Of a DNA stretch of 64,000 nt, positions 1-64,000 are shown one piece after another (the first letter of the stretch is position 1; each line of letters begins with the position of its first letter). The notes under the pieces are model-generated. The model did not search any database and was not told where the DNA came from. It worked only from the letters and a program-made list of their open reading frames with translations. A program made the position numbers and the translations under genes. The DNA is from a virus. Location of the stretch: positions 1-64,000 of the IMG/VR virus record IMGVR_UViG_3300045119_000370; one strand, given 5' to 3'.

Positions 1-23
1 GTGAGGACCAGACCAATGCCGGC

Positions 24-800
24 ATGCGACCGTCCGAGACGCTGCTACCGGTGACGTCGGGCAACACTGTCGACCGGATCATGCGCGGCACCTACAAGGT
101 GATCGGCAAGCGTCTGATTTACGCTGTTATCCTCATCGACCCAGTGGCCAAGTATAATCACGCACACGATCCGCACTCTGGTGAGTTCGCTAGTGCCAGC
201 ATGAACGAGATGGATAGTGCTGAACCATCTGGCCAGCACAGCGATCCCCGCTTCACCGCCTCTCGCCCGCTGACCAAGGAGGAGAAGCTCAGCGTCGGCT
301 TCTACACTGCGACGACCGGCTACCGCGAGATCAACGCGGCGCTGCGCTCAGGCTTGATGACGAACACATCCGAGGAGACGCAGGCGCACGCCAAGAACCT
401 CGCCAATGCGATTGACGTGCACACAGTGAACGAACCGCTCACAGTGTTTCGTGGCATCCGCAACGACGGCTTGATCAGTAAATTCAATGAAGCGGTGGTC
501 AGCGGTAACAACAACGAGTTCGTCGACAAGGGCTTCCCGTCGACCTCGTTCAGTCAGCACGTGGCGCTGGAGTTTACTAACCAGATCAAGATTACCAGTG
601 CACGGGGCGGAGAAGACTCCACTCAGTACATGATGCGGATCACCATACCCAAGGGAGCGCACGCCCTCCCGGCCAGTGCCTTGGGTCTCGGTGCTCGTGA
701 CGAGGACGAGGTGATCCTACAGCGGGGCAGTCGCTTCAGGGTCACCAAGCGCAACGACGAGGGCTTTCAGGTGGTCTATGACGCGGAACTGATCCGATGA
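24..800 (+). CDS. VIP2/C3-like ADP-ribosyltransferase domain protein (5' end probably outside the window)
   Basis: YT..GYREIN..LR, VFRG, DKGFPSTS and EDEVILQRGSRFRV (R-S-ExE motifs); frame stays open to the window start; internal KYNHAHD..SGEF motif. Confidence 0.85.
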   Translation: MRPSETLLPVTSGNTVDRIMRGTYKVIGKRLIYAVILIDPVAKYNHAHDPHSGEFASASMNEMDSAEPSGQHSDPRFTASRPLTKEEKLSVGFYTATTGYREINAALRSGLMTNTSEETQAHAKNLANAIDVHTVNEPLTVFRGIRNDGLISKFNEAVVSGNNNEFVDKGFPSTSFSQHVALEFTNQIKITSARGGEDSTQYMMRITIPKGAHALPASALGLGARDEDEVILQRGSRFRVTKRNDEGFQVVYDAELIR

Positions 801-1537
801 TCAACGACAAGTTCACGTGGCAGGACGGCGACGTCGAGTTCGAGCCGGTCGTCAAGTCGAATCCGTATCCACGTGCCGAGCATGGTCACTTTGGTGAGGG
901 TCCGGGCGGCGGCGCGAGCCTGCCGTTGCATAGTGGCGCGAGCTTGCCGCTGAAACGTCCCGGCGCTTCCCCGTTTACTGACGAGGAGAAGCTGGCGTTA
1001 AAAGACTATTCTGTAAACAGCGAGAACCTCAATAAGTTCTTGCGTGAGCAGAGCCAAGAGCACATCAGCGACTCGCCCATCGTTCAGCAGGCGCTCATGG
1101 CCGTGCAGGCCAAACCGTATGTCAAGGACATCGCGGCGCTTGACAGTGCATTCACCAAGGTGGAACCGCTCAGTCAGGACATAACTCTATTCCGGGGCCT
1201 GTCTGGCACGGCCGGCAACAAGCTCGATGACGCACTGGCGGGTGACAGCAACTTCATGGACTTGGGCTTTCTCAGCACTTCACGGAGTGAGTCGGTGGCG
1301 CAGGATTTTGCCTTCGAACGCGCTGGTGGGGTGACGTCACGTGGATCGTTGCAGCGTTGGGCCGAGATCACGGTGCCGAAAGGTTCTCGTGTCATCGACA
1401 TGAATCAGCACTCGATTTCGGACAACCCGTCCGAGTTGGAAGTGCTGCTCAACCGCGACAGCCACTTCTACGTCGAGAGCGTGACCCACCCCGCCGACGA
1501 TCAGGTGGTTTACCACATGCGCATGGTGCCGAGATGA
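797..1537 (+). CDS. VIP2/C3-like ADP-ribosyltransferase
   Basis: EKLALKDYS..LNKFLR, LFRG, DLGFLSTS, ELEVLLNRDS; ATGA overlap with the upstream gene. Confidence 0.85.
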   Translation: MINDKFTWQDGDVEFEPVVKSNPYPRAEHGHFGEGPGGGASLPLHSGASLPLKRPGASPFTDEEKLALKDYSVNSENLNKFLREQSQEHISDSPIVQQALMAVQAKPYVKDIAALDSAFTKVEPLSQDITLFRGLSGTAGNKLDDALAGDSNFMDLGFLSTSRSESVAQDFAFERAGGVTSRGSLQRWAEITVPKGSRVIDMNQHSISDNPSELEVLLNRDSHFYVESVTHPADDQVVYHMRMVPR

Positions 1538-2127
1538 ACCGCTTCGTTTGGGAAGGCGACGACATCATCCTGCCGACCAGTAAGTACAATCCGTATCACG
1601 GTGAGCACGGCCGCTTCACCAATGCCGAAGGGGCGAGCGCCGCGCTCAACAGCTTGATTGGCAACGCGCTCAAGGAGAAGGGTGGCTTCACCTTCAACCC
1701 GGTCACCGTCACCGCGCCACACCATGGCTACGCCGTCGGCGGCTATGGCACGCGTGACGCCTACGACGCCGACACGTTCGCCATCGCCAGCGTCAAGGAC
1801 TTCCTCGAACGCAACGACGCGGCGCTCAAGGGCAACTTTCTCGGTGGCTGGATCGACAAGGGCAAGGTTTACCTCGACGTGACCAAGGTGTTCCCCGAGA
1901 ACCAGCGTGCCGCCGCGATCAAGGCAGGCAAGGCACGCGACCAGATCGCCATTGCCGACCTCACGGCGCTCAACGCCGGCCGTATGGACGAGGCGTTCAT
2001 CGATACTGGCGGCACCGGCAAAGCCGCGCCCACGGTCAAGCGCACGGCCTTCCTGCTCGATCCTCGCGCCATGACGCCCGAGGAGATGCACGCCGCCATC
2101 ATGGCGATGCTCGCCAAACTTAAATAG
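1534..2127 (+). CDS. Putative head-associated effector, possible SAM-lyase-like domain
   Basis: ATG at 1534 overlaps the upstream TGA; KYNPYHGEHGRF motif, then GGFT..GYAV..LGGW.D.GKVYLD..DQIAI. Confidence 0.55.
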   Translation: MNRFVWEGDDIILPTSKYNPYHGEHGRFTNAEGASAALNSLIGNALKEKGGFTFNPVTVTAPHHGYAVGGYGTRDAYDADTFAIASVKDFLERNDAALKGNFLGGWIDKGKVYLDVTKVFPENQRAAAIKAGKARDQIAIADLTALNAGRMDEAFIDTGGTGKAAPTVKRTAFLLDPRAMTPEEMHAAIMAMLAKLK

Positions 2128-2196
2128 GCCGCCGTTGTGCCCCGTGCGCGGACGGGTTACTCGTTTTTCTACGAGAACGAGAAGCCGACGCCGTAA

Positions 2197-2219
2197 GTGT
2201 CACTATTGATATGTGACAC
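2197..2219. promoter_or_regulatory. Inverted repeat GTGTCAC-N9-GTGACAC upstream of the fibre operon
   Basis: Perfect 7-bp arms around the AT-rich spacer TATTGATAT in an intergenic gap. Confidence 0.4.
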
Positions 2220-2238
2220 CTCACTTTAGGGGTCCAAC

Positions 2239-2364
2239 ATGATCAAGATCGTCAAGGCCGTCATGCGGATGATCGAGACTCGGTTGCGGGCTTCCGGCCT
2301 GACCGGCCCCAACTCGCGCGAGCGCGTGCGCGAGCAGATCATCGTGGTCTTGCGCAAGGAATGA
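2239..2364 (+). CDS. 41-aa ORF resembling one repeat unit of the 1639-aa fibre protein
   Basis: Manual translation MIKIVKAVMRMIETRLRASG..; AGGGG upstream; not in the ORF track. Confidence 0.45.
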   Translation: MIKIVKAVMRMIETRLRASGLTGPNSRERVREQIIVVLRKE

Positions 2365-2386
2365 TTTCATCAGGAGAACCCAAGCC

Positions 2387-2956
2387 ATGCTCATCCGTCA
2401 CTCGATCCCCGGGTTCAGCCACCGGGTCTATGGCTCGCTCGCTTCGCTTTTCGTGCCGCTGTTCGACGCCATGCTGCCCAAGCACAACAACGTGCTCGCG
2501 GTGGTCGAGGGCGACGAGGGTAGGCTGCTTATCCCGGCGCACAACATCGTCACCGATGCCGGCGACATCTGGTACGCCCAGAAGGGCTGCGGCGAGGCCC
2601 CGACCAATGCCTTCAACACGATGGTCATGTGCTCGGCCGGCACGCCCGGCAAGGCCGCCGTCTATTCCGCCTTTACCGCCATCGCTGGCTCGTCCAAGGT
2701 GGTCAGCGCCGGCTATCCGAGGACCAACGATCCCGACGCCGACAACACAGGCGACGCAGTCAACGTCGCTTCATGGCTGGGATCGTGGGCCAAGGCCGAC
2801 TTCAACAACGCCGCGATCAGCCATGGTCTGATCACGATTGCCGCGCCGGTCTCCGGTTCAAACCTCTTGACCGGCTACGCTTTCGCCGCGCCCTTCGCCA
2901 AGACGGTCAACGACACGCTGAAGGTGTTTGTCAATCATCAAATGCTCGGCGTGTGA
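2387..2956 (+). CDS. Putative virion structural protein (fibre-associated)
   Basis: AGGAG RBS; HNIVTDAGD..KTVNDTLKV pattern typical of phage fibre-proximal proteins; context. Confidence 0.55.
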   Translation: MLIRHSIPGFSHRVYGSLASLFVPLFDAMLPKHNNVLAVVEGDEGRLLIPAHNIVTDAGDIWYAQKGCGEAPTNAFNTMVMCSAGTPGKAAVYSAFTAIAGSSKVVSAGYPRTNDPDADNTGDAVNVASWLGSWAKADFNNAAISHGLITIAAPVSGSNLLTGYAFAAPFAKTVNDTLKVFVNHQMLGV

Positions 2957-2960
2957 GCGC

Positions 2961-3389
2961 ATGAGCAAGTCCGATCTCTTCGAAAACGACCTGCTCAAGC
3001 TGATCTTCAACGCGACGCCGATTGCCAACATCGCAGACAACGCGGCGTCGATTCCGTTGACCCAGATTTGGGTGGCGTTGCACACCGCTGATCCCGGCGA
3101 ATCTGGCAATCAATCGACCAGCGAAGCGGCGTATTCGGGCTACACACGCATCGGCGTTAACCGCACCAGTGCTGGATGGACGGTGACCGGCAACTCGGTC
3201 TCGCCGGTCGCCAGCATCGACTTCCCAGAGGCCGCTGGGGCTGGGAGCAACATCACGCACTGGTCGGCAGGTGTCGCATCGGGTGGCGCGACCAAAATAC
3301 TGTACTCAGGAACGGTGACGCCAAACATTGCCATCGCGGCCGGCGTCACCCCGCGTCTGAAGAACACGAGCACCGTCACCGAGGACTGA
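2961..3389 (+). CDS. Conserved phage virion/tail-fibre-associated protein
   Basis: MSKSDLFENDLLKLIF..VALHTADPGE..SEAAYSGYTR signature. Confidence 0.7.
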   Translation: MSKSDLFENDLLKLIFNATPIANIADNAASIPLTQIWVALHTADPGESGNQSTSEAAYSGYTRIGVNRTSAGWTVTGNSVSPVASIDFPEAAGAGSNITHWSAGVASGGATKILYSGTVTPNIAIAAGVTPRLKNTSTVTED

Positions 3390-3394
3390 TCCCC

Positions 3395-4204
3395 TTGGTT
3401 CAGGTCTATCCCAACCGGGCGCGCTGCCTCACGTCGACCATCGGCACCGGCACTGTTACGCTCGGCGCTGCCGTGCCACGCTTTCAGACTTTTGTGCAAG
3501 CCGGCGTCGTTGACACCAACGCCTTCCGTTATCTGATCGATGACGGCAACGATTGGGAGGTCGGTCAGGGCACGTATGTCGCCGCTGGCAATCAAGTGCA
3601 GCGCTCACTGATCGAGTCGTCCACAGGTGCGCTGCTCAACCTGTCGGGCAACGCCCAGATCGGCATCGACTTCTACAATTACGACATGGCTTACCCGTCC
3701 TACGCCTTCAACGCACTGCGGGCGATACCGGGTGGCGGCCAGAATTTCATGCTGTTCATGCAGACCAACGCTCCGACATTTTGGACTAAGTACACTGGCT
3801 ACAACGACCGCATACTGCGTATTGTGACAGGAGCGGCGAGTTATGGTGGCGTGCAATTGTTCTCGACGGTCTTCGGTCGTGCCACTACTGACAATTACAC
3901 GTTGGCGGTTGGGGACAACGTCGCGCATGGCCATTCGGTGAATGACACGTCTAACGGTCACAACGTTACTCACTATCATGACTACACTGGCCCGCCGTCA
4001 GGTCATGCCCCGTCCGGTGGCGGTATCCAGTCCAGTGGTCACTGCAACGACTATGGTCCGGTCAATACGGGGACGATTTCGGTTGGTCACACTCACGTAA
4101 CCGCGTCGACCTCGACCCCGAACGTCGGCAGTTCTTACCCGCACGCTCATAATAACGAGTTACGCGTTGCCTACGTCGATGTGATCGCAGCGACCAAGGA
4201 CTGA
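3395..4204 (+). CDS. Short tail fibre/needle protein with HxH motifs
   Basis: TTG start after GAGGA; GTGTVTLG..WEVGQGTY N-domain; collar-like MQTNAPTFWTK; several HxH; ends YVDVIAATKD. Confidence 0.7.
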   Translation: MVQVYPNRARCLTSTIGTGTVTLGAAVPRFQTFVQAGVVDTNAFRYLIDDGNDWEVGQGTYVAAGNQVQRSLIESSTGALLNLSGNAQIGIDFYNYDMAYPSYAFNALRAIPGGGQNFMLFMQTNAPTFWTKYTGYNDRILRIVTGAASYGGVQLFSTVFGRATTDNYTLAVGDNVAHGHSVNDTSNGHNVTHYHDYTGPPSGHAPSGGGIQSSGHCNDYGPVNTGTISVGHTHVTASTSTPNVGSSYPHAHNNELRVAYVDVIAATKD

Positions 4205-4206
4205 CA

Positions 4207-5817
4207 ATGCCTTTTCGCTACGCCAACCATGTGAAGGTGACGACCCCGACGGTTGGTCAGGGCACTCTGACTTTGGGTGCACCCGTCACCCGGTATCGCA
4301 GCTTTGGGGCTGGTGGTTACGCTGATGGTGATACTTGCCGCTACGTAATCGAGGACGGCAATGATTGGGAGATCGGCACCGGCACTCTTGGTGGTGGTGT
4401 CACCACACTAGCGCGGTCGGCCTTTCTGGCTTCCTCGACCGGCACTTGGATATCATGCACTGGCAATGCCACGGTGATGGTCGACATCATCGCCGAGGAC
4501 TTTACCTACAACGGTATTGGTGCGACGCCCGACATGGCGGCCGGGACGCCCATGCTGTTCTGGATGACGACACCGACCCCCGGTTGGACCAAGACCACCA
4601 ACACTGGTTGGAATGATCGGGCGCTGCGCATTGTCAACGGTGCGGCTAGTTACGGTGGGTCTTACTTGTTTTCGACGGTCTTCGGTTCGCGCACGCAGAC
4701 CGACGCGTTTTATATGGACGCGACCTACATGACCGCGCACGCGCACTCAATGTCGGACACGTCGGGGGGTGCCAGCGTCAATCACACTCATGTCTATCAG
4801 CGCGTGCTCGGGACGACCGGCAATGACTATACGGCTGGTGGTACGGTCGGGGCCAGCGAAGGTCTTACGGCGGCGATCAACTCTTCGGGTGACAGTGTTG
4901 CTCACAACCACGTCTGGTCGGCGACGAGCGGTGCGGCCTCATGGAGCAGCACCCACCAGCACGGCATCGAGATGCGCGTCGCGTATGTCGATGTCATTTA
5001 CGCGACGCGTGACGCGCCTCCACCAATTGTTAAGCTGGCCAACCGGGCAAGGCAATTTACTGCGACCGTCGGCCAAGGGACACTCACGCTTGGTGCGGCG
5101 ATGCCCCGTTACCGGACCTTCGCGGCGGCCGGCGTCGTCGATGGGAACAGTGTCCACTACGTGATCGAGGATGGCGTCAATTGGGAACTCGGCACCGGTG
5201 TTCTCGGTGGTGGCGGGACGACGCTGACCCGTGCACTGATCCAGTCCTCGACCGGTGCCCTGCTCTCGCTTTCTGGCAATGCCAATGTCCGCATTGATAT
5301 ACTTGGCATTGACATCAACGCGGCTCAGTGTGGCGCACTGCCGAATATGAACGGGGCGTTGATGGTCTTTATGCAGACCACACCCCCGGTGAGTTGGACC
5401 AAGAACACGGGCGCGAATGATTATTTGTTGCGTTGTAGTGGTACAGGCACAGGCGGAACGACGGGCGGCGCGGTGCTATTTTCAACGGTGTTTGGTTCGC
5501 GCACGGCGACCGATGCAATCAATGCCGACCTGATCTCGCACACCCATTACTTCACCGATACGACCAACGGTCAGTCGGCCAACCACTCGCACACCTACCA
5601 GCACTCGTCGGGTACCGAGCAGGGCACGAACAATGGCGCGGGCAACATGCCACGACCAGAGACTGCCGGTATCAATTCCGGCAATGCCAGTGCGACGCAC
5701 GTTCACGCCGTGTCGGCGACCTCCTCGACCTACGGTTCGAGTGCGCTGCACAGCCACCCGATTGACATGCGCGTGCAGTACACAGATGTAATTTTGGCCA
5801 GTAAAGACGCGGAGTAA
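4207..5817 (+). CDS. Tail fibre protein with two tandem copies of the same module
   Basis: Internal duplication, each half aligning with the 3395-4204 product (WEIGTG/WELGTG, FSTVFGSRT, HxH, MRV.Y.DVI.A..D). Confidence 0.75.
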   Translation: MPFRYANHVKVTTPTVGQGTLTLGAPVTRYRSFGAGGYADGDTCRYVIEDGNDWEIGTGTLGGGVTTLARSAFLASSTGTWISCTGNATVMVDIIAEDFTYNGIGATPDMAAGTPMLFWMTTPTPGWTKTTNTGWNDRALRIVNGAASYGGSYLFSTVFGSRTQTDAFYMDATYMTAHAHSMSDTSGGASVNHTHVYQRVLGTTGNDYTAGGTVGASEGLTAAINSSGDSVAHNHVWSATSGAASWSSTHQHGIEMRVAYVDVIYATRDAPPPIVKLANRARQFTATVGQGTLTLGAAMPRYRTFAAAGVVDGNSVHYVIEDGVNWELGTGVLGGGGTTLTRALIQSSTGALLSLSGNANVRIDILGIDINAAQCGALPNMNGALMVFMQTTPPVSWTKNTGANDYLLRCSGTGTGGTTGGAVLFSTVFGSRTATDAINADLISHTHYFTDTTNGQSANHSHTYQHSSGTEQGTNNGAGNMPRPETAGINSGNASATHVHAVSATSSTYGSSALHSHPIDMRVQYTDVILASKDAE

Positions 5818-5821
5818 GTGC

Positions 5822-6328
5822 ATGAAACGTATCGTAATCCTTCCCAACGACAACCAAATCAACTTCGTCAACGACAATGGTGAGACCGACATCGGTCGAA
5901 CCGATTTGGCGAAGCTGATACCACGGTGGATACACGCCATTGACTATGACGCCGAGACCGAGGTTTACGAGGTCATGTATATTCGGCCGGGTAACCAAAA
6001 GTTTACGGCTGAAGAAATCAAGGTGCGCTTCCCGGAACTCGCCGACATGATCGCGTCAGGCAAGGTCTCGGCAGACGAAGAGCGGGCACGACAGGATGCG
6101 CGCAGAGACCTTTACGAGGCGACTTTGGCACAGACGCGGAGGACCGAGGAAGAGACGCGACTGGCGATGCAGCGCTTGATCGATGCCGGCTTACTGACAC
6201 CCGAAGGGGGTCCGGTCCCGCTACCGAAACCGAAGCCGGGCGATCACTTCTTCGACCCGGAGAAACGGGTTCACGTTCATGGACCGGAACACAGCCATGG
6301 ACCGGGAGGAGGACACACTCATGACTGA
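5822..6328 (+). CDS. Hypothetical protein, possible fibre assembly factor, His-rich C-terminus
   Basis: Follows fibre genes; ends HVHGPEHSHGPGGGHTHD. Confidence 0.5.
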   Translation: MKRIVILPNDNQINFVNDNGETDIGRTDLAKLIPRWIHAIDYDAETEVYEVMYIRPGNQKFTAEEIKVRFPELADMIASGKVSADEERARQDARRDLYEATLAQTRRTEEETRLAMQRLIDAGLLTPEGGPVPLPKPKPGDHFFDPEKRVHVHGPEHSHGPGGGHTHD

Positions 6329-6713
6329 CCTGCCGCCCAAAGAACGTATGTGCCACCTGACCGGCTTCACGCAGTCGTGCCGCAAGCTGGTCACCGATGA
6401 AGCCTGTTCGCGTTGGATGCAGATACAGGGGCACCATCCGAACACTGGTGAGCCGATCAACCAGTCCAAGTGCATCGACGATTGGATGCCGATCCTGATG
6501 ATGGAGAACAGTCAGATGCAACGCCAGACCGGCGCGGCGGTCGAGAGCTTCCGCAACGAAGTGCTGGCAGCGAACGGTTACCCGAAAGGGGTCAACCCGG
6601 CGTCACGTATGGAGTTCTTTCCGCCGGATCGCGCCGCACCACGTCTGGCGAACCCGCCCGAAGATATCGCCGCCATCATGATCGAAAAGAGCAGGACTGG
6701 TCAGGACAACTAA
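6321..6713 (+). CDS. Conserved Cys-rich phage protein associated with fibre genes
   Basis: GGAGGA RBS; C..C..C.RW..QG.HPNTG..C..W.P.L..ENSQ.QRQTGAAVESFRNE. Confidence 0.7.
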   Translation: MTDLPPKERMCHLTGFTQSCRKLVTDEACSRWMQIQGHHPNTGEPINQSKCIDDWMPILMMENSQMQRQTGAAVESFRNEVLAANGYPKGVNPASRMEFFPPDRAAPRLANPPEDIAAIMIEKSRTGQDN

Positions 6714-9700
6714 ATGCTTGGGTTCCGCTCTCTCGGTACCGGCAGTCTTGCAGGTGACGCCGGCACGATCACCGAGGGGGTCGGGGCGGCGATCAGTGTC
6801 GGCACGGCGCTTGCCTTCTCGGCGATGCGGGTGGCGGCGGTCGCCAGCGGTGCTGGCGGGACGTCGACGGCGCTGGCTGATGGTGGGCTGACCTATGCCA
6901 GCCTCGCCTTATCTGCCGGGTCGAGCCAAGCGCTGGCCCAGTTTCACGCGCCGGTCCTCGCCGTCATCAACGAGACGGTTCAGGACATTGAGATACTGAA
7001 TTCTGCACTCACTATCCTTCGTAACTTGAGTGAGTCGGTGCAGACGGCTGAAGGCGTGGTCGAGACACGTCTGATCGCACAGATGATCGCCGAGGGCTTG
7101 CGCCTGACCGAGCTTCGGGCGGCACTCCGTGACACTGCCATATCGATCAGTGAGACTGTTCGCATCAACGATAGCCGGCAGCTGGTTCGCGGACTGATCC
7201 AGATCGTCAACGAGGTCAAGCAGACGCTTGAATCGCTGGCCCGCGCTCTCGGCCGTGTTCAGATATTCAACGAGACGATCTCGACCAGCGAAACGTCGGA
7301 CAAGGCGCGCCTGCTCGCGCGCATGATTAACGAGGTCAAGCGTACTGTCGAGTCGTTCAGTCTCTCGCGCTTCGTCAACCGCATGGTCAACGAGTACGAG
7401 TCGGTCGTCGCCCCGGGCAACTGGACGCCGGCCAATCTCGATGGTTCCGTACTCCTTGCATGGCTCGATGCTTCCGATGTTTCGACCCTCACCCTTACCG
7501 GCAGCAATGGTGTTTCTAAGTGGAACGATAAGTCGGGTCATACACGTCACGCTCGCCAGCCGCAAGATAGCAGCCGTCCAATCTACTCGCCCGGCAAGAT
7601 CACGTTCTCGGGCATGCATAATCTTGAACTCACCGCTTTTACTGCTTATCCTCTTACTTATGACTGTCTGTTGGTTGGTACCCCCAATGATGGTTCAGGA
7701 CCATATGCCGGGGGATACAGTATCGCGCTCCAATCGTGGACCGATCATTTCCCACTACTGATCGACGCGACCCGCAACATCGGTGTTCTGGTAACCAGTT
7801 TCATTACTGGCCCGGGCTTGGGATGGGCGACTAACACTCATGGCATGGTCTATGCCACGATGTCGGACACTCAACCCGTTGCCATGGCGCGCGACGGTAA
7901 CTCACTCGTCACTTTGATGCCGTCGTTAGGAGAGAACCCACAAGCGGCTACGCTCGGTAGTCGCTGGGACGCTCAAGCGACCTTCGGCGAAATCAACGAA
8001 GTGATATTTGTCCCCTACGGGTCGCCGCTCGCTCTTCGACAAAGGCTCGAAGGCTATGCGGCGTGGAAGTGGGGATTGGTGGCGAACCTGCCCGTCGATC
8101 ACCCTTACAAGAGTGCAGCACCTTCGGGTGGTAGTGGCGGCGATCCGATTGTCGTGCGCGACCGCTCGGTCATGTTGGCCGAGGCGCTCCATATCAACGA
8201 CATCGTAACCAGCGGTTTGCTGGCTCTGAACCGTTCGGTCAGCGACACACTGCGTTTGACCGAGGTGACCAACCGCACGAACTTACTGACTCGGGCGGTC
8301 AACGAGACGATCCGTAACACTGAGGTGATCGTCCGTTCGCTGGCCAAAGACGTCACCATGGTGATCAACGAGACGGTGCGTGCGGTCGAGGTCCGCCTGT
8401 CGTTCATCGTCCCTGAGATCACCCGGGTCATCAATGAATTCCTCTATCCGAATGAGGGTGGAGCACTCCCGGGTCTACCGGAGCCACCCGCACCTCCGAG
8501 CGCTCCCGCTTCTCGACTAACTTTATCTTATACGCCCGGAGCCGACAGGAATGATTTCACGGGTGAAGTCGGGGTGCGGGTCAATATCGGGTTAACTGAC
8601 TTTCCCGTTAATCGGCTAGGCTACCGTTGCAATACAGGCAACACTGGCACACGCACACTTACACTGTATGAGTGGTTCAGCGATACCGTGGTGGCGACTG
8701 CTACCGTCGATCTCACGGGCGTGGCAGCGGGAGATTATGTCTGGGTAAATATACCCACGGTCACACTGGTGCATGGTGGTTACTATGCACTGTTGTCGAA
8801 CGTCACCGCTTACGATGGGCAAAACTGGAAGAACCCCGGTCCCATCACTATGCATCCTTACATCAACAATATTTACGGTGCTTACAGGGTACCGGCGGGT
8901 GCATTGGCAACGACTGCGTCGAATGAGAGTTTCATCGGCCTCGATCTCGGTTGGACTGCTCCGGGTGTCGTTACGCAGCCGCCGGTTACGAGCGGCTTAA
9001 ATGTTTGGTTGGAAGCCAGCCAACTGGGTTTGGCCGATGGTGCTATCGTCTACACGTGGCCGAACTTTGTGTGGGGACCGACGCCGGTAATGGAGACCGG
9101 CCTCGTGCCGGCGACGCTCAAGGCCAACGCTTCCAACGGAAGGGGTGTGATCCGTTTCAGTGGCGGTAACGCCAGCCACCTTCACGGCCTGACAGACGCG
9201 ACGCATGACTTCACGATGATCTACGTGGTCCGACGTTGGGGTGGCATCGTCGGACGGGGCTTTTCAACTCAGTATCCGCCGACCAATATCCTCGTCGGAT
9301 TCCATTCGTCGGCACAGGATATCGCCTACGACGGCGGTTGGCTCAATGCACCTACTAACTGGGGAGACACTGGCAGCTTGCCGGCGGCGTGGAAGCTCTA
9401 CGGGTTGGATGGTGCATCGCCTGCTTCAAGTACTTTCCGCATCAATGGTGTTGCGGTAGGCGGGAACCCGACCAGCAGTCAGGGTCTCGGTGGCGGTTAT
9501 GTCCTCTCTGGTTATCGCGGCGACAACCAGATCGACGAGACGATGGACTGCGATGTCGCCGAATTACTGATCTTCACCCGACAACTCAGTGATGCCGAGC
9601 GCATCTCGGTCGAGAACTATTTGAGGACTAAGTGGATCACGCCAGCGGCTGCTAGGAGCGGCGACAGTGGCGGCGGCTCGATCATCACGGTAGAAGTCAT

Positions 9701-11633
9701 CAACCGGATGATCAACGAGACGGTGCGAGTGATCGAGGGGCTGATCCCCAATCGCGCACTTTTGCGTCAGCTGGTCGAAGGGCTGCGCGTTCATGAAGGC
9801 ACGGTGGTCTACGAACTGCTGGCTCGTAATATCGGTGAGGGCGTGCGGGTCGTCGAGAACATCGTCCGCACCAATTTACTGACCCGCAACATCGGCGAGG
9901 TCGTGCGCTCGCTTGAATCGACCATGCGCTCGCTCGCCTTGTCGCGGTCAATTGTCGAGATCGAGAAGGTCATCGAAGCCGCTGAAGTGCCGTGGACGCC
10001 GGCCGCGCTCGGTGCAAACCTCCTCGCATGGCTGGACGCGTCCGACGCCGCCACGATCACGGTGACCGGCAGCGGTGTCTCACAGTGGAATGACAAGTCC
10101 AGCTTTGGCCGGCACGGTCGTCAGACCAATGATCCCAAGCGCCCGGCCTATGCGCCCGGCAAGGTCACGTTCAGCGGTCAGTTGGTCCTCGACATGGCGG
10201 CCTTTGTCGCCTACCCGATTGCCTACGATTATCTGGTCGTTGGCAAGCCCAACAATGGGACCACCCCGGGTTCGTCTGGATGGCGGGTGATCTTCCAGAC
10301 CGGTGCCGATCATTTCCCGCTGCTCGTCAACCCCAGCAATAACGTCGGTGTTTACCCCGCTGCCGGCTTGTACACTGACGCGAGCTTGATCTGGCCGTCA
10401 AACACACTGGGCATGGTCTATGCCCAGCTTTCGGATGTGTCCCCGGTTTCCATGTCACGTGATGGCGCTTCGCTGGTCAGCTTGGCCCCGTCGTTTGGGG
10501 AGACGGGGCGTGTAACCGAACTTGGCAATCGTGCCTCTGTCACGATGCCGTTCGGCGAGATCAACGAAGTGATCATGGTCCCTTACGGGGCTTCGCTCGA
10601 CACTCGCCAAAGGCTGGAAGGCTACGCTGCATGGAAGTGGGGTCTGCAAGCCAACCTGCCAGCCAATCATCCCTATAAGAACTGGCCGCCGACGACACTG
10701 GTGGCTGGTGGTGGTCCGTACTTCGTGCGCGCGCTCAACCGCATGATCGACGAGGTCATCCGGCTTAGCGAGGCCGTGGGCCTGACCGGCGCTCTCTATC
10801 GAGTGATCGATGAGCTTGAGAAGGTCGGGGAGACGTTCCTGTTCTCACGGCCGCTGGTCAGGCTGACCAACGAGACGGTACGCATTGCCGAGGCGCTCGG
10901 TTTCAATCGCGTACTGACCCGCGCAATCAATGAGACGATGCGCCTTACCGAGGTCACACTGAGATCGGCGGCGTTCACACGGATGGTCAACGAGACCGTT
11001 CGAGTGGTCGAGGTCATCGAGTACTCTGTCGCGAGAGTGCTCATCAAGATGGTCAACGAGACCGTCCAATTGGTCGAGTCGTTCGCGCAGGCGTTCACAC
11101 TCTTGCGTATCCACAACGAGGTCGTCGAGGAATCCGAGAACCGCATCCCGGCGCGCATCCGCGTGCAGCACTGGGACGAGGCAATCGAAGTGCCCGAGAG
11201 CGAACCGGAGGGTTATCGGACCCTGCTTAGGCTGCTCGACGAGCCGGTGACGACCGTCGAGACCACCGACTACGCACGCGAGCTTGCCCGCACGCGCGAG
11301 GAGGATGTGACAGTCCCCGAGGTCCAGACCATAGCAAGGTCGCTCTGGCGGATCGTCGACGAGTCGCTGTTCTTCAACGAACTGACCAACTTCTTCGCCG
11401 GCATCCCGTCTCTGGTCTGCTCGGCGCTGCGCATTTATGCTATCTTCGCTGGTGAGTGTGGAATCGCCCCGGTGCTCATGGGCACGACAATGATCGGACC
11501 CGAGGTCGAGGGCGGCCAGACGCAGATCGACCGGGTGCTCGACGCCGCGACGGGGATTGGTGTGGTGGTCGACGGACAGCCGGTCATCGGCCCGGAAGTC
11601 GAAGGAACACCGAAGATCGAGGAGTGCTGCTGA
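6714..11633 (+). CDS. Large repeat-containing fibre/adhesin with LamG/ConA-like domains
   Basis: 1639 aa; many R.(V/I)NETVR..E repeats; duplicated LLAWLDASD..LEGYAAWKWGL domains; a third VWLEAS lectin-like domain. Confidence 0.7.
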   Translation: MLGFRSLGTGSLAGDAGTITEGVGAAISVGTALAFSAMRVAAVASGAGGTSTALADGGLTYASLALSAGSSQALAQFHAPVLAVINETVQDIEILNSALTILRNLSESVQTAEGVVETRLIAQMIAEGLRLTELRAALRDTAISISETVRINDSRQLVRGLIQIVNEVKQTLESLARALGRVQIFNETISTSETSDKARLLARMINEVKRTVESFSLSRFVNRMVNEYESVVAPGNWTPANLDGSVLLAWLDASDVSTLTLTGSNGVSKWNDKSGHTRHARQPQDSSRPIYSPGKITFSGMHNLELTAFTAYPLTYDCLLVGTPNDGSGPYAGGYSIALQSWTDHFPLLIDATRNIGVLVTSFITGPGLGWATNTHGMVYATMSDTQPVAMARDGNSLVTLMPSLGENPQAATLGSRWDAQATFGEINEVIFVPYGSPLALRQRLEGYAAWKWGLVANLPVDHPYKSAAPSGGSGGDPIVVRDRSVMLAEALHINDIVTSGLLALNRSVSDTLRLTEVTNRTNLLTRAVNETIRNTEVIVRSLAKDVTMVINETVRAVEVRLSFIVPEITRVINEFLYPNEGGALPGLPEPPAPPSAPASRLTLSYTPGADRNDFTGEVGVRVNIGLTDFPVNRLGYRCNTGNTGTRTLTLYEWFSDTVVATATVDLTGVAAGDYVWVNIPTVTLVHGGYYALLSNVTAYDGQNWKNPGPITMHPYINNIYGAYRVPAGALATTASNESFIGLDLGWTAPGVVTQPPVTSGLNVWLEASQLGLADGAIVYTWPNFVWGPTPVMETGLVPATLKANASNGRGVIRFSGGNASHLHGLTDATHDFTMIYVVRRWGGIVGRGFSTQYPPTNILVGFHSSAQDIAYDGGWLNAPTNWGDTGSLPAAWKLYGLDGASPASSTFRINGVAVGGNPTSSQGLGGGYVLSGYRGDNQIDETMDCDVAELLIFTRQLSDAERISVENYLRTKWITPAAARSGDSGGGSIITVEVINRMINETVRVIEGLIPNRALLRQLVEGLRVHEGTVVYELLARNIGEGVRVVENIVRTNLLTRNIGEVVRSLESTMRSLALSRSIVEIEKVIEAAEVPWTPAALGANLLAWLDASDAATITVTGSGVSQWNDKSSFGRHGRQTNDPKRPAYAPGKVTFSGQLVLDMAAFVAYPIAYDYLVVGKPNNGTTPGSSGWRVIFQTGADHFPLLVNPSNNVGVYPAAGLYTDASLIWPSNTLGMVYAQLSDVSPVSMSRDGASLVSLAPSFGETGRVTELGNRASVTMPFGEINEVIMVPYGASLDTRQRLEGYAAWKWGLQANLPANHPYKNWPPTTLVAGGGPYFVRALNRMIDEVIRLSEAVGLTGALYRVIDELEKVGETFLFSRPLVRLTNETVRIAEALGFNRVLTRAINETMRLTEVTLRSAAFTRMVNETVRVVEVIEYSVARVLIKMVNETVQLVESFAQAFTLLRIHNEVVEESENRIPARIRVQHWDEAIEVPESEPEGYRTLLRLLDEPVTTVETTDYARELARTREEDVTVPEVQTIARSLWRIVDESLFFNELTNFFAGIPSLVCSALRIYAIFAGECGIAPVLMGTTMIGPEVEGGQTQIDRVLDAATGIGVVVDGQPVIGPEVEGTPKIEECC

Positions 11634-11971
11634 TGCCGGCTTTCGTGCTCAATACTAACGCACTGGACCTGCTTGGTCTGAAGTCACATACCGAGGGCGT
11701 GTTCCTCGACGATGCAACGGTCACTTTCACCATTCAGGACAAGTCTGGAGTCGAGGCTGGTGGCGTGACTTGGCCACAGGTCATGACCTACGTCGATGGT
11801 AGCCAAGGTGACTACCAAGGGATCGTGCCGGCAGCGACGGAACTTGCCGCCGGCAAGCAGTACTACGCCATCATCGACGCCCAAGGCGGCGGCGAGCGTC
11901 TCGGTCACTGGGAGATGCCGTTCAAGCCGGTGACGCGCACTGGTTTGCCGGAAGGCACGACCAACGCATAG
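11633..11971 (+). CDS. Small beta-rich (Ig/BppU-like) virion protein
   Basis: TGATG coupling; LDDATVTFTIQD..GDYQG..GKQYY pattern. Confidence 0.5.
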   Translation: MPAFVLNTNALDLLGLKSHTEGVFLDDATVTFTIQDKSGVEAGGVTWPQVMTYVDGSQGDYQGIVPAATELAAGKQYYAIIDAQGGGERLGHWEMPFKPVTRTGLPEGTTNA

Positions 11972-11980
11972 GAGATCGTC

Positions 11981-12130
11981 ATGTCGATCACTCTCGCAGT
12001 CGCACTGGCGTTCGTCATCGTCTCGGTCATTGTGGCAGCGATCTTCAACGCTTGGACCGCCCCACTCGTCTGGATCGGTTGGGCTTTTGCGGTGGTCTTC
12101 ATCGTTGGCCCGGCCATCGGCAATCGGTAA
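11981..12130 (+). CDS. 49-aa two-TM membrane protein (holin-like candidate)
   Basis: AGGAG RBS; MSITLAVALAFVIVSVIVAAIFNAWTAPLVWIGWAFAVVFIVGPAIGNR; not in the ORF track. Confidence 0.6.
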   Translation: MSITLAVALAFVIVSVIVAAIFNAWTAPLVWIGWAFAVVFIVGPAIGNR

Positions 12131-12140
12131 GGAGATCACT

Positions 12141-12722
12141 ATGGCCTTGAACTACGATTATCCCATCGTCTCGCTCGACACCGACAACCCGGTTTTCGCC
12201 GACGTCGAAATGGCCGACGCTTATCTGAGCGGGGCCTATCATGCCGACAATTGGCGCACGCTTGACGACGACAGCAAGGGTCGTGCGCTGGTCACCGCGA
12301 CGCGCACACTCGACCGGCAGGAATGGTTGGGCGTCAAGACCGACGATCTCAATGAACTCGACTGGCCACGCAAGGACACTGGTGTGATCGGCGTCGATCC
12401 AGACCTAATCCCGGTCGACATCCAGAACGCCACCATCGAACTGGCACTGTCGCTGACGCAGGGGTCCGACGTCCAGAACTACCAGTCGGCCAACGGCAAC
12501 ATCCAGACCCTGCGCGCCGGCTCGGCCTCGATCACCTACTTCCGGGGCGGCGGCAACGGTGGCACGCCGACGCGCTTCCCGCAGATCGTTTGGGAGCTTG
12601 TTGAGCCGTATCTGTCCGGCGGCGCTGGCTCGGCCAACGTCGGACTGGCACCGTCGCAGTCGGCCGGCACCCAGCTGGAGAGCGTCACCGGCAAGGACTT
12701 CGGTTACACACAGGGGCTTTGA
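12141..12722 (+). CDS. Head-tail adaptor (DnaT-like phage family)
   Basis: AAGGAG RBS; ADAY..W..K.RALV.ATR.LD..W.G.K..L.WPR..IP.DI.NA..ELA. Confidence 0.8.
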   Translation: MALNYDYPIVSLDTDNPVFADVEMADAYLSGAYHADNWRTLDDDSKGRALVTATRTLDRQEWLGVKTDDLNELDWPRKDTGVIGVDPDLIPVDIQNATIELALSLTQGSDVQNYQSANGNIQTLRAGSASITYFRGGGNGGTPTRFPQIVWELVEPYLSGGAGSANVGLAPSQSAGTQLESVTGKDFGYTQGL

Positions 12723-12934
12723 GTATGGTGATGCTTGCAGATTTGCATGTTGCCACTGTCGCCATGATCGGCAAGCTGACCGAGGAACTGAAGGCCGAGC
12801 GCGCTAAGGAGCAGGCCGCCATCGATGAGGCGGTGCGCACCAAGCTCTACATCGGCGACAAATACTGGGAACGCCGGCATATGATCGAGCAGCGCCTGCG
12901 CGCCGCCCGCAATCTCTTGTCAATAACGGAGTAG
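12719..12934 (+). CDS. Hypothetical protein
   Basis: Fills the operon gap; coiled-coil-like; start uncertain. Confidence 0.45.
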   Translation: MSMVMLADLHVATVAMIGKLTEELKAERAKEQAAIDEAVRTKLYIGDKYWERRHMIEQRLRAARNLLSITE

Positions 12935-12937
12935 CTC

Positions 12938-13735
12938 GTGAGTGAAGTCATCCGCATTTTCGTTGGTTGTGCCGCCAACGACGAAGACCTCGAATCGCAG
13001 GCGGTACTGGAATACACACTGAGGAAGCACGCCAGCCTGCCCATCGAAATCACGTGGATGCAACAGAGCCACGACCCGGACAGCTGGTTCTATGTCGGCC
13101 CCGGCGGTTGGGCGACAAATCTCTGGGCGACGCCGTTCAGTGGCTTCCGTTGGATCATCCCGTACATGGCGCAAGCCGAGGGCCGCGACCGCGCCATCTA
13201 CATGGACTCGGACTTCATCGTGCTCGGTGACATCGCCGATCTGTGGCGTACTGAGTTCGAACCCGGCAGGGCAGTAGTGGCACGCGGTGATGGTCGCTAT
13301 TGCTGCTCGTTGTGGAACGTGTCCGAGGCGCTCGGACATCTGCCGTCCTACCCGGGGCTACGCGTCGAGCCAGTCATGCATTCGAGCATGACCAATAAGT
13401 ACGCCAAGCACCCCGAATGGATTCAGAAGTTCGCGGCCGGCAATCACTGGAACTGGCTCGACCACGAGAGCGTCCCGCTCAGCAAGGTGCAGGATCGTGG
13501 GATCAAAGCGATCCACTACACGCGAATCGAGATGCAGCTTCAGATCAAGCATGCCAAGAAGCGGCTGGCCAAGCTCGCTCGCAAACACTGGTACACTGGC
13601 AAAGCGGTGGAAAACGACTGGCCGGGTTTGCAGGCTTTGTTCGACGACCTGCTTGTCGAAGCCGAGGGTGCCGGCTTCCCGCCGGAACGCTATGCGGTGG
13701 CTTCTCACTTTGGTGATTATAAGATAAGAAGGTGA
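12938..13735 (+). CDS. GT-A glycosyltransferase (GT8-like)
   Basis: IRIFVG, WATPFSGFRW, YMDSD (DxD), DIADLW, IHYT. Confidence 0.8.
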   Translation: MSEVIRIFVGCAANDEDLESQAVLEYTLRKHASLPIEITWMQQSHDPDSWFYVGPGGWATNLWATPFSGFRWIIPYMAQAEGRDRAIYMDSDFIVLGDIADLWRTEFEPGRAVVARGDGRYCCSLWNVSEALGHLPSYPGLRVEPVMHSSMTNKYAKHPEWIQKFAAGNHWNWLDHESVPLSKVQDRGIKAIHYTRIEMQLQIKHAKKRLAKLARKHWYTGKAVENDWPGLQALFDDLLVEAEGAGFPPERYAVASHFGDYKIRR

Positions 13736-13764
13736 TCGCACCTTCCCCATGGGGGTGCCGATCT

Positions 13765-13806
13765 GGGCGGGAGGGCAACTGGGAGATTGCTCTTCCGCCC
13801 TTTTTT
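13765..13806 (+). terminator. Rho-independent terminator
   Basis: GGGCGGGAGGGCAA..TTGCTCTTCCGCCC stem followed by T6. Confidence 0.65.
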
Positions 13807-13822
13807 GAGAGGGAGAGGTTCA

Positions 13823-14506
13823 ATGAACGAGTTGAACGAGAAAGTGCGCAGCCTGCCGGTGCCCGTGCGCATGCGCAATCGGCCAGTCGCCAAGAACGGC
13901 TTTCCGGTGCCATGGTTCGTCGAGCACAAGGACGAGACCGGCGAGTGGGACTTCCGCGTCACCCGACCGGAGCGCTACATCGAGGCCCACAACAAGCAGC
14001 TGTGTTGGGTCTGTGGTCAGCCGCTCGGACGTTTCCGCACCTTCTGCATCGGGCCGATGTGCGCGGTCAACCGGGTGACCAGCGAGCCGCCGACACACCG
14101 TGAATGCGCCGAATGGTCAGTACGGGTTTGCCCCTTCTTGTCGCAGCCACGTATGCGTCGCAATCATTCTGAACTGCCCGAGGGCGCGGGCGATGGTACG
14201 CCCGGCATCATGATCGACCGGAACCCCGGTGTGGTCATGCTGTGGCATAGCGAGCGCGGCTCTTACCGTCCGATGAAGGTACGGAACGGCTTCCTGTTCA
14301 GTCTGCAAGAAGACCCGCTGGAAGCAGAATGGTACCGTGCCGGTCAGCCAGCCAAGCGCGCCGAGGTGATGGAGTCGGTCGAGAGCGGTCTGCCCAAGCT
14401 CTGGGAGATGGTCGATCTCGAACGGGACAAGGAGTTGGCCGCCAAGGATTTGGAGAAGCAGATCGCCAAGGCGCATGCACTGTTCTTCGACCGGATTGCT
14501 GCCTGA
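13823..14506 (+). CDS. Conserved Cys-rich hypothetical phage protein
   Basis: GFPVPWFV, CWVCG, EPPTHREC..VCPFL (probable Zn ligands); GGGAGAGG RBS. Confidence 0.7.
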   Translation: MNELNEKVRSLPVPVRMRNRPVAKNGFPVPWFVEHKDETGEWDFRVTRPERYIEAHNKQLCWVCGQPLGRFRTFCIGPMCAVNRVTSEPPTHRECAEWSVRVCPFLSQPRMRRNHSELPEGAGDGTPGIMIDRNPGVVMLWHSERGSYRPMKVRNGFLFSLQEDPLEAEWYRAGQPAKRAEVMESVESGLPKLWEMVDLERDKELAAKDLEKQIAKAHALFFDRIAA

Positions 14507-14874
14507 TGGGCGAGCACAAGCGCAAGGGCAGGGACGAAGACATCCGCAAGCTGGTCGATGCGACCACGCGCATGTTCACTGAGCAGGGTCGGCTGATCGA
14601 AGCCGGTTATCGTGCCATGGTCGTCCTGCTTTACCCTGATGGCTCACCCGGCCCGGCCCACCCAGAGCAGTTACGCGAAGCCTTCTTCGCAGGCGCTCAG
14701 CATCTGTTCGGCTCGTTGACCGCGTCGGTGCTCGACGAGGATCGCGAGCCGACCGAGGCCGACCTGCGACGCATGGACTTGATCGATTCGGAGTTGAAGG
14801 TGTTCCTCGCCGGGTTCGCCATTCGCCATGGCTTCGAACTGCCCGAGGCGGCCAAGCCGGGGAGACGTCAGTAA
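14506..14874 (+). CDS. Hypothetical protein
   Basis: TGATG coupling; REAFFAGAQHLF motif. Confidence 0.6.
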   Translation: MGEHKRKGRDEDIRKLVDATTRMFTEQGRLIEAGYRAMVVLLYPDGSPGPAHPEQLREAFFAGAQHLFGSLTASVLDEDREPTEADLRRMDLIDSELKVFLAGFAIRHGFELPEAAKPGRRQ

Positions 14875-14875
14875 A

Positions 14876-15628
14876 ATGCTCACCGTCGTCAGTACGGCCA
14901 GTAAGGTAGGTTTGGTGACCTATGGCGAGCGTTTCCTCGACACGTTCACCAAATATTGGCCTTATGAGAGGCTGGTCTTCTACACTGATGGTTACAAGTA
15001 CGTTTCGGAGCGCATCGAGTTCCGTGATCTCAGCGAAGCGAGATGGCTCACTCGTTTCAAGCAGGATCACGCCAGAAACCCACATGCCAATGGTAGTGGT
15101 GGCTACCGGTGGGACGCCATCCGTTTTGCTCACAAAGTTGCTGCCATTATCGCGGCCGACCAGTTGTGCGCTGACGATCATTTGTTATGGCTCGACGCCG
15201 ACATCGTTACGCACAACCCGGTCGACGAGAAGGCGATCAAATCATGGTTGCCCGATCCGGCGTGGCTGAGTTGGCTCGGTCGCGACAAGAGCGTTATCGG
15301 TTGGCCCGAGTGTGGTTTCCTGTTGTTCAATCGCAACCATCCGCTCCACCGCATGGCAATGATGACGATGTACGACGCGTATTCGTCGGGGCGTGTGCTC
15401 GGTTTGCCAGAGACACACGACAGCTATGTGTGGCAGTGGCTGGTCGAGAACTTGAGCTTGTCAGTGCGCGACCTGTCTGGCCCCGGTTTCATGACCATGC
15501 ATCCACTGATCAATTCGCCTCTCGGCCACTGGTTCGATCATCTCAAGGGCAGTCGTAAGCTGGCCGGGCATTCCTATCCGAGCGATCTCGCCGTCAAGCG
15601 CGACGAGCCATACTGGAGCAGGATATGA
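14876..15628 (+). CDS. GT-A glycosyltransferase
   Basis: RFAHKV, WLDAD (DxD), ECGF, HDSYVW, DHLKG.RK. Confidence 0.8.
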   Translation: MLTVVSTASKVGLVTYGERFLDTFTKYWPYERLVFYTDGYKYVSERIEFRDLSEARWLTRFKQDHARNPHANGSGGYRWDAIRFAHKVAAIIAADQLCADDHLLWLDADIVTHNPVDEKAIKSWLPDPAWLSWLGRDKSVIGWPECGFLLFNRNHPLHRMAMMTMYDAYSSGRVLGLPETHDSYVWQWLVENLSLSVRDLSGPGFMTMHPLINSPLGHWFDHLKGSRKLAGHSYPSDLAVKRDEPYWSRI

Positions 15629-16443
15629 CCGACCCGATTCGCATCTTTGTCGGCTGCGCGGCGAACAACGAGGATTTGGAATCCCAAGCCGTCCTCGATT
15701 ACACACTGCACAAGCACACTATGCGGCCGCTCGACATCGAATGGATGATGCAGAGCCGCGACCCGAAGAGCTTCTGGCATGGTTGGAACACGGCGACGTG
15801 GGCGACGCCGTTCTCAGGCTTCCGCTGGGGCGTGCCGGCGCGCTGCAACTTCGAAGGCAAGGCGATTTACCTCGACAGCGACATGATCGTCATGGACGAC
15901 ATCGGCAAGCTGTGGGACACGCCGCTGATCGACAAGCACGTGGTCATCGCCAAGGCGGCCAACAATCGCTTCTGCACCACCGTGTTCGATTGCGCCAAGG
16001 TCAAGCCGTACATGTTCTCAATCGGGGAACTGAAGACGCAGCAGGGCATCCATCGTCGACAACGTGAGCGCCTGTCGAAACCCGGACTGGTCCAGCCGTT
16101 CCCGCGAGGCGAGAACTGGAATTGCATCGATGGCGAGACCTACGTCGATATCGCCACCGACGTCATCAAAATCCACCATTACAGCGCCATCGATTGCCAG
16201 CCGCAGCTGCGCTATGCACTGCCACGTCTCGCCGAGAAAGGTCAGGCGCACTGGTTTAAGGGAACTATCAAGCCGCACTGGCGGCAGGACTTGGTGACGT
16301 TGTTCGACATGACCCTGCGACAAGCCATCGACGCCAACTACCACCCCGAGAACTACACGCACAAGCCGTTCGGCGATTACACTGCCGGCGGCTCGGAGGG
16401 CGGCGTTTTCAAGACTGGTCGTCCAGCCAAGCTGGGCGTCTGA
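15625..16443 (+). CDS. GT-A glycosyltransferase, paralog of 12938-13735
   Basis: IRIFVGCAANNEDLESQAVL, WATPFSGFRW, YLDSD. Confidence 0.8.
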   Translation: MTDPIRIFVGCAANNEDLESQAVLDYTLHKHTMRPLDIEWMMQSRDPKSFWHGWNTATWATPFSGFRWGVPARCNFEGKAIYLDSDMIVMDDIGKLWDTPLIDKHVVIAKAANNRFCTTVFDCAKVKPYMFSIGELKTQQGIHRRQRERLSKPGLVQPFPRGENWNCIDGETYVDIATDVIKIHHYSAIDCQPQLRYALPRLAEKGQAHWFKGTIKPHWRQDLVTLFDMTLRQAIDANYHPENYTHKPFGDYTAGGSEGGVFKTGRPAKLGV

Positions 16444-17021
16444 TGGTCACCCTCGACGATTTGGCCTCGCCGGGCTACCGCGCGCAGCTGCGCGAGATGG
16501 CCGAGAAGGGTGCATGGTCGGGTGGCGGTGCTGCCTATGCCGAGGAGGTCGCCAAGCTTTGTCGCAAGTGTGAGGCGACCAGCCTCCTCGACTACGGTTG
16601 CGGCTTCGTCGACATGGCGTCCGAGCTAAGCCAGATCAAAGCCCCCTTTCGCCCACCGCTCATGGTCGAGTATTTCGACCCCGGCATTCCCGGCTGCGAT
16701 CAGCTGCCCGAGCCGGCCGACGTGGTCATGTGCGTTGACGTATTGGAGCACGTCGAGCCGGACAAGGTGCAAACAGTGTTGCGCCACATCCACTCGCTGA
16801 CCATCAAGTGCGCGCTGCTGGTGATCGCGGTGCGCCCGGCCGACAAGCGTCTGCCCGACGGTCGCAACGCACATCTGACCATCGACAATTCCGGCTGGTG
16901 GTTTCACCAGCTGCGCGCGCTCGGCGGCTGGAAGGGCAAGATCATCGAGAACGACGACCGTCATGGTCTGCACATGTGGCTGCGCAAGATCGCCACCACG
17001 ACGACGAGGACACTCGATTGA
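16443..17021 (+). CDS. Class I SAM-dependent methyltransferase
   Basis: LLDYGCG motif I, DVVMCVDVLEHV, DGRNAHL. Confidence 0.85.
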   Translation: MVTLDDLASPGYRAQLREMAEKGAWSGGGAAYAEEVAKLCRKCEATSLLDYGCGFVDMASELSQIKAPFRPPLMVEYFDPGIPGCDQLPEPADVVMCVDVLEHVEPDKVQTVLRHIHSLTIKCALLVIAVRPADKRLPDGRNAHLTIDNSGWWFHQLRALGGWKGKIIENDDRHGLHMWLRKIATTTTRTLD

Positions 17022-17593
17022 AGCACGGCTGGTTCGAGATCGATGGCTTGCAGACCGGCGAGCACAAGCTGGAGACTCGTCTGCACGGGCTGCGCCTGTT
17101 GGCGTCCCACGTCAAGGACAAGACCATCCTCGATCTCGGCTGTGCCGAGGGCTTGATCAGTTCGTGGCTCTACGATCAGGGTCCGGCGCGCTGGGTGGAT
17201 GGTGTCGAGAAGCATCCGCCCTATCTGGCGCAGGCGCGCGCGATGCACGCCGGCAGTCCGGCCTTCCGCTTCTTCCAGTGCGACGTCAACGATCAGGAGT
17301 TCGACGATCTGATCCTGACCAAGCTGTTGCCGGCCTACGATATCGTTCTGTGCCTGTGTCTGGCACACAAGCTGAAGCGGCCGCGCGACTTCTTGCTCAA
17401 GGCGGCGCGGCTGTGCAATCGTTTCTTCGCGCTGCACCTGCCCTACGACATCATCGACGACGTCCGCTCGAATCATGTCAAGGTCGATCCGACCAAGGAG
17501 ATATTCGAGCCGCTTGGTTTCAAGTGTATCGTGCACGTGGTCGATCCGACGCCGGCAGCGCCACTGTCGCGGCGGATTTACGAGAGAGGCTGA
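17018..17593 (+). CDS. Class I SAM-dependent methyltransferase
   Basis: TTGA overlap start; ILDLGCAEG, VDGVE, YDIVLCL. Confidence 0.8.
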   Translation: MKHGWFEIDGLQTGEHKLETRLHGLRLLASHVKDKTILDLGCAEGLISSWLYDQGPARWVDGVEKHPPYLAQARAMHAGSPAFRFFQCDVNDQEFDDLILTKLLPAYDIVLCLCLAHKLKRPRDFLLKAARLCNRFFALHLPYDIIDDVRSNHVKVDPTKEIFEPLGFKCIVHVVDPTPAAPLSRRIYERG

Positions 17594-17595
17594 TC

Positions 17596-17805
17596 ATGGG
17601 CGAGAAGCGAAAAACACTTGTCATCGTCTGCCGCGACGAGGAGGGCAGTCTCGAAGATTTACTTACCTACATCAAAAAGACCGCCGGCATAGGTCACAGC
17701 TTCGTCGTTCACGTCGACCCGGAAGATCGCGAGTTCAGTAAGCGTTTCACCATCGACGGTGACGGTGCCGACAAGATTTACAGCATAACCAGAACCGAGG
17801 GGTGA
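17596..17805 (+). CDS. Hypothetical protein
   Basis: GAGG RBS; GHSF.V.VDP..F.IDGDG.DKI. Confidence 0.55.
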   Translation: MGEKRKTLVIVCRDEEGSLEDLLTYIKKTAGIGHSFVVHVDPEDREFSKRFTIDGDGADKIYSITRTEG

Positions 17806-18524
17806 CCGTGCTCAATCCGTTCATGGCGCGCTGCGTCAAGCGACTGGTCGATGGTGGCCTAATCGGCCGCGTCATCGAGTTCGGCAATCAGCGCTATGGT
17901 GCCAAGGGCGTCGTCAAGGGCACCGAGAAGGCGACTACTACCGAGCAGTTTTACAGGGCGCTGGGCTTCACCGAGTACGTGGCGATTGACGTTAACAATA
18001 ACATGGGCGCGGTGATCGCCGACCTCAACGAGCCAATCAGCAGCCATATCATTGGTAAGTACGATTTGGTTACCAATAACGGCACTGGCGAACATTTATT
18101 CGATCAGTGCATGGTGTTCACGAACGCGCACGACCTGTGCAAGCTTGCCGGCGTCATGCTGCACGTGCTGCCGTTCTCGCCATGGATCAATCATGGCTTC
18201 TACAGCTACAATCCGATTTTGTTCCGCGATCTCGCGGCCGCCAACGGCTACCGCATCATGTTCATCTCCATCGATCACCGCAACGGTGGCAACAACGACG
18301 TGCTGGGCAACGCCGAGCCGTGGCTGTACCAAGAGAAGAACCCGGAGGGTCTCATCGCCTTCATGAACAAGAAACGGGCGAAGGCCCCGACCCCTGACCT
18401 GCTTCTTGGCGTCGCTTTGCAGAAGCAGTCGGCCGACCCGTTCCGCAAGCCGCTGCAAGGCAAATACCAGACCGACGTGGCGAGCGTCGCCTTGCGCGAC
18501 AAGTACCGACCGGTGACACCATGA
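17802..18524 (+). CDS. Methyltransferase-fold protein
   Basis: VIEFGNQ, YVAID, ADLN, YDLVTNNGTGEHLFDQ, NHGFY. Confidence 0.7.
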   Translation: MTVLNPFMARCVKRLVDGGLIGRVIEFGNQRYGAKGVVKGTEKATTTEQFYRALGFTEYVAIDVNNNMGAVIADLNEPISSHIIGKYDLVTNNGTGEHLFDQCMVFTNAHDLCKLAGVMLHVLPFSPWINHGFYSYNPILFRDLAAANGYRIMFISIDHRNGGNNDVLGNAEPWLYQEKNPEGLIAFMNKKRAKAPTPDLLLGVALQKQSADPFRKPLQGKYQTDVASVALRDKYRPVTP

Positions 18525-19324
18525 ACTTGTCGATCTTGCAGCGCGCCGGCACCCCGTACTTCTCGCCCTACCCGCACATCGTCATCGAGAACTGCCTGCC
18601 CGACGAGCTATACGACGAATTGGAAGCGACGCGGCCGAGCGACGAGTATCTGGTCAATGGTCGACCGTTTAGCTCGAACATGCGGATGGACCTGCACGCG
18701 CGCGAACTCTTGTTAAAGATGAAGGTGCGCGATCTGACCAACCAGAAACCGTTCGGAATCTGGCGCGAGTTCATCGAGTACCACGTGTCGAACGCGTTCT
18801 GGCAGGAGGTCATCAAGGTCTTCGATGCCGAGCTTGGTCCGGGCAGCGCCATGGCTGGTTGGATGCTGAACTTTACTGGACAGCCGTTGTCCCTCATACC
18901 GACGATCATTCGCACCGAGCCGCCGTCGAAGAAGGCGATCTCGATGGACGTCAACGTCGGTGTCAACACGCCGGTCGTCGGCCCGGCCACCAGTGTGCGC
19001 GGCCCGCACGTCGACAACCCCATCGAGGTGTTCGCGGCGATGCTCTACATGCCGCCCAAGGACGCGCCCGACGAGGGCGGCGACTTCGTCATCTACGAGA
19101 AGAGCCGGACGGTGCGCTTCGAGGGCAAGGCCGAGGTCCGCGCCACCGACGTGAGATCGTTGGTCGAGCATGCCCGTATTAAGTACAAGCGAAATACTAT
19201 GGTGGCCTTCCTGAACTCGGTTCACGCGATCCACGGTGTGACGCCGCGTTTAAGTCGCGATTTCCGCCGGCTGGTCAATTTCATCGTCGAATTGCCCTTT
19301 GCACAGTTCGAGTTGCCACGCTGA
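18521..19324 (+). CDS. 2OG-Fe(II) oxygenase
   Basis: PYPHIVIEN, GPHVD (HxD), GGDF, NTMVAF, IHGV, distal R. Confidence 0.85.
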   Translation: MNLSILQRAGTPYFSPYPHIVIENCLPDELYDELEATRPSDEYLVNGRPFSSNMRMDLHARELLLKMKVRDLTNQKPFGIWREFIEYHVSNAFWQEVIKVFDAELGPGSAMAGWMLNFTGQPLSLIPTIIRTEPPSKKAISMDVNVGVNTPVVGPATSVRGPHVDNPIEVFAAMLYMPPKDAPDEGGDFVIYEKSRTVRFEGKAEVRATDVRSLVEHARIKYKRNTMVAFLNSVHAIHGVTPRLSRDFRRLVNFIVELPFAQFELPR

Positions 19325-20163
19325 TGGGCGTCGGTGACGAACTCATGGCGATGGGTGACGCGGCCCGCTTGCGCGGCGGCCGCGAGATCAAGGTCGCCAT
19401 CGGCGACGGCCGCTCGCCCTACACATCGCCGCTGCACCAGAACGTGCCATGGCTGTGGAAGTCCGGCGAGCGCATCCCGGCCGACGCGCACTGGATCATC
19501 AGCCACCCCGGCAACCGGCCCTATTGCGATTACGACCGCATGATCCGCGAGGCGCGCGAGCGCTTCGGCTGGAAAGGAGGAATAGACGGCAAACAGGCGT
19601 TTCAACTCCTTAAGCGCAAATACTGGCGGCAGAGCTACCACGCGACGCCGGCACCGGTTGCCTTGACCGACTGGGAGTGCGCCATGGGTCGCCTCCTGAT
19701 CAACCAACTTGAGGGGACGCTCGTCCTGATCGAGCCGAACATCAAGCCGGGTGCACCCGAGAATAAGCGGTGGCCGTTCGCCCGCTACCAACAGGTGGTA
19801 AACGCGTACAAGGACCGCTGCACCTTCGTCCAATTCGGGCGGCCGCTGCTCGATGGTGCCGTTGCATTGGCCGCGCAGCCCGTCAGGATCGCGCTGGGGC
19901 TGCTCATGGCGGTCGACGCCTATGTCGGCACCGAGGGCTTTCTGCACCACGCTGCGGCCGCTCTGGGCAAGCCTGCCGTGGTGATCTTCGGCGGCTACAT
20001 CAACCCGAAGGTCACCGGATACGCCAGCCACCAGAACTTGTGGGTGGAATGCGAGGACGAGGGATGCCCCGGGCCGACGCCGGCCGGCGAGGCGGCGCTG
20101 GCGGCGATCACCGTCAAGCAGGTGGTCGCGGCGCTCGATCTGGCGCTTGATGGGAGGGAATGA
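19324..20163 (+). CDS. GT-B glycosyltransferase family 9 (heptosyltransferase-like)
   Basis: MGVGDELM, NKRWP, VQFG, EGFLHHAAAALGKPAVVIFGG. Confidence 0.8.
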   Translation: MGVGDELMAMGDAARLRGGREIKVAIGDGRSPYTSPLHQNVPWLWKSGERIPADAHWIISHPGNRPYCDYDRMIREARERFGWKGGIDGKQAFQLLKRKYWRQSYHATPAPVALTDWECAMGRLLINQLEGTLVLIEPNIKPGAPENKRWPFARYQQVVNAYKDRCTFVQFGRPLLDGAVALAAQPVRIALGLLMAVDAYVGTEGFLHHAAAALGKPAVVIFGGYINPKVTGYASHQNLWVECEDEGCPGPTPAGEAALAAITVKQVVAALDLALDGRE

Positions 20164-20450
20164 TGAAAAAGCCGCGATTTGATTTAGCCAAGCTTCAGCC
20201 GCGACAGTATGTTCAGCCGCGCATTCTCGATTTTGACGATGATGATGCGGAAACCGAGCCGGAAACCGAGCCTAAGAAATTCGAGAATATAGCGGTCCCT
20301 TTTTGTCACACAGAAGATGGTCGGTGTTATTTGACCGAGCGACAGCTATCGGAAAATCCTTACTTACGGGACTTCGTCGACCGCTTTCGTGATTGCTTTA
20401 CCTTCGATATGAGGAGCTACACTTACTGGTTTGAGGAAAAGAAACCGTAA
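20160..20450 (+). CDS. Hypothetical protein (more AT-rich)
   Basis: GGGAGG RBS; acidic stretch with tandem GGAAACCGAGCC. Confidence 0.5.
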   Translation: MMKKPRFDLAKLQPRQYVQPRILDFDDDDAETEPETEPKKFENIAVPFCHTEDGRCYLTERQLSENPYLRDFVDRFRDCFTFDMRSYTYWFEEKKP

Positions 20451-20476
20451 ACGGCTGACCGACGAGGGAGAATCAC

Positions 20477-21178
20477 GTGCAGGAAGTTAAGGGCATCTGG
20501 CTACCCGACGACGAAGTCCACTTCGTCAAGATGGTCAAGGAAGGCCCCGAGTTCGCCGGCAAGGGCACCTATCAGTTGCGTAAGATCGAGGCCGTCATCC
20601 CCTACGTTAGGAACTTTCGCCATGCCGTCGACGTCGGCGCGCATAGCGGCATGTGGGCGCGCGTGCTCCTTCACTACTTCAGCAAGCTTACTGCGTTCGA
20701 ACCGATGCCGGCGCACATCGAGTGCTTCTTTCGCAACGTCGTCATGGGCGATCACGTCAAGCTTCACGAGGTGGCGCTGGGCGACAAGACCGGCATGGTG
20801 ACCTTTCACACTGCACGCGGTTCGACCGGCAACACACGTGTTCAAGACGACGGCGAGCGCACAGCCCAGCCTTACGCCAAAGAGGCGGTGATCTTCGAGA
20901 ACCCCGGCGAAGCCATGATGATGCGGCTCGATGATTGCGTGCTCGTCGACCCGGTCGTCGACCTCATCAAGGTCGACTGCGAGGGCTACGAGTATTTTGT
21001 GCTCAAGGGCGGCGAGGAGACCATCAAGCGAACGCACCCGGTGATCATCGTCGAACAGAAAGTGGGCAAGGGCGCACAGTACGGCATCGACGATCTGGCC
21101 GCGTGCACGCTCCTCGAATCGTGGGGGATGAAGCGTAAGAAGGTCATTTCGGGCGACTACATCTACACTTGGAAATGA
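20477..21178 (+). CDS. FkbM-family methyltransferase
   Basis: VDVGAHSG, AFEP, VALGD, RLDD, LIKVDCEGYE..VLKG. Confidence 0.9.
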   Translation: MQEVKGIWLPDDEVHFVKMVKEGPEFAGKGTYQLRKIEAVIPYVRNFRHAVDVGAHSGMWARVLLHYFSKLTAFEPMPAHIECFFRNVVMGDHVKLHEVALGDKTGMVTFHTARGSTGNTRVQDDGERTAQPYAKEAVIFENPGEAMMMRLDDCVLVDPVVDLIKVDCEGYEYFVLKGGEETIKRTHPVIIVEQKVGKGAQYGIDDLAACTLLESWGMKRKKVISGDYIYTWK

Positions 21179-22005
21179 GCACGAACCGCACTGTCTGGAT
21201 GTGCATCTCGCCCAACCGTGTCGAGAAGAGCGGCCGCGTCATGAAGGCGTTGGCCGCCGGTTGGCCGGGCGCGGTCGTGGTCACTGGCCCGCCGCCCGAG
21301 GACGGCAACTTGTTCGTCTGCTTCGGTCAGATATGGCTGGCGGAAGACCTGATCAAGAAAGCCATCCCGCAGCGCCGGCCCTTCTTTCAGGTCGACAACG
21401 GCTTCTGGAAGCCGAGCCGAGGTCAGCCGCATGGCTACTACCGACTGATGTACTCGCGCCCCGATCCGGTGTTCGTCACCGATCTGACACTGCTCCAGCA
21501 GCGCATGCGTGATGGTGGCCCCGATCTCATCGTGCCCTACAAGCCCCTGCGGCAGGCCGGCGAGCACGTCCTCATAGCCATGCCCGGCGAGGAGTTCGGG
21601 CGCGCGCACGGCCTCGACATGCGACCGTGGATGAAGACCATCGTCGAGCGGGTCAGGACGGTCACCAAGCGACGCGTCATCGTGCGTGACCGCATGGCAA
21701 CCAGTTCGCTGTCTTTCGATCTCAGGCATTGCTGGGCGATGGTGACGCACTCGTCGAATGTGGCGGTCGATGCGATCCTCGCCGGCATTCCGGTGTTCGT
21801 CGAGCCGACCTCGATGGCCGCGCCGGTCGGCAACCTGTCACTCGACAAGCTGGAAACCCCGACCTTCCCGGCGGGCGACCTGTTCTACACGTGGTGGACC
21901 AGCCTGATGTGCCAGCAGTTCACCTTCGCCGAGATGCGCAAGGGCGTCGCGCACCACTTCTTGTCGACGATCCATGGTATTGGACAGTCCGGGACTGTCC
22001 AATGA
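21175..22005 (+). CDS. GT-B protein resembling capsule-modification (KpsS/KpsC-like) glycosyltransferases
   Basis: VDNGF, VLIAMPG, VIVR, VTHSSNVAVDAILAGIPVFV. Confidence 0.65.
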   Translation: MSTNRTVWMCISPNRVEKSGRVMKALAAGWPGAVVVTGPPPEDGNLFVCFGQIWLAEDLIKKAIPQRRPFFQVDNGFWKPSRGQPHGYYRLMYSRPDPVFVTDLTLLQQRMRDGGPDLIVPYKPLRQAGEHVLIAMPGEEFGRAHGLDMRPWMKTIVERVRTVTKRRVIVRDRMATSSLSFDLRHCWAMVTHSSNVAVDAILAGIPVFVEPTSMAAPVGNLSLDKLETPTFPAGDLFYTWWTSLMCQQFTFAEMRKGVAHHFLSTIHGIGQSGTVQ

Positions 22006-22214
22006 GCGATCTCACCGAGGCTGACGTCGAGCGGATCAACGGCGTGCTCGACCGGCTCAAGTGCCGGTTCGGCTGCGACGCGCCGGTCGTCGGCCTCTTT
22101 CACATCCCGGAAGGCTGCTGGTGCTGGCCAGACCCGTTGCAAGCGTTGTGCGGTCAGCACGCGATCAAGACGCAGAGCTTGGGTCCGATCACATGCCTGT
22201 TCGAGCGGCTATGA
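22002..22214 (+). CDS. Small Cys-rich hypothetical protein
   Basis: ATGA overlap; C..C, CWC, LC..H. Confidence 0.5.
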   Translation: MSDLTEADVERINGVLDRLKCRFGCDAPVVGLFHIPEGCWCWPDPLQALCGQHAIKTQSLGPITCLFERL

Positions 22215-22540
22215 CCGACGAGGAGATCGTCGCGTTTGCCACCGACTTCCGCGAGGGCATCCTCGACGGTGACGATCCTCACGGTCGCTGCTTCATGGTG
22301 TGTGCGCCGATGGTGACGCTGCTTAATATGTACGGCGTCAAATGCGAGATGGTCGAAGGACCGGTCACGGTCAGCACCGACTTCGACAATCACGTCTGGC
22401 TGGAGTTGGACGACGGTCGCGTCCTCGACCCGACCGCCGATCAGTTCAATGGCTCGCAGCGTCGGGCGTTGCCACCGGTATATCTTGGTCCACCGACGGC
22501 GATCCACCGGTCGAAGGGAGTTTTTCGTCGTCGCCTGTAG
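22211..22540 (+). CDS. Transglutaminase/papain-like Cys-His-Asp protein
   Basis: GRC, VEG, HVWL, LDPTADQF. Confidence 0.6.
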   Translation: MTDEEIVAFATDFREGILDGDDPHGRCFMVCAPMVTLLNMYGVKCEMVEGPVTVSTDFDNHVWLELDDGRVLDPTADQFNGSQRRALPPVYLGPPTAIHRSKGVFRRRL

Positions 22541-22742
22541 CCTCTTCCTTGGTCGGGTCAGCGTGCACGAACGAAGGATCAGTATGGTGGCAAGCGCCGG
22601 CCGCGTCGCGGCCCGGCGTCGGGCTTAGGGTCATCGGCCCGTTCTCACAAGTGCAGTGATGCGTCGGATCGGGGACCGGGCAGTGCGCCAGCGCGGGGGA
22701 GAGCGCGGCGAGGGACAGGGCACAAGCGAAGATCAAACGCAT
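22446..22742 (-). CDS. Small secreted protein
   Basis: GGAGG RBS; signal peptide MRLIFACALSLAALSPALA. Confidence 0.5.
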   Translation of the reverse strand: MRLIFACALSLAALSPALAHCPVPDPTHHCTCENGPMTLSPTPGRDAAGACHHTDPSFVHADPTKEEATGDDEKLPSTGGSPSVDQDIPVATPDAASH

Positions 22743-22780
22743 GGTGGAGTGCCTCCGATTCTAGGGACACCCCACCCATA

Positions 22781-22948
22781 TCACTTTTGCGCGGCAACCC
22801 AAACCTTGGCGTCGGCCATCGTGGCGAAGACGCCGACCGGCTCGAAAACCCTGACGCCGAAGTTGGGGGACTTGTCCGCCCTGTGGACGAATGCAGGCTT
22901 CTCGTTCGCCTCGTAGAACTTCTTCTCGTCTTGCTTGATAACGAACAT
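22781..22948 (-). CDS. 55-aa hypothetical early protein
   Basis: AAGGAG RBS; manual translation MFVIKQDEKKFYEANEKPAF.. Confidence 0.5.
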   Translation of the reverse strand: MFVIKQDEKKFYEANEKPAFVHRADKSPNFGVRVFEPVGVFATMADAKVWVAAQK

Positions 22949-23079
22949 TGGTCACTCCTTGGTCCCCTTCTCGGCGACGAGCTTGCGCCACGCCGCCATG
23001 ACTTCATCACGTTGGTGCTTGGTCATGGTGCGTCCCATCATGAGGACTAGCGCCATCAGCTTTTCGGTCTCGGTCATGG

Positions 23080-23310
23080 TCAGTTCTCCAGATTGAAGAT
23101 GCTCGGCCGCGTCCACTCAGCCAGAAGCGTGCCCTTGTCGTTGTAGTTGGCGTAGTGGCGAAGCTCGACGCGCAGATTGAACGTGCCGCCCTGCGCGCCT
23201 GCGAACGCTTCCCGTGCTTGCTCCTCTGTGTCGAATTCCACACTGTGACCCGGACCATCAGTCCGGTTGACATACAGTCGATAGAGCGGAAAATACTCGT
23301 CGATTCCCAT
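23080..23310 (-). CDS. Hypothetical early protein
   Basis: AAGGGACCACGACCATG leader. Confidence 0.55.
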   Translation of the reverse strand: MGIDEYFPLYRLYVNRTDGPGHSVEFDTEEQAREAFAGAQGGTFNLRVELRHYANYNDKGTLLAEWTRPSIFNLEN

Positions 23311-23322
23311 GGTCGTGGTCCC

Positions 23323-23523
23323 TTACTTGGTAAGACCGCGCGCGTCCTTCTCTACAAAGCCGACGGCCTTGAGGAAGCGCACGGTGTCGAAGCGGTCGTT
23401 CTCTTTCTTGAACTCGTTGGCGAAGCCAGTGGCGAGCTTGGTCACAGTGGCGAGGTCCGCGCCGTTATCGTTGAGCGCGTCCTTGAGAACGCGGGCGACG
23501 AGTTCGAAGTGTTTCTTGGTCAT
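23323..23523 (-). CDS. Conserved small phage early protein
   Basis: MTKKHFELVA..F..EN.RFD..RFLKA; GAAGGGACCAAGACCATG leader. Confidence 0.7.
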   Translation of the reverse strand: MTKKHFELVARVLKDALNDNGADLATVTKLATGFANEFKKENDRFDTVRFLKAVGFVEKDARGLTK

Positions 23524-23542
23524 GGTCTTGGTCCCTTCCTTC

Positions 23543-23577
23543 TTTACATCATATAAACACTGCGCGCCGGATTTCAA
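23543..23577 (-). promoter_or_regulatory. Leftward sigma70-type promoter with overlapping 15-bp dyad
   Basis: TTGAAA..TATATGAT on the minus strand; TTTACATCATATAAA at 23543-23557. Confidence 0.65.
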
Positions 23578-23603
23578 GTGTTTGCCGGCGCGCGCCGGTC
23601 GCT

Positions 23604-23810
23604 TTAGTAAATGTTGACGACCTTGTGCCGATTGTAGGTCTCGTTGATCTTGATCTGCTTCTGGTCCTGCTTGCCGGTGCCTTTGCAGCTGAAGCACATG
23701 CCGCCGTGGCTCATCTTGCCGTTGACGCTGGTGCCCCACTGGTAGACCCCGGTCCCCTTGCACTTCTGGCAGACGCCGGGCTTGCTGTTGACTACTGCGA
23801 AGTCGGTCAT
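23604..23810 (-). CDS. Small DnaJ-type zinc-finger protein
   Basis: CQKCKGTG and CFSCKGTG repeats. Confidence 0.7.
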   Translation of the reverse strand: MTDFAVVNSKPGVCQKCKGTGVYQWGTSVNGKMSHGGMCFSCKGTGKQDQKQIKINETYNRHKVVNIY

Positions 23811-23916
23811 GGTCTTGGTCCCTTCGTTCTTCCTACGCACTAGAGGTAAGCGCTCTTTAGCTGATATCAAGTGCACTGACGCATGGCAGATATGAAATAA
23901 GTGTACGGTGTCCAGC

Positions 23917-23945
23917 TTGACAACAGACATAGGCCCCTCTATCTC
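23917..23945 (+). promoter_or_regulatory. Rightward sigma70-type promoter
   Basis: TTGACA-N17-TATCTC. Confidence 0.65.
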
Positions 23946-23949
23946 ATGG

Positions 23950-24345
23950 TCGTGGTCGTGAACTGAGAACGGGGTCCGGGAGAGCCGGTGAACCGGAAGC
24001 AGGGGCGGCCATGGAGTTCCGGCTTACCGGAGCGAGTTCCACGGGCCACTCTTATGACCGTGTGCCAGATGACGAGTCTGGTAATGTCCGAAGGCCAAGG
24101 GCAGCACGCGAGGGGTGAGAAAACTGGGAGGGCGGTTCTAGACCGCCGTCGAGACGGTCCCTCTGTCTCCGCTTCGGTAAGCCGGAACAGTGATCTCAGG
24201 TGAGCCGCTCACAATGGAGTACAGGCTCGACGATGCCGGCGGATTAGCTCTCGCATGTGTCCGCTCATGGGTGTCGGTGACCAGCGATGGCGAGTGCGAC
24301 GGTCACGAGGGCGGGATGCCCCGGCGGTTCGCCTGAGAACACTGA
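23950..24345 (+). ncRNA. Putative large structured non-coding RNA, family not recognised
   Basis: Long helices 24016-24034/24170-24188 and 24188-24208/24324-24344 with G-U pairs, internal hairpins, upstream promoter, no credible ORF. Confidence 0.6.
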
Positions 24346-24356
24346 AGGAGGGGACC

Positions 24357-24572
24357 ATGGACCGCGAGAAGATCGAGAAGGCGCTGGACGATGGCACGCT
24401 CGCTATCAAGGTCGGCCGCAATTGGGTGCCGGCACGGCGCGGCCTCGCCGCCACCATTGAATTGGCCGATGGCGATTGGTTGATAAGTGTGGTTGGTGGT
24501 CCCAGCCGCGCGCGAGGTTTCATCACCAACATCGAAAACAATCGCGACGGCCGCGATTTCGCATTCGTGTGA
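24357..24572 (+). CDS. Hypothetical protein
   Basis: AAGGAGG RBS; MDREKIEKALDDG.. Confidence 0.6.
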   Translation: MDREKIEKALDDGTLAIKVGRNWVPARRGLAATIELADGDWLISVVGGPSRARGFITNIENNRDGRDFAFV

Positions 24573-24657
24573 TCCATGCAAGCTTTTGGTCACTGTAGCC
24601 ACGTGTGCTGTCGGCAGGATAAGGTGTGCTGCGGCTGTTGTGGCAGGAGGATCGACC

Positions 24658-24864
24658 ATGGCGCTTTACTGGCACCCGACCGGCCCGCATATGGAGTGGA
24701 CCGAGGGCATACTGCGGATCAGCAACCTCAATCCCGAAGTCAAGACCCAGTGGACGATGACGCGCGGTCAGATGTTTGTGCTCGGTCTGCGTTGTGTGTT
24801 CGCTTCACTGGTCGGCTTGCGCAGCGCTAAGCCGCCGGTCAGTCCACAGGGTGTCAAGCCATGA
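24658..24864 (+). CDS. Hypothetical protein
   Basis: AGGAGG RBS. Confidence 0.5.
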   Translation: MALYWHPTGPHMEWTEGILRISNLNPEVKTQWTMTRGQMFVLGLRCVFASLVGLRSAKPPVSPQGVKP

Positions 24865-25061
24865 AGGTCGGTGAAGGTGTCGCAGTGCGTGAGATCACGC
24901 TGCCGAGCGGGCAGGAGCGTTGGATACCTGCGGTCGTGATCGCTGTCCACGACGAGCACAATTCCTTTTCCGTGGAGGCTTTCAGGGGTCGTGCCTTCGA
25001 CAAAGAAGGTCACACGCGCATGGTGCTGCGCTTCGCCGACAGAGACCGAGGCTGGCGCTAA
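24861..25061 (+). CDS. Small SH3-like hypothetical protein
   Basis: ATGA overlap; MKVGEGV.V..W.PA.V. Confidence 0.5.
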   Translation: MKVGEGVAVREITLPSGQERWIPAVVIAVHDEHNSFSVEAFRGRAFDKEGHTRMVLRFADRDRGWR

Positions 25062-25123
25062 TCGGTTGCCAAGGCTGGTAAATGGCGGCATAAAGGCGCG
25101 ACTCACTGAGGAGCGCGCCTCTG

Positions 25124-25708
25124 ATGGTTGCTCGAACTGCGCTGATACTTGGCCGGGCAGCGACCGTCTGGAACGAGATAGAAGCGGCGAGAAAGCTCGC
25201 CGTTTTCGACGTCATCATCGCCATCAACCGTATGGGACGCGACTTCAAAGAGCCGTTTCAGCACTGGGTTTCCTACCATCCCGATTTCTTTCCGCAATGG
25301 ACGCGCGAGCGTAAGGAACCATTACCAGACGGTTTGATGTACTGGTCCGGTATCTACAAGAACAACCGGATGGGCGACTCTAAGAGGATTAAACTACCGA
25401 TTCAGTACTGTAGGTTTTCAGGTGGTTCGTCAGGTATGCTGGCGATCAAGGTGGCCATTGATGGTCTCGGCCTCGAACGCATCGTTTTGGCCGGCATCCC
25501 GATGGACAACACGCCGCGTTACGATGACAAGGTAGCTTGGCGCGAGGCCGACGCTTACTGGATTGCTTGGATCAACGAGAAGCCTTGGATGGCTGGTCGA
25601 GTTCGTTCGATGTCAGGCAGGACCAGTAAGCTCTTGGGTACGCCCGATGCGGCTTGGCTCGGCGAGGAGAAGACCGATGCTGGCGAAGGTGTCACCGTTG
25701 CCGCGTGA
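25124..25708 (+). CDS. Maf/sialyltransferase-like (MptE/GT42-like fold) protein
   Basis: ALILG, VIIAIN, GGSSG..AI..A..LG..RIVLAGIPMD. Confidence 0.65.
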   Translation: MVARTALILGRAATVWNEIEAARKLAVFDVIIAINRMGRDFKEPFQHWVSYHPDFFPQWTRERKEPLPDGLMYWSGIYKNNRMGDSKRIKLPIQYCRFSGGSSGMLAIKVAIDGLGLERIVLAGIPMDNTPRYDDKVAWREADAYWIAWINEKPWMAGRVRSMSGRTSKLLGTPDAAWLGEEKTDAGEGVTVAA

Positions 25709-26747
25709 ACCAACGCTGCAAATGCAAGACGATCTGGAGGCGCATTTTCAACAGGCTTTCCAACGCTATGTTGGTGGTCTGCGCAACTCGCCCACGCTGG
25801 CGCGAGCGGCCACGCGCGCGCAGGACGGCGACGATGTCGATGCACTGATGGAGCAGTTTCAGCCGTACATCGAGCGGCTGGCCGAGGAGCGCCGCCGCAT
25901 GGCCGCGCACGTGATCGTCAACACACGCAAGGAATTGAGCCGCAAGCTCTTGGGCAAGGCGGACGGGGAAACCGACGGTGCTGGAGACTTGAACAGCACC
26001 GTCGGTTTATCGTTCGATCCCGAGCTTGCTGCCGCTGCATCGCTGATGGAGGGCCAAGACCTCGACTTCATCGTCGAGTTCACCGATGCACAGCGTGAGG
26101 CCGTGCGCACGGCCCTGACCAGAGCGTTGCAGACTGGCAAGGGCACGGCGGCTACGGCGCGCTCGTTCCGTAATTCGATTGGCCTGACATCGGCTCAGCA
26201 GAGCGCCGTCGACACTTACGAAGAGCTTCTCCAGAGTAACAGCGCGGAAGCGCTCGACCGCATCTTGCGTGACAGCCGCTACGACGCCGGCTTGACGACG
26301 GCAATCGCTGCCGGCGAGCCGCTGAGCGCCGGCCGTATCGCTACCATGGTCGACAGCTACGCTTCGCGTTATCTGGCCATGCGAGCCGAGACCATCGCTC
26401 GTACCGAGACCACGCGTGTTCTGAACATGGCGCGACAGGAGACCACCATGCAAGTGGTCGACGATGTCGGCATCCCGGCGGACGAGGTCGTGCGCACTTG
26501 GACCGCCACCAATGACAAACGCACACGTGATACGCACGCCGCCATGGATGGGCAGGAACGTGGCTTAAACGAGCCATTTGATAGCCCGTCCGGCGCGCAA
26601 TTGATGTACCCGGGCGACCCGGATGCTCCCGCCGAAGAGGTCATAAACTGCCGTTGTGCTGTGTTGATTTCGTTCAAATCGACGGCCCCGACGGCCGATG
26701 AGACGGCGGCGGCGGTGGACGAAGTGGTGGCTGATGAAGGTGGATGA
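25698..26747 (+). CDS. Phage MuF-like minor head protein
   Basis: RAETIARTE, RTW.AT.D.RTR.TH..MDGQ, L.YPGDP..PAEEVINCRC. Confidence 0.9.
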   Translation: MPREPTLQMQDDLEAHFQQAFQRYVGGLRNSPTLARAATRAQDGDDVDALMEQFQPYIERLAEERRRMAAHVIVNTRKELSRKLLGKADGETDGAGDLNSTVGLSFDPELAAAASLMEGQDLDFIVEFTDAQREAVRTALTRALQTGKGTAATARSFRNSIGLTSAQQSAVDTYEELLQSNSAEALDRILRDSRYDAGLTTAIAAGEPLSAGRIATMVDSYASRYLAMRAETIARTETTRVLNMARQETTMQVVDDVGIPADEVVRTWTATNDKRTRDTHAAMDGQERGLNEPFDSPSGAQLMYPGDPDAPAEEVINCRCAVLISFKSTAPTADETAAAVDEVVADEGG

Positions 26748-27099
26748 GGAGGAGCATCGGGCGCGTGTCGTCTACACCGAGGCGGTGCTGGCCAAGATTC
26801 CCTTGTTGGTCATGGATGGCTGGAGCCTCGACGCGATTGCCGCGTATATCGGGACCAGTGAGGGGAGCTTGCTGGCGACGTGTTCACGGCTGGGAATCAG
26901 CTTGAAAGGTGCCAAGAAACCGAAGGGTAAGCGGGTTACGGACGAATATGTGGTCCGTTTGCCTAAGCCATTGTCGGAAAAGCTGGAAAGCCGGGCGCTC
27001 GACCTCTCGATGACCACCGAACATCTGGTTGTGGTGCTGCTTAGCCAGATCGTGGCTGACAATTTGATCGAGGCCGTGCTCGATTTCGACGCCGATTAG
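26734..27099 (+). CDS. HTH (GcrA-like) plus ribbon-helix-like DNA-binding protein
   Basis: GWSLDAIAAYIGTSEGSL..CSRLGISL; C-terminal VVRLP..L.EKL..RA. Confidence 0.55.
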   Translation: MKVDEEEHRARVVYTEAVLAKIPLLVMDGWSLDAIAAYIGTSEGSLLATCSRLGISLKGAKKPKGKRVTDEYVVRLPKPLSEKLESRALDLSMTTEHLVVVLLSQIVADNLIEAVLDFDAD

Positions 27100-27161
27100 A
27101 CCGGCTCGGAAAACTTAAACAACCACGCATTGGCACTGCTCGTGGGCCGGATTATGGCTAC

Positions 27162-28373
27162 GTGGTGCCTTACGCCAACAACTCTGATTTGCCCGCACAA
27201 GTGCGCGATGCACTGCCCGACGCAGCGCAGAGCCGCTTTCGCGCGGTGGTCAACTCGGCGCTGGCGCGCGGCCTGAGCGACGCCAAGGCGTTTGGTTCTG
27301 GCTGGGCCGTGATCAACAACGGTTGGATCAAGCCCGTTAACGGCGGCAAGTGGGTGCACAAGTCGGCGACGCCGCGCACTTTGTTCGCTTCGCGGCCGGT
27401 CGAGAACGCCAAGGACGTGATCGATTGGGCCAAGGGTCAGGGTTTCCCGACCACGCTTGTCCCCGAAGCCATGCATGTCACGCAGGCGTACTCGAAAGAG
27501 CCGTTGCAGTGGCCCGAGACGCTCGACAACACCGTCACCGTGGATGGCACGGCCGGTCGCAAGGTCGGCTCGCTCGGTGATCAGGGCGCGATGGTCCTCC
27601 ATTTCGACAGCCCGGCGCTGAGCGACCGTCACCAGCAATTGCGTGATGCCGGCGCGTCGTCGGATTACCCGCTTTACCAACCGCACGTCACCATCAGCTG
27701 GAAGGCCGATGGTGTCGATCCGTCCAAGGTGACTCCCTACACCGGACCAATCGTGCTTGGCCCGGAACGCTTCCGCGAGATCGACCCCAACTGGGAGCAG
27801 AAAGCCATGGAAAAGGCTGGTGCACGTCACAACGCCTCCGACCGCAAGCATGTGCAATCGGTCCATGACAGCGCAGTGCATCTCGGCGCGGACTGTCCCG
27901 GTATGGCCAAGCGCGACGACCTCGACGACGAGCGCTTCGAGAAGTTCGACGCACTGACCACCATCAACGGTGCCGGCGAGCCGGCGTCACGCGCCAGTGT
28001 CATCAAGGTCAGTGACGAACTCGGTCTGGTGTTCGGCTGGGCCATGATCTGCAAAGACGGCGGCAACGATTACTTCGATGTGCAGGACGACCACATCCCC
28101 GAAGACGCCATGCTCAAGGCGAGCGCAGAGTTCATGCTGAGCCGGCGCGTCGCCAAAGAGATGCACTTCGGCGACGAGATGGGCACCATCGTTTTCGCCT
28201 TTCCGGTCACCTCTGATGTCGCCAAGGCGATGAACATCTCGACCGACCGCACTGGTTTGATGATTGCGATGAAGCCTTCCAGTGAAGCGCTCTTGGAGAA
28301 GTTCAGGAGCGGCGAATACACCGGTTTCAGTATCGGTGGTCAACGTCTCGTCGATGAGGAGATGGCGGCATGA
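27162..28373 (+). CDS. Fusion: ChaB domain + Acb1-like 2H phosphodiesterase + XkdF-like prohead serine protease
   Basis: PYANNSDLP..V..LP..AQ..NSA..W..KW (ChaB); HVTQAYS..RH..GA..DY..Y.PHVTIS (2H); LVFGWA..D.QDD..EMH..GEYTGFSIGG (protease). Confidence 0.8.
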   Translation: MVPYANNSDLPAQVRDALPDAAQSRFRAVVNSALARGLSDAKAFGSGWAVINNGWIKPVNGGKWVHKSATPRTLFASRPVENAKDVIDWAKGQGFPTTLVPEAMHVTQAYSKEPLQWPETLDNTVTVDGTAGRKVGSLGDQGAMVLHFDSPALSDRHQQLRDAGASSDYPLYQPHVTISWKADGVDPSKVTPYTGPIVLGPERFREIDPNWEQKAMEKAGARHNASDRKHVQSVHDSAVHLGADCPGMAKRDDLDDERFEKFDALTTINGAGEPASRASVIKVSDELGLVFGWAMICKDGGNDYFDVQDDHIPEDAMLKASAEFMLSRRVAKEMHFGDEMGTIVFAFPVTSDVAKAMNISTDRTGLMIAMKPSSEALLEKFRSGEYTGFSIGGQRLVDEEMAA

Positions 28374-29311
28374 GTGTCAACATCGATGGTGATCTGCACA
28401 AGCCCCGCCGCCGCAACATCATGCGAGCCTTCAAGATCAGTGAGATCAGTGCAGTCGACCGCCCGGCACAAGAAGGCGCGAAAGCGGCGATCATCAAGCG
28501 CAACAGTAACGCAAACACAGGAGACGGTTCGATGACCGAGAAGGAACTTCAGAAGAAGATCGACGACCTCGCCGCCGAGCTTGCCAAGGTGAAGGCCGAT
28601 GGCGAGGCCAAGATCGGTGATCTTTCGACGGCCAACGCCGAACTTGTCACCAAGGCGGCCGCCGCCACCGAGGAGGCCGAGACACTGAAGGCGAAGGGCA
28701 AGCTGACGCCACAGCAGCAGGCGTTCCTTGACCAGCAGGAAGGCGAGACCGCCGACGAGGACAAGAAGAAGAAGGCCACCAAGGCGTTCCTCGCCATGAC
28801 CCCCGAGCAGCGTGACAAGCTCATCGCCGAGAAGCGCGCCAACGACGAGGTCATCACCATCGACGGCGAGGAGATGCGCAAGTCGGTGATCGGCGCGACC
28901 CAGTTCAACATCCTGAAGCGGCAGTCCGAGCGCGTCGCCACACTGGAGAAGTCCAGTAAGGACGCCATCGAGAAGGCCGAGACGGCGGAACTCGCCAAGC
29001 GCGCCGACGATGAGTTCTCGCATCTACCCGGCACCACCGACGACAAGGTCGGTGTGCTGCGCGTCATCGGCAAGGCCGACAAGAAGGTGCAGGAGACGTT
29101 CGCCGCAATGATGAAGGCCGGCGAGAAGGCGATCAACGGCGCGTTCGAGAAGCTCGGTCATCGCGGTGGCAACCAGACGGTCGATGCCGGCGCATTCGAG
29201 AAGCGCGTCGCCGAGGTCCGCGCGCGCGATGGTTCCTCGCGCATGGACGCCATGGAGAAGGCCCGCAAGGAATTCCCCACCGAGTTCGCGGCCTACCAAG
29301 GCCAGAACTAA
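28370..29311 (+). CDS. Scaffolding protein with N-terminal protease-like strand
   Basis: EISAVDRPAQ then a long Lys/Glu/Ala coiled coil; lies between protease and capsid genes. Confidence 0.75.
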   Translation: MSVNIDGDLHKPRRRNIMRAFKISEISAVDRPAQEGAKAAIIKRNSNANTGDGSMTEKELQKKIDDLAAELAKVKADGEAKIGDLSTANAELVTKAAAATEEAETLKAKGKLTPQQQAFLDQQEGETADEDKKKKATKAFLAMTPEQRDKLIAEKRANDEVITIDGEEMRKSVIGATQFNILKRQSERVATLEKSSKDAIEKAETAELAKRADDEFSHLPGTTDDKVGVLRVIGKADKKVQETFAAMMKAGEKAINGAFEKLGHRGGNQTVDAGAFEKRVAEVRARDGSSRMDAMEKARKEFPTEFAAYQGQN

Positions 29312-29444
29312 GCTTGTCGGGGGTCGGCGCTTCCTCTCCCGATCCCCGCCCGGCACGCCGCCACGGTTTACTGGTCGCCCATACGGCCGTGGCGGTGGTG
29401 CTCAGTAAAGACACTGCTTTTGGAACAATAGGAGAAACTGAACC

Positions 29445-29792
29445 ATGACCACGAGCAAAGACCTTAGTCTCTCGTATGCCCGGCTGGCCGGCGCAGACCT
29501 GAGCAATGCACTGAACAAGTTCGGGATGGTCGACACCAACGGTAACATCGTCTTGGCGACCGCTGCCGCCAAAGTGCTCGGCACCATCATCGAAGAGAAC
29601 AACATCAACTACCCGGTCACCGTTCAGTACGGCGGGCAGGGCAAGGTCATCGTCGGTGCGGCACCGGTCACTGCCGGCGCGGTGATCGCTTCCGACGCCA
29701 ACGGTCTCGCCGTAGCCGGCGCGACCAACCCGGTCGGCGTTGCCCTGACCGGTGGCGCTCCCGGCACAGTCATCGAGTTCGCCTTCGCGTAG
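29445..29792 (+). CDS. Capsid decoration/cement protein (DUF2190-like)
   Basis: AGADL..KF..V..AG..I.SDANG.AV..GVAL; upstream of MCP. Confidence 0.75.
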   Translation: MTTSKDLSLSYARLAGADLSNALNKFGMVDTNGNIVLATAAAKVLGTIIEENNINYPVTVQYGGQGKVIVGAAPVTAGAVIASDANGLAVAGATNPVGVALTGGAPGTVIEFAFA

Positions 29793-29857
29793 GCGATCTC
29801 AGTAACCGCCGCTCGACTGAGCGGCACCCTTATTAACTGAACGAAAGGATTAACCCC

Positions 29858-30868
29858 ATGCCCGTCGCCTCGAACGATGGCGTAAACATTCAGGGTGCCC
29901 TTCACGTCGATAGGTACCTGACCGGCTTCTCGATCAACTACGTGCAGGACAGAAACAACTTCGTGTCGTATCGCGCCGCGTCGTTGATCTCGGTACAGAA
30001 ACAGACCGACCTCTACGTCGTCTACGACCGTGGCTTCTTCTGGCGCGACGAGGTGGCACCTCGCCCGCTCGGTGGTCGCCCCGAGCAAGTCGGCTACAAG
30101 TTCGCCGATGGCAGCTACAAGTGCACCGAGTTCGCACTGGAGCATGTCATTGACGACCGTCAGCGTGCCAACGCCGACGACCCGATCCGCCTCGATCAGA
30201 ACGCCACGACCCTGCTGACCCAGAAGCACATGATCAAGCAGGACAGGGTGTGGGCGCAGAATTTCTTCGTCCCCGGCGCATGGTCGACGCAGGCAACCGG
30301 TGTGGTCTCCGCACCCGGTAGCAACCAGTTCGTCCAGTTCAACGACGCGCTCTCACAGCCCATCGAGATCGTCGACTACTGGAAAGATCAGATGCACCAG
30401 AAGACCGGCTTCATGCCCAATACACTGGTGCTCGGCGCGGCGGTCAAGCGCATCCTGCGTTCGAACCCCGACATCGCCGACCGCATCAAGTACACCCGTA
30501 CCGGCGTCGCCGACGAAGACCTGCTCGGCTCGCTGTTCGAGGTCGACAACGTCGTCGTGGCGCGCTCGATCTACAATGCGGCGATGGAAGGCGCGGCCGA
30601 CAATTTCCAGTACATCGTCGACCCGAACGCCATGATCCTGCTCTACATCGAGCAGAACCCCGGCCTCGACAGCCCGACCGCCATCGCGAACTTCGCATGG
30701 ACCGGCCTCATCCCGGGCGAGACCAATGCCATCGGCGGCGTCATCGAGCGCGGCCGTGACGACCGTGCGCACTCCGATTACTTCCAAGGGCGCATGGCGT
30801 GGGATTTGCGCTTGGTCGCACCCGATCTCGGCGTGTTCTTCACCAACGCGGTAGCGCCCGGCTCGTAA
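29858..30868 (+). CDS. Major capsid protein
   Basis: 336 aa; HVDRYLT..SI.Y, G..PNTLVLG, DLR.VAPDLG.FF..AV. Confidence 0.9.
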   Translation: MPVASNDGVNIQGALHVDRYLTGFSINYVQDRNNFVSYRAASLISVQKQTDLYVVYDRGFFWRDEVAPRPLGGRPEQVGYKFADGSYKCTEFALEHVIDDRQRANADDPIRLDQNATTLLTQKHMIKQDRVWAQNFFVPGAWSTQATGVVSAPGSNQFVQFNDALSQPIEIVDYWKDQMHQKTGFMPNTLVLGAAVKRILRSNPDIADRIKYTRTGVADEDLLGSLFEVDNVVVARSIYNAAMEGAADNFQYIVDPNAMILLYIEQNPGLDSPTAIANFAWTGLIPGETNAIGGVIERGRDDRAHSDYFQGRMAWDLRLVAPDLGVFFTNAVAPGS

Positions 30869-30911
30869 GGCCCGGTCGCGTCAGTGTCAGTGTAAAAAGC
30901 GGGTACAAGCA

Positions 30912-31238
30912 ATGGCAAGAATGAGAGACCGCGAAGAGTTCGATTCCGACCGGGAGTTCGTTGTCATCCGCAAGATACGTGTGGGTGGTACCGATTTCAC
31001 TCCCGGTCAGGAGTTTCCCAAGCAGCTGTGCAACGCACGTCGGTTGCGTCAGCTGTTCGAGATTAGTGTCATCAAGATGAGCGCGCCACGTGAGCCGTCC
31101 TATCGCTCGCCAACGGCGCGCTTCGACGCGATGACACTGGAAGAACTCCGTGACTGGCTGACCAGTCATGGACAGGTGCCACGGGCGACGTGGGACCGTG
31201 GCAAGCTTCTCGAAGAGGCGACGGTGGTAGGCGGCTGA
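30912..31238 (+). CDS. Small head-associated protein with C-terminal HeH-like helices
   Basis: Follows MCP; DAMTLEELRDWL..G..KLL. Confidence 0.55.
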   Translation: MARMRDREEFDSDREFVVIRKIRVGGTDFTPGQEFPKQLCNARRLRQLFEISVIKMSAPREPSYRSPTARFDAMTLEELRDWLTSHGQVPRATWDRGKLLEEATVVGG

Positions 31239-31909
31239 TGTATTTCGATTTGTCGACCATGATTTGCAGAGACCTGTCGACGCCCGAGCCGATGACTCGG
31301 GCGGTGCCGGTCACCATCGACCGTGCCATGTACGAGCCGAACGGTGATCTGGTCCGTTGTCTCTTGAGCAATCAGACCGAGACATTGTGCGTTGATGATG
31401 ATCAGACGCAAATGGGACGACAATTGCAGGAGTGGAAGGAGGCCGGCAACACCATCGAGCCTTACGCGCCGCGACCGATTACTTACAACGACGTCGACAT
31501 CGAGCGCGACCGGCGCAACCATCTCGGTGAGCAGCTGTTCCTCAAGTCCGGCAAGGTCGTCAACGTCGCGACGGCGACCGGCGAGGATTACGACAATATC
31601 AATTATGCTTCCGACACTGCTCTGACCATGATTGCCAAGACGATCCCGGCGCTCGCTGCCGAGGCTACCGAGATCGATCCGAAAGCTCAACCGGACCCAC
31701 CGAGCATGACCTTCCGCGACTTTTATCGTCAGCCGGTGACCGTCACTTACCATGAAATGGCCGAGATCAGTGTGCGGGTCACGGACAACGTTAACTCGGT
31801 CAATCAGGCTGCGCACCTTTTGAAGGACATGGACCCGATCCCGCGCGATTACACTAACGACAGCTACTGGCCGACCATCCCGCGTCCACCGCTTAACCCG
31901 CCGTCATGA
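31238..31909 (+). CDS. DUF4376-like/tail-fibre-assembly-like protein
   Basis: EW..AGNTIEPY, ERDRR, LKDMDPIPRDYTNDSYWP. Confidence 0.6.
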   Translation: MYFDLSTMICRDLSTPEPMTRAVPVTIDRAMYEPNGDLVRCLLSNQTETLCVDDDQTQMGRQLQEWKEAGNTIEPYAPRPITYNDVDIERDRRNHLGEQLFLKSGKVVNVATATGEDYDNINYASDTALTMIAKTIPALAAEATEIDPKAQPDPPSMTFRDFYRQPVTVTYHEMAEISVRVTDNVNSVNQAAHLLKDMDPIPRDYTNDSYWPTIPRPPLNPPS

Positions 31910-32271
31910 GCTTTCTCGACACCATTCGTACCGAGATACAGCGGGGCTTCGCCGGCAAGCTCCGTAAGTGCACGCTCATGCGCATGGTCTCGACTGGGCA
32001 GGATGAGCTTGGCGACGCCCTCGCGCCGACCAAACAGACATGGCAGTTCGACGGCATGCGCGACAGCTTCAACGCTGCTTTCGCCGCCGCTGCCGGCATC
32101 CCGGTGAACGACGTGCGCATCCTGATCATTGCCGGTTCGCTCGCCACCGAGCCACGCATCGACGATAAAATTCAGTGTGAGGGGCGTTGGTTTCAGCTGC
32201 GCTCGCGCGTGTCGGTCGACCCGGCGACTGCCACGTACACTTACGCCGGCTTCGAGGTGCCAGCACCATGA
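31906..32271 (+). CDS. Head closure/head-tail joining protein
   Basis: GIP.ND.RILI..P..DDKI..DPA.AT. Confidence 0.75.
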   Translation: MSFLDTIRTEIQRGFAGKLRKCTLMRMVSTGQDELGDALAPTKQTWQFDGMRDSFNAAFAAAAGIPVNDVRILIIAGSLATEPRIDDKIQCEGRWFQLRSRVSVDPATATYTYAGFEVPAP

Positions 32272-32435
32272 GCACACTTGGTATCGTCCTCGTCGTCCTT
32301 CTGATCCTGCTCGTCGTCGGCGCGTTCCCAAACTGGGGATATTCGTCGACTTGGGGCTACGGCCCTTCTGGGCTGCTCGGTGTCGTGCTCATCGTGATCG
32401 TCATCCTCTTGCTCATGGGGAAGCTGAACATATGA
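32268..32435 (+). CDS. DUF3309-family small membrane protein
   Basis: LGIVLVVLLILLVVGAFPNWGYSSTWGYGPSGLLGVVLIV. Confidence 0.85.
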   Translation: MSTLGIVLVVLLILLVVGAFPNWGYSSTWGYGPSGLLGVVLIVIVILLLMGKLNI

Positions 32436-32833
32436 GCGTCACGTGGAACCAAGCCGAACTGATGGCTAGGCTGCGCCCGGCGATGGCACGTGGCGTCGTT
32501 AAGGGCGTCGAGCTTATTCGCAACGCCGCGATCAGTTCCATCCAGCAGGGCGGCAAGACCGGTCGTACTTATCGACGGCGTGGTGTCGTGCATCGTGCGT
32601 CGGCACCCGGTGAAGCTCCCGCCAGCGACACCGGTCGCTTGGTCAACTCGATCACTACCAGTTACGATTTGGAGCAGTTGAGTGGCACGGTGCAGGCGGG
32701 TACCGAGTACGCGCCGTGGCTGGAATTCGGCACCGCCAAGATGGAGCCGCGCCCGTTCATGCGGCCGGCGCTGATGGAGAACGCAGAGGCGGTCTTGGAA
32801 AGCATCGCAAACGAAATCAGGACGGCACTGTGA
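32432..32833 (+). CDS. HK97 gp10-like tail-completion protein
   Basis: HRASAPGEAPASDTGRLVNSI, YA.WLEFGT.KM.PRPFMRPA. Confidence 0.9.
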   Translation: MSVTWNQAELMARLRPAMARGVVKGVELIRNAAISSIQQGGKTGRTYRRRGVVHRASAPGEAPASDTGRLVNSITTSYDLEQLSGTVQAGTEYAPWLEFGTAKMEPRPFMRPALMENAEAVLESIANEIRTAL

Positions 32834-33294
32834 CCGACGATCTCGACCTCACCCAGTCGATCCGCGATGGTCTCCTCGCCGAGCCACTGATCGCCGATGC
32901 GCTGCCCAATTACGGCAGCAATGGCAAGACCATCTTCACGCGGCGGCCGGTGCCGAGCGATGCGCCTTACCCGATGATCGTGATCTCGCAGGACGTGTCG
33001 GTCACTGATCAGGACGGTATCGACCATGAGAAGTCGGTCGTCATCCGCGACATCGCCGTTTACGGCAAGAACGAGCCGGCGGCGTCGTTCCGGCAGGTCG
33101 TCGATATGGCTTACGTCGTGCGTCACCTGTTTCACAGCCGGCGTGACACGCTCTTTCCCATTGGCGAGTACAAGCTGATCGACATTCGTGCATCGGGTCC
33201 GCGTGCAGCCCCGACCGACGACTTGCAAACTGTGGGCCGCTTGGTGGAGTTGACCGTGCGGTTGGCCAAACTCGATCCACGCGCAACACTCTGA
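32830..33294 (+). CDS. Tail terminator (DUF3168-like)
   Basis: GTGA overlap; IFT..PVP.DAPYP.IVI; position. Confidence 0.75.
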   Translation: MTDDLDLTQSIRDGLLAEPLIADALPNYGSNGKTIFTRRPVPSDAPYPMIVISQDVSVTDQDGIDHEKSVVIRDIAVYGKNEPAASFRQVVDMAYVVRHLFHSRRDTLFPIGEYKLIDIRASGPRAAPTDDLQTVGRLVELTVRLAKLDPRATL

Positions 33295-33322
33295 CACTGT
33301 CCCTTGAAAGGAGAAGCTTACC

Positions 33323-33805
33323 ATGGCAATCTTCGCAACAGCTGGTTCCAAAATCTTCATCGGCGGTCCCAAGGACGCCGAGTCTGGCAGCTTCGACGTC
33401 AGCGATTTCGCCAGCCAGAGTTGGCAGGAAATCGGGTGGGCCGAAGCCATCGGCGAGTTCGGCGACGAGTCGTCCGAAATCACCTTCGATGCCATCGGCG
33501 AGGGTCGGACACAGAAGCTGAAGGGCATCCGCAACGCCGGCACCATGGCCGCTCGTTTCGGTATCTCGTCCGCCGATCTCGGCCAGATCGCGCTCCGCGC
33601 CGCCGAGGCAGTGCCCAACGACTTCGCCTTCCGCGTCGACTTCAACGACGCGCCCGTCGGTGGTCAACCCAGCCATCGCTATTTCGTCGCCAAAGTGATG
33701 AGCGCCCGCGAGGTGCTCGATACGGCCAATAACGTGGTTCGCCTCAACGCCAGCTTGGGTGTCAACTCGAACATCGTGCAGGTGCAGGCGGCCGCGTCGC
33801 TGTAA
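33323..33805 (+). CDS. Major tail tube protein
   Basis: AGSKIFIG, W.EIG..E.IGEFGD, KLKG.RNAG. Confidence 0.9.
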   Translation: MAIFATAGSKIFIGGPKDAESGSFDVSDFASQSWQEIGWAEAIGEFGDESSEITFDAIGEGRTQKLKGIRNAGTMAARFGISSADLGQIALRAAEAVPNDFAFRVDFNDAPVGGQPSHRYFVAKVMSAREVLDTANNVVRLNASLGVNSNIVQVQAAASL

Positions 33806-33897
33806 GGGTGAGGCTTGGGTCCGACTTGGACAGCCGGTGACTTGCGCCGGCTGTTCGTGTCATAGTGCACCCTTCCTTGAGAGGAGAGGGTCAGTAC

Positions 33898-34311
33898 ATG
33901 GTAGTCAAATTGATGAGCAATCAGATCGGCGCTGGCGATGTGCCAATCACTATCGATGGTCAGGAAATGGTGCTGAAGCCGACATGGGCGGCGGCGCAGG
34001 CAATCTCGCGCATGAACGGCGGCATCATGGGGGCCATCGACAAGGTGGTCAAACTCGACATCGAAACCATCATTGCGATTGTGCAGGTGGGTCTCGGTTA
34101 CGGTATGGGCAAGCGCGCGCCGACCGACCTCGCCGAGAAGATTTGGCGCTCTGGCTTGACCGATGAGAGTGGTTTCATGGTCGAGCGCTGCGTCACTTAT
34201 CTGCGCACACTTGCTAACGGTGGTCGTCCGCCGCCTGCGCCCGAGGAGGACGAAGAGAAGGACGAGCACGAAGCCGGCAATGGTAAGGACGTCGCTAGTC
34301 TGAACCCTTAG
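33898..34311 (+). CDS. Tail assembly chaperone (G)
   Basis: Between tail tube and TMP; V.ITIDG.E..LKPT. Confidence 0.8.
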   Translation: MVVKLMSNQIGAGDVPITIDGQEMVLKPTWAAAQAISRMNGGIMGAIDKVVKLDIETIIAIVQVGLGYGMGKRAPTDLAEKIWRSGLTDESGFMVERCVTYLRTLANGGRPPPAPEEDEEKDEHEAGNGKDVASLNP

Positions 34312-34655
34312 AATGGCAAGATAGTTACCAGCAGTTTCTGGACCATCTTGCCGAAGTCGCACTGGGCTGGCTGCACTGGTCGGAGGAGCAGCTGTTCTCC
34401 TCCGATATCAATTCGATCACTGTCGGCTTCACGGGGATGCAGACCTTGTTGACCAGCATCTTTGGTGACGCCAAGTCCGACGAGGAGGGCCGCCCTGTGC
34501 CGCGTGCTGCACCTCCACCACCCGCTCCAGCCCCAGTCCCGGTACCCGTGACAGCGCCAAAGATTGATTTGGCGTCACTGCCTGTTGATCAGTTGCCGGT
34601 GTTGACCCCTAGCGACTTCGACCGGATGTTCTCCGGTAACATGAAGGCGAATTGA
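34302..34655 (+). CDS. Tail assembly chaperone T segment, probably reached by -1 frameshift
   Basis: -1 frame open from 34299 encodes ALGWLHWSEEQLF before any ATG. Confidence 0.65.
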   Translation, partial: EPLEWQDSYQQFLDHLAEVALGWLHWSEEQLFSSDINSITVGFTGMQTLLTSIFGDAKSDEEGRPVPRAAPPPPAPAPVPVPVTAPKIDLASLPVDQLPVLTPSDFDRMFSGNMKAN

Positions 34656-34656
34656 C

Positions 34657-37600
34657 GTGGCGCAAGAGCTAGGCGAAGTAAATGTAGTTGTCCGTGTCGT
34701 CACTGGCGACATGGAGCAAAGCCTCGCGCGGGCACGCAAGTCGGCCGAGGACTTTTCCAACGCGTCGCAGGGGCACTTCAAGAAATCCGAAGCGGCGATG
34801 GAAGGCGCGCGCGCACAGGCTGAGCTTCTCAAGTTCGCGATGGATAAGCTGAAAGAGGCGATGGTCCTTGGTGGCGTCTCGCTCGGTATCGAGAAGGTCA
34901 TCGAGGTGACATCGGCATGGACCGATCTTAACTCTCGTTTGACCGAGTTGACCGGTTCGGGGAAACAGGCCGAGGCCGCTTTCAATCGGCTGATCGACGT
35001 TGCCAATCGTACTTACAGTTCGGTTGACCGCACTGTCGAGGGCTACCTCGAACTGAGCGAGTCACTGAAGGGTCTCGGACTGAGCAACAAGACGACGCTC
35101 GACTTCGTCGAAGCGTTGAACGATGCACTGGTGGTTTCGGGTGCCAAGGGTGAGCGCGCCGTTGCCGTGCAAGAAGCACTGACCCGCGCCATGGCGACCG
35201 GCTCGTTGCGTGGCTATCAATTGAACACGGTGATCCAGCGTGGTGGCAAGGTCGCCGAACTGCTGGCCGAGCAACTCGGCAAGACCGTGCCACAACTGCG
35301 CGAGTTAGGTAGAGAGGGGAAGATCACTGGTGACGTCATTTTGCAATCACTGGTCGGGAATATAGATGAATTGGGCAAGGCCGCCGACCGGATGCCGGCG
35401 ACGATGCTCGATGCCTTTTTGCGTGTTGGCAACTCGGTCGAGGAATTCATTTACAAGGTCGATAAAGGCACTGGCGGGACGAGCGCTCTCGCGGCTGGGC
35501 TGGTCGACGTTGCCAAAGCTATCCATGACTCGGTTGAGCCGGCTATTCGCCTGATCAACGGGTCTATGGAAGGCTTGAATAATATGATGACCGGGTTCGG
35601 TGTTAACTCGGCGGCGGCTGGTGAAATCGTCAGAGACGTTTTCGTAGTCATCATCGGCGGCGTCGCGGTGCGCGCCACAATAGCTTTGGCCGAGGCCATT
35701 GGCAGACAGCTGGTCGGGGCTGTCATGCTGCTTACTCGTGCCATGATCCTCAACCCGATTGGTCTGTTTATAACTGCCTTGGTGGCAGTGGGTGTTGCGG
35801 TCTACGAGTTGCGTGACAAGATCAAGACTGCGTTTGGCGTCGACGTCATGAAGGGGATGCAGGACTTCGGTAACGCGGTCATACGTGGTTTCCTGATCAC
35901 GTTCGATACAGTCAAATTACTGGTCGCTAGTTTCACGACTGATTTTTTGGCGACGTTTGCCAGACTGGGCCATTCGATGGCGCAGGTGTTGGTGTCTGGC
36001 TTCATCGCTGCAATGAACGCCATCACTGATTACCTTAATTCGCATCACCTCAGTGCAATCGCTGGCAATCGTATCAATCCCGACGATTTCAAATTGCCGG
36101 ACTCTCCCGCCGAGAAGTCCAAGGAACTTGATGATTTAACAAAATCTATCAATGAAGACATTCTGAAGGTGATGAAGACCGACTACATCAAGTGGTGGGG
36201 AGATTTGGCCGTTGGCGTCGATAAGGCTACCGACTCCACTGATAAGGCGGGCAAGGCGACCGAGCACATTACTGCCGAGACCGAAGCCCATGCCAAGGCG
36301 ATGGCCAAGCTCAAGTACGAATTAGACACTGCATGGTTCACGCCCGAGCAGAAGGCAGTCGCCGACGCCTTGCACAGTGTTTTCGACGATCAGTGGCAGG
36401 CGCACGCGAATGACGCTGTCGCCGTGATGGCGAAGTTTAACTTCGAAATACAACAGCAGAAGACCGCCCTCGATGGCATGAAGCAGACGGCCTTCCAGAT
36501 ACAAACCATGTTCATGTCGGCGGCCGATGCGGCGGCCGCGCAGGCCATGCACAGTGCATTCCCCGAAGACTGGGAAAAGCACATGCACGATGCCGCCGCC
36601 GAGATGGAGCGGTTCAATTCACATCTGAAGGACGCCTACAGTCTCACGCGCGATTTCACCGGCACCTTCGTGCACGGCCTCCTCGACGGCAAGACCGCCC
36701 TCGACAGCTTGAACGACGCCCTCAAGAATCTGGAAAACAAGATCATCGACATGGCGCTCGACGCCGTCGTGCAGGGCTTCTTCGCCATGCTTACGGGGAC
36801 CAGCGGCGGCACTGCTGGCAACATCTTCACGAATTTACTGGGCGCTGGCAAAGTCACCAGCGGTGTCAAAGAGGCCGGCATGTACGCGACCGGCGGCGTC
36901 GTCGGCAGCACGCCGGTCAAGAAATATCGTGGCGGGAAGCTGGCCTACGACGAGTACCCTGCCATCCTGCATATCGGTGAGCGTGTCATTCCGGCCGGTG
37001 GCGGCGAGCCGAGGATCAATCTGTCCGGCGAGCAGATGACCCGCATGTTCGGCGGCACGCCACGCTTCGACAGCGGCTTCAATGCCGCCGCCGCCGCCGC
37101 TGGTGCCTACACGGCTGGTGACACGGGTGCCCATGGCAGTTGGAGTACCGTCTCCGGTGGCGGCGGTAACGCTACACTGAGTGCATGGCAAGCCAGTCAA
37201 TATACTGGTCGTGGCGGTGGCGGCACCATGACCTTGCCGTCCGCCCGCCCGGGCGGTGGCGGCGGCAGTATCAGTCTTGGTGGTGGTGGCCGTAGAGGAG
37301 GCGGTCGGGCCGGCTCGCCTCGAATCGACCGGAGCTATATACCGAACTACAACCTCATTCGTCTTCTTCATCCGTTCGATCCGTTTGGCAACGCTGATAC
37401 ACGGATTTATCCAGAATTCGAGGCCGAGCAGGGTTGGGGTGGGCATCCTAATCCTTATACGACACCGGTATGGGCATGGCCGCAAGGTGGGGCTAACCGG
37501 TATGGTAAGGGCAACCGGCTTGATCGGCCCGAGCAGCCACCTTCCAGCTTGACCGAATGGGAACACCTTATCGGCGGCGGCTCGATCTTCCATGGTGGCG

Positions 37601-40239
37601 GCTACGTCGGCTCGACGCCGGTTCCGTTCCGCGCGCTGCCGATGAGTATGTTCATGGGCGCACCGTCCTTTGCGTGGGGGTTGAGTTACAGCGACCAAGG
37701 CAGTTACAACAACGCCAGCACCACTGGGACGACACCTAATCCGAGCTACGGCAGTTCCGGCACCAGCAGCCAGCCCACGTCGACGACGTCATACTCGTAC
37801 AGTGGTCCGGGCGCTGGTCTGAGTTCACCATCGTACTCTTACGCCTCGTCCGGTGCGAGCAGCAATGCGTCGACGTCGTACTGGTCACCTACCGCGACGA
37901 TGAGCAGTATGACACTGGGTTCTGGTTCCAGTTCCAGTTCATCGGCGTTTAGTGGTGTCAGTTCTGGGGCTTCGCTTGGTAGCGGGTCGTTCTCTTCGCC
38001 GTTCTCGTTTGGGGACTTGGCTGGGGCTGGGCGTGGCATAGCCAGTTTTGCTAATGCTATGATTTCACCAACACCGGCTTACGGCATGTCCGGTAGTAGG
38101 GGTTTTGATTCTCTTGTTGGGTCCAGTGCACTTGATACCCTTGCTGGGTTGGTGCCCACGCCGCTGGTCCGCCCCGGCACTCCTCCTCTGACTTTTGGGA
38201 TGCGGAATAGTCCGGCCGTTGCCGATTGGCAGCGAACACTGATCAGTCATGGCTACACTGTCAGTGTTGATGGTGACTATGGTCCCGAGACACTCGCAGC
38301 GACGCGGGCCTACGAGCGCGACAATTCGATGATGACCGGCGTGCCTATCCACAGGCCCGCTGGGGTTGTTGGGATACAGGACGTCATCAACGCGGGTCTG
38401 CGGACGCGCGGCATTATTTCTGGAGGTGGTTCGTTCGGCGTTCCGGGCCATGGACGTGGTCGTTTTGATTATGGTGGAGGCGGCTTTGGCGTCCCCGGTG
38501 GCCCGGTTCCGTCCGCCGGCATAACTCCAACTCCACTGCATTTCGCTGGTGGTGCGATACTGACCCCGGGGCTTTCTGATCTCCTCGCGGTCACGAACGA
38601 CTTTTCGGTGCTTGGCGATGAGATGGGCAGCTTATATCGCGGGCATGGACCGGGGAGGAGTCCGACAGGTCCGGCGGCACCAAGTTACGGTGGTGCCTTC
38701 CCTTGGGGCGTGCCCGGGGCGCGGGTAGGTTATCCCGGTGTCGGTGTACCGGCCTCGATGTCAGGCACTTTCGGCGACATACTGCATCCGCGTTTGGGCG
38801 GTGGTTATGTCGCGCCGACACCTCCAAGACCACCGGCACCTTATAATCCGGGGGCACTGCTTGCCGGTATCAATGCCCCGAATTGGTCGCTGGCTATGCG
38901 TCGTGCTGGTCTGTGGAAGCCGCCACCGAGTATTTTCAGTCCAGCACCGGGTGTTTTTCCGCCCGGCATGCCGCTGAATGTTCCGTTCCCGTCGATCACT
39001 TATGGGACTATTCCACCTTATCCGATGTTCCAGCCCAGTGCTCCCGGCCAGCCCGGAGGCGTAGGCTACGTGCCACCTCCTCCACCAGATGACAGCATTG
39101 GCGGTGTACTCAATGCGTTGGGAAGAGCCGCTGGCGCTGCTGGACGCTTTCTTAACCCGCTCACTATCTACGAGAGGATTTATGGTCCGCAGGGCAGTCT
39201 CAGTACGCCGCGTGGTGGCGGCTTGATGCAGTTGGCCGGATATTTTCCAGCCAACCCTTATGGTGGTGCCGTCGATCCGCATGGTTCACCACTAAACGCT
39301 TTTCCGCCAGCGGGGCTTTTCAACCGGTTTCCCAGCCCGTCGGGTGGTGGTGAGCAACGTTATTACAATAGGGAACAGTACGAGCGCGTTTACGGACCCA
39401 TCACCAACGAAGAGTGGCAGCAGTATATGAATGGTCGGAACGACCCTTCACTAGATAAGGGCGATGTGCCGACCAGTCGTTTGGTGTCGCCCGGCTTGTT
39501 GCAGATGGTGTCGGATATCCTACCGGGAGGCAGCGCGGGCGGAATTTTCATGCCGAGACTCAATCCTCCGGCCGCAGGGCTTTATCACGCACCATTTGTG
39601 TCCGCGATGCCTAGTGGTCTGACACCTGCTGGAATGCGTCGCTTGGGTGGTCAGTATCGTCAGCCATATGGTGAGCCGACTACCACTCTTGGTAAGGAGA
39701 TTAGGGACAGAAACGCTTTTTGGCCTAAGTCTACCCGTGACAATATGATGATACAATTACCTGAATTTCTTTATTCTACCGAGGCTTTCCGAAGACAGAT
39801 GATAGACCAAGGCGGTTCGTCATTGGGAGCGCAGTTGCATGGTGGTGGCGTCGTTGGGTCGACGCCGGTTCCACACCGCTGGGTCTCATCCAGTATATTC
39901 AAGCACGCGCCGCGCCTTCAGCATGGTCTTGCCGCCGATGAGTACCCTGCTATCCTCCATGCCGGCGAGACGGTGACCCCGGCATCCGGTCGTCCGAGAT
40001 CGTCGGGATCGCCAACGGTCGTCGTCAACACGCCGCCACAGCAGGCACCCGTTGTGACCGTCAACGTCATCAACAATTCCGGCGCTCAGGTTAATACTAA
40101 CTCGTCGCAGGAGAACGGCAACGTGCGGCTCGACATCGTACTTGATGAGATGGTCAGTGCGAAAATGCGCGATGGTGGCTCGCGCATCGCACGGACAATG
40201 TCGTCGATGGGTGCACGTGGACAACCAGTGAGGCGGTGA
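34657..40239 (+). CDS. Tape measure protein with long low-complexity C-terminal region and PG-binding domain
   Basis: N-terminal tape-measure domain (L.RAMATG.LRG..LN.V); HGGG.VG/EYPAIL motifs; VADWQRTL..GY..SVDGDYGPET..A.RAY. Confidence 0.9.
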   Translation: MAQELGEVNVVVRVVTGDMEQSLARARKSAEDFSNASQGHFKKSEAAMEGARAQAELLKFAMDKLKEAMVLGGVSLGIEKVIEVTSAWTDLNSRLTELTGSGKQAEAAFNRLIDVANRTYSSVDRTVEGYLELSESLKGLGLSNKTTLDFVEALNDALVVSGAKGERAVAVQEALTRAMATGSLRGYQLNTVIQRGGKVAELLAEQLGKTVPQLRELGREGKITGDVILQSLVGNIDELGKAADRMPATMLDAFLRVGNSVEEFIYKVDKGTGGTSALAAGLVDVAKAIHDSVEPAIRLINGSMEGLNNMMTGFGVNSAAAGEIVRDVFVVIIGGVAVRATIALAEAIGRQLVGAVMLLTRAMILNPIGLFITALVAVGVAVYELRDKIKTAFGVDVMKGMQDFGNAVIRGFLITFDTVKLLVASFTTDFLATFARLGHSMAQVLVSGFIAAMNAITDYLNSHHLSAIAGNRINPDDFKLPDSPAEKSKELDDLTKSINEDILKVMKTDYIKWWGDLAVGVDKATDSTDKAGKATEHITAETEAHAKAMAKLKYELDTAWFTPEQKAVADALHSVFDDQWQAHANDAVAVMAKFNFEIQQQKTALDGMKQTAFQIQTMFMSAADAAAAQAMHSAFPEDWEKHMHDAAAEMERFNSHLKDAYSLTRDFTGTFVHGLLDGKTALDSLNDALKNLENKIIDMALDAVVQGFFAMLTGTSGGTAGNIFTNLLGAGKVTSGVKEAGMYATGGVVGSTPVKKYRGGKLAYDEYPAILHIGERVIPAGGGEPRINLSGEQMTRMFGGTPRFDSGFNAAAAAAGAYTAGDTGAHGSWSTVSGGGGNATLSAWQASQYTGRGGGGTMTLPSARPGGGGGSISLGGGGRRGGGRAGSPRIDRSYIPNYNLIRLLHPFDPFGNADTRIYPEFEAEQGWGGHPNPYTTPVWAWPQGGANRYGKGNRLDRPEQPPSSLTEWEHLIGGGSIFHGGGYVGSTPVPFRALPMSMFMGAPSFAWGLSYSDQGSYNNASTTGTTPNPSYGSSGTSSQPTSTTSYSYSGPGAGLSSPSYSYASSGASSNASTSYWSPTATMSSMTLGSGSSSSSSAFSGVSSGASLGSGSFSSPFSFGDLAGAGRGIASFANAMISPTPAYGMSGSRGFDSLVGSSALDTLAGLVPTPLVRPGTPPLTFGMRNSPAVADWQRTLISHGYTVSVDGDYGPETLAATRAYERDNSMMTGVPIHRPAGVVGIQDVINAGLRTRGIISGGGSFGVPGHGRGRFDYGGGGFGVPGGPVPSAGITPTPLHFAGGAILTPGLSDLLAVTNDFSVLGDEMGSLYRGHGPGRSPTGPAAPSYGGAFPWGVPGARVGYPGVGVPASMSGTFGDILHPRLGGGYVAPTPPRPPAPYNPGALLAGINAPNWSLAMRRAGLWKPPPSIFSPAPGVFPPGMPLNVPFPSITYGTIPPYPMFQPSAPGQPGGVGYVPPPPPDDSIGGVLNALGRAAGAAGRFLNPLTIYERIYGPQGSLSTPRGGGLMQLAGYFPANPYGGAVDPHGSPLNAFPPAGLFNRFPSPSGGGEQRYYNREQYERVYGPITNEEWQQYMNGRNDPSLDKGDVPTSRLVSPGLLQMVSDILPGGSAGGIFMPRLNPPAAGLYHAPFVSAMPSGLTPAGMRRLGGQYRQPYGEPTTTLGKEIRDRNAFWPKSTRDNMMIQLPEFLYSTEAFRRQMIDQGGSSLGAQLHGGGVVGSTPVPHRWVSSSIFKHAPRLQHGLAADEYPAILHAGETVTPASGRPRSSGSPTVVVNTPPQQAPVVTVNVINNSGAQVNTNSSQENGNVRLDIVLDEMVSAKMRDGGSRIARTMSSMGARGQPVRR

Positions 40240-40243
40240 CAGC

Positions 40244-40603
40244 ATGGCTGAGCTATGGCCCGATACACTGCCGCAGAAGCTGAACACGCAAGGTCACAGC
40301 TACAATCTCGGTGACCCCAGTATTCGATCCTCGCCGAGTGTGGGGCCGTCCAAGATACGACCGCGCTCGTCAGCAGTGTCCTCGCCGCTGCAAGGCATGA
40401 TGTATCTGTCGACGGCGCAGCTGGCCACTTTGAAGACCTTCTACAACATCACCGTGCGCGGGTCCGACGTGTTCATTTTCCCCGACCCGGAAGACCCCGA
40501 CAACAAGACACTCTTTTGTCGGTTCACTGGCCCGCCGGGTATCTCGGCGACGCAGGCGGCCAATATGTGGGCGGTCGGTTTGCCGATGGAGGTCATCCCG
40601 TAA
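40244..40603 (+). CDS. Distal tail protein (lambda gpM-like)
   Basis: WP.TLP, G..K.R.RS, F.FPDP; position. Confidence 0.8.
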   Translation: MAELWPDTLPQKLNTQGHSYNLGDPSIRSSPSVGPSKIRPRSSAVSSPLQGMMYLSTAQLATLKTFYNITVRGSDVFIFPDPEDPDNKTLFCRFTGPPGISATQAANMWAVGLPMEVIP

Positions 40604-41122
40604 ATGTCACGCCCTCTGACTCCAGCGATGATCCTAGCGTTGACCGGTCAGCAGACCGATGAGGTCTTCGTGGTGCTGGTCACCTTCTCATACCCCGCTG
40701 TCTCACCCACCACCGTATTGCGCTTTTCGTCCGACCCGACCGTGCGCCATTCGGTGACGCCATTGGTTTACAAGACGGTTTCTAACGGCCTCGATTACTT
40801 CTACGTGCCGATGGCGATCACGCTGCCCGGCGACACCATCGATTCGCCTACCAGTGCTCAGCTGAGTGTTTCGAACGTCGGCCTCGAACTGATCAACATC
40901 CTGCGCTCGATGAACGTCGGCGACAAACCGGCGTCGGTCGACATGAACCTCGTACTGGCGTCGGACCCGAACACCATCGGCTACAACATCCCGACGATGG
41001 ACATGGTCCAAGCCGATTGGGACGAGCAGTCAGTCAATCTGACGCTCAACATCGAGGCGCTCGACCGCGAGCCGTTCCCCGCCGGCAATTTCGACCCGAG
41101 TTGGTTTCCGGCGCTGTTCTGA
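40604..41122 (+). CDS. Tail tip protein (DUF1833/gpL-like)
   Basis: P..ITLP.D, L.VSNV, REPFP..F.P..FPALF. Confidence 0.8.
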   Translation: MSRPLTPAMILALTGQQTDEVFVVLVTFSYPAVSPTTVLRFSSDPTVRHSVTPLVYKTVSNGLDYFYVPMAITLPGDTIDSPTSAQLSVSNVGLELINILRSMNVGDKPASVDMNLVLASDPNTIGYNIPTMDMVQADWDEQSVNLTLNIEALDREPFPAGNFDPSWFPALF

Positions 41123-41538
41123 TGGCTGACCCATTCGACGAGTTCGTCGGCATCCCGTTTCTGGACCGTGGCCGGACGGTCGAGGGTGCCGATTGCTGGG
41201 GCCTGTTTCGGCTGGCCCTACTTAAAGTCGCCGGTCTGGAGTTGCCGGCCTACGACGAGCATTATGCGTCGTGCGTCGAACGCCGGGCCAACGCCGACAT
41301 GATCCAAGGGGTGATAGGAGACTGGCAGGAGGTGCCTGCGGGGGGCGAGGAGCGCTTTGACGCGATCCTGATGAGGGATGGTCGCTTCGACAGCCACATC
41401 GCGCTGGTGACGCGCCCCGGGCGTATGCTGCACACGTATCAAGGCGGGCAATCGTGCGTCGACCGCTACCTTAACAGCCCATTCCGCGAGAGGATCGTCC
41501 GCTTCTACCGGCACCGCTCGCTGCTCAAGGACGGATAG
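41122..41538 (+). CDS. NlpC/P60 tail-assembly protein (gpK-like)
   Basis: VGIPF..GR..GADCWGL, HIAL..MLH, FYRH. Confidence 0.9.
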   Translation: MADPFDEFVGIPFLDRGRTVEGADCWGLFRLALLKVAGLELPAYDEHYASCVERRANADMIQGVIGDWQEVPAGGEERFDAILMRDGRFDSHIALVTRPGRMLHTYQGGQSCVDRYLNSPFRERIVRFYRHRSLLKDG

Positions 41539-41540
41539 CT

Positions 41541-44500
41541 TTGGTCTCGACCGAACTCTTCATCCCACCTCGTGAGCCGATGCGCGTCCTTGGTGGGCGG
41601 CATCCGCTCACCAACGAGCACCGACAGGTCGAGGTCGAGGCCGGCGCGACCATTGCCGAAGCGCTCGACATCGCGATTGCCAGCACCGGTCTCGATTGGC
41701 CACCGGAACGTTTCGTGGCTTCCGTGAACGACGTTCGGGTTCCGCGCGAGTATTGGCACCGGGTCCGCCCCAAGCCCGGCACCATGGTCATCTTTCGACC
41801 GGTGGCTTCCGGGCAGGAATCGCTGCGCACACTGTTGTTCTTGGGCATTGCGGTCGCCGCGCTGTTCATCGCGCCGTTCATCGCCGGACCAGCCATACTC
41901 GGTTTGACGGGTGCCGCTTTGAGCGCCGGCACTGCGTTGATCGGCGGCGCGATCACCATCGGTGGCGCGCTCCTTCTGAACGCGCTGATGCCGCTCAGGC
42001 CACCACAGCAGGACACCGGTCAGCCCAAGACCCTACCGATGATCTCTGGTGCATCGAACGAGGCGCGACCATGGGGATCGATCCCGGTGGTGCTTGGCCG
42101 GCACCGCATTTCGCCGATGTACGCGGCGATGCCGTACTCGTTCTTTTCCGGCAACAAGCAGTATATGAACCTGATTTTCTGCGTGGGCTACGGACCACTG
42201 CACATCGAGCCGGCCAGTTTGCGTATCGGCGACACGCCAATCACTCAGTTCGAGGAGGTCCAAAAGGAGATCGACGAGGGTCGTGACCCTCTGACTGCCG
42301 TCGAAAATATCATCACGTTGTTCCCGCGCAACGTTAATGAACTCCCGCTTGGTCAAGTTTTGAAGAGTAGCTTTCAGTGGGTCAACCGGGTCACGGGCGA
42401 CCTTACTCGCACGATCTCCATCGACGTGATCGCGGCGCAGGGCATCTGGATTTTCGACAAGAAGACCGGCAAGTACAAGGACCGGCCGGTGACCGTCAAC
42501 GTCCAGTACCGAAAATATGTCAAGGGCCAAGCGGCCAACGCAGGCTGGATTGCCCGACCCAATATCGTCTTCCACGTAAATCGTGACACGTACCGCAAAG
42601 GCGATCAGTGGAACGTGCTCCCGGCCGGCTTCTGGGAAGTGCGCTTGCGCAAGGTGACCGCTGATTATCCCGTAGGCGGCAAGGATCAGGTTGCCGACAC
42701 CATCATCTGGCAGACACTGCGTGGGTTCCAGACCGGCGTTCCGATCTACTTCCCGCAGCGGTTAGCACTGATTGGTTTGCGTGTACGTGCCACCGACCAG
42801 TTCAATGGCGTCATCAACAGCTTCAATTGCATCGCGCAGAGTTACGTCAGCCACTGGAACGGCTCGACATGGGTACCGGGCACTCTGTCATCCAACCCCG
42901 GCGACCTGTTCCTGCAAGTTTTGACCGGCCCGGCGAACGCGAGACCGCGCACGGCAGCGCAGATCGATTACGACAGCATTCAGCGCTGGGCCAAGGATTG
43001 TACCGACCGTGGCTTCACTTACAACGCCGTGATCTCCGATCAGCGGACGGTGCGTGAGGTGCTCTCTGACATCGCCGCTGCCGGTCGTGCCACCGTCGCA
43101 CTGAGAAACGGCAAGTGGGGCGTCAGCTTCGCACGCAATAGCGATGATGTTTCGTGGCACTTCACGCCACGCAACAGTTCGGGTTTGAAGTCGACGCGGA
43201 CCTACCGCGAGATGCCCCATGCCTTGCGCGTCCGCTACATCGATGGCTCGGTGAAAGGCGATTGGAAGCAGAGCGAGAACATCGTTTACAACGACACGCC
43301 TGATGGCAGTGGTCCCAATGGTCAGTACACTGCGGCTACCGCCCATCTGTACGAGACGGTCGAGTTCCCCGGCATCACCGATAAGTCGCTAGTCCACAAG
43401 TCGGCACGCTTCCAGCTGGCGCAAGCCTTGCTCAGGCCCGAGACCCATACACTTACTGCCGATATCGAGTCGCTGCGACTGGAGCGTGGCGACAAAGTTA
43501 TCCTGTCAACTGACACTCTGCTCATCGGTACTGGTTATGGTCGCGTCATCTCGGTCGATCCGATTACTCAGACTGTCGTGGTCGACAGCCGCGTCATCAT
43601 GGAGCCGGGCAAGACCTATCAGGTCAAGTTCACGATAGTCGTCGCTGGCCTCCCTCAATTCTTGACGCGCACGGTGCTCAACAGTTCGAGTGAGACCGAC
43701 GTACTTCACCTTGCTCCCTACGACGTGCCGCCCACCATGCCGGCCCCGGGAAACTTGTTCTCGTTCGGCACGACCTTACTGGTCACCAACGATTATAGAG
43801 TGCTCGACGTTCGTCCCGGTGCCGATCTCAGTGCGCAATTCATGCTGGTCGACGACGCGCCCAATATCGAGTACGAGGGCGACATCCCGGACTACGACCC
43901 CGGCATGGACGGACAGCCTAACCCGTACACCCTGACCCCGCAGAGCATAACTTTCAACGAGAGCTTTTCGGGCTACGGGTATCAGGCCAAGTCGACCGTG
44001 CAACTGACCGTGCAAATCCCGCGCGTCGGCACCATCAGGGCATTCGAGTTCCAGTCTTTGGACGTCGACAACAATGGTGACTGGACACCCTTCGCAGTCG
44101 TTAACGCACCGCTCCTGACCGCGACCAAGGACAACATGGAGCCGGGCAACTACCAGTTCCGTGTGCGTGCACTGTTTCGGGAAGATTACTCGTCCGGTCC
44201 CAACGACTTCTCCGCTTGGGTGGATCAGATCACAGGCATGGACGGCTTGTTGGTCGACATCGTGCGCGTGCACAATTTCTTCGAACTGCCGCCCGACGTC
44301 GAGAACTTCCATCTTACCATTCTCGGCGACATCATGCGCTTCGAGTGGGACGCGGTCTCTGCCTTCAATTTGGCTTACTACCGGATCAGGTACAACGCGG
44401 TCACCGACACGAGTGCATTGTGGGGTAGTTCGGTCGAACTCACTACCACGACCGCGACCAGCTTCACCACACCGACCCGGTCGGGCACTTATCTGATCAA

Positions 44501-46841
44501 GGCGGTGACCTTCGCTCAAGCCGAATCGCAGAACGAGAACGACATCGTCGTCGTCACCACGGCTGGCCCGCACGCCAATATCTTGGACACGTTCTACGAG
44601 GCCCCTTTCAGCCCGAACTTCCCCGGCACGCATCACTTCACGCAGGTGCAGGGTGGCTTGCTGCTGACGTTGACCGTCGGCACGTCGATCATAACCGCCA
44701 TCACCAGTCTCGGTCTGAACGCCAATATGAGACTTCTGCTGGAGTCCGGCACGCTCGCGTCATGGCCGGGCAGCGGTCAGAAGTGGCTCGACGAGTCGGG
44801 CAATGGCTACGACTTCTTCCTTGGTCCCGACGGCACGGTTGCGGCGGCCGGCGATCCAGCCTTTGTCGGCGCACCGGGTGATGCGACGCGCAACGCTTAC
44901 TGGAACTTCGACGGTAACGACTATTTCACATACGACGCTGTCAACGAAGCGTGGATGGACAACCTCCACATGGCCGGGGCCAAATGGTCAGCGGTGTTCT
45001 CGGTCTACATACCGACGCTCGGCGTTGACTATCATCTGGCCGGCACTGCTGGTCACGACAGTACCAAGGTCGGCTTCAATCTTTTCATCACTGGCAACCA
45101 TCTGGAGTTGGACGTTTCCAATGGTGGAGTGGGGTCTCTTGCGGCCTCCGGTTCTTTGGTGATCAACACGGTCGGTTGGCACGTTGTCGGTGTCAGTGTC
45201 GATGAGGCGGCAGGCATCGGGACGTTCATGATCGACAACGTGACCGAAGACTTCGTTGGGTACTACGACACCCCGTCGACTGCGGCCTCCGCGTACAAGA
45301 TGCAGATCGGTTCGGCAGGTAACGCGGCCTTCAAGGTGCCCAATGGCACACGCTTACGCGCGTTCGGGATTTGGGAAGGCGTGATACTGACCCCGGAGCA
45401 AATGCTCGCGCTGGCAAACATGGCGAAAGCCAGCCAGAACTACACCTTGAACCAAGGCTTCTACCAGTTCGCTCAGTACGTCGATTTGGGCAGGGTCTAC
45501 ACGTCGCGCATCACGGCTAATGTGACTGCTCACGGCATCAGTGCCGGCGATACCATGGATCACTGGACGACGCTCGCCGACGTCGCCAAACTCGATACCT
45601 CCGACCCGTCGTCATGGTCAATCGAGACGGTCTATGTCACCAGCGACGGACCCCAACCGAAGTCGATTCTGCAACTGATCACTGACCAAGGTCTGCTTAC
45701 CAATCTGAAGCTCTGTCTGGAGGCCGGCAATTCCCCGTCATGGCCCGGTACCGGTCAGAAGTGGCTCGACGAGTCCGGTGGTGGCTATGACTTCTTTCTT
45801 GGTCCCGATGCCACCGTCTCTGCAACCACTGATCCAGCCTATGTCGGCAGCTTCGCTACGCTTCAGAGGTGGAGCGGCTACTGGAACTTCAACGCCACCA
45901 GCTATTTCACATACGATAGCGTCAACGAGACGTGGATGGACGCGATCCACAAGGACAACGCCAAATTCTCGATATTGATCAGTTTGTATGTGGCCACCCT
46001 CGACAGTCTTTCACACTACCTGACTGGTGATACTAACTCGGTCACGCAAGTCGGTTTCCAGATATATATCGCCAACAACAAGCTGGTCTTTCTCACCACC
46101 AACGGCACGGCGCAGTCTTATGGGATCACGAGCAACCTGACCATCGCCGCGATTGGCTGGCACACGGTCGGGATCACCATCGACGAAGCAGCCGGTACAG
46201 GCACGTTCATACTCGATGACGCCAAGCAGGATTTTACAGGTGTGGTCTTTGCCAGCCCGTCGGCAGCGACCGCGACTTTCAAGATGCAGATTGGTGCGGC
46301 CGGCAATGCAGCCGGGATAATTCAGGCTGGCTGGCACGTCCACTCTGTTGCGATGTGGCAGGGTACGGCTTTGACCTCGTCCCAGTTGGCCGCAATCGGC
46401 TCGGCCATCCAGCACAACGACGACCTCATCTTCGGCGACACATGGCAACCGTTCTCGATCACCGACGTGACGGCGCGCGCCATCGTCTTCGGCATCCGTC
46501 TGAACGGATCGGTCGATGGCTCAGTGTCTCCCGCCGTGGTGAAGCTCAGTGTGACCGTCGACATGCCCGACCGGCACGAGGGCTATCACTTCGACAACGG
46601 CGCTGGTGGTGGTTCAGGTACGTCACCGGGCGGTTTCACCATCCTCTTCGATCCGCCGTTCAAAAAGCTGACCGACATCACCCTCGCCAATTACAATCTC
46701 AACACCACGAACGGCGCGGAGCGTTACTCGATCCTGTCGAGGGATGAAAATCACGTTACCATCATCTTCCAGAATAACAGTACGGTGCTTGATCGGTCTT
46801 TCGATCTGCACGCTTACGGTTACGGCGAAGTGGTCCCATAA
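41541..46841 (+). CDS. Central tail tip/host-specificity protein (gpI-like + gpJ-like) with FN3 and duplicated LamG-like domains
   Basis: W.RVRPKPG, N.ARPWG.IPVVLGRH, SNPG, FTPRNS, RGD.V; repeated SWPG.GQKWLDESG.GYDFFLG. Confidence 0.9.
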   Translation: MVSTELFIPPREPMRVLGGRHPLTNEHRQVEVEAGATIAEALDIAIASTGLDWPPERFVASVNDVRVPREYWHRVRPKPGTMVIFRPVASGQESLRTLLFLGIAVAALFIAPFIAGPAILGLTGAALSAGTALIGGAITIGGALLLNALMPLRPPQQDTGQPKTLPMISGASNEARPWGSIPVVLGRHRISPMYAAMPYSFFSGNKQYMNLIFCVGYGPLHIEPASLRIGDTPITQFEEVQKEIDEGRDPLTAVENIITLFPRNVNELPLGQVLKSSFQWVNRVTGDLTRTISIDVIAAQGIWIFDKKTGKYKDRPVTVNVQYRKYVKGQAANAGWIARPNIVFHVNRDTYRKGDQWNVLPAGFWEVRLRKVTADYPVGGKDQVADTIIWQTLRGFQTGVPIYFPQRLALIGLRVRATDQFNGVINSFNCIAQSYVSHWNGSTWVPGTLSSNPGDLFLQVLTGPANARPRTAAQIDYDSIQRWAKDCTDRGFTYNAVISDQRTVREVLSDIAAAGRATVALRNGKWGVSFARNSDDVSWHFTPRNSSGLKSTRTYREMPHALRVRYIDGSVKGDWKQSENIVYNDTPDGSGPNGQYTAATAHLYETVEFPGITDKSLVHKSARFQLAQALLRPETHTLTADIESLRLERGDKVILSTDTLLIGTGYGRVISVDPITQTVVVDSRVIMEPGKTYQVKFTIVVAGLPQFLTRTVLNSSSETDVLHLAPYDVPPTMPAPGNLFSFGTTLLVTNDYRVLDVRPGADLSAQFMLVDDAPNIEYEGDIPDYDPGMDGQPNPYTLTPQSITFNESFSGYGYQAKSTVQLTVQIPRVGTIRAFEFQSLDVDNNGDWTPFAVVNAPLLTATKDNMEPGNYQFRVRALFREDYSSGPNDFSAWVDQITGMDGLLVDIVRVHNFFELPPDVENFHLTILGDIMRFEWDAVSAFNLAYYRIRYNAVTDTSALWGSSVELTTTTATSFTTPTRSGTYLIKAVTFAQAESQNENDIVVVTTAGPHANILDTFYEAPFSPNFPGTHHFTQVQGGLLLTLTVGTSIITAITSLGLNANMRLLLESGTLASWPGSGQKWLDESGNGYDFFLGPDGTVAAAGDPAFVGAPGDATRNAYWNFDGNDYFTYDAVNEAWMDNLHMAGAKWSAVFSVYIPTLGVDYHLAGTAGHDSTKVGFNLFITGNHLELDVSNGGVGSLAASGSLVINTVGWHVVGVSVDEAAGIGTFMIDNVTEDFVGYYDTPSTAASAYKMQIGSAGNAAFKVPNGTRLRAFGIWEGVILTPEQMLALANMAKASQNYTLNQGFYQFAQYVDLGRVYTSRITANVTAHGISAGDTMDHWTTLADVAKLDTSDPSSWSIETVYVTSDGPQPKSILQLITDQGLLTNLKLCLEAGNSPSWPGTGQKWLDESGGGYDFFLGPDATVSATTDPAYVGSFATLQRWSGYWNFNATSYFTYDSVNETWMDAIHKDNAKFSILISLYVATLDSLSHYLTGDTNSVTQVGFQIYIANNKLVFLTTNGTAQSYGITSNLTIAAIGWHTVGITIDEAAGTGTFILDDAKQDFTGVVFASPSAATATFKMQIGAAGNAAGIIQAGWHVHSVAMWQGTALTSSQLAAIGSAIQHNDDLIFGDTWQPFSITDVTARAIVFGIRLNGSVDGSVSPAVVKLSVTVDMPDRHEGYHFDNGAGGGSGTSPGGFTILFDPPFKKLTDITLANYNLNTTNGAERYSILSRDENHVTIIFQNNSTVLDRSFDLHAYGYGEVVP

Positions 46842-46850
46842 GGTGAAACC

Positions 46851-48038
46851 ATGGCCAGAGCAAAGCTAGGCGTAATCGATCCCGCGACCACTTCCGGCAC
46901 GGCACTGGCGGCGATGCTGAGCGACCGCGACGCTGCCGAGAACAGTGGCCACATCGCCGCCACTGGAAGGCCGGACTACGCAACGGATGGGATGCTCTAT
47001 TCCATCGGCGACGGCGTCATCCAGCCGAGATTATGGTTGGCGGTTGGGCCGGCTGGTCCCGACATCGATCTGAGCACGCTGTTCAATCCTCGGCCCGGCA
47101 CCATACGACACACTGCGGAAGTCGTCTTGCCGGATGGTTGGTTGTGGTGCGACGGTTCGACGGTGGCACGGGCTGGCGCTGGCAGCTTCCCCGCCTTGTT
47201 CGATGCTATCTGTCCACCTTTCACCGGCACGGCAAACACTGGCAGCAACGTCATCAGCGGAATCACCATCACTGGGTGGCCGGGGAAAAACTTCAATGCG
47301 TCCGGCCTCATCGGCGCAGTCGTCGAAGGCCCCGCTGGTTTGAACGGTGCAATCGTGACGGCGGTCAGCACGACCTCGATCACTGTGTCGTTGAACGCCA
47401 ACGCTACACTGCTTGGCTCGTTCCGCGTCTTCCCGCATGGCAACGGCAACGGCGGCACAACCTTCACCTTGCCCAACGCCAAGGGCCGGACGATCATCGG
47501 TCGTACCGACATGAACGGCAACGAGAACGGCTTCATCACCGTGGCTGGTTCCGGTGTCGACGGCACCAAGCTCGGGGCCGGTGGTGGCGCGCAGAACGTC
47601 ACGCTTGGCATCGCCAACGTGCCGGCACATGCTCACACCGGAGGCGTCAGCCTAAATCAAGCCTCGATAGGTTACGAGGGTGCCCATACGCACACGTTCT
47701 CGGACACGACCAGCACGACATCTGGCGCAAGCCCGGCAACCCACGTGCATGGCGCGCTCGCACCCGGTACATCTTTCATGCAGGATGTGGCTGATGGGAC
47801 CGGCAATATAACTATTGGTAGCGGTAACCGGGTCAAGTTCATCGGTTCTACTGGTGCTGGTGGTGCGCATACGCACACCGTCGCGGTCAGTGGTACGACA
47901 GCCGCTGGTACGTCGCATACTCATACATTCTCTGGCACTTTTATCTTGACAATGAACTCCGGTCCCCCAGAGGCTATTTCAACGCCGATCAATAAGCTCC
48001 CGCCTTGCATCGTTGAAAACGTGGTCATCAAAACATGA
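46851..48038 (+). CDS. Tail fibre protein with collar domain and HxH motifs
   Basis: PDGWLWCDG..FPALF.AI, G.GNG.TTFTLPN.KGR, PAHAH, HTH, PP.IV.N.VIKT. Confidence 0.85.
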   Translation: MARAKLGVIDPATTSGTALAAMLSDRDAAENSGHIAATGRPDYATDGMLYSIGDGVIQPRLWLAVGPAGPDIDLSTLFNPRPGTIRHTAEVVLPDGWLWCDGSTVARAGAGSFPALFDAICPPFTGTANTGSNVISGITITGWPGKNFNASGLIGAVVEGPAGLNGAIVTAVSTTSITVSLNANATLLGSFRVFPHGNGNGGTTFTLPNAKGRTIIGRTDMNGNENGFITVAGSGVDGTKLGAGGGAQNVTLGIANVPAHAHTGGVSLNQASIGYEGAHTHTFSDTTSTTSGASPATHVHGALAPGTSFMQDVADGTGNITIGSGNRVKFIGSTGAGGAHTHTVAVSGTTAAGTSHTHTFSGTFILTMNSGPPEAISTPINKLPPCIVENVVIKT

Positions 48039-48271
48039 TTGTGAAGTTCGAGGACGAGTACGGTGTCAGCCTGTACGACTACGTGGTCCACGTCAGCAGG
48101 CTCAATGACGAGAGCACCGTTAAGATGACGCGGGCGACACTCGACCACAATCTCGTTGGCAACGAGTTCGACCATGGCAGCTTGACCATATTGAGCGACA
48201 AGGGCGTGATCATCAGTCAGTACGATCTGGGACCGAAACTGACGAGCGATCCGGGGAAGGCACCAAACTGA
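48035..48271 (+). CDS. Hypothetical protein
   Basis: ATGA overlap with the fibre gene. Confidence 0.45.
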   Translation: MIVKFEDEYGVSLYDYVVHVSRLNDESTVKMTRATLDHNLVGNEFDHGSLTILSDKGVIISQYDLGPKLTSDPGKAPN

Positions 48272-48626
48272 GTTGCCGCTCGAACAGTAGCTCGACCTTT
48301 TTGATACTGATTTTGGCGACTGTGCCGTGACCCTCATGGTCGACGACCGTCAGCAGATACCACTGCATGCCCGGCCAGTGCTTGTTGGCCGAGCGGAACG
48401 AGGCCCGGTTGGCGAAGAGGGCTTCGCGCCGCTTTGATGGCGATAGCTCACGCTCGTCCAAAACCAACGCCACCATGTGCGAGCCGGACTCGCGACAAGC
48501 CCAGAACACCATGTCGCCCACTTGCAACGAGGCCAGTGTCCCCTTGTCATGGATGGCAACGTCGCCTTCGTAATATTTGACAATGGGTTGGGCGATGCGG
48601 GCGACCTGAGCGTAGAGCGTGGGCAT
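48213..48626 (-). CDS. Hypothetical early protein
   Basis: GAGGGAAGGA RBS; FWACRESGSH. Confidence 0.6.
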   Translation of the reverse strand: MPTLYAQVARIAQPIVKYYEGDVAIHDKGTLASLQVGDMVFWACRESGSHMVALVLDERELSPSKRREALFANRASFRSANKHWPGMQWYLLTVVDHEGHGTVAKISIKKVELLFERQLSLVPSPDRSSVSVPDRTD

Positions 48627-48642
48627 TGGAATCCTTCCCTCA

Positions 48643-48671
48643 TTGACGCTTTACTATAGACCAATTATGAT
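48643..48671 (+). promoter_or_regulatory. sigma70 promoter for the VPLPA-CTERM gene
   Basis: TTGACG-N17-TATGAT. Confidence 0.7.
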
Positions 48672-48713
48672 CTTGGTGCAGCTAGTTGCAACACTGCGAA
48701 ATGGAGATATCTC

Positions 48714-49454
48714 ATGAAGTTACCTTTTCTTGGGTTAGCGGCTATCGCCGGTCTGGGCTTACTGATGGCTCAGCCAGCGCAGGCGAACCTGATGGTCACG
48801 ATGACCGACAGCACTGGTGGCAGTTTCCACTGCGTTGATAACGGTGGGGTCTGCGACTTTTCAGGACTGGCTGACAACCTCCTGACACTCAATAACACTG
48901 TTGGAGCGTTTCAGGTCACGGGGACCATCTCGGTCTCGTCGAGTGGACTGGTCAATCTGCTGTCGCTGGTGAACTTCGGTGCCACCAACACGACAGGTGC
49001 AGCCGCCACACTGAATATGTGGGTCAGTGACACGGACTTCACTGCGCCAGTGGCGAGCATCCAAGGGTCGGCAGGCATTCTCTTCTCGAATGCAGTCGGT
49101 TCGGGACCGTCCAGTCTGGAGTTCTATGCTGACAACGGTAACGCGCAGGGTGCCAATCTGACGAACGCTCCCGGCACTTTCCTGTTCGGAGCCACGCAGA
49201 CGCCGACCACCAACCCGCAGCAATTTCTCGGCAATGACTTTGCCGCGTTCAGCGACGCCAACCTGTTCTCGATGACGCAAGTTGCGCACATCAACCTGAT
49301 CGGTGGCGGCTCGTTCACCGACTTTGGCATGAACATGCAGTCATCGCCCACCCCGATCCCCGCCGCTCTGCCGCTCTTCGCTACGGCAGTTGGTGGGTTC
49401 GGCATCTACGGACGTTGGCGGAAGCGTAAGAGCGCTGCGCTGACGCCCGCCTAA
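48714..49454 (+). CDS. Secreted PEP-CTERM/VPLPA-CTERM surface protein
   Basis: Signal peptide ending PAQA; C-terminal TPIPAALPLFATAVGGFGIYGRWRKRK. Confidence 0.85.
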   Translation: MKLPFLGLAAIAGLGLLMAQPAQANLMVTMTDSTGGSFHCVDNGGVCDFSGLADNLLTLNNTVGAFQVTGTISVSSSGLVNLLSLVNFGATNTTGAAATLNMWVSDTDFTAPVASIQGSAGILFSNAVGSGPSSLEFYADNGNAQGANLTNAPGTFLFGATQTPTTNPQQFLGNDFAAFSDANLFSMTQVAHINLIGGGSFTDFGMNMQSSPTPIPAALPLFATAVGGFGIYGRWRKRKSAALTPA

Positions 49455-49477
49455 CTTTCTCGACTTCAAGAAGCAAG

Positions 49478-49512
49478 CAGGCGCGCCATGGTCGGCGCGC
49501 CTGTTTTCGTTT
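49478..49512 (+). terminator. Rho-independent terminator
   Basis: CAGGCGCGCC-N6-GGCGCGCCTG then TTTTCGTTT. Confidence 0.75.
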
Positions 49513-49547
49513 GGTTCTCATCGTGGGGACGGACGACCGCAAAATTT

Positions 49548-49757
49548 TTATCGTTCGTCCTTGACAGCCCTCGGCCGCACGAACCGCTTCACCGCGACGT
49601 CCTTGCTCTTGATGTCGAAGCGTGGGTCGCCATCTTGCTCGTCGTTGCCGGGGAAGTACTGACCACCCCACGTCGACACGGCGTCCTCGACGAAGTCGCG
49701 CGTGTCGGTCCACGTCATGTCGCTGTCGACCTCGACAAGGAATCGGTGCTTGGTCAT
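49548..49757 (-). CDS. Hypothetical early protein
   Basis: AAGGA RBS; DAV..WGGQ..P..DP.F. Confidence 0.6.
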   Translation of the reverse strand: MTKHRFLVEVDSDMTWTDTRDFVEDAVSTWGGQYFPGNDEQDGDPRFDIKSKDVAVKRFVRPRAVKDER

Positions 49758-50061
49758 GGTCCATCCTTGACAGGCATCTGGTCGATGTGACCGAGCAGCG
49801 CGTCCATGCGGTTGGCGAGGTCGCGGCGCTCGTCGCCGATCAGCGGCCGGTCTGAGTACAGGCGGGTGAGCACCTGACGCAGGCCGGCGAGGGTCTCGCT
49901 CTCGCAGTAGTACGTTTCGTACAGTGTCTCGTCGTTGGGCATGTAGTTCCCCGGCATCAGTCTTGGTCCTTGTTGTGCATGTAGTCGATGTAGGTGAAGA
50001 TGCCGAGCGACAGGAGCACGAAGCCCGCCGCCATCGGGGCCAGCCAGTTTATGTCCATGGT

Positions 50062-50574
50062 TCACCTCGCCAATGCTCGTTGACGTGTGCCGGTATCGGC
50101 GGGATTGGTGTCGTCGACGATGCGCGGGCCGTTGAAGCCGAAGGGCGCGCGCAGGCCGGGATCGTCGTAGCCCCACAGATGATACTGGTTGGCAGTGTCG
50201 ACCAGCCGTGACTCGGCCGGAAACAGTTCCATGGCTTCGCACTCCTCACCGAGCAGCTGGTTCTTGATCCGTTGCAGGTCACGCCAGTCGCGTACCGGCT
50301 TCTTGTCGATGCGCTTGATCGACAGATGCACCAGATTGACCACCACGCCACTGCCGTCCTCACGTTCGAAGTTGGTCGGCGTCTTGCGGACGGAGACCTG
50401 ATACAGCCAGTTTTTGAAGACCGGCCACGACAGTTCCTCGTCGATGGCAGCACGGACTTTCGCTTCGTCGAAGCCTTCCGGCTGGATGCGCTTAGCGTGC
50501 TCGACCAGCGCCTCGATGCGTGCATCGTTGCGGATCGGCGACGCCGGCATTAACGGATACCACTGAGCCATCAC
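50062..50574 (-). CDS. Conserved phage hypothetical protein
   Basis: HLSIKR.D..DWRDLQRIKN..G.E.EA.E.FP.ESRLVD.AN.YHLW. Confidence 0.8.
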   Translation of the reverse strand: MMAQWYPLMPASPIRNDARIEALVEHAKRIQPEGFDEAKVRAAIDEELSWPVFKNWLYQVSVRKTPTNFEREDGSGVVVNLVHLSIKRIDKKPVRDWRDLQRIKNQLLGEECEAMELFPAESRLVDTANQYHLWGYDDPGLRAPFGFNGPRIVDDTNPADTGTRQRALAR

Positions 50575-50810
50575 TCTTTCACCTCCTCGATATCACGCCA
50601 CTCGTACTCGTCACCGCCAAGCTGCCAAAGCTCTTGCAGTGTCTTGACCTCCACGGAGCGGCCCGTGGGCGAGCCGGGGACCGCGACGTAGACGTTCGTG
50701 GTGTGCCAGCGCAGCGGACCTGCCCGCTTCGCCTGATGGTCGTCCAGCATCCAGCGGACGTCGTTGTAGGACAGGAGTGGTGGAGCCTTTCTGATCCCTT
50801 CGTCAGCCAT
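50571..50810 (-). CDS. Hypothetical protein
   Basis: GAGGA RBS; LQ.LW..EWRD. Confidence 0.55.
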   Translation of the reverse strand: MADEGIRKAPPLLSYNDVRWMLDDHQAKRAGPLRWHTTNVYVAVPGSPTGRSVEVKTLQELWQLGGDEYEWRDIEEVKE

Positions 50811-51186
50811 CGTCGTCCTCCTCGCTTGAGGTCGACCGCTTGAAGTTGGCGAAGCGCTCGATGCGCTGGCCGATGTTGCGCAGCCCGACGAAAGCGTGGG
50901 ACCAGTTCGTGGTCAGCCGAGCCAGCTGTGAAGCGTGCTCGCGCAGCGCCGCGTTGGTCTTCATCAGGCCGGCGATCAGTTCGAGGTAGACTCCGTGCTC
51001 CTCGGCGCTGAGCGGGCGTGCCTTGACGATCTTGATCAGTTCCGGGCGGTTGCTCATCAATGCCGGGAAGAGGTCGTTGGGCACATTCAGGGCGTCAACG
51101 AAGTCGGTCCACGAGTTGAGCTTGGTGTCCTCGACCAGCCGGTCGATCTCGGCATCCATGAGTTCGGTGGCGGTTGGCTTACTCAT
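50803..51186 (-). CDS. Hypothetical protein
   Basis: AAGGAG RBS; coupled operon. Confidence 0.55.
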   Translation of the reverse strand: MSKPTATELMDAEIDRLVEDTKLNSWTDFVDALNVPNDLFPALMSNRPELIKIVKARPLSAEEHGVYLELIAGLMKTNAALREHASQLARLTTNWSHAFVGLRNIGQRIERFANFKRSTSSEEDDDG

Positions 51187-51254
51187 GACACTTACTCCTT
51201 GGCGTTCCTTGATCAGCCTATGTCTGAATTCGCGGTTACGATCATCCCGTGCTG

Positions 51255-51917
51255 TCACGCTAACTCCTTGGCGTTGAGCACGTCGATGGTGACCCCGTCG
51301 CGCGGCATTGCCTTGAGCCGGTCGGCGTAGTCGGGGAAGTTCAGGTCAGTGACGTCGATCTCGTCGCCGAAGATGCGATTGGTCAGCTGGCGATAGTAGC
51401 CGCCCATGATCGCGTAGTTCTGGATCGAGATGGTCGGATCGCTGGCCCAACGCAGTGCCGGGTTGACTTTGAAGTCAACCTTGGCGACGCGCGTGATGGC
51501 GCTCACCGGGATGACGCCACGATGACAGGCAGTACCAAGCGCCTTGATCGAGGTAGGCCACTTGCCGGCATAGTCGACCATCTTGACGCGGTAGTAGCGC
51601 GTCCGCTTCTTCATGTCCCAATGCGTGGGCAGGTCGTCGTGGCCGCGCGACAGCTGCTCGATGGCGTCCTCGTCGGGGAGGAGGTCGAAGAAATTCAGAC
51701 GGTCGGTGTCGACCTCGATGATCGCGGCCGCGCCCTTGTCGGGATCGACAGCGTTGCACGCAAAATGCACGGCGTAGCCCTCGGTCAAGTAAACGCACTC
51801 AGCGTTGCTCTCGACCGAGTGCTTCCAGTTCGAGCGGCCCTTCTTGCCACGCGGCCGGATGCCGCTAATCAGAATGCCGGCCAAGGCAGTCTGGCTGGTC
51901 CCATGGTAGAGCTTCAT
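51255..51917 (-). CDS. HGT-type (Tpt1/Arr-like) ADP-ribosyltransferase-fold protein
   Basis: MKLYHGT..IL..GI.P, VYLT..A..FA, IIEVD, G.IP..AI. Confidence 0.65.
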   Translation of the reverse strand: MKLYHGTSQTALAGILISGIRPRGKKGRSNWKHSVESNAECVYLTEGYAVHFACNAVDPDKGAAAIIEVDTDRLNFFDLLPDEDAIEQLSRGHDDLPTHWDMKKRTRYYRVKMVDYAGKWPTSIKALGTACHRGVIPVSAITRVAKVDFKVNPALRWASDPTISIQNYAIMGGYYRQLTNRIFGDEIDVTDLNFPDYADRLKAMPRDGVTIDVLNAKELA

Positions 51918-52086
51918 TTTTTACCCCCTTCGATCAGACGCAGGCGTGGTGCCGGCTGGTCAGGTTGTTTGTCAGTGTGCAGTACGAGCTTCACGAGTCT
52001 CACGAACTCGACGACGCCTTCGTGGATGCGGCGGATGACACGTGCCATGCAGTAAACCACCAAGACAGCGAAGACAGTCGAGAGCA

Positions 52087-52299
52087 TTACCTGCGATCCC
52101 TTCTCTTTGCCTTTGCAAGATATAAAAGGCGCTGCACGGAATGCAAGCGTTCAGACGGGAATTTTCTGATCCAACGTCGAAACCCTCGCCACCGTTTGAG
52201 GACGTCCTTGATCAGCGTGATAAGCAGTGCGAGGAGGAAGATTATGACCAGAGTGGTCACCCAGTCTTCACCCCACAGCGATGCGAAAAAGTCGTTCAT
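52087..52299 (-). CDS. Small membrane protein
   Basis: Hydrophobic VTTLVIIFLLALLITLI followed by a basic tail. Confidence 0.45.
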   Translation of the reverse strand: MNDFFASLWGEDWVTTLVIIFLLALLITLIKDVLKRWRGFRRWIRKFPSERLHSVQRLLYLAKAKRRDRR

Positions 52300-52521
52300 C
52301 AGTGTACTCCACAGGGCGACCAGCGCAGGAGTAGCTGGTGCTCCTCGTCTTTGAACAGGATGCGCCGCCGTTTGCGCACGGCCTTGCGCACGTCAATGGC
52401 ATACTTGCCCGTCAGTGCGGCCTTGATGACCACGTCGCGCAAGCCGTCATGGACAGCGTGCCAGCCGCCGCCGGGCATCTCCAGTTCGAGGATGCCGGCG
52501 TGCAGCAAGACCGTGTACTTG

Positions 52522-53112
52522 TCAGGCGTTTCGCGATGCATCGGAGTTGGCCTTTTTCAGTGCGTCGGCGAGCGACTGTGCGTACTGCATGGTGTCGAAT
52601 GCGACCGAGAACACGGTCAGCGGCAAGTTGGGCTTGCCGTCCGGTCGGAATGGCGTCGCCTTCGACTGGGTCCGATAAAACGCGATGGCCTCACTGGCGT
52701 TACCGAAGACCATGGCCTCGTCGAGCTTGTAGGTCCACTCGGCGTAGCCGGTCGGGTAGGGCACGCCGGGCGCATGCGCGTCGGCATCGAACGACTTGAG
52801 AAACTCGTCGGTTTCGTATCGGCGGATCACCATGGTAGGCATGATCGGGTCTCCAAACATTTGGTTCAATACATAGGCGTGGACGTGGTCCGGTTTGTCC
52901 CACTTCACGGGCAGGCCGTTGCGCATGTTAGAGCGGACCCCGCCGACGACGGCATAACTGTTAGGCACATGGTCAATGGTCATGGAGCAGGTCGTCTTGG
53001 CACCTCGTTCGGCCCAGTAAGCTTCGATGCGCTTGGCTAGTTCGATGCTCCCCTTGATCGAGCAATAGTTGGTTACGACCTTATCCTTTGCGTAGTATCG
53101 TTGCTTGGCCAT
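52522..53112 (-). CDS. Hypothetical protein
   Basis: Likely start MAKQRYY; VRSNM.NGLP and RPDGKPN.PLT motifs. Confidence 0.55.
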   Translation of the reverse strand: MAKQRYYAKDKVVTNYCSIKGSIELAKRIEAYWAERGAKTTCSMTIDHVPNSYAVVGGVRSNMRNGLPVKWDKPDHVHAYVLNQMFGDPIMPTMVIRRYETDEFLKSFDADAHAPGVPYPTGYAEWTYKLDEAMVFGNASEAIAFYRTQSKATPFRPDGKPNLPLTVFSVAFDTMQYAQSLADALKKANSDASRNA

Positions 53113-53161
53113 AACCCTTTCCTTTGCGTCGTCGATACTGACATATGCACTGACTGGGACT

Positions 53162-53521
53162 TTACAAGATGTCAAATAGTTCGCGGTCGCCACGCACGAT
53201 GACGATAGGCCCGACCAGCCCTACGATCACATCCAGTGTAGTGAGCGTGTCGCTAGGCTCGCGGCCGCCGCCACGGATGCCGGCGTGCCACAACGCCGTG
53301 GCCCGTGTGTTGGGCACCAGACCCTTGCCGCGACCGTCCTCGTCGCAGAAGACGACACACTTCTCGCCCTCGTACTTGGAGAAGAGCGGCACCAGTTCGA
53401 GGTAGCCATCGTTGAGGCCGGTCTTGAGCTTCTGATAGAGCGAGTTCTCGGTCGTCGTCTGGTCCAGTGTCTCGCTGGTCACGGTGCCGTCCGGTTGGAT
53501 GATAGTCAGTGTTCCCTTCAT
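53162..53521 (-). CDS. DUF3846-like protein
   Basis: GYLE.VP, CDEDGR.KGL..N.RAT.LW, LVG.IVIV.G. Confidence 0.7.
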   Translation of the reverse strand: MKGTLTIIQPDGTVTSETLDQTTTENSLYQKLKTGLNDGYLELVPLFSKYEGEKCVVFCDEDGRGKGLVPNTRATALWHAGIRGGGREPSDTLTTLDVIVGLVGPIVIVRGDRELFDIL

Positions 53522-54591
53522 GGTCCCTGCTCCCTTGCTGCCGGCTCGCCGGTCGTAACGCTGTAGTCGTGATCGATCTCACCGCGTGTGAGGTCACCAC
53601 GCTTGTGATCCTTGACCCACCACCGCATGCGGCCGCACCGCTTGCACGTCCAGTGCAGATCGTCGTCTGGCATCAACGGCCAGTCGTGTGAGCAGCCGGC
53701 GTTACCATGCTTGTGTGCGAAGAACCCGCGTACCTTGTGCCGGCGCGGCGACAGGCGCTCGCCCGACAGGACAAAGGCCCGCCGGATCGAGCGATGCTTG
53801 TGCAGGTCGATCTCCACCGTGTGATGGCTCTTGTAAGCAACGTTCTTGCCCCGGAAGAATCGCCGGCCCGCCGGCTGATTCGAGATGATGGTATGCGCCG
53901 GCCGGTTTAGCCAGAGCAGCGCTGCCCAGACATTGCGGACGTCGCCGGCCGAGTTCATCAGCATGTTAGCGATGTTCTCACGGCTCTTTTGCGTGGTGCC
54001 GCCACCGACCGCGATGTGGCTCACGTAGTCGGTGAACATATGTGCCTGACACTGGTCGAGCAGCATCTGCCGCTCGTCCTCGTCGACGATCTTCATCTGC
54101 GACGAGCCATAGGCGAGGGCGAGCTTGCTCCACTCGTGATCGAGCGCAACGACGATGCCGCGCGTCTTGTGATCGGGCACGACCTTCTCGCCGGGCAAGG
54201 TCCACTTGTAATAGTGCGGCAGTAGCGACGAGGACTCGGTGTCGTTCAGTCCTTTGCCGCGCGCCATGACGTAGATGCGCTGGCCGGACAAGAGGTAGCC
54301 GACGGCGACGTCGCTGCCGGGCTTGAAGCCCAAGACTGGGAACTGGTCAAAGAACCCCTTGTTGAACTCCAAGTACATGGTGTCAAACGGCGGGATCGCG
54401 AACTGGCGATGATGCAGGACGAGGTCGCCACACTCTAAAGCGAACTGACCGATGAGCTTGCTCGCCGAGTCCGAGAAGACGAAGCGCTCGGCGCGCCGAG
54501 CCGTAGCGAGGAGTTCCTCGCGTACTGCGCGGCTCATCCACTTGATGGGCTGTCCGGCGACCTCGTCGATGACGAGTGGCTGAGTGGTCAT
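53518..54591 (-). CDS. Conserved phage hypothetical protein
   Basis: PPFD..YLE; C-terminal PRRH.VRG..WW..H.RGD..G.I..DY.V. Confidence 0.7.
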   Translation of the reverse strand: MTTQPLVIDEVAGQPIKWMSRAVREELLATARRAERFVFSDSASKLIGQFALECGDLVLHHRQFAIPPFDTMYLEFNKGFFDQFPVLGFKPGSDVAVGYLLSGQRIYVMARGKGLNDTESSSLLPHYYKWTLPGEKVVPDHKTRGIVVALDHEWSKLALAYGSSQMKIVDEDERQMLLDQCQAHMFTDYVSHIAVGGGTTQKSRENIANMLMNSAGDVRNVWAALLWLNRPAHTIISNQPAGRRFFRGKNVAYKSHHTVEIDLHKHRSIRRAFVLSGERLSPRRHKVRGFFAHKHGNAGCSHDWPLMPDDDLHWTCKRCGRMRWWVKDHKRGDLTRGEIDHDYSVTTGEPAAREQGP

Positions 54592-54837
54592 GGTCAAACG
54601 TCCTCGTCGTGGCCATTGCGCTCGATCCACTCCTCGACCTCGCGCCGGGTTCCGTAGAACACTCGACGCTTGTCGCGGATGCGGACGGCGGCGTAGTCGG
54701 TCATGTAACCATCGGCCTTGAGGTGGCCGACGCCGACGCGGTAGAGCTTGGGAGTCTCGGTGGTCATGGTCAGTCCCTTCCTTTACATCATACATAGAGA
54801 GGGTGCGCCGCCGACGCAATCCCGGCGGCGCACTTAT

Positions 54838-55173
54838 TTACGCTTTCACCTTCTCCTTCGCCTTCTTCCCGGGGAAGACAGTCTCGATCAGATCGAGGCG
54901 CTCGATCTGGGTGAACTTGGCGTCTTCGGCCTTGTTGCCGTTGTCGCCTCTGACACCGTCACCACTCCAGACCACCCGGTCGTGACCAGTGACATCATAG
55001 ACATTGACCATGATGTCGTGGCCGGCGAGCTTGAACGTGGTCTTCCAGTCGAGGTAGGCGAGCTTGACGCAACGGTTGATCACGTCGAGCTTGTTCGGGC
55101 CTCGCGTCCAGCTGCCACAGCCAAGGCTGTTCAGCTGGATCAGTGCGAGGTAGTCGCGTTTGGTTTCGGTCAT
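54838..55173 (-). CDS. Hypothetical early protein
   Basis: GAAGGGAAACTAATG leader. Confidence 0.6.
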   Translation of the reverse strand: MTETKRDYLALIQLNSLGCGSWTRGPNKLDVINRCVKLAYLDWKTTFKLAGHDIMVNVYDVTGHDRVVWSGDGVRGDNGNKAEDAKFTQIERLDLIETVFPGKKAKEKVKA

Positions 55174-55369
55174 TAGTTTCCCTTCTCTAGCTTCTCCAAC
55201 TCGGCGAGGAGTTGGGCACGACGCTCTTCCCACTCTCGGCCCTCTTGGCTTGGGCGGGCAAGCTCATCATTGATATCCGACCGACGTCGGTCTCTCTGCT
55301 CTCTGGTCATGGTACCCTTCTCTCGTTCGGAGGATCACTGCCTCCATACTACATATATGTACTGACCTC

Positions 55370-55445
55370 CCACTTTACAAGAGCTAAAGTTGGCGATCAC
55401 GTTTTTGTTTTAGCTCTTGTAAAGTGGACAGGGCGTACTTATATG
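55370..55445. promoter_or_regulatory. Divergent promoter pair built on a 19-bp inverted repeat
   Basis: CCACTTTACAAGAGCTAAA (55370-55388) / TTTAGCTCTTGTAAAGTGG (55409-55427); TTGTAA-N17-TATATG on the + strand. Confidence 0.7.
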
Positions 55446-55495
55446 TAGTATGAAGGAAGGGAACCCGGCGAGGCCGGGGAGTGACAGGAGACCAG

Positions 55496-55660
55496 ATGGC
55501 TATGACCAAGGGCAAGCGCAAGACCCGCCGTCGCTCAGTGCGTCGCACTCGGCACGCACTCAATGCGGCGGTCGACTTTCTGACTCACGTGAGCGTGCGC
55601 AAGCTGACCAAGCGCAGCGACACTCACCCCGTCCGCAGCATGGTTCGCGAACGGTTTTAG
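55496..55660 (+). CDS. 54-aa Arg/Lys-rich protein
   Basis: AGGAG RBS; MAMTKGKRKTRRRSVRRTRH.. by manual translation. Confidence 0.5.
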   Translation: MAMTKGKRKTRRRSVRRTRHALNAAVDFLTHVSVRKLTKRSDTHPVRSMVRERF

Positions 55661-55742
55661 CTGATGTAAAGAAAACACTTGAAATCACGAAAGGCAGTGT
55701 TTAGCTATGGTAAAGCGAATGACACTTGAAGGGACCAAGACC

Positions 55743-64000: not shown

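What the first reader, a model, noticed from the sequence alone, without database searches (positions are those of the whole stretch)
23917..24345. Promoter-driven ~400-nt two-domain structured RNA candidate
Seen: TTGACA-N17-TATCTC precedes a region with no credible gene. It has a 19-bp helix (24016-24034 with 24170-24188, one G-U) abutting a ~21-bp helix (24188-24208 with 24324-24344, two G-U, one mismatch). Enclosed hairpins include CCAGA/TCTGG, GGCGGT/ACCGCC, GAGAC/GTCTC, GCGGA/TCCGC and GTGACC/GGTCAC. The G-U pairs favour the + strand. The structure ends exactly at the next RBS. I cannot match it to tRNA, tmRNA, RNase P, SRP or an intron. Inference: an undescribed phage ncRNA or regulatory leader.
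Basis: partly seen in the sequence, partly recalled or inferred. Interest (0 to 1): 0.8.

Follow-up and report, generated by a model that had tools for sequence, protein, structure and literature searches.

The report
New structured RNA before phage head-genes
A soil phage carries a roughly 330-base, two-domain folded RNA, matching no catalogued RNA family, between a host-type promoter and its head-building genes; related phages preserve its fold, but what it does is still only inferred.

Summary
On the + strand, 24014-24345 folds into two multi-helix domains. Each is closed by a ~20-bp helix: P1 (24016-24034/24170-24188) and P1' (24189-24209/24323-24343). The fold is far more stable than shuffles (z -6.3) and much weaker on the - strand (z -2.3). 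One related viral contig (L003), found through a neighbouring protein, keeps the core while its flanks differ by 14-19%. All 15 substitutions at helix positions keep or restore pairing, five of them as double compensatory changes. Two long stretches (98 and 147 nt) are identical. Soil-metagenome contigs show a third, longer version of one hairpin. Rfam gives nothing, and there is no tRNA, tmRNA or conserved reading frame. The element occurs once per genome and lies between the window's only CTTGAC-N17-CTATCT site (a rhizobial sigma-70 type) and the first ribosome-binding site of the head-gene block. Only the window's record and L003 hold it in the collections searched. I read it as an undescribed structured RNA made as the 5' leader of the head operon. 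It most likely acts in cis or is cut out at its long helices. A free-standing ornate RNA is a serious rival. Expression is untested.

The parts
23916..23944 (+).
   Evidence: It is the only match in 64 kb, on either strand, to CTTGAC-N17-CTATNT with up to 1 mismatch; chance gives a mean of 0.29. The S. meliloti sigma-70 consensus is CTTGAC-N17-CTATAT (PMC2873474, passages). The -35 box is unchanged in L003. The E. coli-type scan does not list the site. No transcript start has been mapped.
23945..24013 (+). Variable spacer between the promoter and the conserved core
   Evidence: It is 69 nt here. L003 carries about 230 extra bases at this place. Metagenome contigs replace it with 244 or with 39 other letters (tables 5 and 5c).
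24014..24345 (+). Conserved core of the structured RNA (two domains)
   Evidence: z -6.27 on the + strand. It is 92% identical to L003 over 347 nt, against 81-85% in the flanks. All 114 predicted pairs form in both sequences. It occurs once in the genome.
24016..24034 (+). P1, 5' strand (pairs with 24170-24188); closes domain 1
   Evidence: One double compensatory change (C-G to U-A at 24023/24181) and two GC<->GU changes against L003.
24035..24130 (+). Domain 1 interior: a long irregular arm that ends in two hairpins (24066-24080 and 24085-24103, the second with loop GAAGGCCAA)
   Evidence: Predicted fold only. Positions 24036-24133 are identical in L003, so these helices have no covariation test.
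24131..24147 (+). Variable hairpin B
   Evidence: The stem is GGCGGU/ACCGCC here and GGCAGC/GCUGCC in L003, which makes 2 double compensatory pairs and a loop shorter by 3 nt. In runs X24 and X10 I reconstructed by hand, from the difference tables, a third and longer version with arms GCUGGC/GCCGGC.
24151..24169 (+). Variable hairpin C
   Evidence: The stem is GAGACG/UGUCUC here and GAGUGG/CCACUC in L003, X7 and X24. That gives 2 double compensatory pairs and one GU->GC change; the loops also differ.
24170..24188 (+). P1, 3' strand
24189..24209 (+). P1', 5' strand (pairs with 24323-24343); closes domain 2 and abuts P1
   Evidence: The A-A mismatch at 24193/24339 is a U-A pair in L003, X7, X10 and X24. 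The repeat finder finds the helix in L003 as an 18-nt pair, 89% complementary.
24210..24322 (+). Domain 2 interior: a multi-branch junction with about four arms
   Evidence: Predicted fold only. Positions 24194-24340 are identical in L003. Contigs from four runs show no listed difference there.
24323..24343 (+). P1', 3' strand
24346..24359 (+). Shine-Dalgarno AGGAGGGG and ATG of the first gene downstream
   Evidence: The SD is predicted unpaired here, P 0.99, but only 0.61 in L003.
24357..24572 (+). 71-codon ORF, a dispensable cassette between the RNA and the next gene
   Evidence: It is absent from L003 and from contigs of X7 and X10. There the core runs straight into GGAG-N4-ATGCAAGC, which is window 24576. 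No family match.

Best explanation
This is a genuine, strand-specific, strongly constrained structured RNA of about 330 nt that belongs to no catalogued family.

Shown:
- It has two multi-helix domains, each closed by a ~20-bp helix.
- The two closing helices abut. They could stack into one ~40-bp rod with the RNA's 5' and 3' ends meeting at its middle.
- Two peripheral hairpins in domain 1 change freely but always keep their pairing.
- The rest is invariant between phages whose neighbouring genes differ by about 14%.

Inferred: the RNA is made from the CTTGAC-N17-CTATCT promoter as the untranslated leader of the head-gene block. That block holds small genes, a Mu-F-like head-morphogenesis gene, a protease, a scaffold gene and the major capsid gene.

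Most likely mechanism (inferred, not shown): it acts in cis on that message. The two long helices are the size of RNase III substrates. Cutting them would release the two folded domains and leave a defined 5' end a few bases before the first ribosome-binding site, so setting the stability and translation of the head-gene mRNA.

My odds: real selected RNA structure about 0.9; made as this operon's leader about 0.7; the cis-acting or processing role as stated about 0.45.
For: Structure
- z -6.27 on the + strand against -2.26 on the - strand.
- About 17 G-U pairs, which would be A-C mismatches on the other strand.

Selection
- L003 was found through a neighbouring protein, not through the RNA.
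- It keeps 114 of 114 predicted pairs, with 5 double-sided changes, 4 GC<->GU changes and 1 mismatch repaired. No substitution breaks a pair.
- With the 3' partners slid by 1-3 columns, only 39-46% of cells pair and there are 0 double-sided changes.
- Identical stretches: 24036-24133 and 24194-24340. The 558 nt downstream carry 80 substitutions, or 14%. By my arithmetic, that many unchanged bases has a chance of about 1e-16 at a uniform rate.
- Single contigs from X7 and X10 bridge the core (1-2 differences in 153-175 nt) and the downstream flank (12 differences in 87 nt).

Position
- The site at 23916-23944 is the only promoter match of its type in the window.
- No terminator-like site lies in or just after the core.
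- The core ends 3 nt before the SD, both here and in L003, although the first gene differs.
- The genes downstream are head genes.
- Among long gene-free gaps in the genome, this is the only strongly structured one with a clear strand bias.
Against: - No RNA data. None of the 24 listed runs is an RNA run, so the transcript, its ends and any processing are unobserved.
- There are only two full sequences. Covariation supports 3 of 15 helices, and the shuffle control cannot go below about 13 of 500 with two rows.
- There is no expression platform. No terminator was found. The SD is predicted free here (P unpaired 0.99) and half free in L003 (0.61), so simple SD masking is not conserved.
- Near-total sequence invariance is more typical of ribozymes or RNP RNAs than of a stabilising leader.
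- No phage-encoded RNase III was found. The host's enzyme would have to act.
- The metagenome runs were chosen because they hold words of the core. Their agreement on the invariant parts is therefore partly ascertainment.
Confidence: 0.45

Rival explanations
1. It is a free-standing, trans-acting or self-assembling 'ornate' RNA: a ribozyme, an RNP scaffold or a multimeric particle. It is merely co-transcribed with the head genes and is released by cuts in its closing helices. The variable hairpins B and C would be lineage-specific recognition elements.
For: - Two blocks of 98 and 147 nt are invariant, while hairpins B and C diverge faster than the flanks yet keep pairing.
- The 5' and 3' ends are locked in long terminal helices. 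From recall, that is the pattern in stable RNAs.
- The element's borders are sharp. Different sequences join it at 24013-24017 and 24341-24345 in different contigs.
- Large phage-borne RNAs such as GOLLD and ROOL form RNA-only assemblies (PMC12286853, start of abstract seen in the listing).
Against: - No terminator or second promoter sets the RNA apart from the mRNA.
- No partner protein is evident. The neighbouring proteins have no RNA-related family, and the 194-aa protein looks like an MptE/WaaZ-type transferase (a lead only).
- The genome holds no RT, Ro, RtcB, RNA ligase or RNase III gene.
- Distribution is very narrow: two records in the collections searched.
Confidence: 0.28
2. It is a cis-acting processive antitermination RNA. 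It would bind the RNA polymerase that made it and carry that polymerase through termination signals in the long virion-gene block, in the manner of HK022 put, EAR or the large conAn2 RNAs.
For: - It lies near the promoter at the head of a long same-strand gene block.
- conAn2 regions are 260-600 bp, act in cis, and in pLS20 consist of a 238-bp centre between 20-bp inverted repeats (PMC8191782, passages). That layout resembles each domain here.
- Earlier notes from this scan propose the same role for other large leaders ahead of phage packaging or head genes (unchecked leads).
Against: - Terminator-like sites inside 24300-44299 number 20, against 15.1 +/- 4.1 in shuffles, and all are weak.
- The only strong terminators lie outside the block, at 13765-13800 and 49475-49506.
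- Genes on the - strand at about 32.4-34.4 kb interrupt the block.
- In pLS20 the 20-bp repeats were dispensable for antitermination, and conAn2 needs a ConAn1 protein encoded just upstream. Nothing comparable is seen here.
- Rho-dependent sites cannot be scanned with these tools.
Confidence: 0.12
3. It is a DNA-level element that folds as single-stranded + strand DNA, or that proteins recognise as duplex DNA. Candidates are a replication or priming signal, a packaging site, or an attachment site copied from a host RNA gene.
For: - It lies in a divergent intergenic region.
- The + strand is also more stable than shuffles under DNA parameters, z -4.56.
- Compensatory changes alone cannot tell RNA from + strand ssDNA.
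Against: - About 15% of the pairs are G-U, and several changes run GC<->GU. That is characteristic of RNA and unfavourable as G-T in DNA.
- The DNA-parameter fold loses most of domain 2's interior.
- A 20-mer from the invariant part matches none of 185,579 species genomes, which argues against a copied host gene.
- No integrase or terminase family was found beside it.
Confidence: 0.05
4. It is not a functional RNA. The region would be a small protein-coding gene, such as the 48-codon frame 24190-24336, or a recently exchanged DNA block whose fold is incidental.
For: - The 48-codon frame is intact in both sequences because that stretch is identical.
- Identity could reflect a recent exchange.
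Against: - No frame spans the core in both sequences, and the indels shift the frames.
- The 48-aa product has no Pfam family and no relative among 5.8 billion clusters. It has a GTG start buried in P1' with no SD.
- A coding gene would show synonymous changes; this stretch shows none.
- Hairpins B and C carry many changes inside the same block, so the block is not young.
Confidence: 0.03

Closest known systems
conAn2 (pLS20) and related large cis-acting antitermination RNAs of Gram-positive conjugative elements; also HK022 put and EAR
   Same: An untranslated, structured RNA of several hundred bases at the head of a long operon of a mobile element. conAn2 of pLS20 is likewise bracketed by 20-bp inverted repeats around a ~240-bp centre (PMC8191782, passages).
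   Different: There is no sequence or Rfam relation. No ConAn1-like gene lies upstream. The host is probably an alphaproteobacterium, not a Gram-positive bacterium. The operon shows no excess of intrinsic terminators. put (about 70 nt) and EAR (about 120 nt) are much smaller; those sizes are recalled.
RNase III processing stems in phage and rRNA precursors (lambda N leader, T7 early mRNA sites, 16S/23S stalks); recalled textbook knowledge, no call
   Same: Helices of about 20 bp are formed by sequences that flank a folded unit, placed just upstream of a ribosome-binding site.
   Different: Known phage sites are single irregular hairpins. They do not close invariant 110-135-nt multi-branch domains. 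Cleavage here is untested.
Large 'ornate' phage-associated RNAs (GOLLD, ROOL)
   Same: A large, highly conserved, multi-domain RNA of unknown function carried by phages. Those RNAs form RNA-only assemblies (PMC12286853, start of abstract).
   Different: Their Rfam models do not match. From recall, they are 500-800 nt and stand alone near tRNA genes, whereas this RNA is 330 nt and sits in a 5' leader.
Other uncatalogued structured leaders ahead of phage head or packaging operons, noted earlier in this scan (e1-6138103, e1-6110399, e1-6080796)
   Same: The same genomic position: between a promoter and the head or packaging genes. They too have covariation and no Rfam match (AI notes, unchecked).
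   Different: They come from different phages and have different sizes (143 nt to 1 kb). A sequence look-up of this core in the scan's index found no look-alike.
phi29 packaging RNA (pRNA); recalled, no call
   Same: A phage-encoded structured RNA whose paired 5' and 3' ends form a long helix under a multi-branch head, with a role in building the virion.
   Different: pRNA belongs to small phi29-type podoviruses and is encoded at the genome end. This phage has a tape-measure protein and a 118-kb genome. There is no sequence relation and no evidence that this RNA joins the virion.

Membership tests
Any Rfam 15 family (riboswitches, RNase P, tmRNA, SRP, 6S, group I/II introns, GOLLD, ROOL, OLE, HEARO, raiA and others) | A covariance-model match at or near the family's gathering score | tested here: not met
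   0 hits at gathering score over 64 kb. 0 hits at E<=10 over 23700-24500. Over 24010-24350 the only hit is sR23, 9.8 bits against 45, E 5.1.
tRNA / tmRNA | A cloverleaf or tRNA-like domain found by ARAGORN | tested here: not met
   0 genes in the window and 0 in the whole 117.7-kb genome.
Riboswitch or attenuator leader | An expression platform: a terminator, or SD-masking pairing that is conserved among homologues | tested here: not met
   No terminator-like site lies in or after the core. SD unpaired probability is 0.99 here and 0.61 in L003. A ligand cannot be tested.
Processive antitermination RNAs (put, EAR, conAn2, canT) | An operon downstream that holds internal terminators to be read through | tested here: inconclusive
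   20 weak sites against 15.1 +/- 4.1 in shuffles, and no strong one before 49475. Rho-dependent sites are not scannable.
Processive antitermination RNAs (put, EAR, conAn2, canT) | Terminator read-through that depends on the RNA in cis | not testable with these tools
   Needs reporter assays.
conAn bipartite system | A ConAn1 protein gene immediately upstream of the RNA on the same strand | tested here: not met
   No + strand gene lies between 22540 and the RNA; the upstream genes are on the - strand. No ConAn1 model was searched.
RNase III substrate | A near-perfect double helix of about two turns (about 20 bp) | tested here: met
   P1 has 19 bp with one G-U. P1' has 20 bp plus one mismatch here and is fully paired in L003. 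The length rule is recalled.
RNase III substrate | Cleavage by RNase III | not testable with these tools
   Needs an in vitro or in vivo cleavage assay. The phage has no RNase III gene of its own.
Retron or other RT-associated ncRNA | A reverse transcriptase gene adjacent or in the genome | tested here: not met
   PF00078 has no match in the genome.
Y RNA / YrlA | A Ro (TROVE) protein partner | tested here: not met
   PF05731 has no match in the genome, and there is no Rfam hit.

The most novel reading that the evidence does not exclude
The element is a self-contained 'ornate' RNA machine rather than a passive leader. It would be a ribozyme, or a scaffold that assembles with itself or with virion or host proteins. 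Its invariant 98-nt and 147-nt cores would do the work, and its two fast-changing but always-paired hairpins would serve as swappable specificity tags that keep related co-infecting phages from cross-talking. It would be cut out of the head-gene transcript at its two 20-bp helices, whose stacking brings its 5' and 3' ends together.
Probability: 0.25. Interest if true: 0.85.

Novelty: new variant of a known kind. Interest (0 to 1): 0.62.

Why it matters
Newly found structured RNAs longer than 300 nt with near-invariant cores are rare. From recall, the known ones have mostly turned out to be ribozymes, RNP components or large assemblies. This one has compensatory changes, a clear strand and sharp borders. 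It also has a fixed place at the start of the head genes of an uncultured soil phage, probably of an alphaproteobacterium.

Other uncatalogued leaders sit in the same position in unrelated phages (unchecked notes). Together they suggest that RNA-level control of, or RNA participation in, virion-gene expression is more common and more varied than the lambda Q / HK022 put textbook picture.

The element is small enough to synthesise and test directly.

Tried and rejected
Searches for more homologues. All failed beyond L003.
- blastn (distant mode) of 23811-24357 against 50,697 phage records: no match.
- Exact-word scans:
  - A 16-mer of domain 1 in viral contigs gave 5 loci. Only L003's contig was real; the other 4 were chance.
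  - A 17-mer of domain 2 in viral contigs gave only L003's contig.
  - A 20-mer in genome contigs gave 0 matches.
  - A 20-mer in metagenome contigs gave 2 loci, both low-GC coding sequence with no wider match.
- 43 viral loci encoding Mu-F relatives: nhmmer found only L003.
- A covariance model of domain 2 (R1), run over the whole genome plus 43 loci, found only the window and L003. Everything else scored E>=0.06 or was the reverse strand of those two.
- 6 viral loci with relatives of the adjacent zinc-ribbon gene hold no such RNA and have a different gene context.
- The 194-aa neighbour has no relative in genome contigs.

Expression. No RNA holder was listed among the 24 runs.

Parts not covered by laid contigs. 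Examples are 24420-24512, and the 24357-24572 cassette in X7 and X10. I read these only where a contig bridges the gap.

Literature.
- The 10,006 candidate viral RNAs of PMC10690425 are 29-151 nt long and needed at least 3 IMG/VR 3.0 regions (passages).
- Four words from the core were absent from the 6 supplementary files that could be searched. Files 1, 2 and 4 were not searched, so this is not a full exclusion.

Ideas dropped.
- An anti-SD role for the hairpin C loop. It is complementary to the SD here, but neither loop nor SD keeps this in L003.
- A closing helix between AUGGUC in the 5' flank and GACCAU at the start codon. The 5' copy lies upstream of the likely transcript start here.
- A boxA-like CGCTCTTTA at 23851. 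It lies upstream of the promoter and is not kept in L003.
- Loop-loop pairing. My script found no complementarity of 5 bp or more between unpaired stretches.
- Resemblances I noticed by eye to SRP helix 8 and to the start of a tRNA. Rfam and ARAGORN do not support them.

Partner enzymes. The genome has no RT, TROVE, RtcB, RNA ligase or RNase III family match, and no Terminase_6N match.

Full report
WHERE IT IS

The window is the first 64 kb of a 117,742-bp IMG/VR virus record that CheckV rates complete. G+C is about 60%.

The finding lies in a 546-bp gap between two gene sets:
- On the - strand, five small genes whose last start codon is at 23810.
- On the + strand, a block that begins at 24357.

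The + block holds the following:
- several small ORFs;
- a 194-aa protein whose predicted fold resembles MptE/WaaZ-type transferases (a lead only);
- a Mu-F-like head-morphogenesis protein (PF04233, 6.5e-17; phrog_3517, 9.6e-75);
- an Acb1/XkdF protease fusion;
- a scaffold protein;
- a major capsid protein;
- further on, a tape-measure protein and tail proteins.

The nearest named phages by the Mu-F protein infect Roseobacter, Rhizobium, Ruegeria and Erythrobacter, at 40-44% identity. An alphaproteobacterial host is therefore likely but not shown.

THE OBSERVATION

The 19-bp helix 24016-24034/24170-24188 is found independently by the repeat finder.

The second helix is 24189-24209/24323-24343. 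It has 20 pairs, three of them G-U, and one A-A mismatch.

| Stretch folded | Strand, parameters | MFE (kcal/mol) | z | Shuffles as good |
|---|---|---|---|---|
| 24014-24346 | +, RNA | -169.4 | -6.27 | 0 of 100 |
| 24014-24346 | -, RNA | -133.7 | -2.26 | 1 of 100 |
| 24014-24346 | +, DNA | -80.8 | -4.56 | 0 of 100 |
| 24014-24346 | -, DNA | -64.0 | -1.70 | 5 of 100 |

The RNA shuffles for the + strand average -135.2 +/- 5.5.

Of 11 gene-free gaps of 300 nt or more in the genome, this is the outlier. In my own script, with 14 shuffles each, it scores z -6.5 on + and -2.4 on -.

HOMOLOGUES AND SELECTION

A search with the neighbouring 194-aa protein found two viral contigs. One of them, L003, reaches upstream far enough to cover this region.

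blastn of the window against L003:

| Region | Identity | Aligned length |
|---|---|---|
| Core | 91.9% | 347 nt |
| Three flanking segments | 81.1-85.3% | 127-224 nt |
| 2.4 kb downstream | 85.4% | 2,437 nt |

The differences inside the core are not spread evenly:
- 24036-24133 and 24194-24340 are identical.
- Almost all changes fall in P1, in hairpin B (24131-24147), in hairpin C (24151-24169) and at the P1/P1' joint.

On the RNAalifold consensus, 114 of 114 pairs form in both sequences:
- 5 pairs changed on both sides: 1 in P1, 2 in hairpin B and 2 in hairpin C.
- 4 pairs switch between G-C and G-U.
- The A-A mismatch of P1' is a U-A pair in L003.
- No substitution breaks a pair.

When the 3' partners are slid by 1 to 3 columns, 39-46% of cells pair and there are no double-sided changes.

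With only two rows, the shuffle control bottoms out at 13 of 500. Twelve of the 15 helices never vary, so they are neither supported nor contradicted.

For comparison, the 558 nt downstream (24573-25130) carry 80 substitutions, or 14%.

A THIRD LINE OF SEQUENCE FROM PUBLIC RUNS

Twenty-four DNA runs hold part of the core. They come from soil, rhizosphere, root and freshwater metagenomes, each from a different study. Three of them may be the source sample.

I laid the contigs of four of these runs. Differences in the core again fall only in four places:
- hairpins B and C;
- 24023/24181;
- 24174;
- the joint at 24188-24193.

Run by run:
- X7 has the L003 versions of these features.
- X24 and X10 have the L003 stem of hairpin C with a different loop letter.
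- X24 and X10 also carry a third hairpin B. I reconstructed it by hand from the tables: it is about 15 nt longer and its arms, GCUGGC/GCCGGC, still pair.

Single contigs bridge domain 2 and the downstream flank:

| Stretch | Differences |
|---|---|
| 24189-24341 in X7 | 1 of 153 |
| 24167-24341 in X10 | 2, plus one indel, of 175 |
| 24614-24700 (downstream flank) | 12 of 87 |

Caveat: these runs were found because they share 31-letter words with the core, so their agreement on the invariant parts is partly ascertainment. L003 has no such bias.

BORDERS

The region between the promoter and the core is unstable. It is 69 nt here and about 230 nt longer in L003 and in one X7 contig. In other X7 and X10 contigs, 39 unrelated letters replace it.

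On the 3' side, the 71-codon ORF 24357-24572 is missing from L003, X7 and X10. There the core is followed at once by GGAG, a short spacer and ATGCAAGC, which is window 24576.

The conserved unit is therefore 24014-24345. In both arrangements a ribosome-binding site follows within about 3 nt.

WHAT IT IS NOT

- Rfam gives nothing.
- ARAGORN gives nothing.
- No frame is open through the core in both sequences.
- The 48-codon frame in the invariant part has no Pfam family and no relative in the 5.8-billion-cluster protein set. An invariant stretch with no synonymous change does not look like coding sequence.
- The genome has no reverse transcriptase, Ro, RtcB, RNA ligase or RNase III family match.
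- The element occurs once in the genome.
- It is absent from 43 loci of more distant Mu-F relatives and from 6 loci with relatives of the neighbouring zinc-ribbon gene.
- It is absent from the 185,579 species genomes, as far as one invariant 20-mer can tell.

PROMOTER AND TERMINATORS

Read one base to the left, it is CTTGAC-N17-CTATCT. That matches 11 of 12 positions of the Sinorhizobium meliloti sigma-70 consensus CTTGAC-N17-CTATAT (PMC2873474, abstract and one passage). It is the only match of that type in the window, where chance gives a mean of 0.29. The -35 box is unchanged in L003.

No terminator-like site lies in or just after the core.

Inside the downstream block, terminator-like sites are weak and not in excess: 20 against 15.1 +/- 4.1. 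The strong terminators are at 13765-13800 and 49475-49506.

HOW IT MOST LIKELY WORKS

Shown: a + strand structure under strong selection, with two variable but always-paired hairpins and two invariant cores. It sits between a plausible host-type promoter and the first ribosome-binding site of the head genes.

Inferred: it is transcribed as the leader of that block.

From here the evidence thins. I give about 0.45 to a cis role. On that reading the two 20-bp helices are RNase III-sized processing sites; the length rule is recalled. Cleavage would release the domains and fix the 5' end of the head-gene mRNA just before its first RBS.

Points against the cis role:
- There is no conserved masking of the SD. 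The unpaired probability is 0.99 here and 0.61 in L003.
- There is no terminator.
- The degree of sequence invariance suits ribozymes or RNP RNAs better than a leader.

I therefore give about 0.28 to a free-standing ornate RNA. I give about 0.12 to processive antitermination of the conAn2/put/EAR kind. conAn2 has a strikingly similar layout, with 20-bp inverted repeats around a ~240-bp centre (PMC8191782, passages). The lack of internal terminators and of a ConAn1-like partner weakens that reading.

DNA-level and coding readings are unlikely, at 0.05 and 0.03.

NOVELTY

No family in Rfam 15 matches. The published catalogue of candidate viral RNAs that I could check holds motifs of 29-151 nt only. 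Four words from this core were absent from the 6 of its supplementary files that could be searched; three files could not be searched.

A full-text search for 'structured RNA' + bacteriophage + covariation + intergenic + novel returned 15 papers, of which 13 were listed. Judged from titles and abstract openings, none describes such an element.

Earlier notes from this scan list other uncatalogued structured leaders ahead of phage head or packaging genes. The position is therefore recurrent, but this RNA shares no sequence with them.

I rate it a new variant of a known kind: a phage operon-leader or large phage RNA. It stands out for its size, its dumbbell layout and its near-invariant cores.

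Noticed in passing
window 24576-24660 (ORF listed as 24576..24830): A short cysteine-rich ORF (MQAF..C...CC.QDK.CCGCC.RRI) follows the RNA directly in L003-type phages. All 8 cysteines are kept between the window and L003, with 4 synonymous TGC<->TGT changes among 18 substitutions, so it looks translated. It overlaps the next ORF (24658-24864), which has its own strong AGGAGG site, in another frame.
   Followed up: partly
window 24357-24572: This 71-codon ORF of no known family is present here but absent from L003 and from contigs of two metagenome runs. It is bounded by CCATG on both sides, like a small inserted cassette.
   Followed up: partly
G000:C1:69635-70153 (outside the window): A 519-nt gene-free gap folds better than shuffles on both strands (z -3.9 and -3.4, 14 shuffles each) at a lower G+C of 0.54. 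It may be a DNA-level element such as an origin.
   Followed up: no
window 27162-28373: One protein joins a ChaB domain, an Acb1-type (anti-CBASS, 2H phosphoesterase) domain (5.4e-34) and an XkdF-type prohead protease domain, inside the head-gene block.
   Followed up: no
window 24-800: An ORF with an ADP-ribosyltransferase exoenzyme domain (PF03496, 1.3e-19) lies near the start of the record.
   Followed up: no
window 12938-22005 and 25124-25708: A run of glycosyltransferase, methyltransferase (FkbM and others) and 2OG-Fe(II) oxygenase genes, plus an MptE/WaaZ-like 194-aa protein beside the head genes. Together they suggest sugar modification of the virion or the DNA.
   Followed up: no
window 13765-13800 and 49475-49506: The two strong intrinsic terminator hairpins of the window (14- and 13-bp stems). 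The second is bidirectional and closes the tail-gene block.
   Followed up: no
window 23880-23915: The 36 bp just upstream of the -35 box (CGCATGGCAG.TATGAAATAAGTGTACGG.GTCC) are nearly unchanged in L003, although the rest of the intergenic region diverges. This may be an operator or the leftward promoter for the - strand genes.
   Followed up: no
whole genome G000: No Terminase_6N match was found anywhere in the 117.7-kb record, and no portal or terminase family among the window's proteins. The packaging genes are unidentified.
   Followed up: partly

What the first reader, a model, noticed from the sequence alone, without database searches (positions are those of the whole stretch)
27162..28373. 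Prohead protease fused to ChaB and an Acb1-like anti-CBASS phosphodiesterase
Seen: ChaB-like (~27162-27360), 2H domain with HVT..HVT (~27372-27785), a KAGARHN..HD..LGA.C segment, and an XkdF-like protease (~27990-28373). Lys-containing linkers (VHKS, MEKA, MAKR, FEKF) separate them. Established: T4 gp57B/Acb1 (HST..YS, RH..GA..D..Y.PHITLSY) degrades CBASS cyclic nucleotides, and phage prohead proteases have been reported as CBASS triggers. Inference: a self-processing polyprotein that ties the antidote to a trigger and may package it into heads, using the same Lys-cleavage logic as the 1-2 kb effectors.
Basis: partly seen in the sequence, partly recalled or inferred. Interest (0 to 1): 0.85.

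Follow-up and report, generated by a model that had tools for sequence, protein, structure and literature searches.

The report
Anti-CBASS enzyme fused to head protease
An uncultured 118-kb phage makes its capsid-maturation protease as one chain with an intact-looking Acb1 enzyme, the kind that destroys bacterial CBASS alarm nucleotides; the design is common in metagenomes, untested at the bench, and most likely loads the enzyme into the phage head.

Summary
ORF 27162-28373 (+), 403 aa, is ChaB (res 3-68), Acb1-type 2H phosphodiesterase (72-215, both HxT motifs), a conserved helix motif (218-246), a disordered linker (248-276) and an XkdF-type prohead protease core (276-403, His335/Ser390). 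It lies in a siphophage head module: MuF, small gene, this gene, scaffold, small gene, major capsid protein. It is the only Acb1 and the only head-protease match in a 117,742-bp virus record rated complete.

The fusion is not a one-off. 199 of 257 fetched homologues carry both Acb1 and XkdF. This scan has already reported the same design on other DNA. A 2017 paper described 2H domains and C-terminal assemblin-like peptidases in phage "polyvalent" proteins.

Best reading: a cargo-protease. The protease core ends 10 residues after its Ser motif. The next strand of the fold opens the scaffold gene and is predicted to dock on the core. This would carry ChaB-Acb1 into proheads.

The trigger-antidote idea is timely, since prohead proteases activate CBASS, but it is untested. 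It is weakened because Acb1 also rides on portals and the protease carries other cargos. Only two of the four proposed Lys sites are conserved.

Verdict: new member of a known kind, moderate interest.

The parts
27162..28373 (+). Whole gene: ChaB-Acb1-XkdF cargo-protease, 403 aa. GTG start at 27162, or more likely GTG at 27165.
27168..27365 (+). ChaB-like domain (res 3-68).
   Evidence: Pfam PF06150, 27.4 bits against cut-off 27. VIA-align to E. coli ChaB 1sg7: Z 9.2, rmsd 1.8 A over 65 residues.
27375..27806 (+). Acb1-type 2H phosphodiesterase domain (res 72-215). HxT motifs at 27474-27482 and 27684-27692. Lid Trp211.
   Evidence: Pfam PF23474, 117.4 bits. 7t27_A: Z 17.7, rmsd 1.7 A over 135 residues. 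Foldseek 7t26: E 2.8e-9. H105, T107 and H175 invariant in 72 of 72 rows.
27807..27818 (+). Conserved domain-boundary motif, here A-M-E217-K218. Family consensus is (V/I)-(T/V)-E-K. Candidate processing site.
   Evidence: E in 61 of 72 rows, K in 60 of 72. In P0002 the same K starts a KYN..HD..GRF tag. Cleavage itself is inferred.
27813..27899 (+). K-x-GARH(N/S)..D...Q..HD....LGA.C helix motif (res 218-246), function unknown.
   Evidence: Helix 225-240 in the model. The stricter pattern found it in 44 of 257 homologues at varying positions. Weak PHROG 2753 'head maturation protease' match. No PDB relative.
27903..27989 (+). Disordered, non-conserved linker (res 248-276) holding MAKR and FEKF.
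   Evidence: pLDDT <50. 59-71 of 72 rows have gaps at res 247-269, fewer towards res 276.
27987..28370 (+). XkdF-type prohead protease core (res 276-403). His335 at 28164-28166; Ser390 at 28329-28331, inside GFSIGG.
   Evidence: Pfam PF14550, 34.9 bits. T4 gp21 5jbl_A: Z 9.0, rmsd 2.4 A over 109 residues. D306, H335 and S390 in 72 of 72 rows. The only such match in the genome.
28370..29311 (+). Scaffold-like gene, ATGA-overlapped with the protease gene.
   Evidence: Model: res 1-56 without secondary structure, then long helices (57-110, 176-215, 238-266), pLDDT 84.0. Position between protease and capsid gene.
28406..28501 (+). Scaffold N-terminal motif (res 13-44, ..IMRAFKISEISAVDRPAQ..IIKR): the strand segment that follows the Ser motif in single-chain relatives. 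Predicted docking site for the protease core.
   Evidence: Weak PF04586 match to model positions 130-159 (11.5 bits). Contiguous with the Ser motif in P0204. Found just after the protease stop in 55 of 80 related loci, in all three relative frames. Invariant E25, V29, P32, Q34, A37, K43. Complex model.
25563..26747 (+). MuF-like minor head protein (context).
   Evidence: PF04233, 62.7 bits.
29858..30868 (+). Major capsid protein (context).
   Evidence: phrog_1005, E 9.7e-77. PF03864. 47% identical to Erythrobacter phage capsid proteins.

Best explanation
The gene encodes the phage's prohead (capsid-maturation) protease with two passenger domains on its N-terminal side. These are a small ChaB-like domain and a catalytically intact Acb1-type 2H phosphodiesterase, which cleaves cyclic di- and tri-nucleotide immune signals such as those of CBASS.

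The protease core is incomplete on its own. The strand segment that follows the catalytic Ser in single-chain relatives is the N-terminus of the next gene, the scaffold. Docking of that segment onto the core hooks the ChaB-Acb1-protease chain to the scaffold, so it is built into proheads. There the protease cuts scaffold and itself, probably at the conserved (V/I)-(T/V)-E-K boundary after Acb1. The folded Acb1 stays in the head and is delivered with the DNA into the next cell.

Because it is a late protein in one chain with the protease, Acb1 is also present in the producing cell exactly when the protease appears.

Shown here: domain identities, conserved catalytic residues, recurrence of the design, gene order, the split of the protease fold.

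Inferred: enzyme activity, docking in vivo, cleavage, encapsidation, injection.
For: Domain identity:
- Pfam Acb1, 117.4 bits against cut-off 27.
- The best solved match of the model is FBB1 Acb1 7t27_A (Z 17.7, rmsd 1.7 A, 135 aligned). This is above all other 2H enzymes; the next are 14.2, then <=10.6. Foldseek E 2.8e-9.
- The HxT/HxT tetrad that the Acb1 paper defines (PMC9117128, passage) is H105/T107/H175 in 72 of 72 rows, with T177 in >=90%.
- The lid Trp aligns and is W in 56 of 72 rows.

Protease:
- PF14550, 34.9 bits.
- T4 gp21 5jbl_A: Z 9.0, rmsd 2.4 A, 109 aligned. VZV protease: Z 5.2, rmsd 2.8 A, 89 aligned.
- H335 and S390 are in 72 of 72 rows. They are 55 residues apart, as are gp21 H85 and S140 (the catalytic-dead mutant named in 10.64898/2026.03.04.709575, passage).
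- It is the only XkdF match in the genome. There is no ClpP, S49 or S77 match, and none over the cut-off for S78.

Recurrence:
- 199 of 257 fetched homologues have Acb1 plus XkdF; 67 of these also have ChaB. The set is biased because the query was the fusion itself.
- 428 cluster representatives match at E<=1e-30.

Cargo logic:
- The same slot holds ADP-ribosyltransferase or zeta-toxin kinase domains between Acb1 and the protease in P0039, P0081 and P0090.
- 32 of 195 proteins have >100 aa between Acb1 and XkdF.
- The Acb1 part also matches portal C-termini: Pam3 portal 8hds_A res 466-618, E 1e-19, and Rhizobium, Pseudomonas and Synechococcus phage portals.
- Iyer et al. 2017 (PMC5512222, section 20 and passages) report 2H domains fused to MuF or portal. 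They also report an assemblin-like peptidase always at the C-terminus of polyvalent proteins.

Hook to the scaffold:
- 199 of 210 family proteins end within 19 residues after the Ser motif.
- The conserved ..EIS(A/G)VD.PAQ.. segment starts the next gene in 55 of 80 related loci. The same holds in the nearest cultured relative, Erythrobacter phage vB_EliS_R6L gp94/gp93.
- Complex model of protease res 270-403 with scaffold res 1-60: verdict 'supports binding', score 0.66, best of 3 controls 0.00. That mark was reached by 58 of 80 solved complexes and 2 of 110 mismatched pairs; the counts hold only roughly because my own alignments were used. The runs agree in at least 66% of contacts, and the partner's pLDDT is at least 48.
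- Contacts 392:24, 394:22 and 396:20 show antiparallel pairing with the strand after Ser390.
- On its own, scaffold res 1-56 has no secondary structure.
Against: - No activity, cleavage or virion data exist for this or any member I could find.
- The complex model may pass from likeness to solved single-chain proteases, as halves of a split fold do. The partner's own fold is uncertain (pLDDT under 50 in at least one run). The docked segment carries an I/L-x-E motif with invariant E25, so the model could instead show a substrate in the cleft rather than fold completion.
- Z 9.0 for the protease fold is only middling on this tool's scale.
- ChaB passes Pfam by 0.4 bits.
- Prohead proteases of HK97 and T4 are thought (recalled) to digest themselves and leave the head. 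Retention of a passenger is therefore an assumption.
- CBASS fires late in infection (passages), so early delivery is not obviously needed.
- The nearest cultured relative has a bare 159-aa protease. On a FastTree of 248 XkdF domains, Acb1 presence changes at least 27 times (300 shuffles: mean 46.9, min 41). The cargo is therefore dispensable and often swapped.
- No isolated phage among 50,697 records covers >=80% of the protein (0 of 159 matching records).
Confidence: 0.55

Rival explanations
1. Trigger-antidote coupling is the main reason for the fusion. Some CBASS cyclases are switched on when a phage prohead protease cuts their activation loop. A protease that carries its own signal-degrading Acb1 would cancel the alarm it raises, in the producing cell, whether or not Acb1 is packaged.
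For: T4 gp21 is sufficient to activate CBASS. About 24% of CBASS operons have a protease-sensitive loop, and 7 of 9 tested loop-bearing cyclases responded to proteinase K (bioRxiv 10.64898/2026.03.04.709575, passages). Escape mutations map to the prohead protease (10.1101/2023.05.21.541620, passage). The XkdF core shares the gp21 fold and His/Ser spacing. Acb1 is by far the commonest passenger in the fetched set, 199 of 257, although that set is biased by the query. No Acb4 or Tad2 family match was found elsewhere in the genome.
Against: Acb1 is an enzyme, so 1:1 stoichiometry with the trigger gives no obvious gain over a separate late gene. Acb1 is also fused to portals and, per Iyer 2017, to MuF, which are not known triggers. 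The same protease carries unrelated cargos. No XkdF-type protease has been tested against CBASS in the passages I read. The host, and whether it has CBASS, is unknown.
Confidence: 0.2
2. The 2H domain acts on RNA rather than on immune nucleotides. It could be an RNase, or a 2',3'-cyclic-phosphate or 2'-5' phosphodiesterase delivered with the DNA, as Iyer et al. 2017 first proposed for 2H domains of polyvalent proteins.
For: Iyer 2017, section 20 gives this as one of two options. PHROG 755 'RNA ligase' matches res 85-214 (E 4e-18). LigT-type 2H enzymes are structural neighbours (Z <=10.6).
Against: The Acb1 family model scores 117 bits, while the general 2H model is below its cut-off. The nearest solved structure by a clear margin is Acb1 (Z 17.7, rmsd 1.7 A, 135 aligned, against Z 10.6, rmsd 3.6 A, 140 aligned for a LigT-type phosphoesterase). 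The lid Trp is kept. Iyer et al. never saw these 2H versions next to RNA ligases.
Confidence: 0.1
3. ChaB-Acb1 is not cargo. It acts only in the cytoplasm, or serves as a bulky pro-region that keeps the protease out of trouble until assembly. It is then degraded or left outside the head.
For: Prohead proteases are commonly made with removable regions (recalled). The linker 248-276 is disordered and variable. The cargo is gained and lost often.
Against: The catalytic residues of Acb1 are invariant in 72 of 72 rows, so the enzyme itself is under selection. Acb1 also rides on portal C-termini, which (recalled) face the capsid interior. Injected-effector-type domains occupy the same slot.
Confidence: 0.15

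Closest known systems
Acb1 anti-CBASS nuclease (phage T4 gene 57B product; Erwinia phage FBB1 Acb1, PDB 7T26/7T27; Pfam PF23474; Hobbs et al. 2022, PMC9117128)
   Same: 2H fold (Z 17.7, rmsd 1.7 A, 135 aligned). HxT/HxT tetrad and lid Trp. Family model well over its cut-off.
   Different: Known Acb1 enzymes are free-standing proteins of about 150 aa. This one is an internal domain of the head protease chain. It is 26% identical to FBB1 Acb1, and its activity is untested.
Portal proteins with a C-terminal Acb1-like domain (cyanophage Pam3 portal gp3, PDB 8HDS; portals of Rhizobium phages RHEph04/06, Pseudomonas phage phiPSA1, Synechococcus phages)
   Same: An Acb1-type domain joined to a protein that sits inside the head. 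E 1e-19 to 8hds_A res 466-618.
   Different: The carrier is the portal rather than the protease. The passages of the Pam3 paper that I read list five portal parts and do not mention this domain (PMC9942802).
Phage 'polyvalent proteins' with a C-terminal assemblin-like peptidase and 2H domains (Iyer, Burroughs, Anand, de Souza, Aravind 2017, PMC5512222)
   Same: Several effector domains in one chain within the virion module. The peptidase is at the C-terminus. A 2H domain was predicted to degrade defence nucleotides.
   Different: The text I read names 2H fusions to MuF and portal, not to the peptidase. It does not name ChaB or XkdF (0 occurrences each). Its figures and supplements were not seen.
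Bare XkdF-type prohead protease plus scaffold, e.g. Erythrobacter phage vB_EliS_R6L gp94 and gp93 (KY006853.1)
   Same: Same gene order (MuF, protease, scaffold, small gene, capsid protein). The same protease core ends just after the Ser motif, and the scaffold opens with the same strand motif. The capsid protein is 47% identical.
   Different: gp94 is 159 aa with no ChaB or Acb1.
T4 gp21 prohead protease with capsid-targeted internal proteins (IPI-III, Alt)
   Same: Works like it. The protease fold is shared (Z 9.0, rmsd 2.4 A, 109 aligned). Passengers are taken into the prohead, trimmed and injected; this T4 biology is recalled, and Alt packaging is also stated in PMC5512222.
   Different: T4 passengers are separate genes with a short targeting peptide. 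Here the passenger is covalently joined to the protease.

Membership tests
Acb1 (Pfam PF23474) | Family profile match over the curated cut-off | tested here: met
   117.4 bits against 27, res 73-214, covering 2-144 of 144 profile positions. 120.1 bits on the DNA.
Acb1 (Pfam PF23474) | Compact 2H phosphoesterase fold like FBB1 Acb1 | tested here: met
   7t27_A: Z 17.7, rmsd 1.7 A, 135 of 140 aligned. Foldseek 7t26: E 2.8e-9, TM 0.78 on the target. This is a predicted model, pLDDT 93-98 over the domain.
Acb1 (Pfam PF23474) | HxT/HxT catalytic tetrad | tested here: met
   H105-V-T107 and H175-V-T177. H105, T107 and H175 are in 72 of 72 rows, T177 in >=90%. They align to the two HxT of 7t26_A.
Acb1 (Pfam PF23474) | C-terminal lid with a stacking Trp | tested here: met
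   W211 aligns with the Trp of the FBB1 C-terminal lid segment. W in 56 of 72 rows. The other stacking residues named in the paper could not be mapped with certainty.
Acb1 (Pfam PF23474) | Cleaves 3'3'-cGAMP and cyclic trinucleotides and rescues phage from CBASS | not testable with these tools
   Needs enzyme assays and plating.
XkdF-type prohead protease (Pfam PF14550, Peptidase_S78_2) | Family profile match over the cut-off | tested here: met
   34.9 bits against 24, res 279-394. 37.9 bits on the DNA.
XkdF-type prohead protease (Pfam PF14550, Peptidase_S78_2) | Assemblin / T4 gp21 fold | tested here: met
   5jbl_A: Z 9.0, rmsd 2.4 A, 109 aligned over res 276-403. 1vzv_A: Z 5.2, rmsd 2.8 A, 89 aligned. 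Z 9 is only a little above this tool's usual background of 7-8.
XkdF-type prohead protease (Pfam PF14550, Peptidase_S78_2) | Catalytic His and Ser | tested here: met
   H335 and S390 (in GFSIGG) are in 72 of 72 rows. Their spacing of 55 equals that of gp21 H85/S140. Residue-by-residue superposition was not available.
XkdF-type prohead protease (Pfam PF14550, Peptidase_S78_2) | Whole protease fold in one chain, continuing into the scaffold part | tested here: not met
   The chain ends 10 residues after GFSIGG. The following strand motif opens the next gene. This holds for most of this subfamily (55 of 80 loci), so it is a split variant.
XkdF-type prohead protease (Pfam PF14550, Peptidase_S78_2) | Placed in the head module next to scaffold and capsid genes | tested here: met
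   MuF at 25563-26747, scaffold-like gene at 28370-29311, capsid gene at 29858-30868.
ChaB (Pfam PF06150) | Profile match and ChaB fold | tested here: met
   27.4 bits against 27, a bare pass. 1sg7: Z 9.2, rmsd 1.8 A, 65 aligned, 34% identity.
Phage polyvalent proteins (Iyer et al. 2017) | Two or more effector-type domains in one chain in a virion gene context, with a processing peptidase | tested here: met
   ChaB, Acb1 and a C-terminal assemblin-like peptidase within the head module.
Phage polyvalent proteins (Iyer et al. 2017) | Packaged in the virion and delivered into the host | not testable with these tools
   Only indirect support: the docking model and portal fusions.

The most novel reading that the evidence does not exclude
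The fusion is an evolved answer to protease-sensing CBASS. The enzyme that trips the cyclase's activation loop carries its own alarm-destroying nuclease, so that no active protease is ever present without Acb1. After self-cleavage at the conserved (V/I)-(T/V)-E-K boundary, the same Acb1 molecules are trapped in the head and injected, disarming cyclic-nucleotide signalling in the next host from the first minute. The abundance of Acb1-protease fusions in metagenomes would then be independent, natural evidence that prohead proteases are a major CBASS trigger well beyond T4.
Probability: 0.2. Interest if true: 0.8.

Novelty: new member of a known kind. Interest (0 to 1): 0.48.

Why it matters
If the reading is right, phages deliver a ready-made anti-CBASS enzyme inside the capsid, using the head protease as the carrier and the scaffold as the hook. 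That would add a virion-borne route to counter-defence by signal degradation, which so far is known from free cytoplasmic enzymes and sponges.

It would also give a simple natural design for loading foreign enzymes into phage heads: fuse them to the N-terminus of an XkdF-type protease core.

The link to the 2024-2026 reports that prohead proteases activate CBASS makes a direct test possible. Does a protease with built-in Acb1 fail to set off a loop-bearing cyclase, and does that need Acb1 in cis?

As a single case it adds little. The design is common in metagenomes, was foreshadowed in 2017 and has been met repeatedly in this scan. Its value lies in being an untested, widespread class.

Tried and rejected
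1. Programmed frameshift joining protease and scaffold: rejected.
- The scaffold frame is open for only four codons before its ATG, and no slippery heptamer is present.
- In 55 related loci the motif lies in relative frame 0 (5 loci), 1 (15) or 2 (35). These are therefore two genes.

2. A second head protease elsewhere in the genome.
- No match for ClpP, S49 or S77.
- The only S78 signal is the 11.5-bit hit on the scaffold N-terminus.

3. Solved relative of the GARHN..LGA.C motif: none. The best hit has E 1.4 to diol dehydratase, which is chance. In 80 related IMG/VR loci the motif occurs in only 4, always inside the protease ORF. Its role stays unexplained.

4. Other anti-signalling families in the genome (Acb4 PF13876, Tad2 PF11195): no match.

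5. Isolated phage with the full fusion: 0 of 159 matching records cover >=80% of the query. tblastn at E 1e-5 may miss weak domains.

6. Literature searches.
- 'Acb1' + 'prohead protease': 6 papers, 5 listed.
- 'Acb1' + 'fused' + 'CBASS' + 'portal': 5 papers, 4 listed.
- 'XkdF' + 'ChaB': 0.
- 'Acb1' + 'polyvalent': 4.
- 'BCSR5' + 'phosphodiesterase': 0.
- 'XkdF' alone: 78, mostly unrelated.
- I read passages of PMC9117128, 10.64898/2026.03.04.709575, 10.1101/2023.05.21.541620, PMC13728456, 10.1101/2025.07.12.664507, PMC5512222 and PMC9942802. None of those passages describes an Acb1-protease fusion.
- PMC11722364, PMC12409349, PMC11410667, PMC11249213 and the four papers were seen only as search listings. 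Figures and supplements (closed) of PMC5512222 and PMC9117128 may show such architectures.

7. Mapping of the four stacking residues named in PMC9117128 onto this domain: given up, because the numbering in the text could not be matched to the chain index.

8. 10.1101/2022.12.30.519816 proved irrelevant.
Full report
WHAT IS THERE

The ORF 27162-28373 on the + strand (403 aa, GTG start) is real. Homologues begin M-P-Y, which corresponds to the second GTG at 27165, so the start may be one codon later.

Pfam finds three domains:
- ChaB, res 10-67, 27.4 bits against a cut-off of 27.
- Acb1 (PF23474), res 73-214, 117.4 bits against 27.
- Peptidase_S78_2/XkdF, res 279-394, 34.9 bits against 24.

An AlphaFold2 model built on 72 homologues has mean pLDDT 86.8. 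It shows three confident domains, a helix at 225-240 and a disordered stretch at 248-276. I compared the model with 48,161 solved chains:
- Acb1 part: FBB1 Acb1 7t27_A, Z 17.7, rmsd 1.7 A, 135 aligned. This is well above other 2H enzymes (14.2 for a Burkholderia phage phosphodiesterase, then <=10.6).
- ChaB part: E. coli ChaB 1sg7, Z 9.2, rmsd 1.8 A, 65 aligned.
- C-terminal part: T4 gp21 head protease 5jbl_A, Z 9.0, rmsd 2.4 A, 109 aligned. A herpesvirus protease scores Z 5.2 (rmsd 2.8 A, 89 aligned).

Foldseek agrees for Acb1 (E 2.8e-9).

CATALYTIC RESIDUES

The Acb1 paper defines an HxT/HxT tetrad and a C-terminal lid with a stacking Trp (PMC9117128, passages). Here the tetrad is H105-V-T107 and H175-V-T177.
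- H105, T107 and H175 are invariant in 72 of 72 aligned homologues; T177 is in at least 90%.
- W211 aligns with the lid Trp of FBB1 Acb1 and is Trp in 56 of 72 rows.

In the protease part, D306, H335 and S390 (inside GFSIGG) are invariant. H335 and S390 are 55 residues apart, the same spacing as H85 and S140 of T4 gp21. Those two are the residues mutated in the catalytic-dead gp21 of the 2026 preprint (passage).

Both enzymes therefore look intact.

CONTEXT

The window is the first 64 kb of a 117,742-bp virus record that CheckV rates 100% complete. A 127-bp copy of the contig start lies 182 bp from its end.

The gene sits in a siphophage head module:
- MuF-like protein, 25563-26747.
- An unassigned 133-aa gene.
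- This gene.
- A scaffold-like gene, 28370-29311.
- A 115-aa gene matching PHROG 673.
- The major capsid protein, 29858-30868.
- Later, a tape-measure protein and a gpJ-like protein.

It is the only XkdF match and the only Acb1 match in the genome. ClpP, S49 and S77 protease families give nothing, and S78 gives only a sub-threshold hit discussed below. By capsid protein, the nearest cultured phages are Erythrobacter phages (47% identity) and Roseobacter phage RDJL Phi 1 (38%). An alphaproteobacterial host is therefore likely, but that is only an inference.

HOW COMMON IS THE DESIGN

One search gave 296 homologues, many with the same three Pfam domains. The exhaustive search gave 3,785 at E<=0.001 and 428 at E<=1e-30.

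I classified the 257 proteins in hand with HMMs cut from my alignment:
- 199 carry both Acb1 and XkdF.
- 67 of those also carry ChaB.
- 33 have XkdF with ChaB and/or the helix motif but no Acb1, and 18 match XkdF alone; the remaining 7 match Acb1 but not XkdF.
- The set is biased, because the fusion itself was the query.

In some members, further modules sit between Acb1 and the protease. P0039 has an ADP-ribosyltransferase, P0081 an ART-PolyVal domain, and P0090 a zeta-toxin-like kinase. In 32 of 195 proteins the spacer exceeds 100 aa.

On a FastTree of 248 XkdF domains (9 of 257 left out for weak or absent domain matches), Acb1 presence changes at least 27 times. Across 300 label shuffles the mean was 46.9 and the minimum 41. 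ChaB changes 50 times against a shuffle mean of 74.4. The passengers are therefore inherited in clades but often gained, lost or swapped. The tree is short and quick, so these counts are rough.

Among 50,697 isolated-phage records, 159 match some part of the protein but none covers 80% of it. There the Acb1 part hits portal C-termini (Rhizobium, Pseudomonas phiPSA1 group, Synechococcus). The protease part hits 'DNA methyltransferase/prohead protease' genes (Rhizobium, RDJL phages). The solved Pam3 portal (8hds_A) matches at res 466-618, E 1e-19. The passages I read of the Pam3 paper do not mention that domain.

The nearest cultured relative, Erythrobacter phage vB_EliS_R6L, has the same gene order but a bare 159-aa protease.

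THE HOOK TO THE SCAFFOLD

The protease chain stops 10 residues after GFSIGG. Of 210 family proteins with that motif, 199 end within 19 residues of it.

The next gene overlaps by ATGA and opens with ..IMRAFKISEISAVDRPAQEGAKAAIIKR.. . Three results tie this segment to the protease fold:
- It gives a weak match to the last part of the HK97-type protease model PF04586 (positions 130-159 of 165, 11.5 bits, E 0.02).
- In one relative (P0204) it follows the Ser motif in the same chain.
- In 80 related IMG/VR loci (the best 80 of 174 confirmed), the motif lies just downstream of the protease stop in 55. In 14 my pattern found none within 360 nt. In 11 my script did not locate the Ser motif.

The motif's frame relative to the protease gene is 0 in 5 loci, 1 in 15 and 2 in 35. 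Here, only four codons are open upstream of the scaffold ATG. The two are therefore separate genes and not a frameshift product.

R6L gp93 starts with the same motif. In 36 aligned scaffolds, E25, V29, P32, Q34, A37 and K43 are invariant.

Alone, the scaffold model has no secondary structure in res 1-56 and long helices after that (pLDDT 84.0).

I ran a complex model of protease res 270-403 with scaffold res 1-60.
- Verdict: 'supports binding', score 0.66, best of three controls 0.00.
- That mark was reached by 58 of 80 solved complexes and 2 of 110 mismatched pairs. These counts hold only roughly, because my own alignments were used.
- The runs agree in at least 66% of contacts. The partner's pLDDT is at least 48, and its own fold is uncertain.
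- Scaffold res 13-31 lie against protease res 384-401 and 308-324.
- The pairs 392:24, 394:22 and 396:20 have the pattern of an antiparallel strand next to the one that follows Ser390.

Two cautions apply. Halves of a split fold can pass from likeness to solved single-chain proteases. Also, the docked segment contains an I/L-x-E motif (E25 invariant), so it could be a bound substrate rather than a missing piece of the fold.

This split was also noted separately on this window and followed up on other genomes by this scan. I reached it independently, before reading those notes.

PROCESSING SITES

- Two are conserved: K67 after ChaB (K in 44 rows, R in 7, gap in 16, of 72) and E217-K218 after Acb1 (61 and 60 of 72). 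The latter is preceded by V/I/H/M and T/V.
- In P0002 that Lys is the first residue of a KYN..HD..GRF tag. By pattern match, the same tag appears 15 times in the giant head-module proteins of this genome.
- The other two strings, MAKR and FEKF, lie in the disordered linker, which most homologues lack.

Because gp21 cuts after Glu in I/L-x-E (passage), the conserved (V/I)-(T/V)-E-K could be cut after E or after K. Nothing here decides this, and no cleavage has been shown.

THE MIDDLE MOTIF

K-x-GARH(N/S)..D...Q..HD....LGA.C forms a helix in the model.
- The stricter pattern finds it in 44 of 257 homologues. It lies before the protease, between ChaB and Acb1, or at the N-terminus.
- It occurs once in this genome.
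- It occurs in 4 of 80 related loci, always in the protease ORF.
- It has no solved relative.

Its role is unexplained. A docking or recognition element is a guess.

WHAT IS KNOWN

- Acb1 as a free anti-CBASS nuclease: Hobbs et al. 2022. Its main text does not contain the words fused, prohead, portal or capsid.
- Prohead protease as CBASS determinant and trigger: Richmond-Buccola et al. (preprint passage; journal reference seen in a reference list) and Hobbs & Kranzusch 2026.
- Iyer et al. 2017 described 2H domains in phage polyvalent proteins, fused to MuF or portal, and suggested they might degrade defence nucleotides. They also noted that an assemblin-like peptidase is always at the C-terminus of such proteins. 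ChaB and XkdF are not named in that text. I could not see its figures or supplements.
- My four targeted searches found no paper describing an Acb1-protease fusion in the passages I read. Several listed papers were not opened.
- This scan has reported the same design on other genomes, with the same overall verdict.

VERDICT

The simplest account is a cargo-protease of the polyvalent-protein kind. Its Acb1 is active against cyclic-nucleotide signals and is carried into the head through the protease-scaffold hook. It is a new member of a known, widespread but experimentally untouched kind.

Noticed in passing
window 28370-28501 (scaffold N-terminus) with 28323-28373: The protease fold is split. 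The strand motif that follows the Ser motif in single-chain relatives opens the scaffold gene (ATGA overlap). It is conserved in 55 of 80 related loci and predicted to dock on the core. It was noted separately on this window by the scan.
   Followed up: yes
genome C1: 150-188, 854-892, 1582-1617 (window) and twelve sites between 104822 and 117130 (beyond the window): Fifteen in-frame copies of a K(Y/F/S)N..H/P...G.F peptide tag punctuate the giant head-module proteins. The same tag follows Acb1 in homologue P0002.
   Followed up: partly
window 27813-27899: The GARH(N/S)..D...Q..HD....LGA.C helix motif is a mobile element. It was found at different positions in 44 of 257 homologues, has no solved relative, and its role is unknown.
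   Followed up: partly
genome C1: 1-127 and 117560-117686: The first 127 bases of the contig recur 182 bases before its end. This suggests a circular or terminally redundant genome, although the record is classed 'linear'.
   Followed up: partly
L084 (KY006853.1) 2737-3216 and 3206-4483: The nearest cultured relative, Erythrobacter phage vB_EliS_R6L, has a bare 159-aa XkdF core (gp94) and a scaffold (gp93) opening with the same strand motif. Both are annotated as hypothetical proteins.
   Followed up: yes
PDB 8hds_A residues 466-618; phage records: Portal proteins of cyanophage Pam3 and of Rhizobium, Pseudomonas and Synechococcus phages end in an Acb1-like domain. The passages read of the Pam3 paper do not mention it.
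   Followed up: partly
homologues P0039, P0081, P0090: ADP-ribosyltransferase (two kinds) or a zeta-toxin-like kinase sits between Acb1 and the protease core. This shows a cargo slot that takes several effector types.
   Followed up: partly
window 29445-29792: The 115-aa gene between scaffold and capsid gene matches PHROG 673 'head scaffolding protein' (E 1.8e-11). Its real role (decoration or scaffold) is open.
   Followed up: no
window 27096-27881, minus strand: A 261-aa open frame lies antisense to the gene. It is most likely a shadow frame of GC-rich coding DNA.
   Followed up: no
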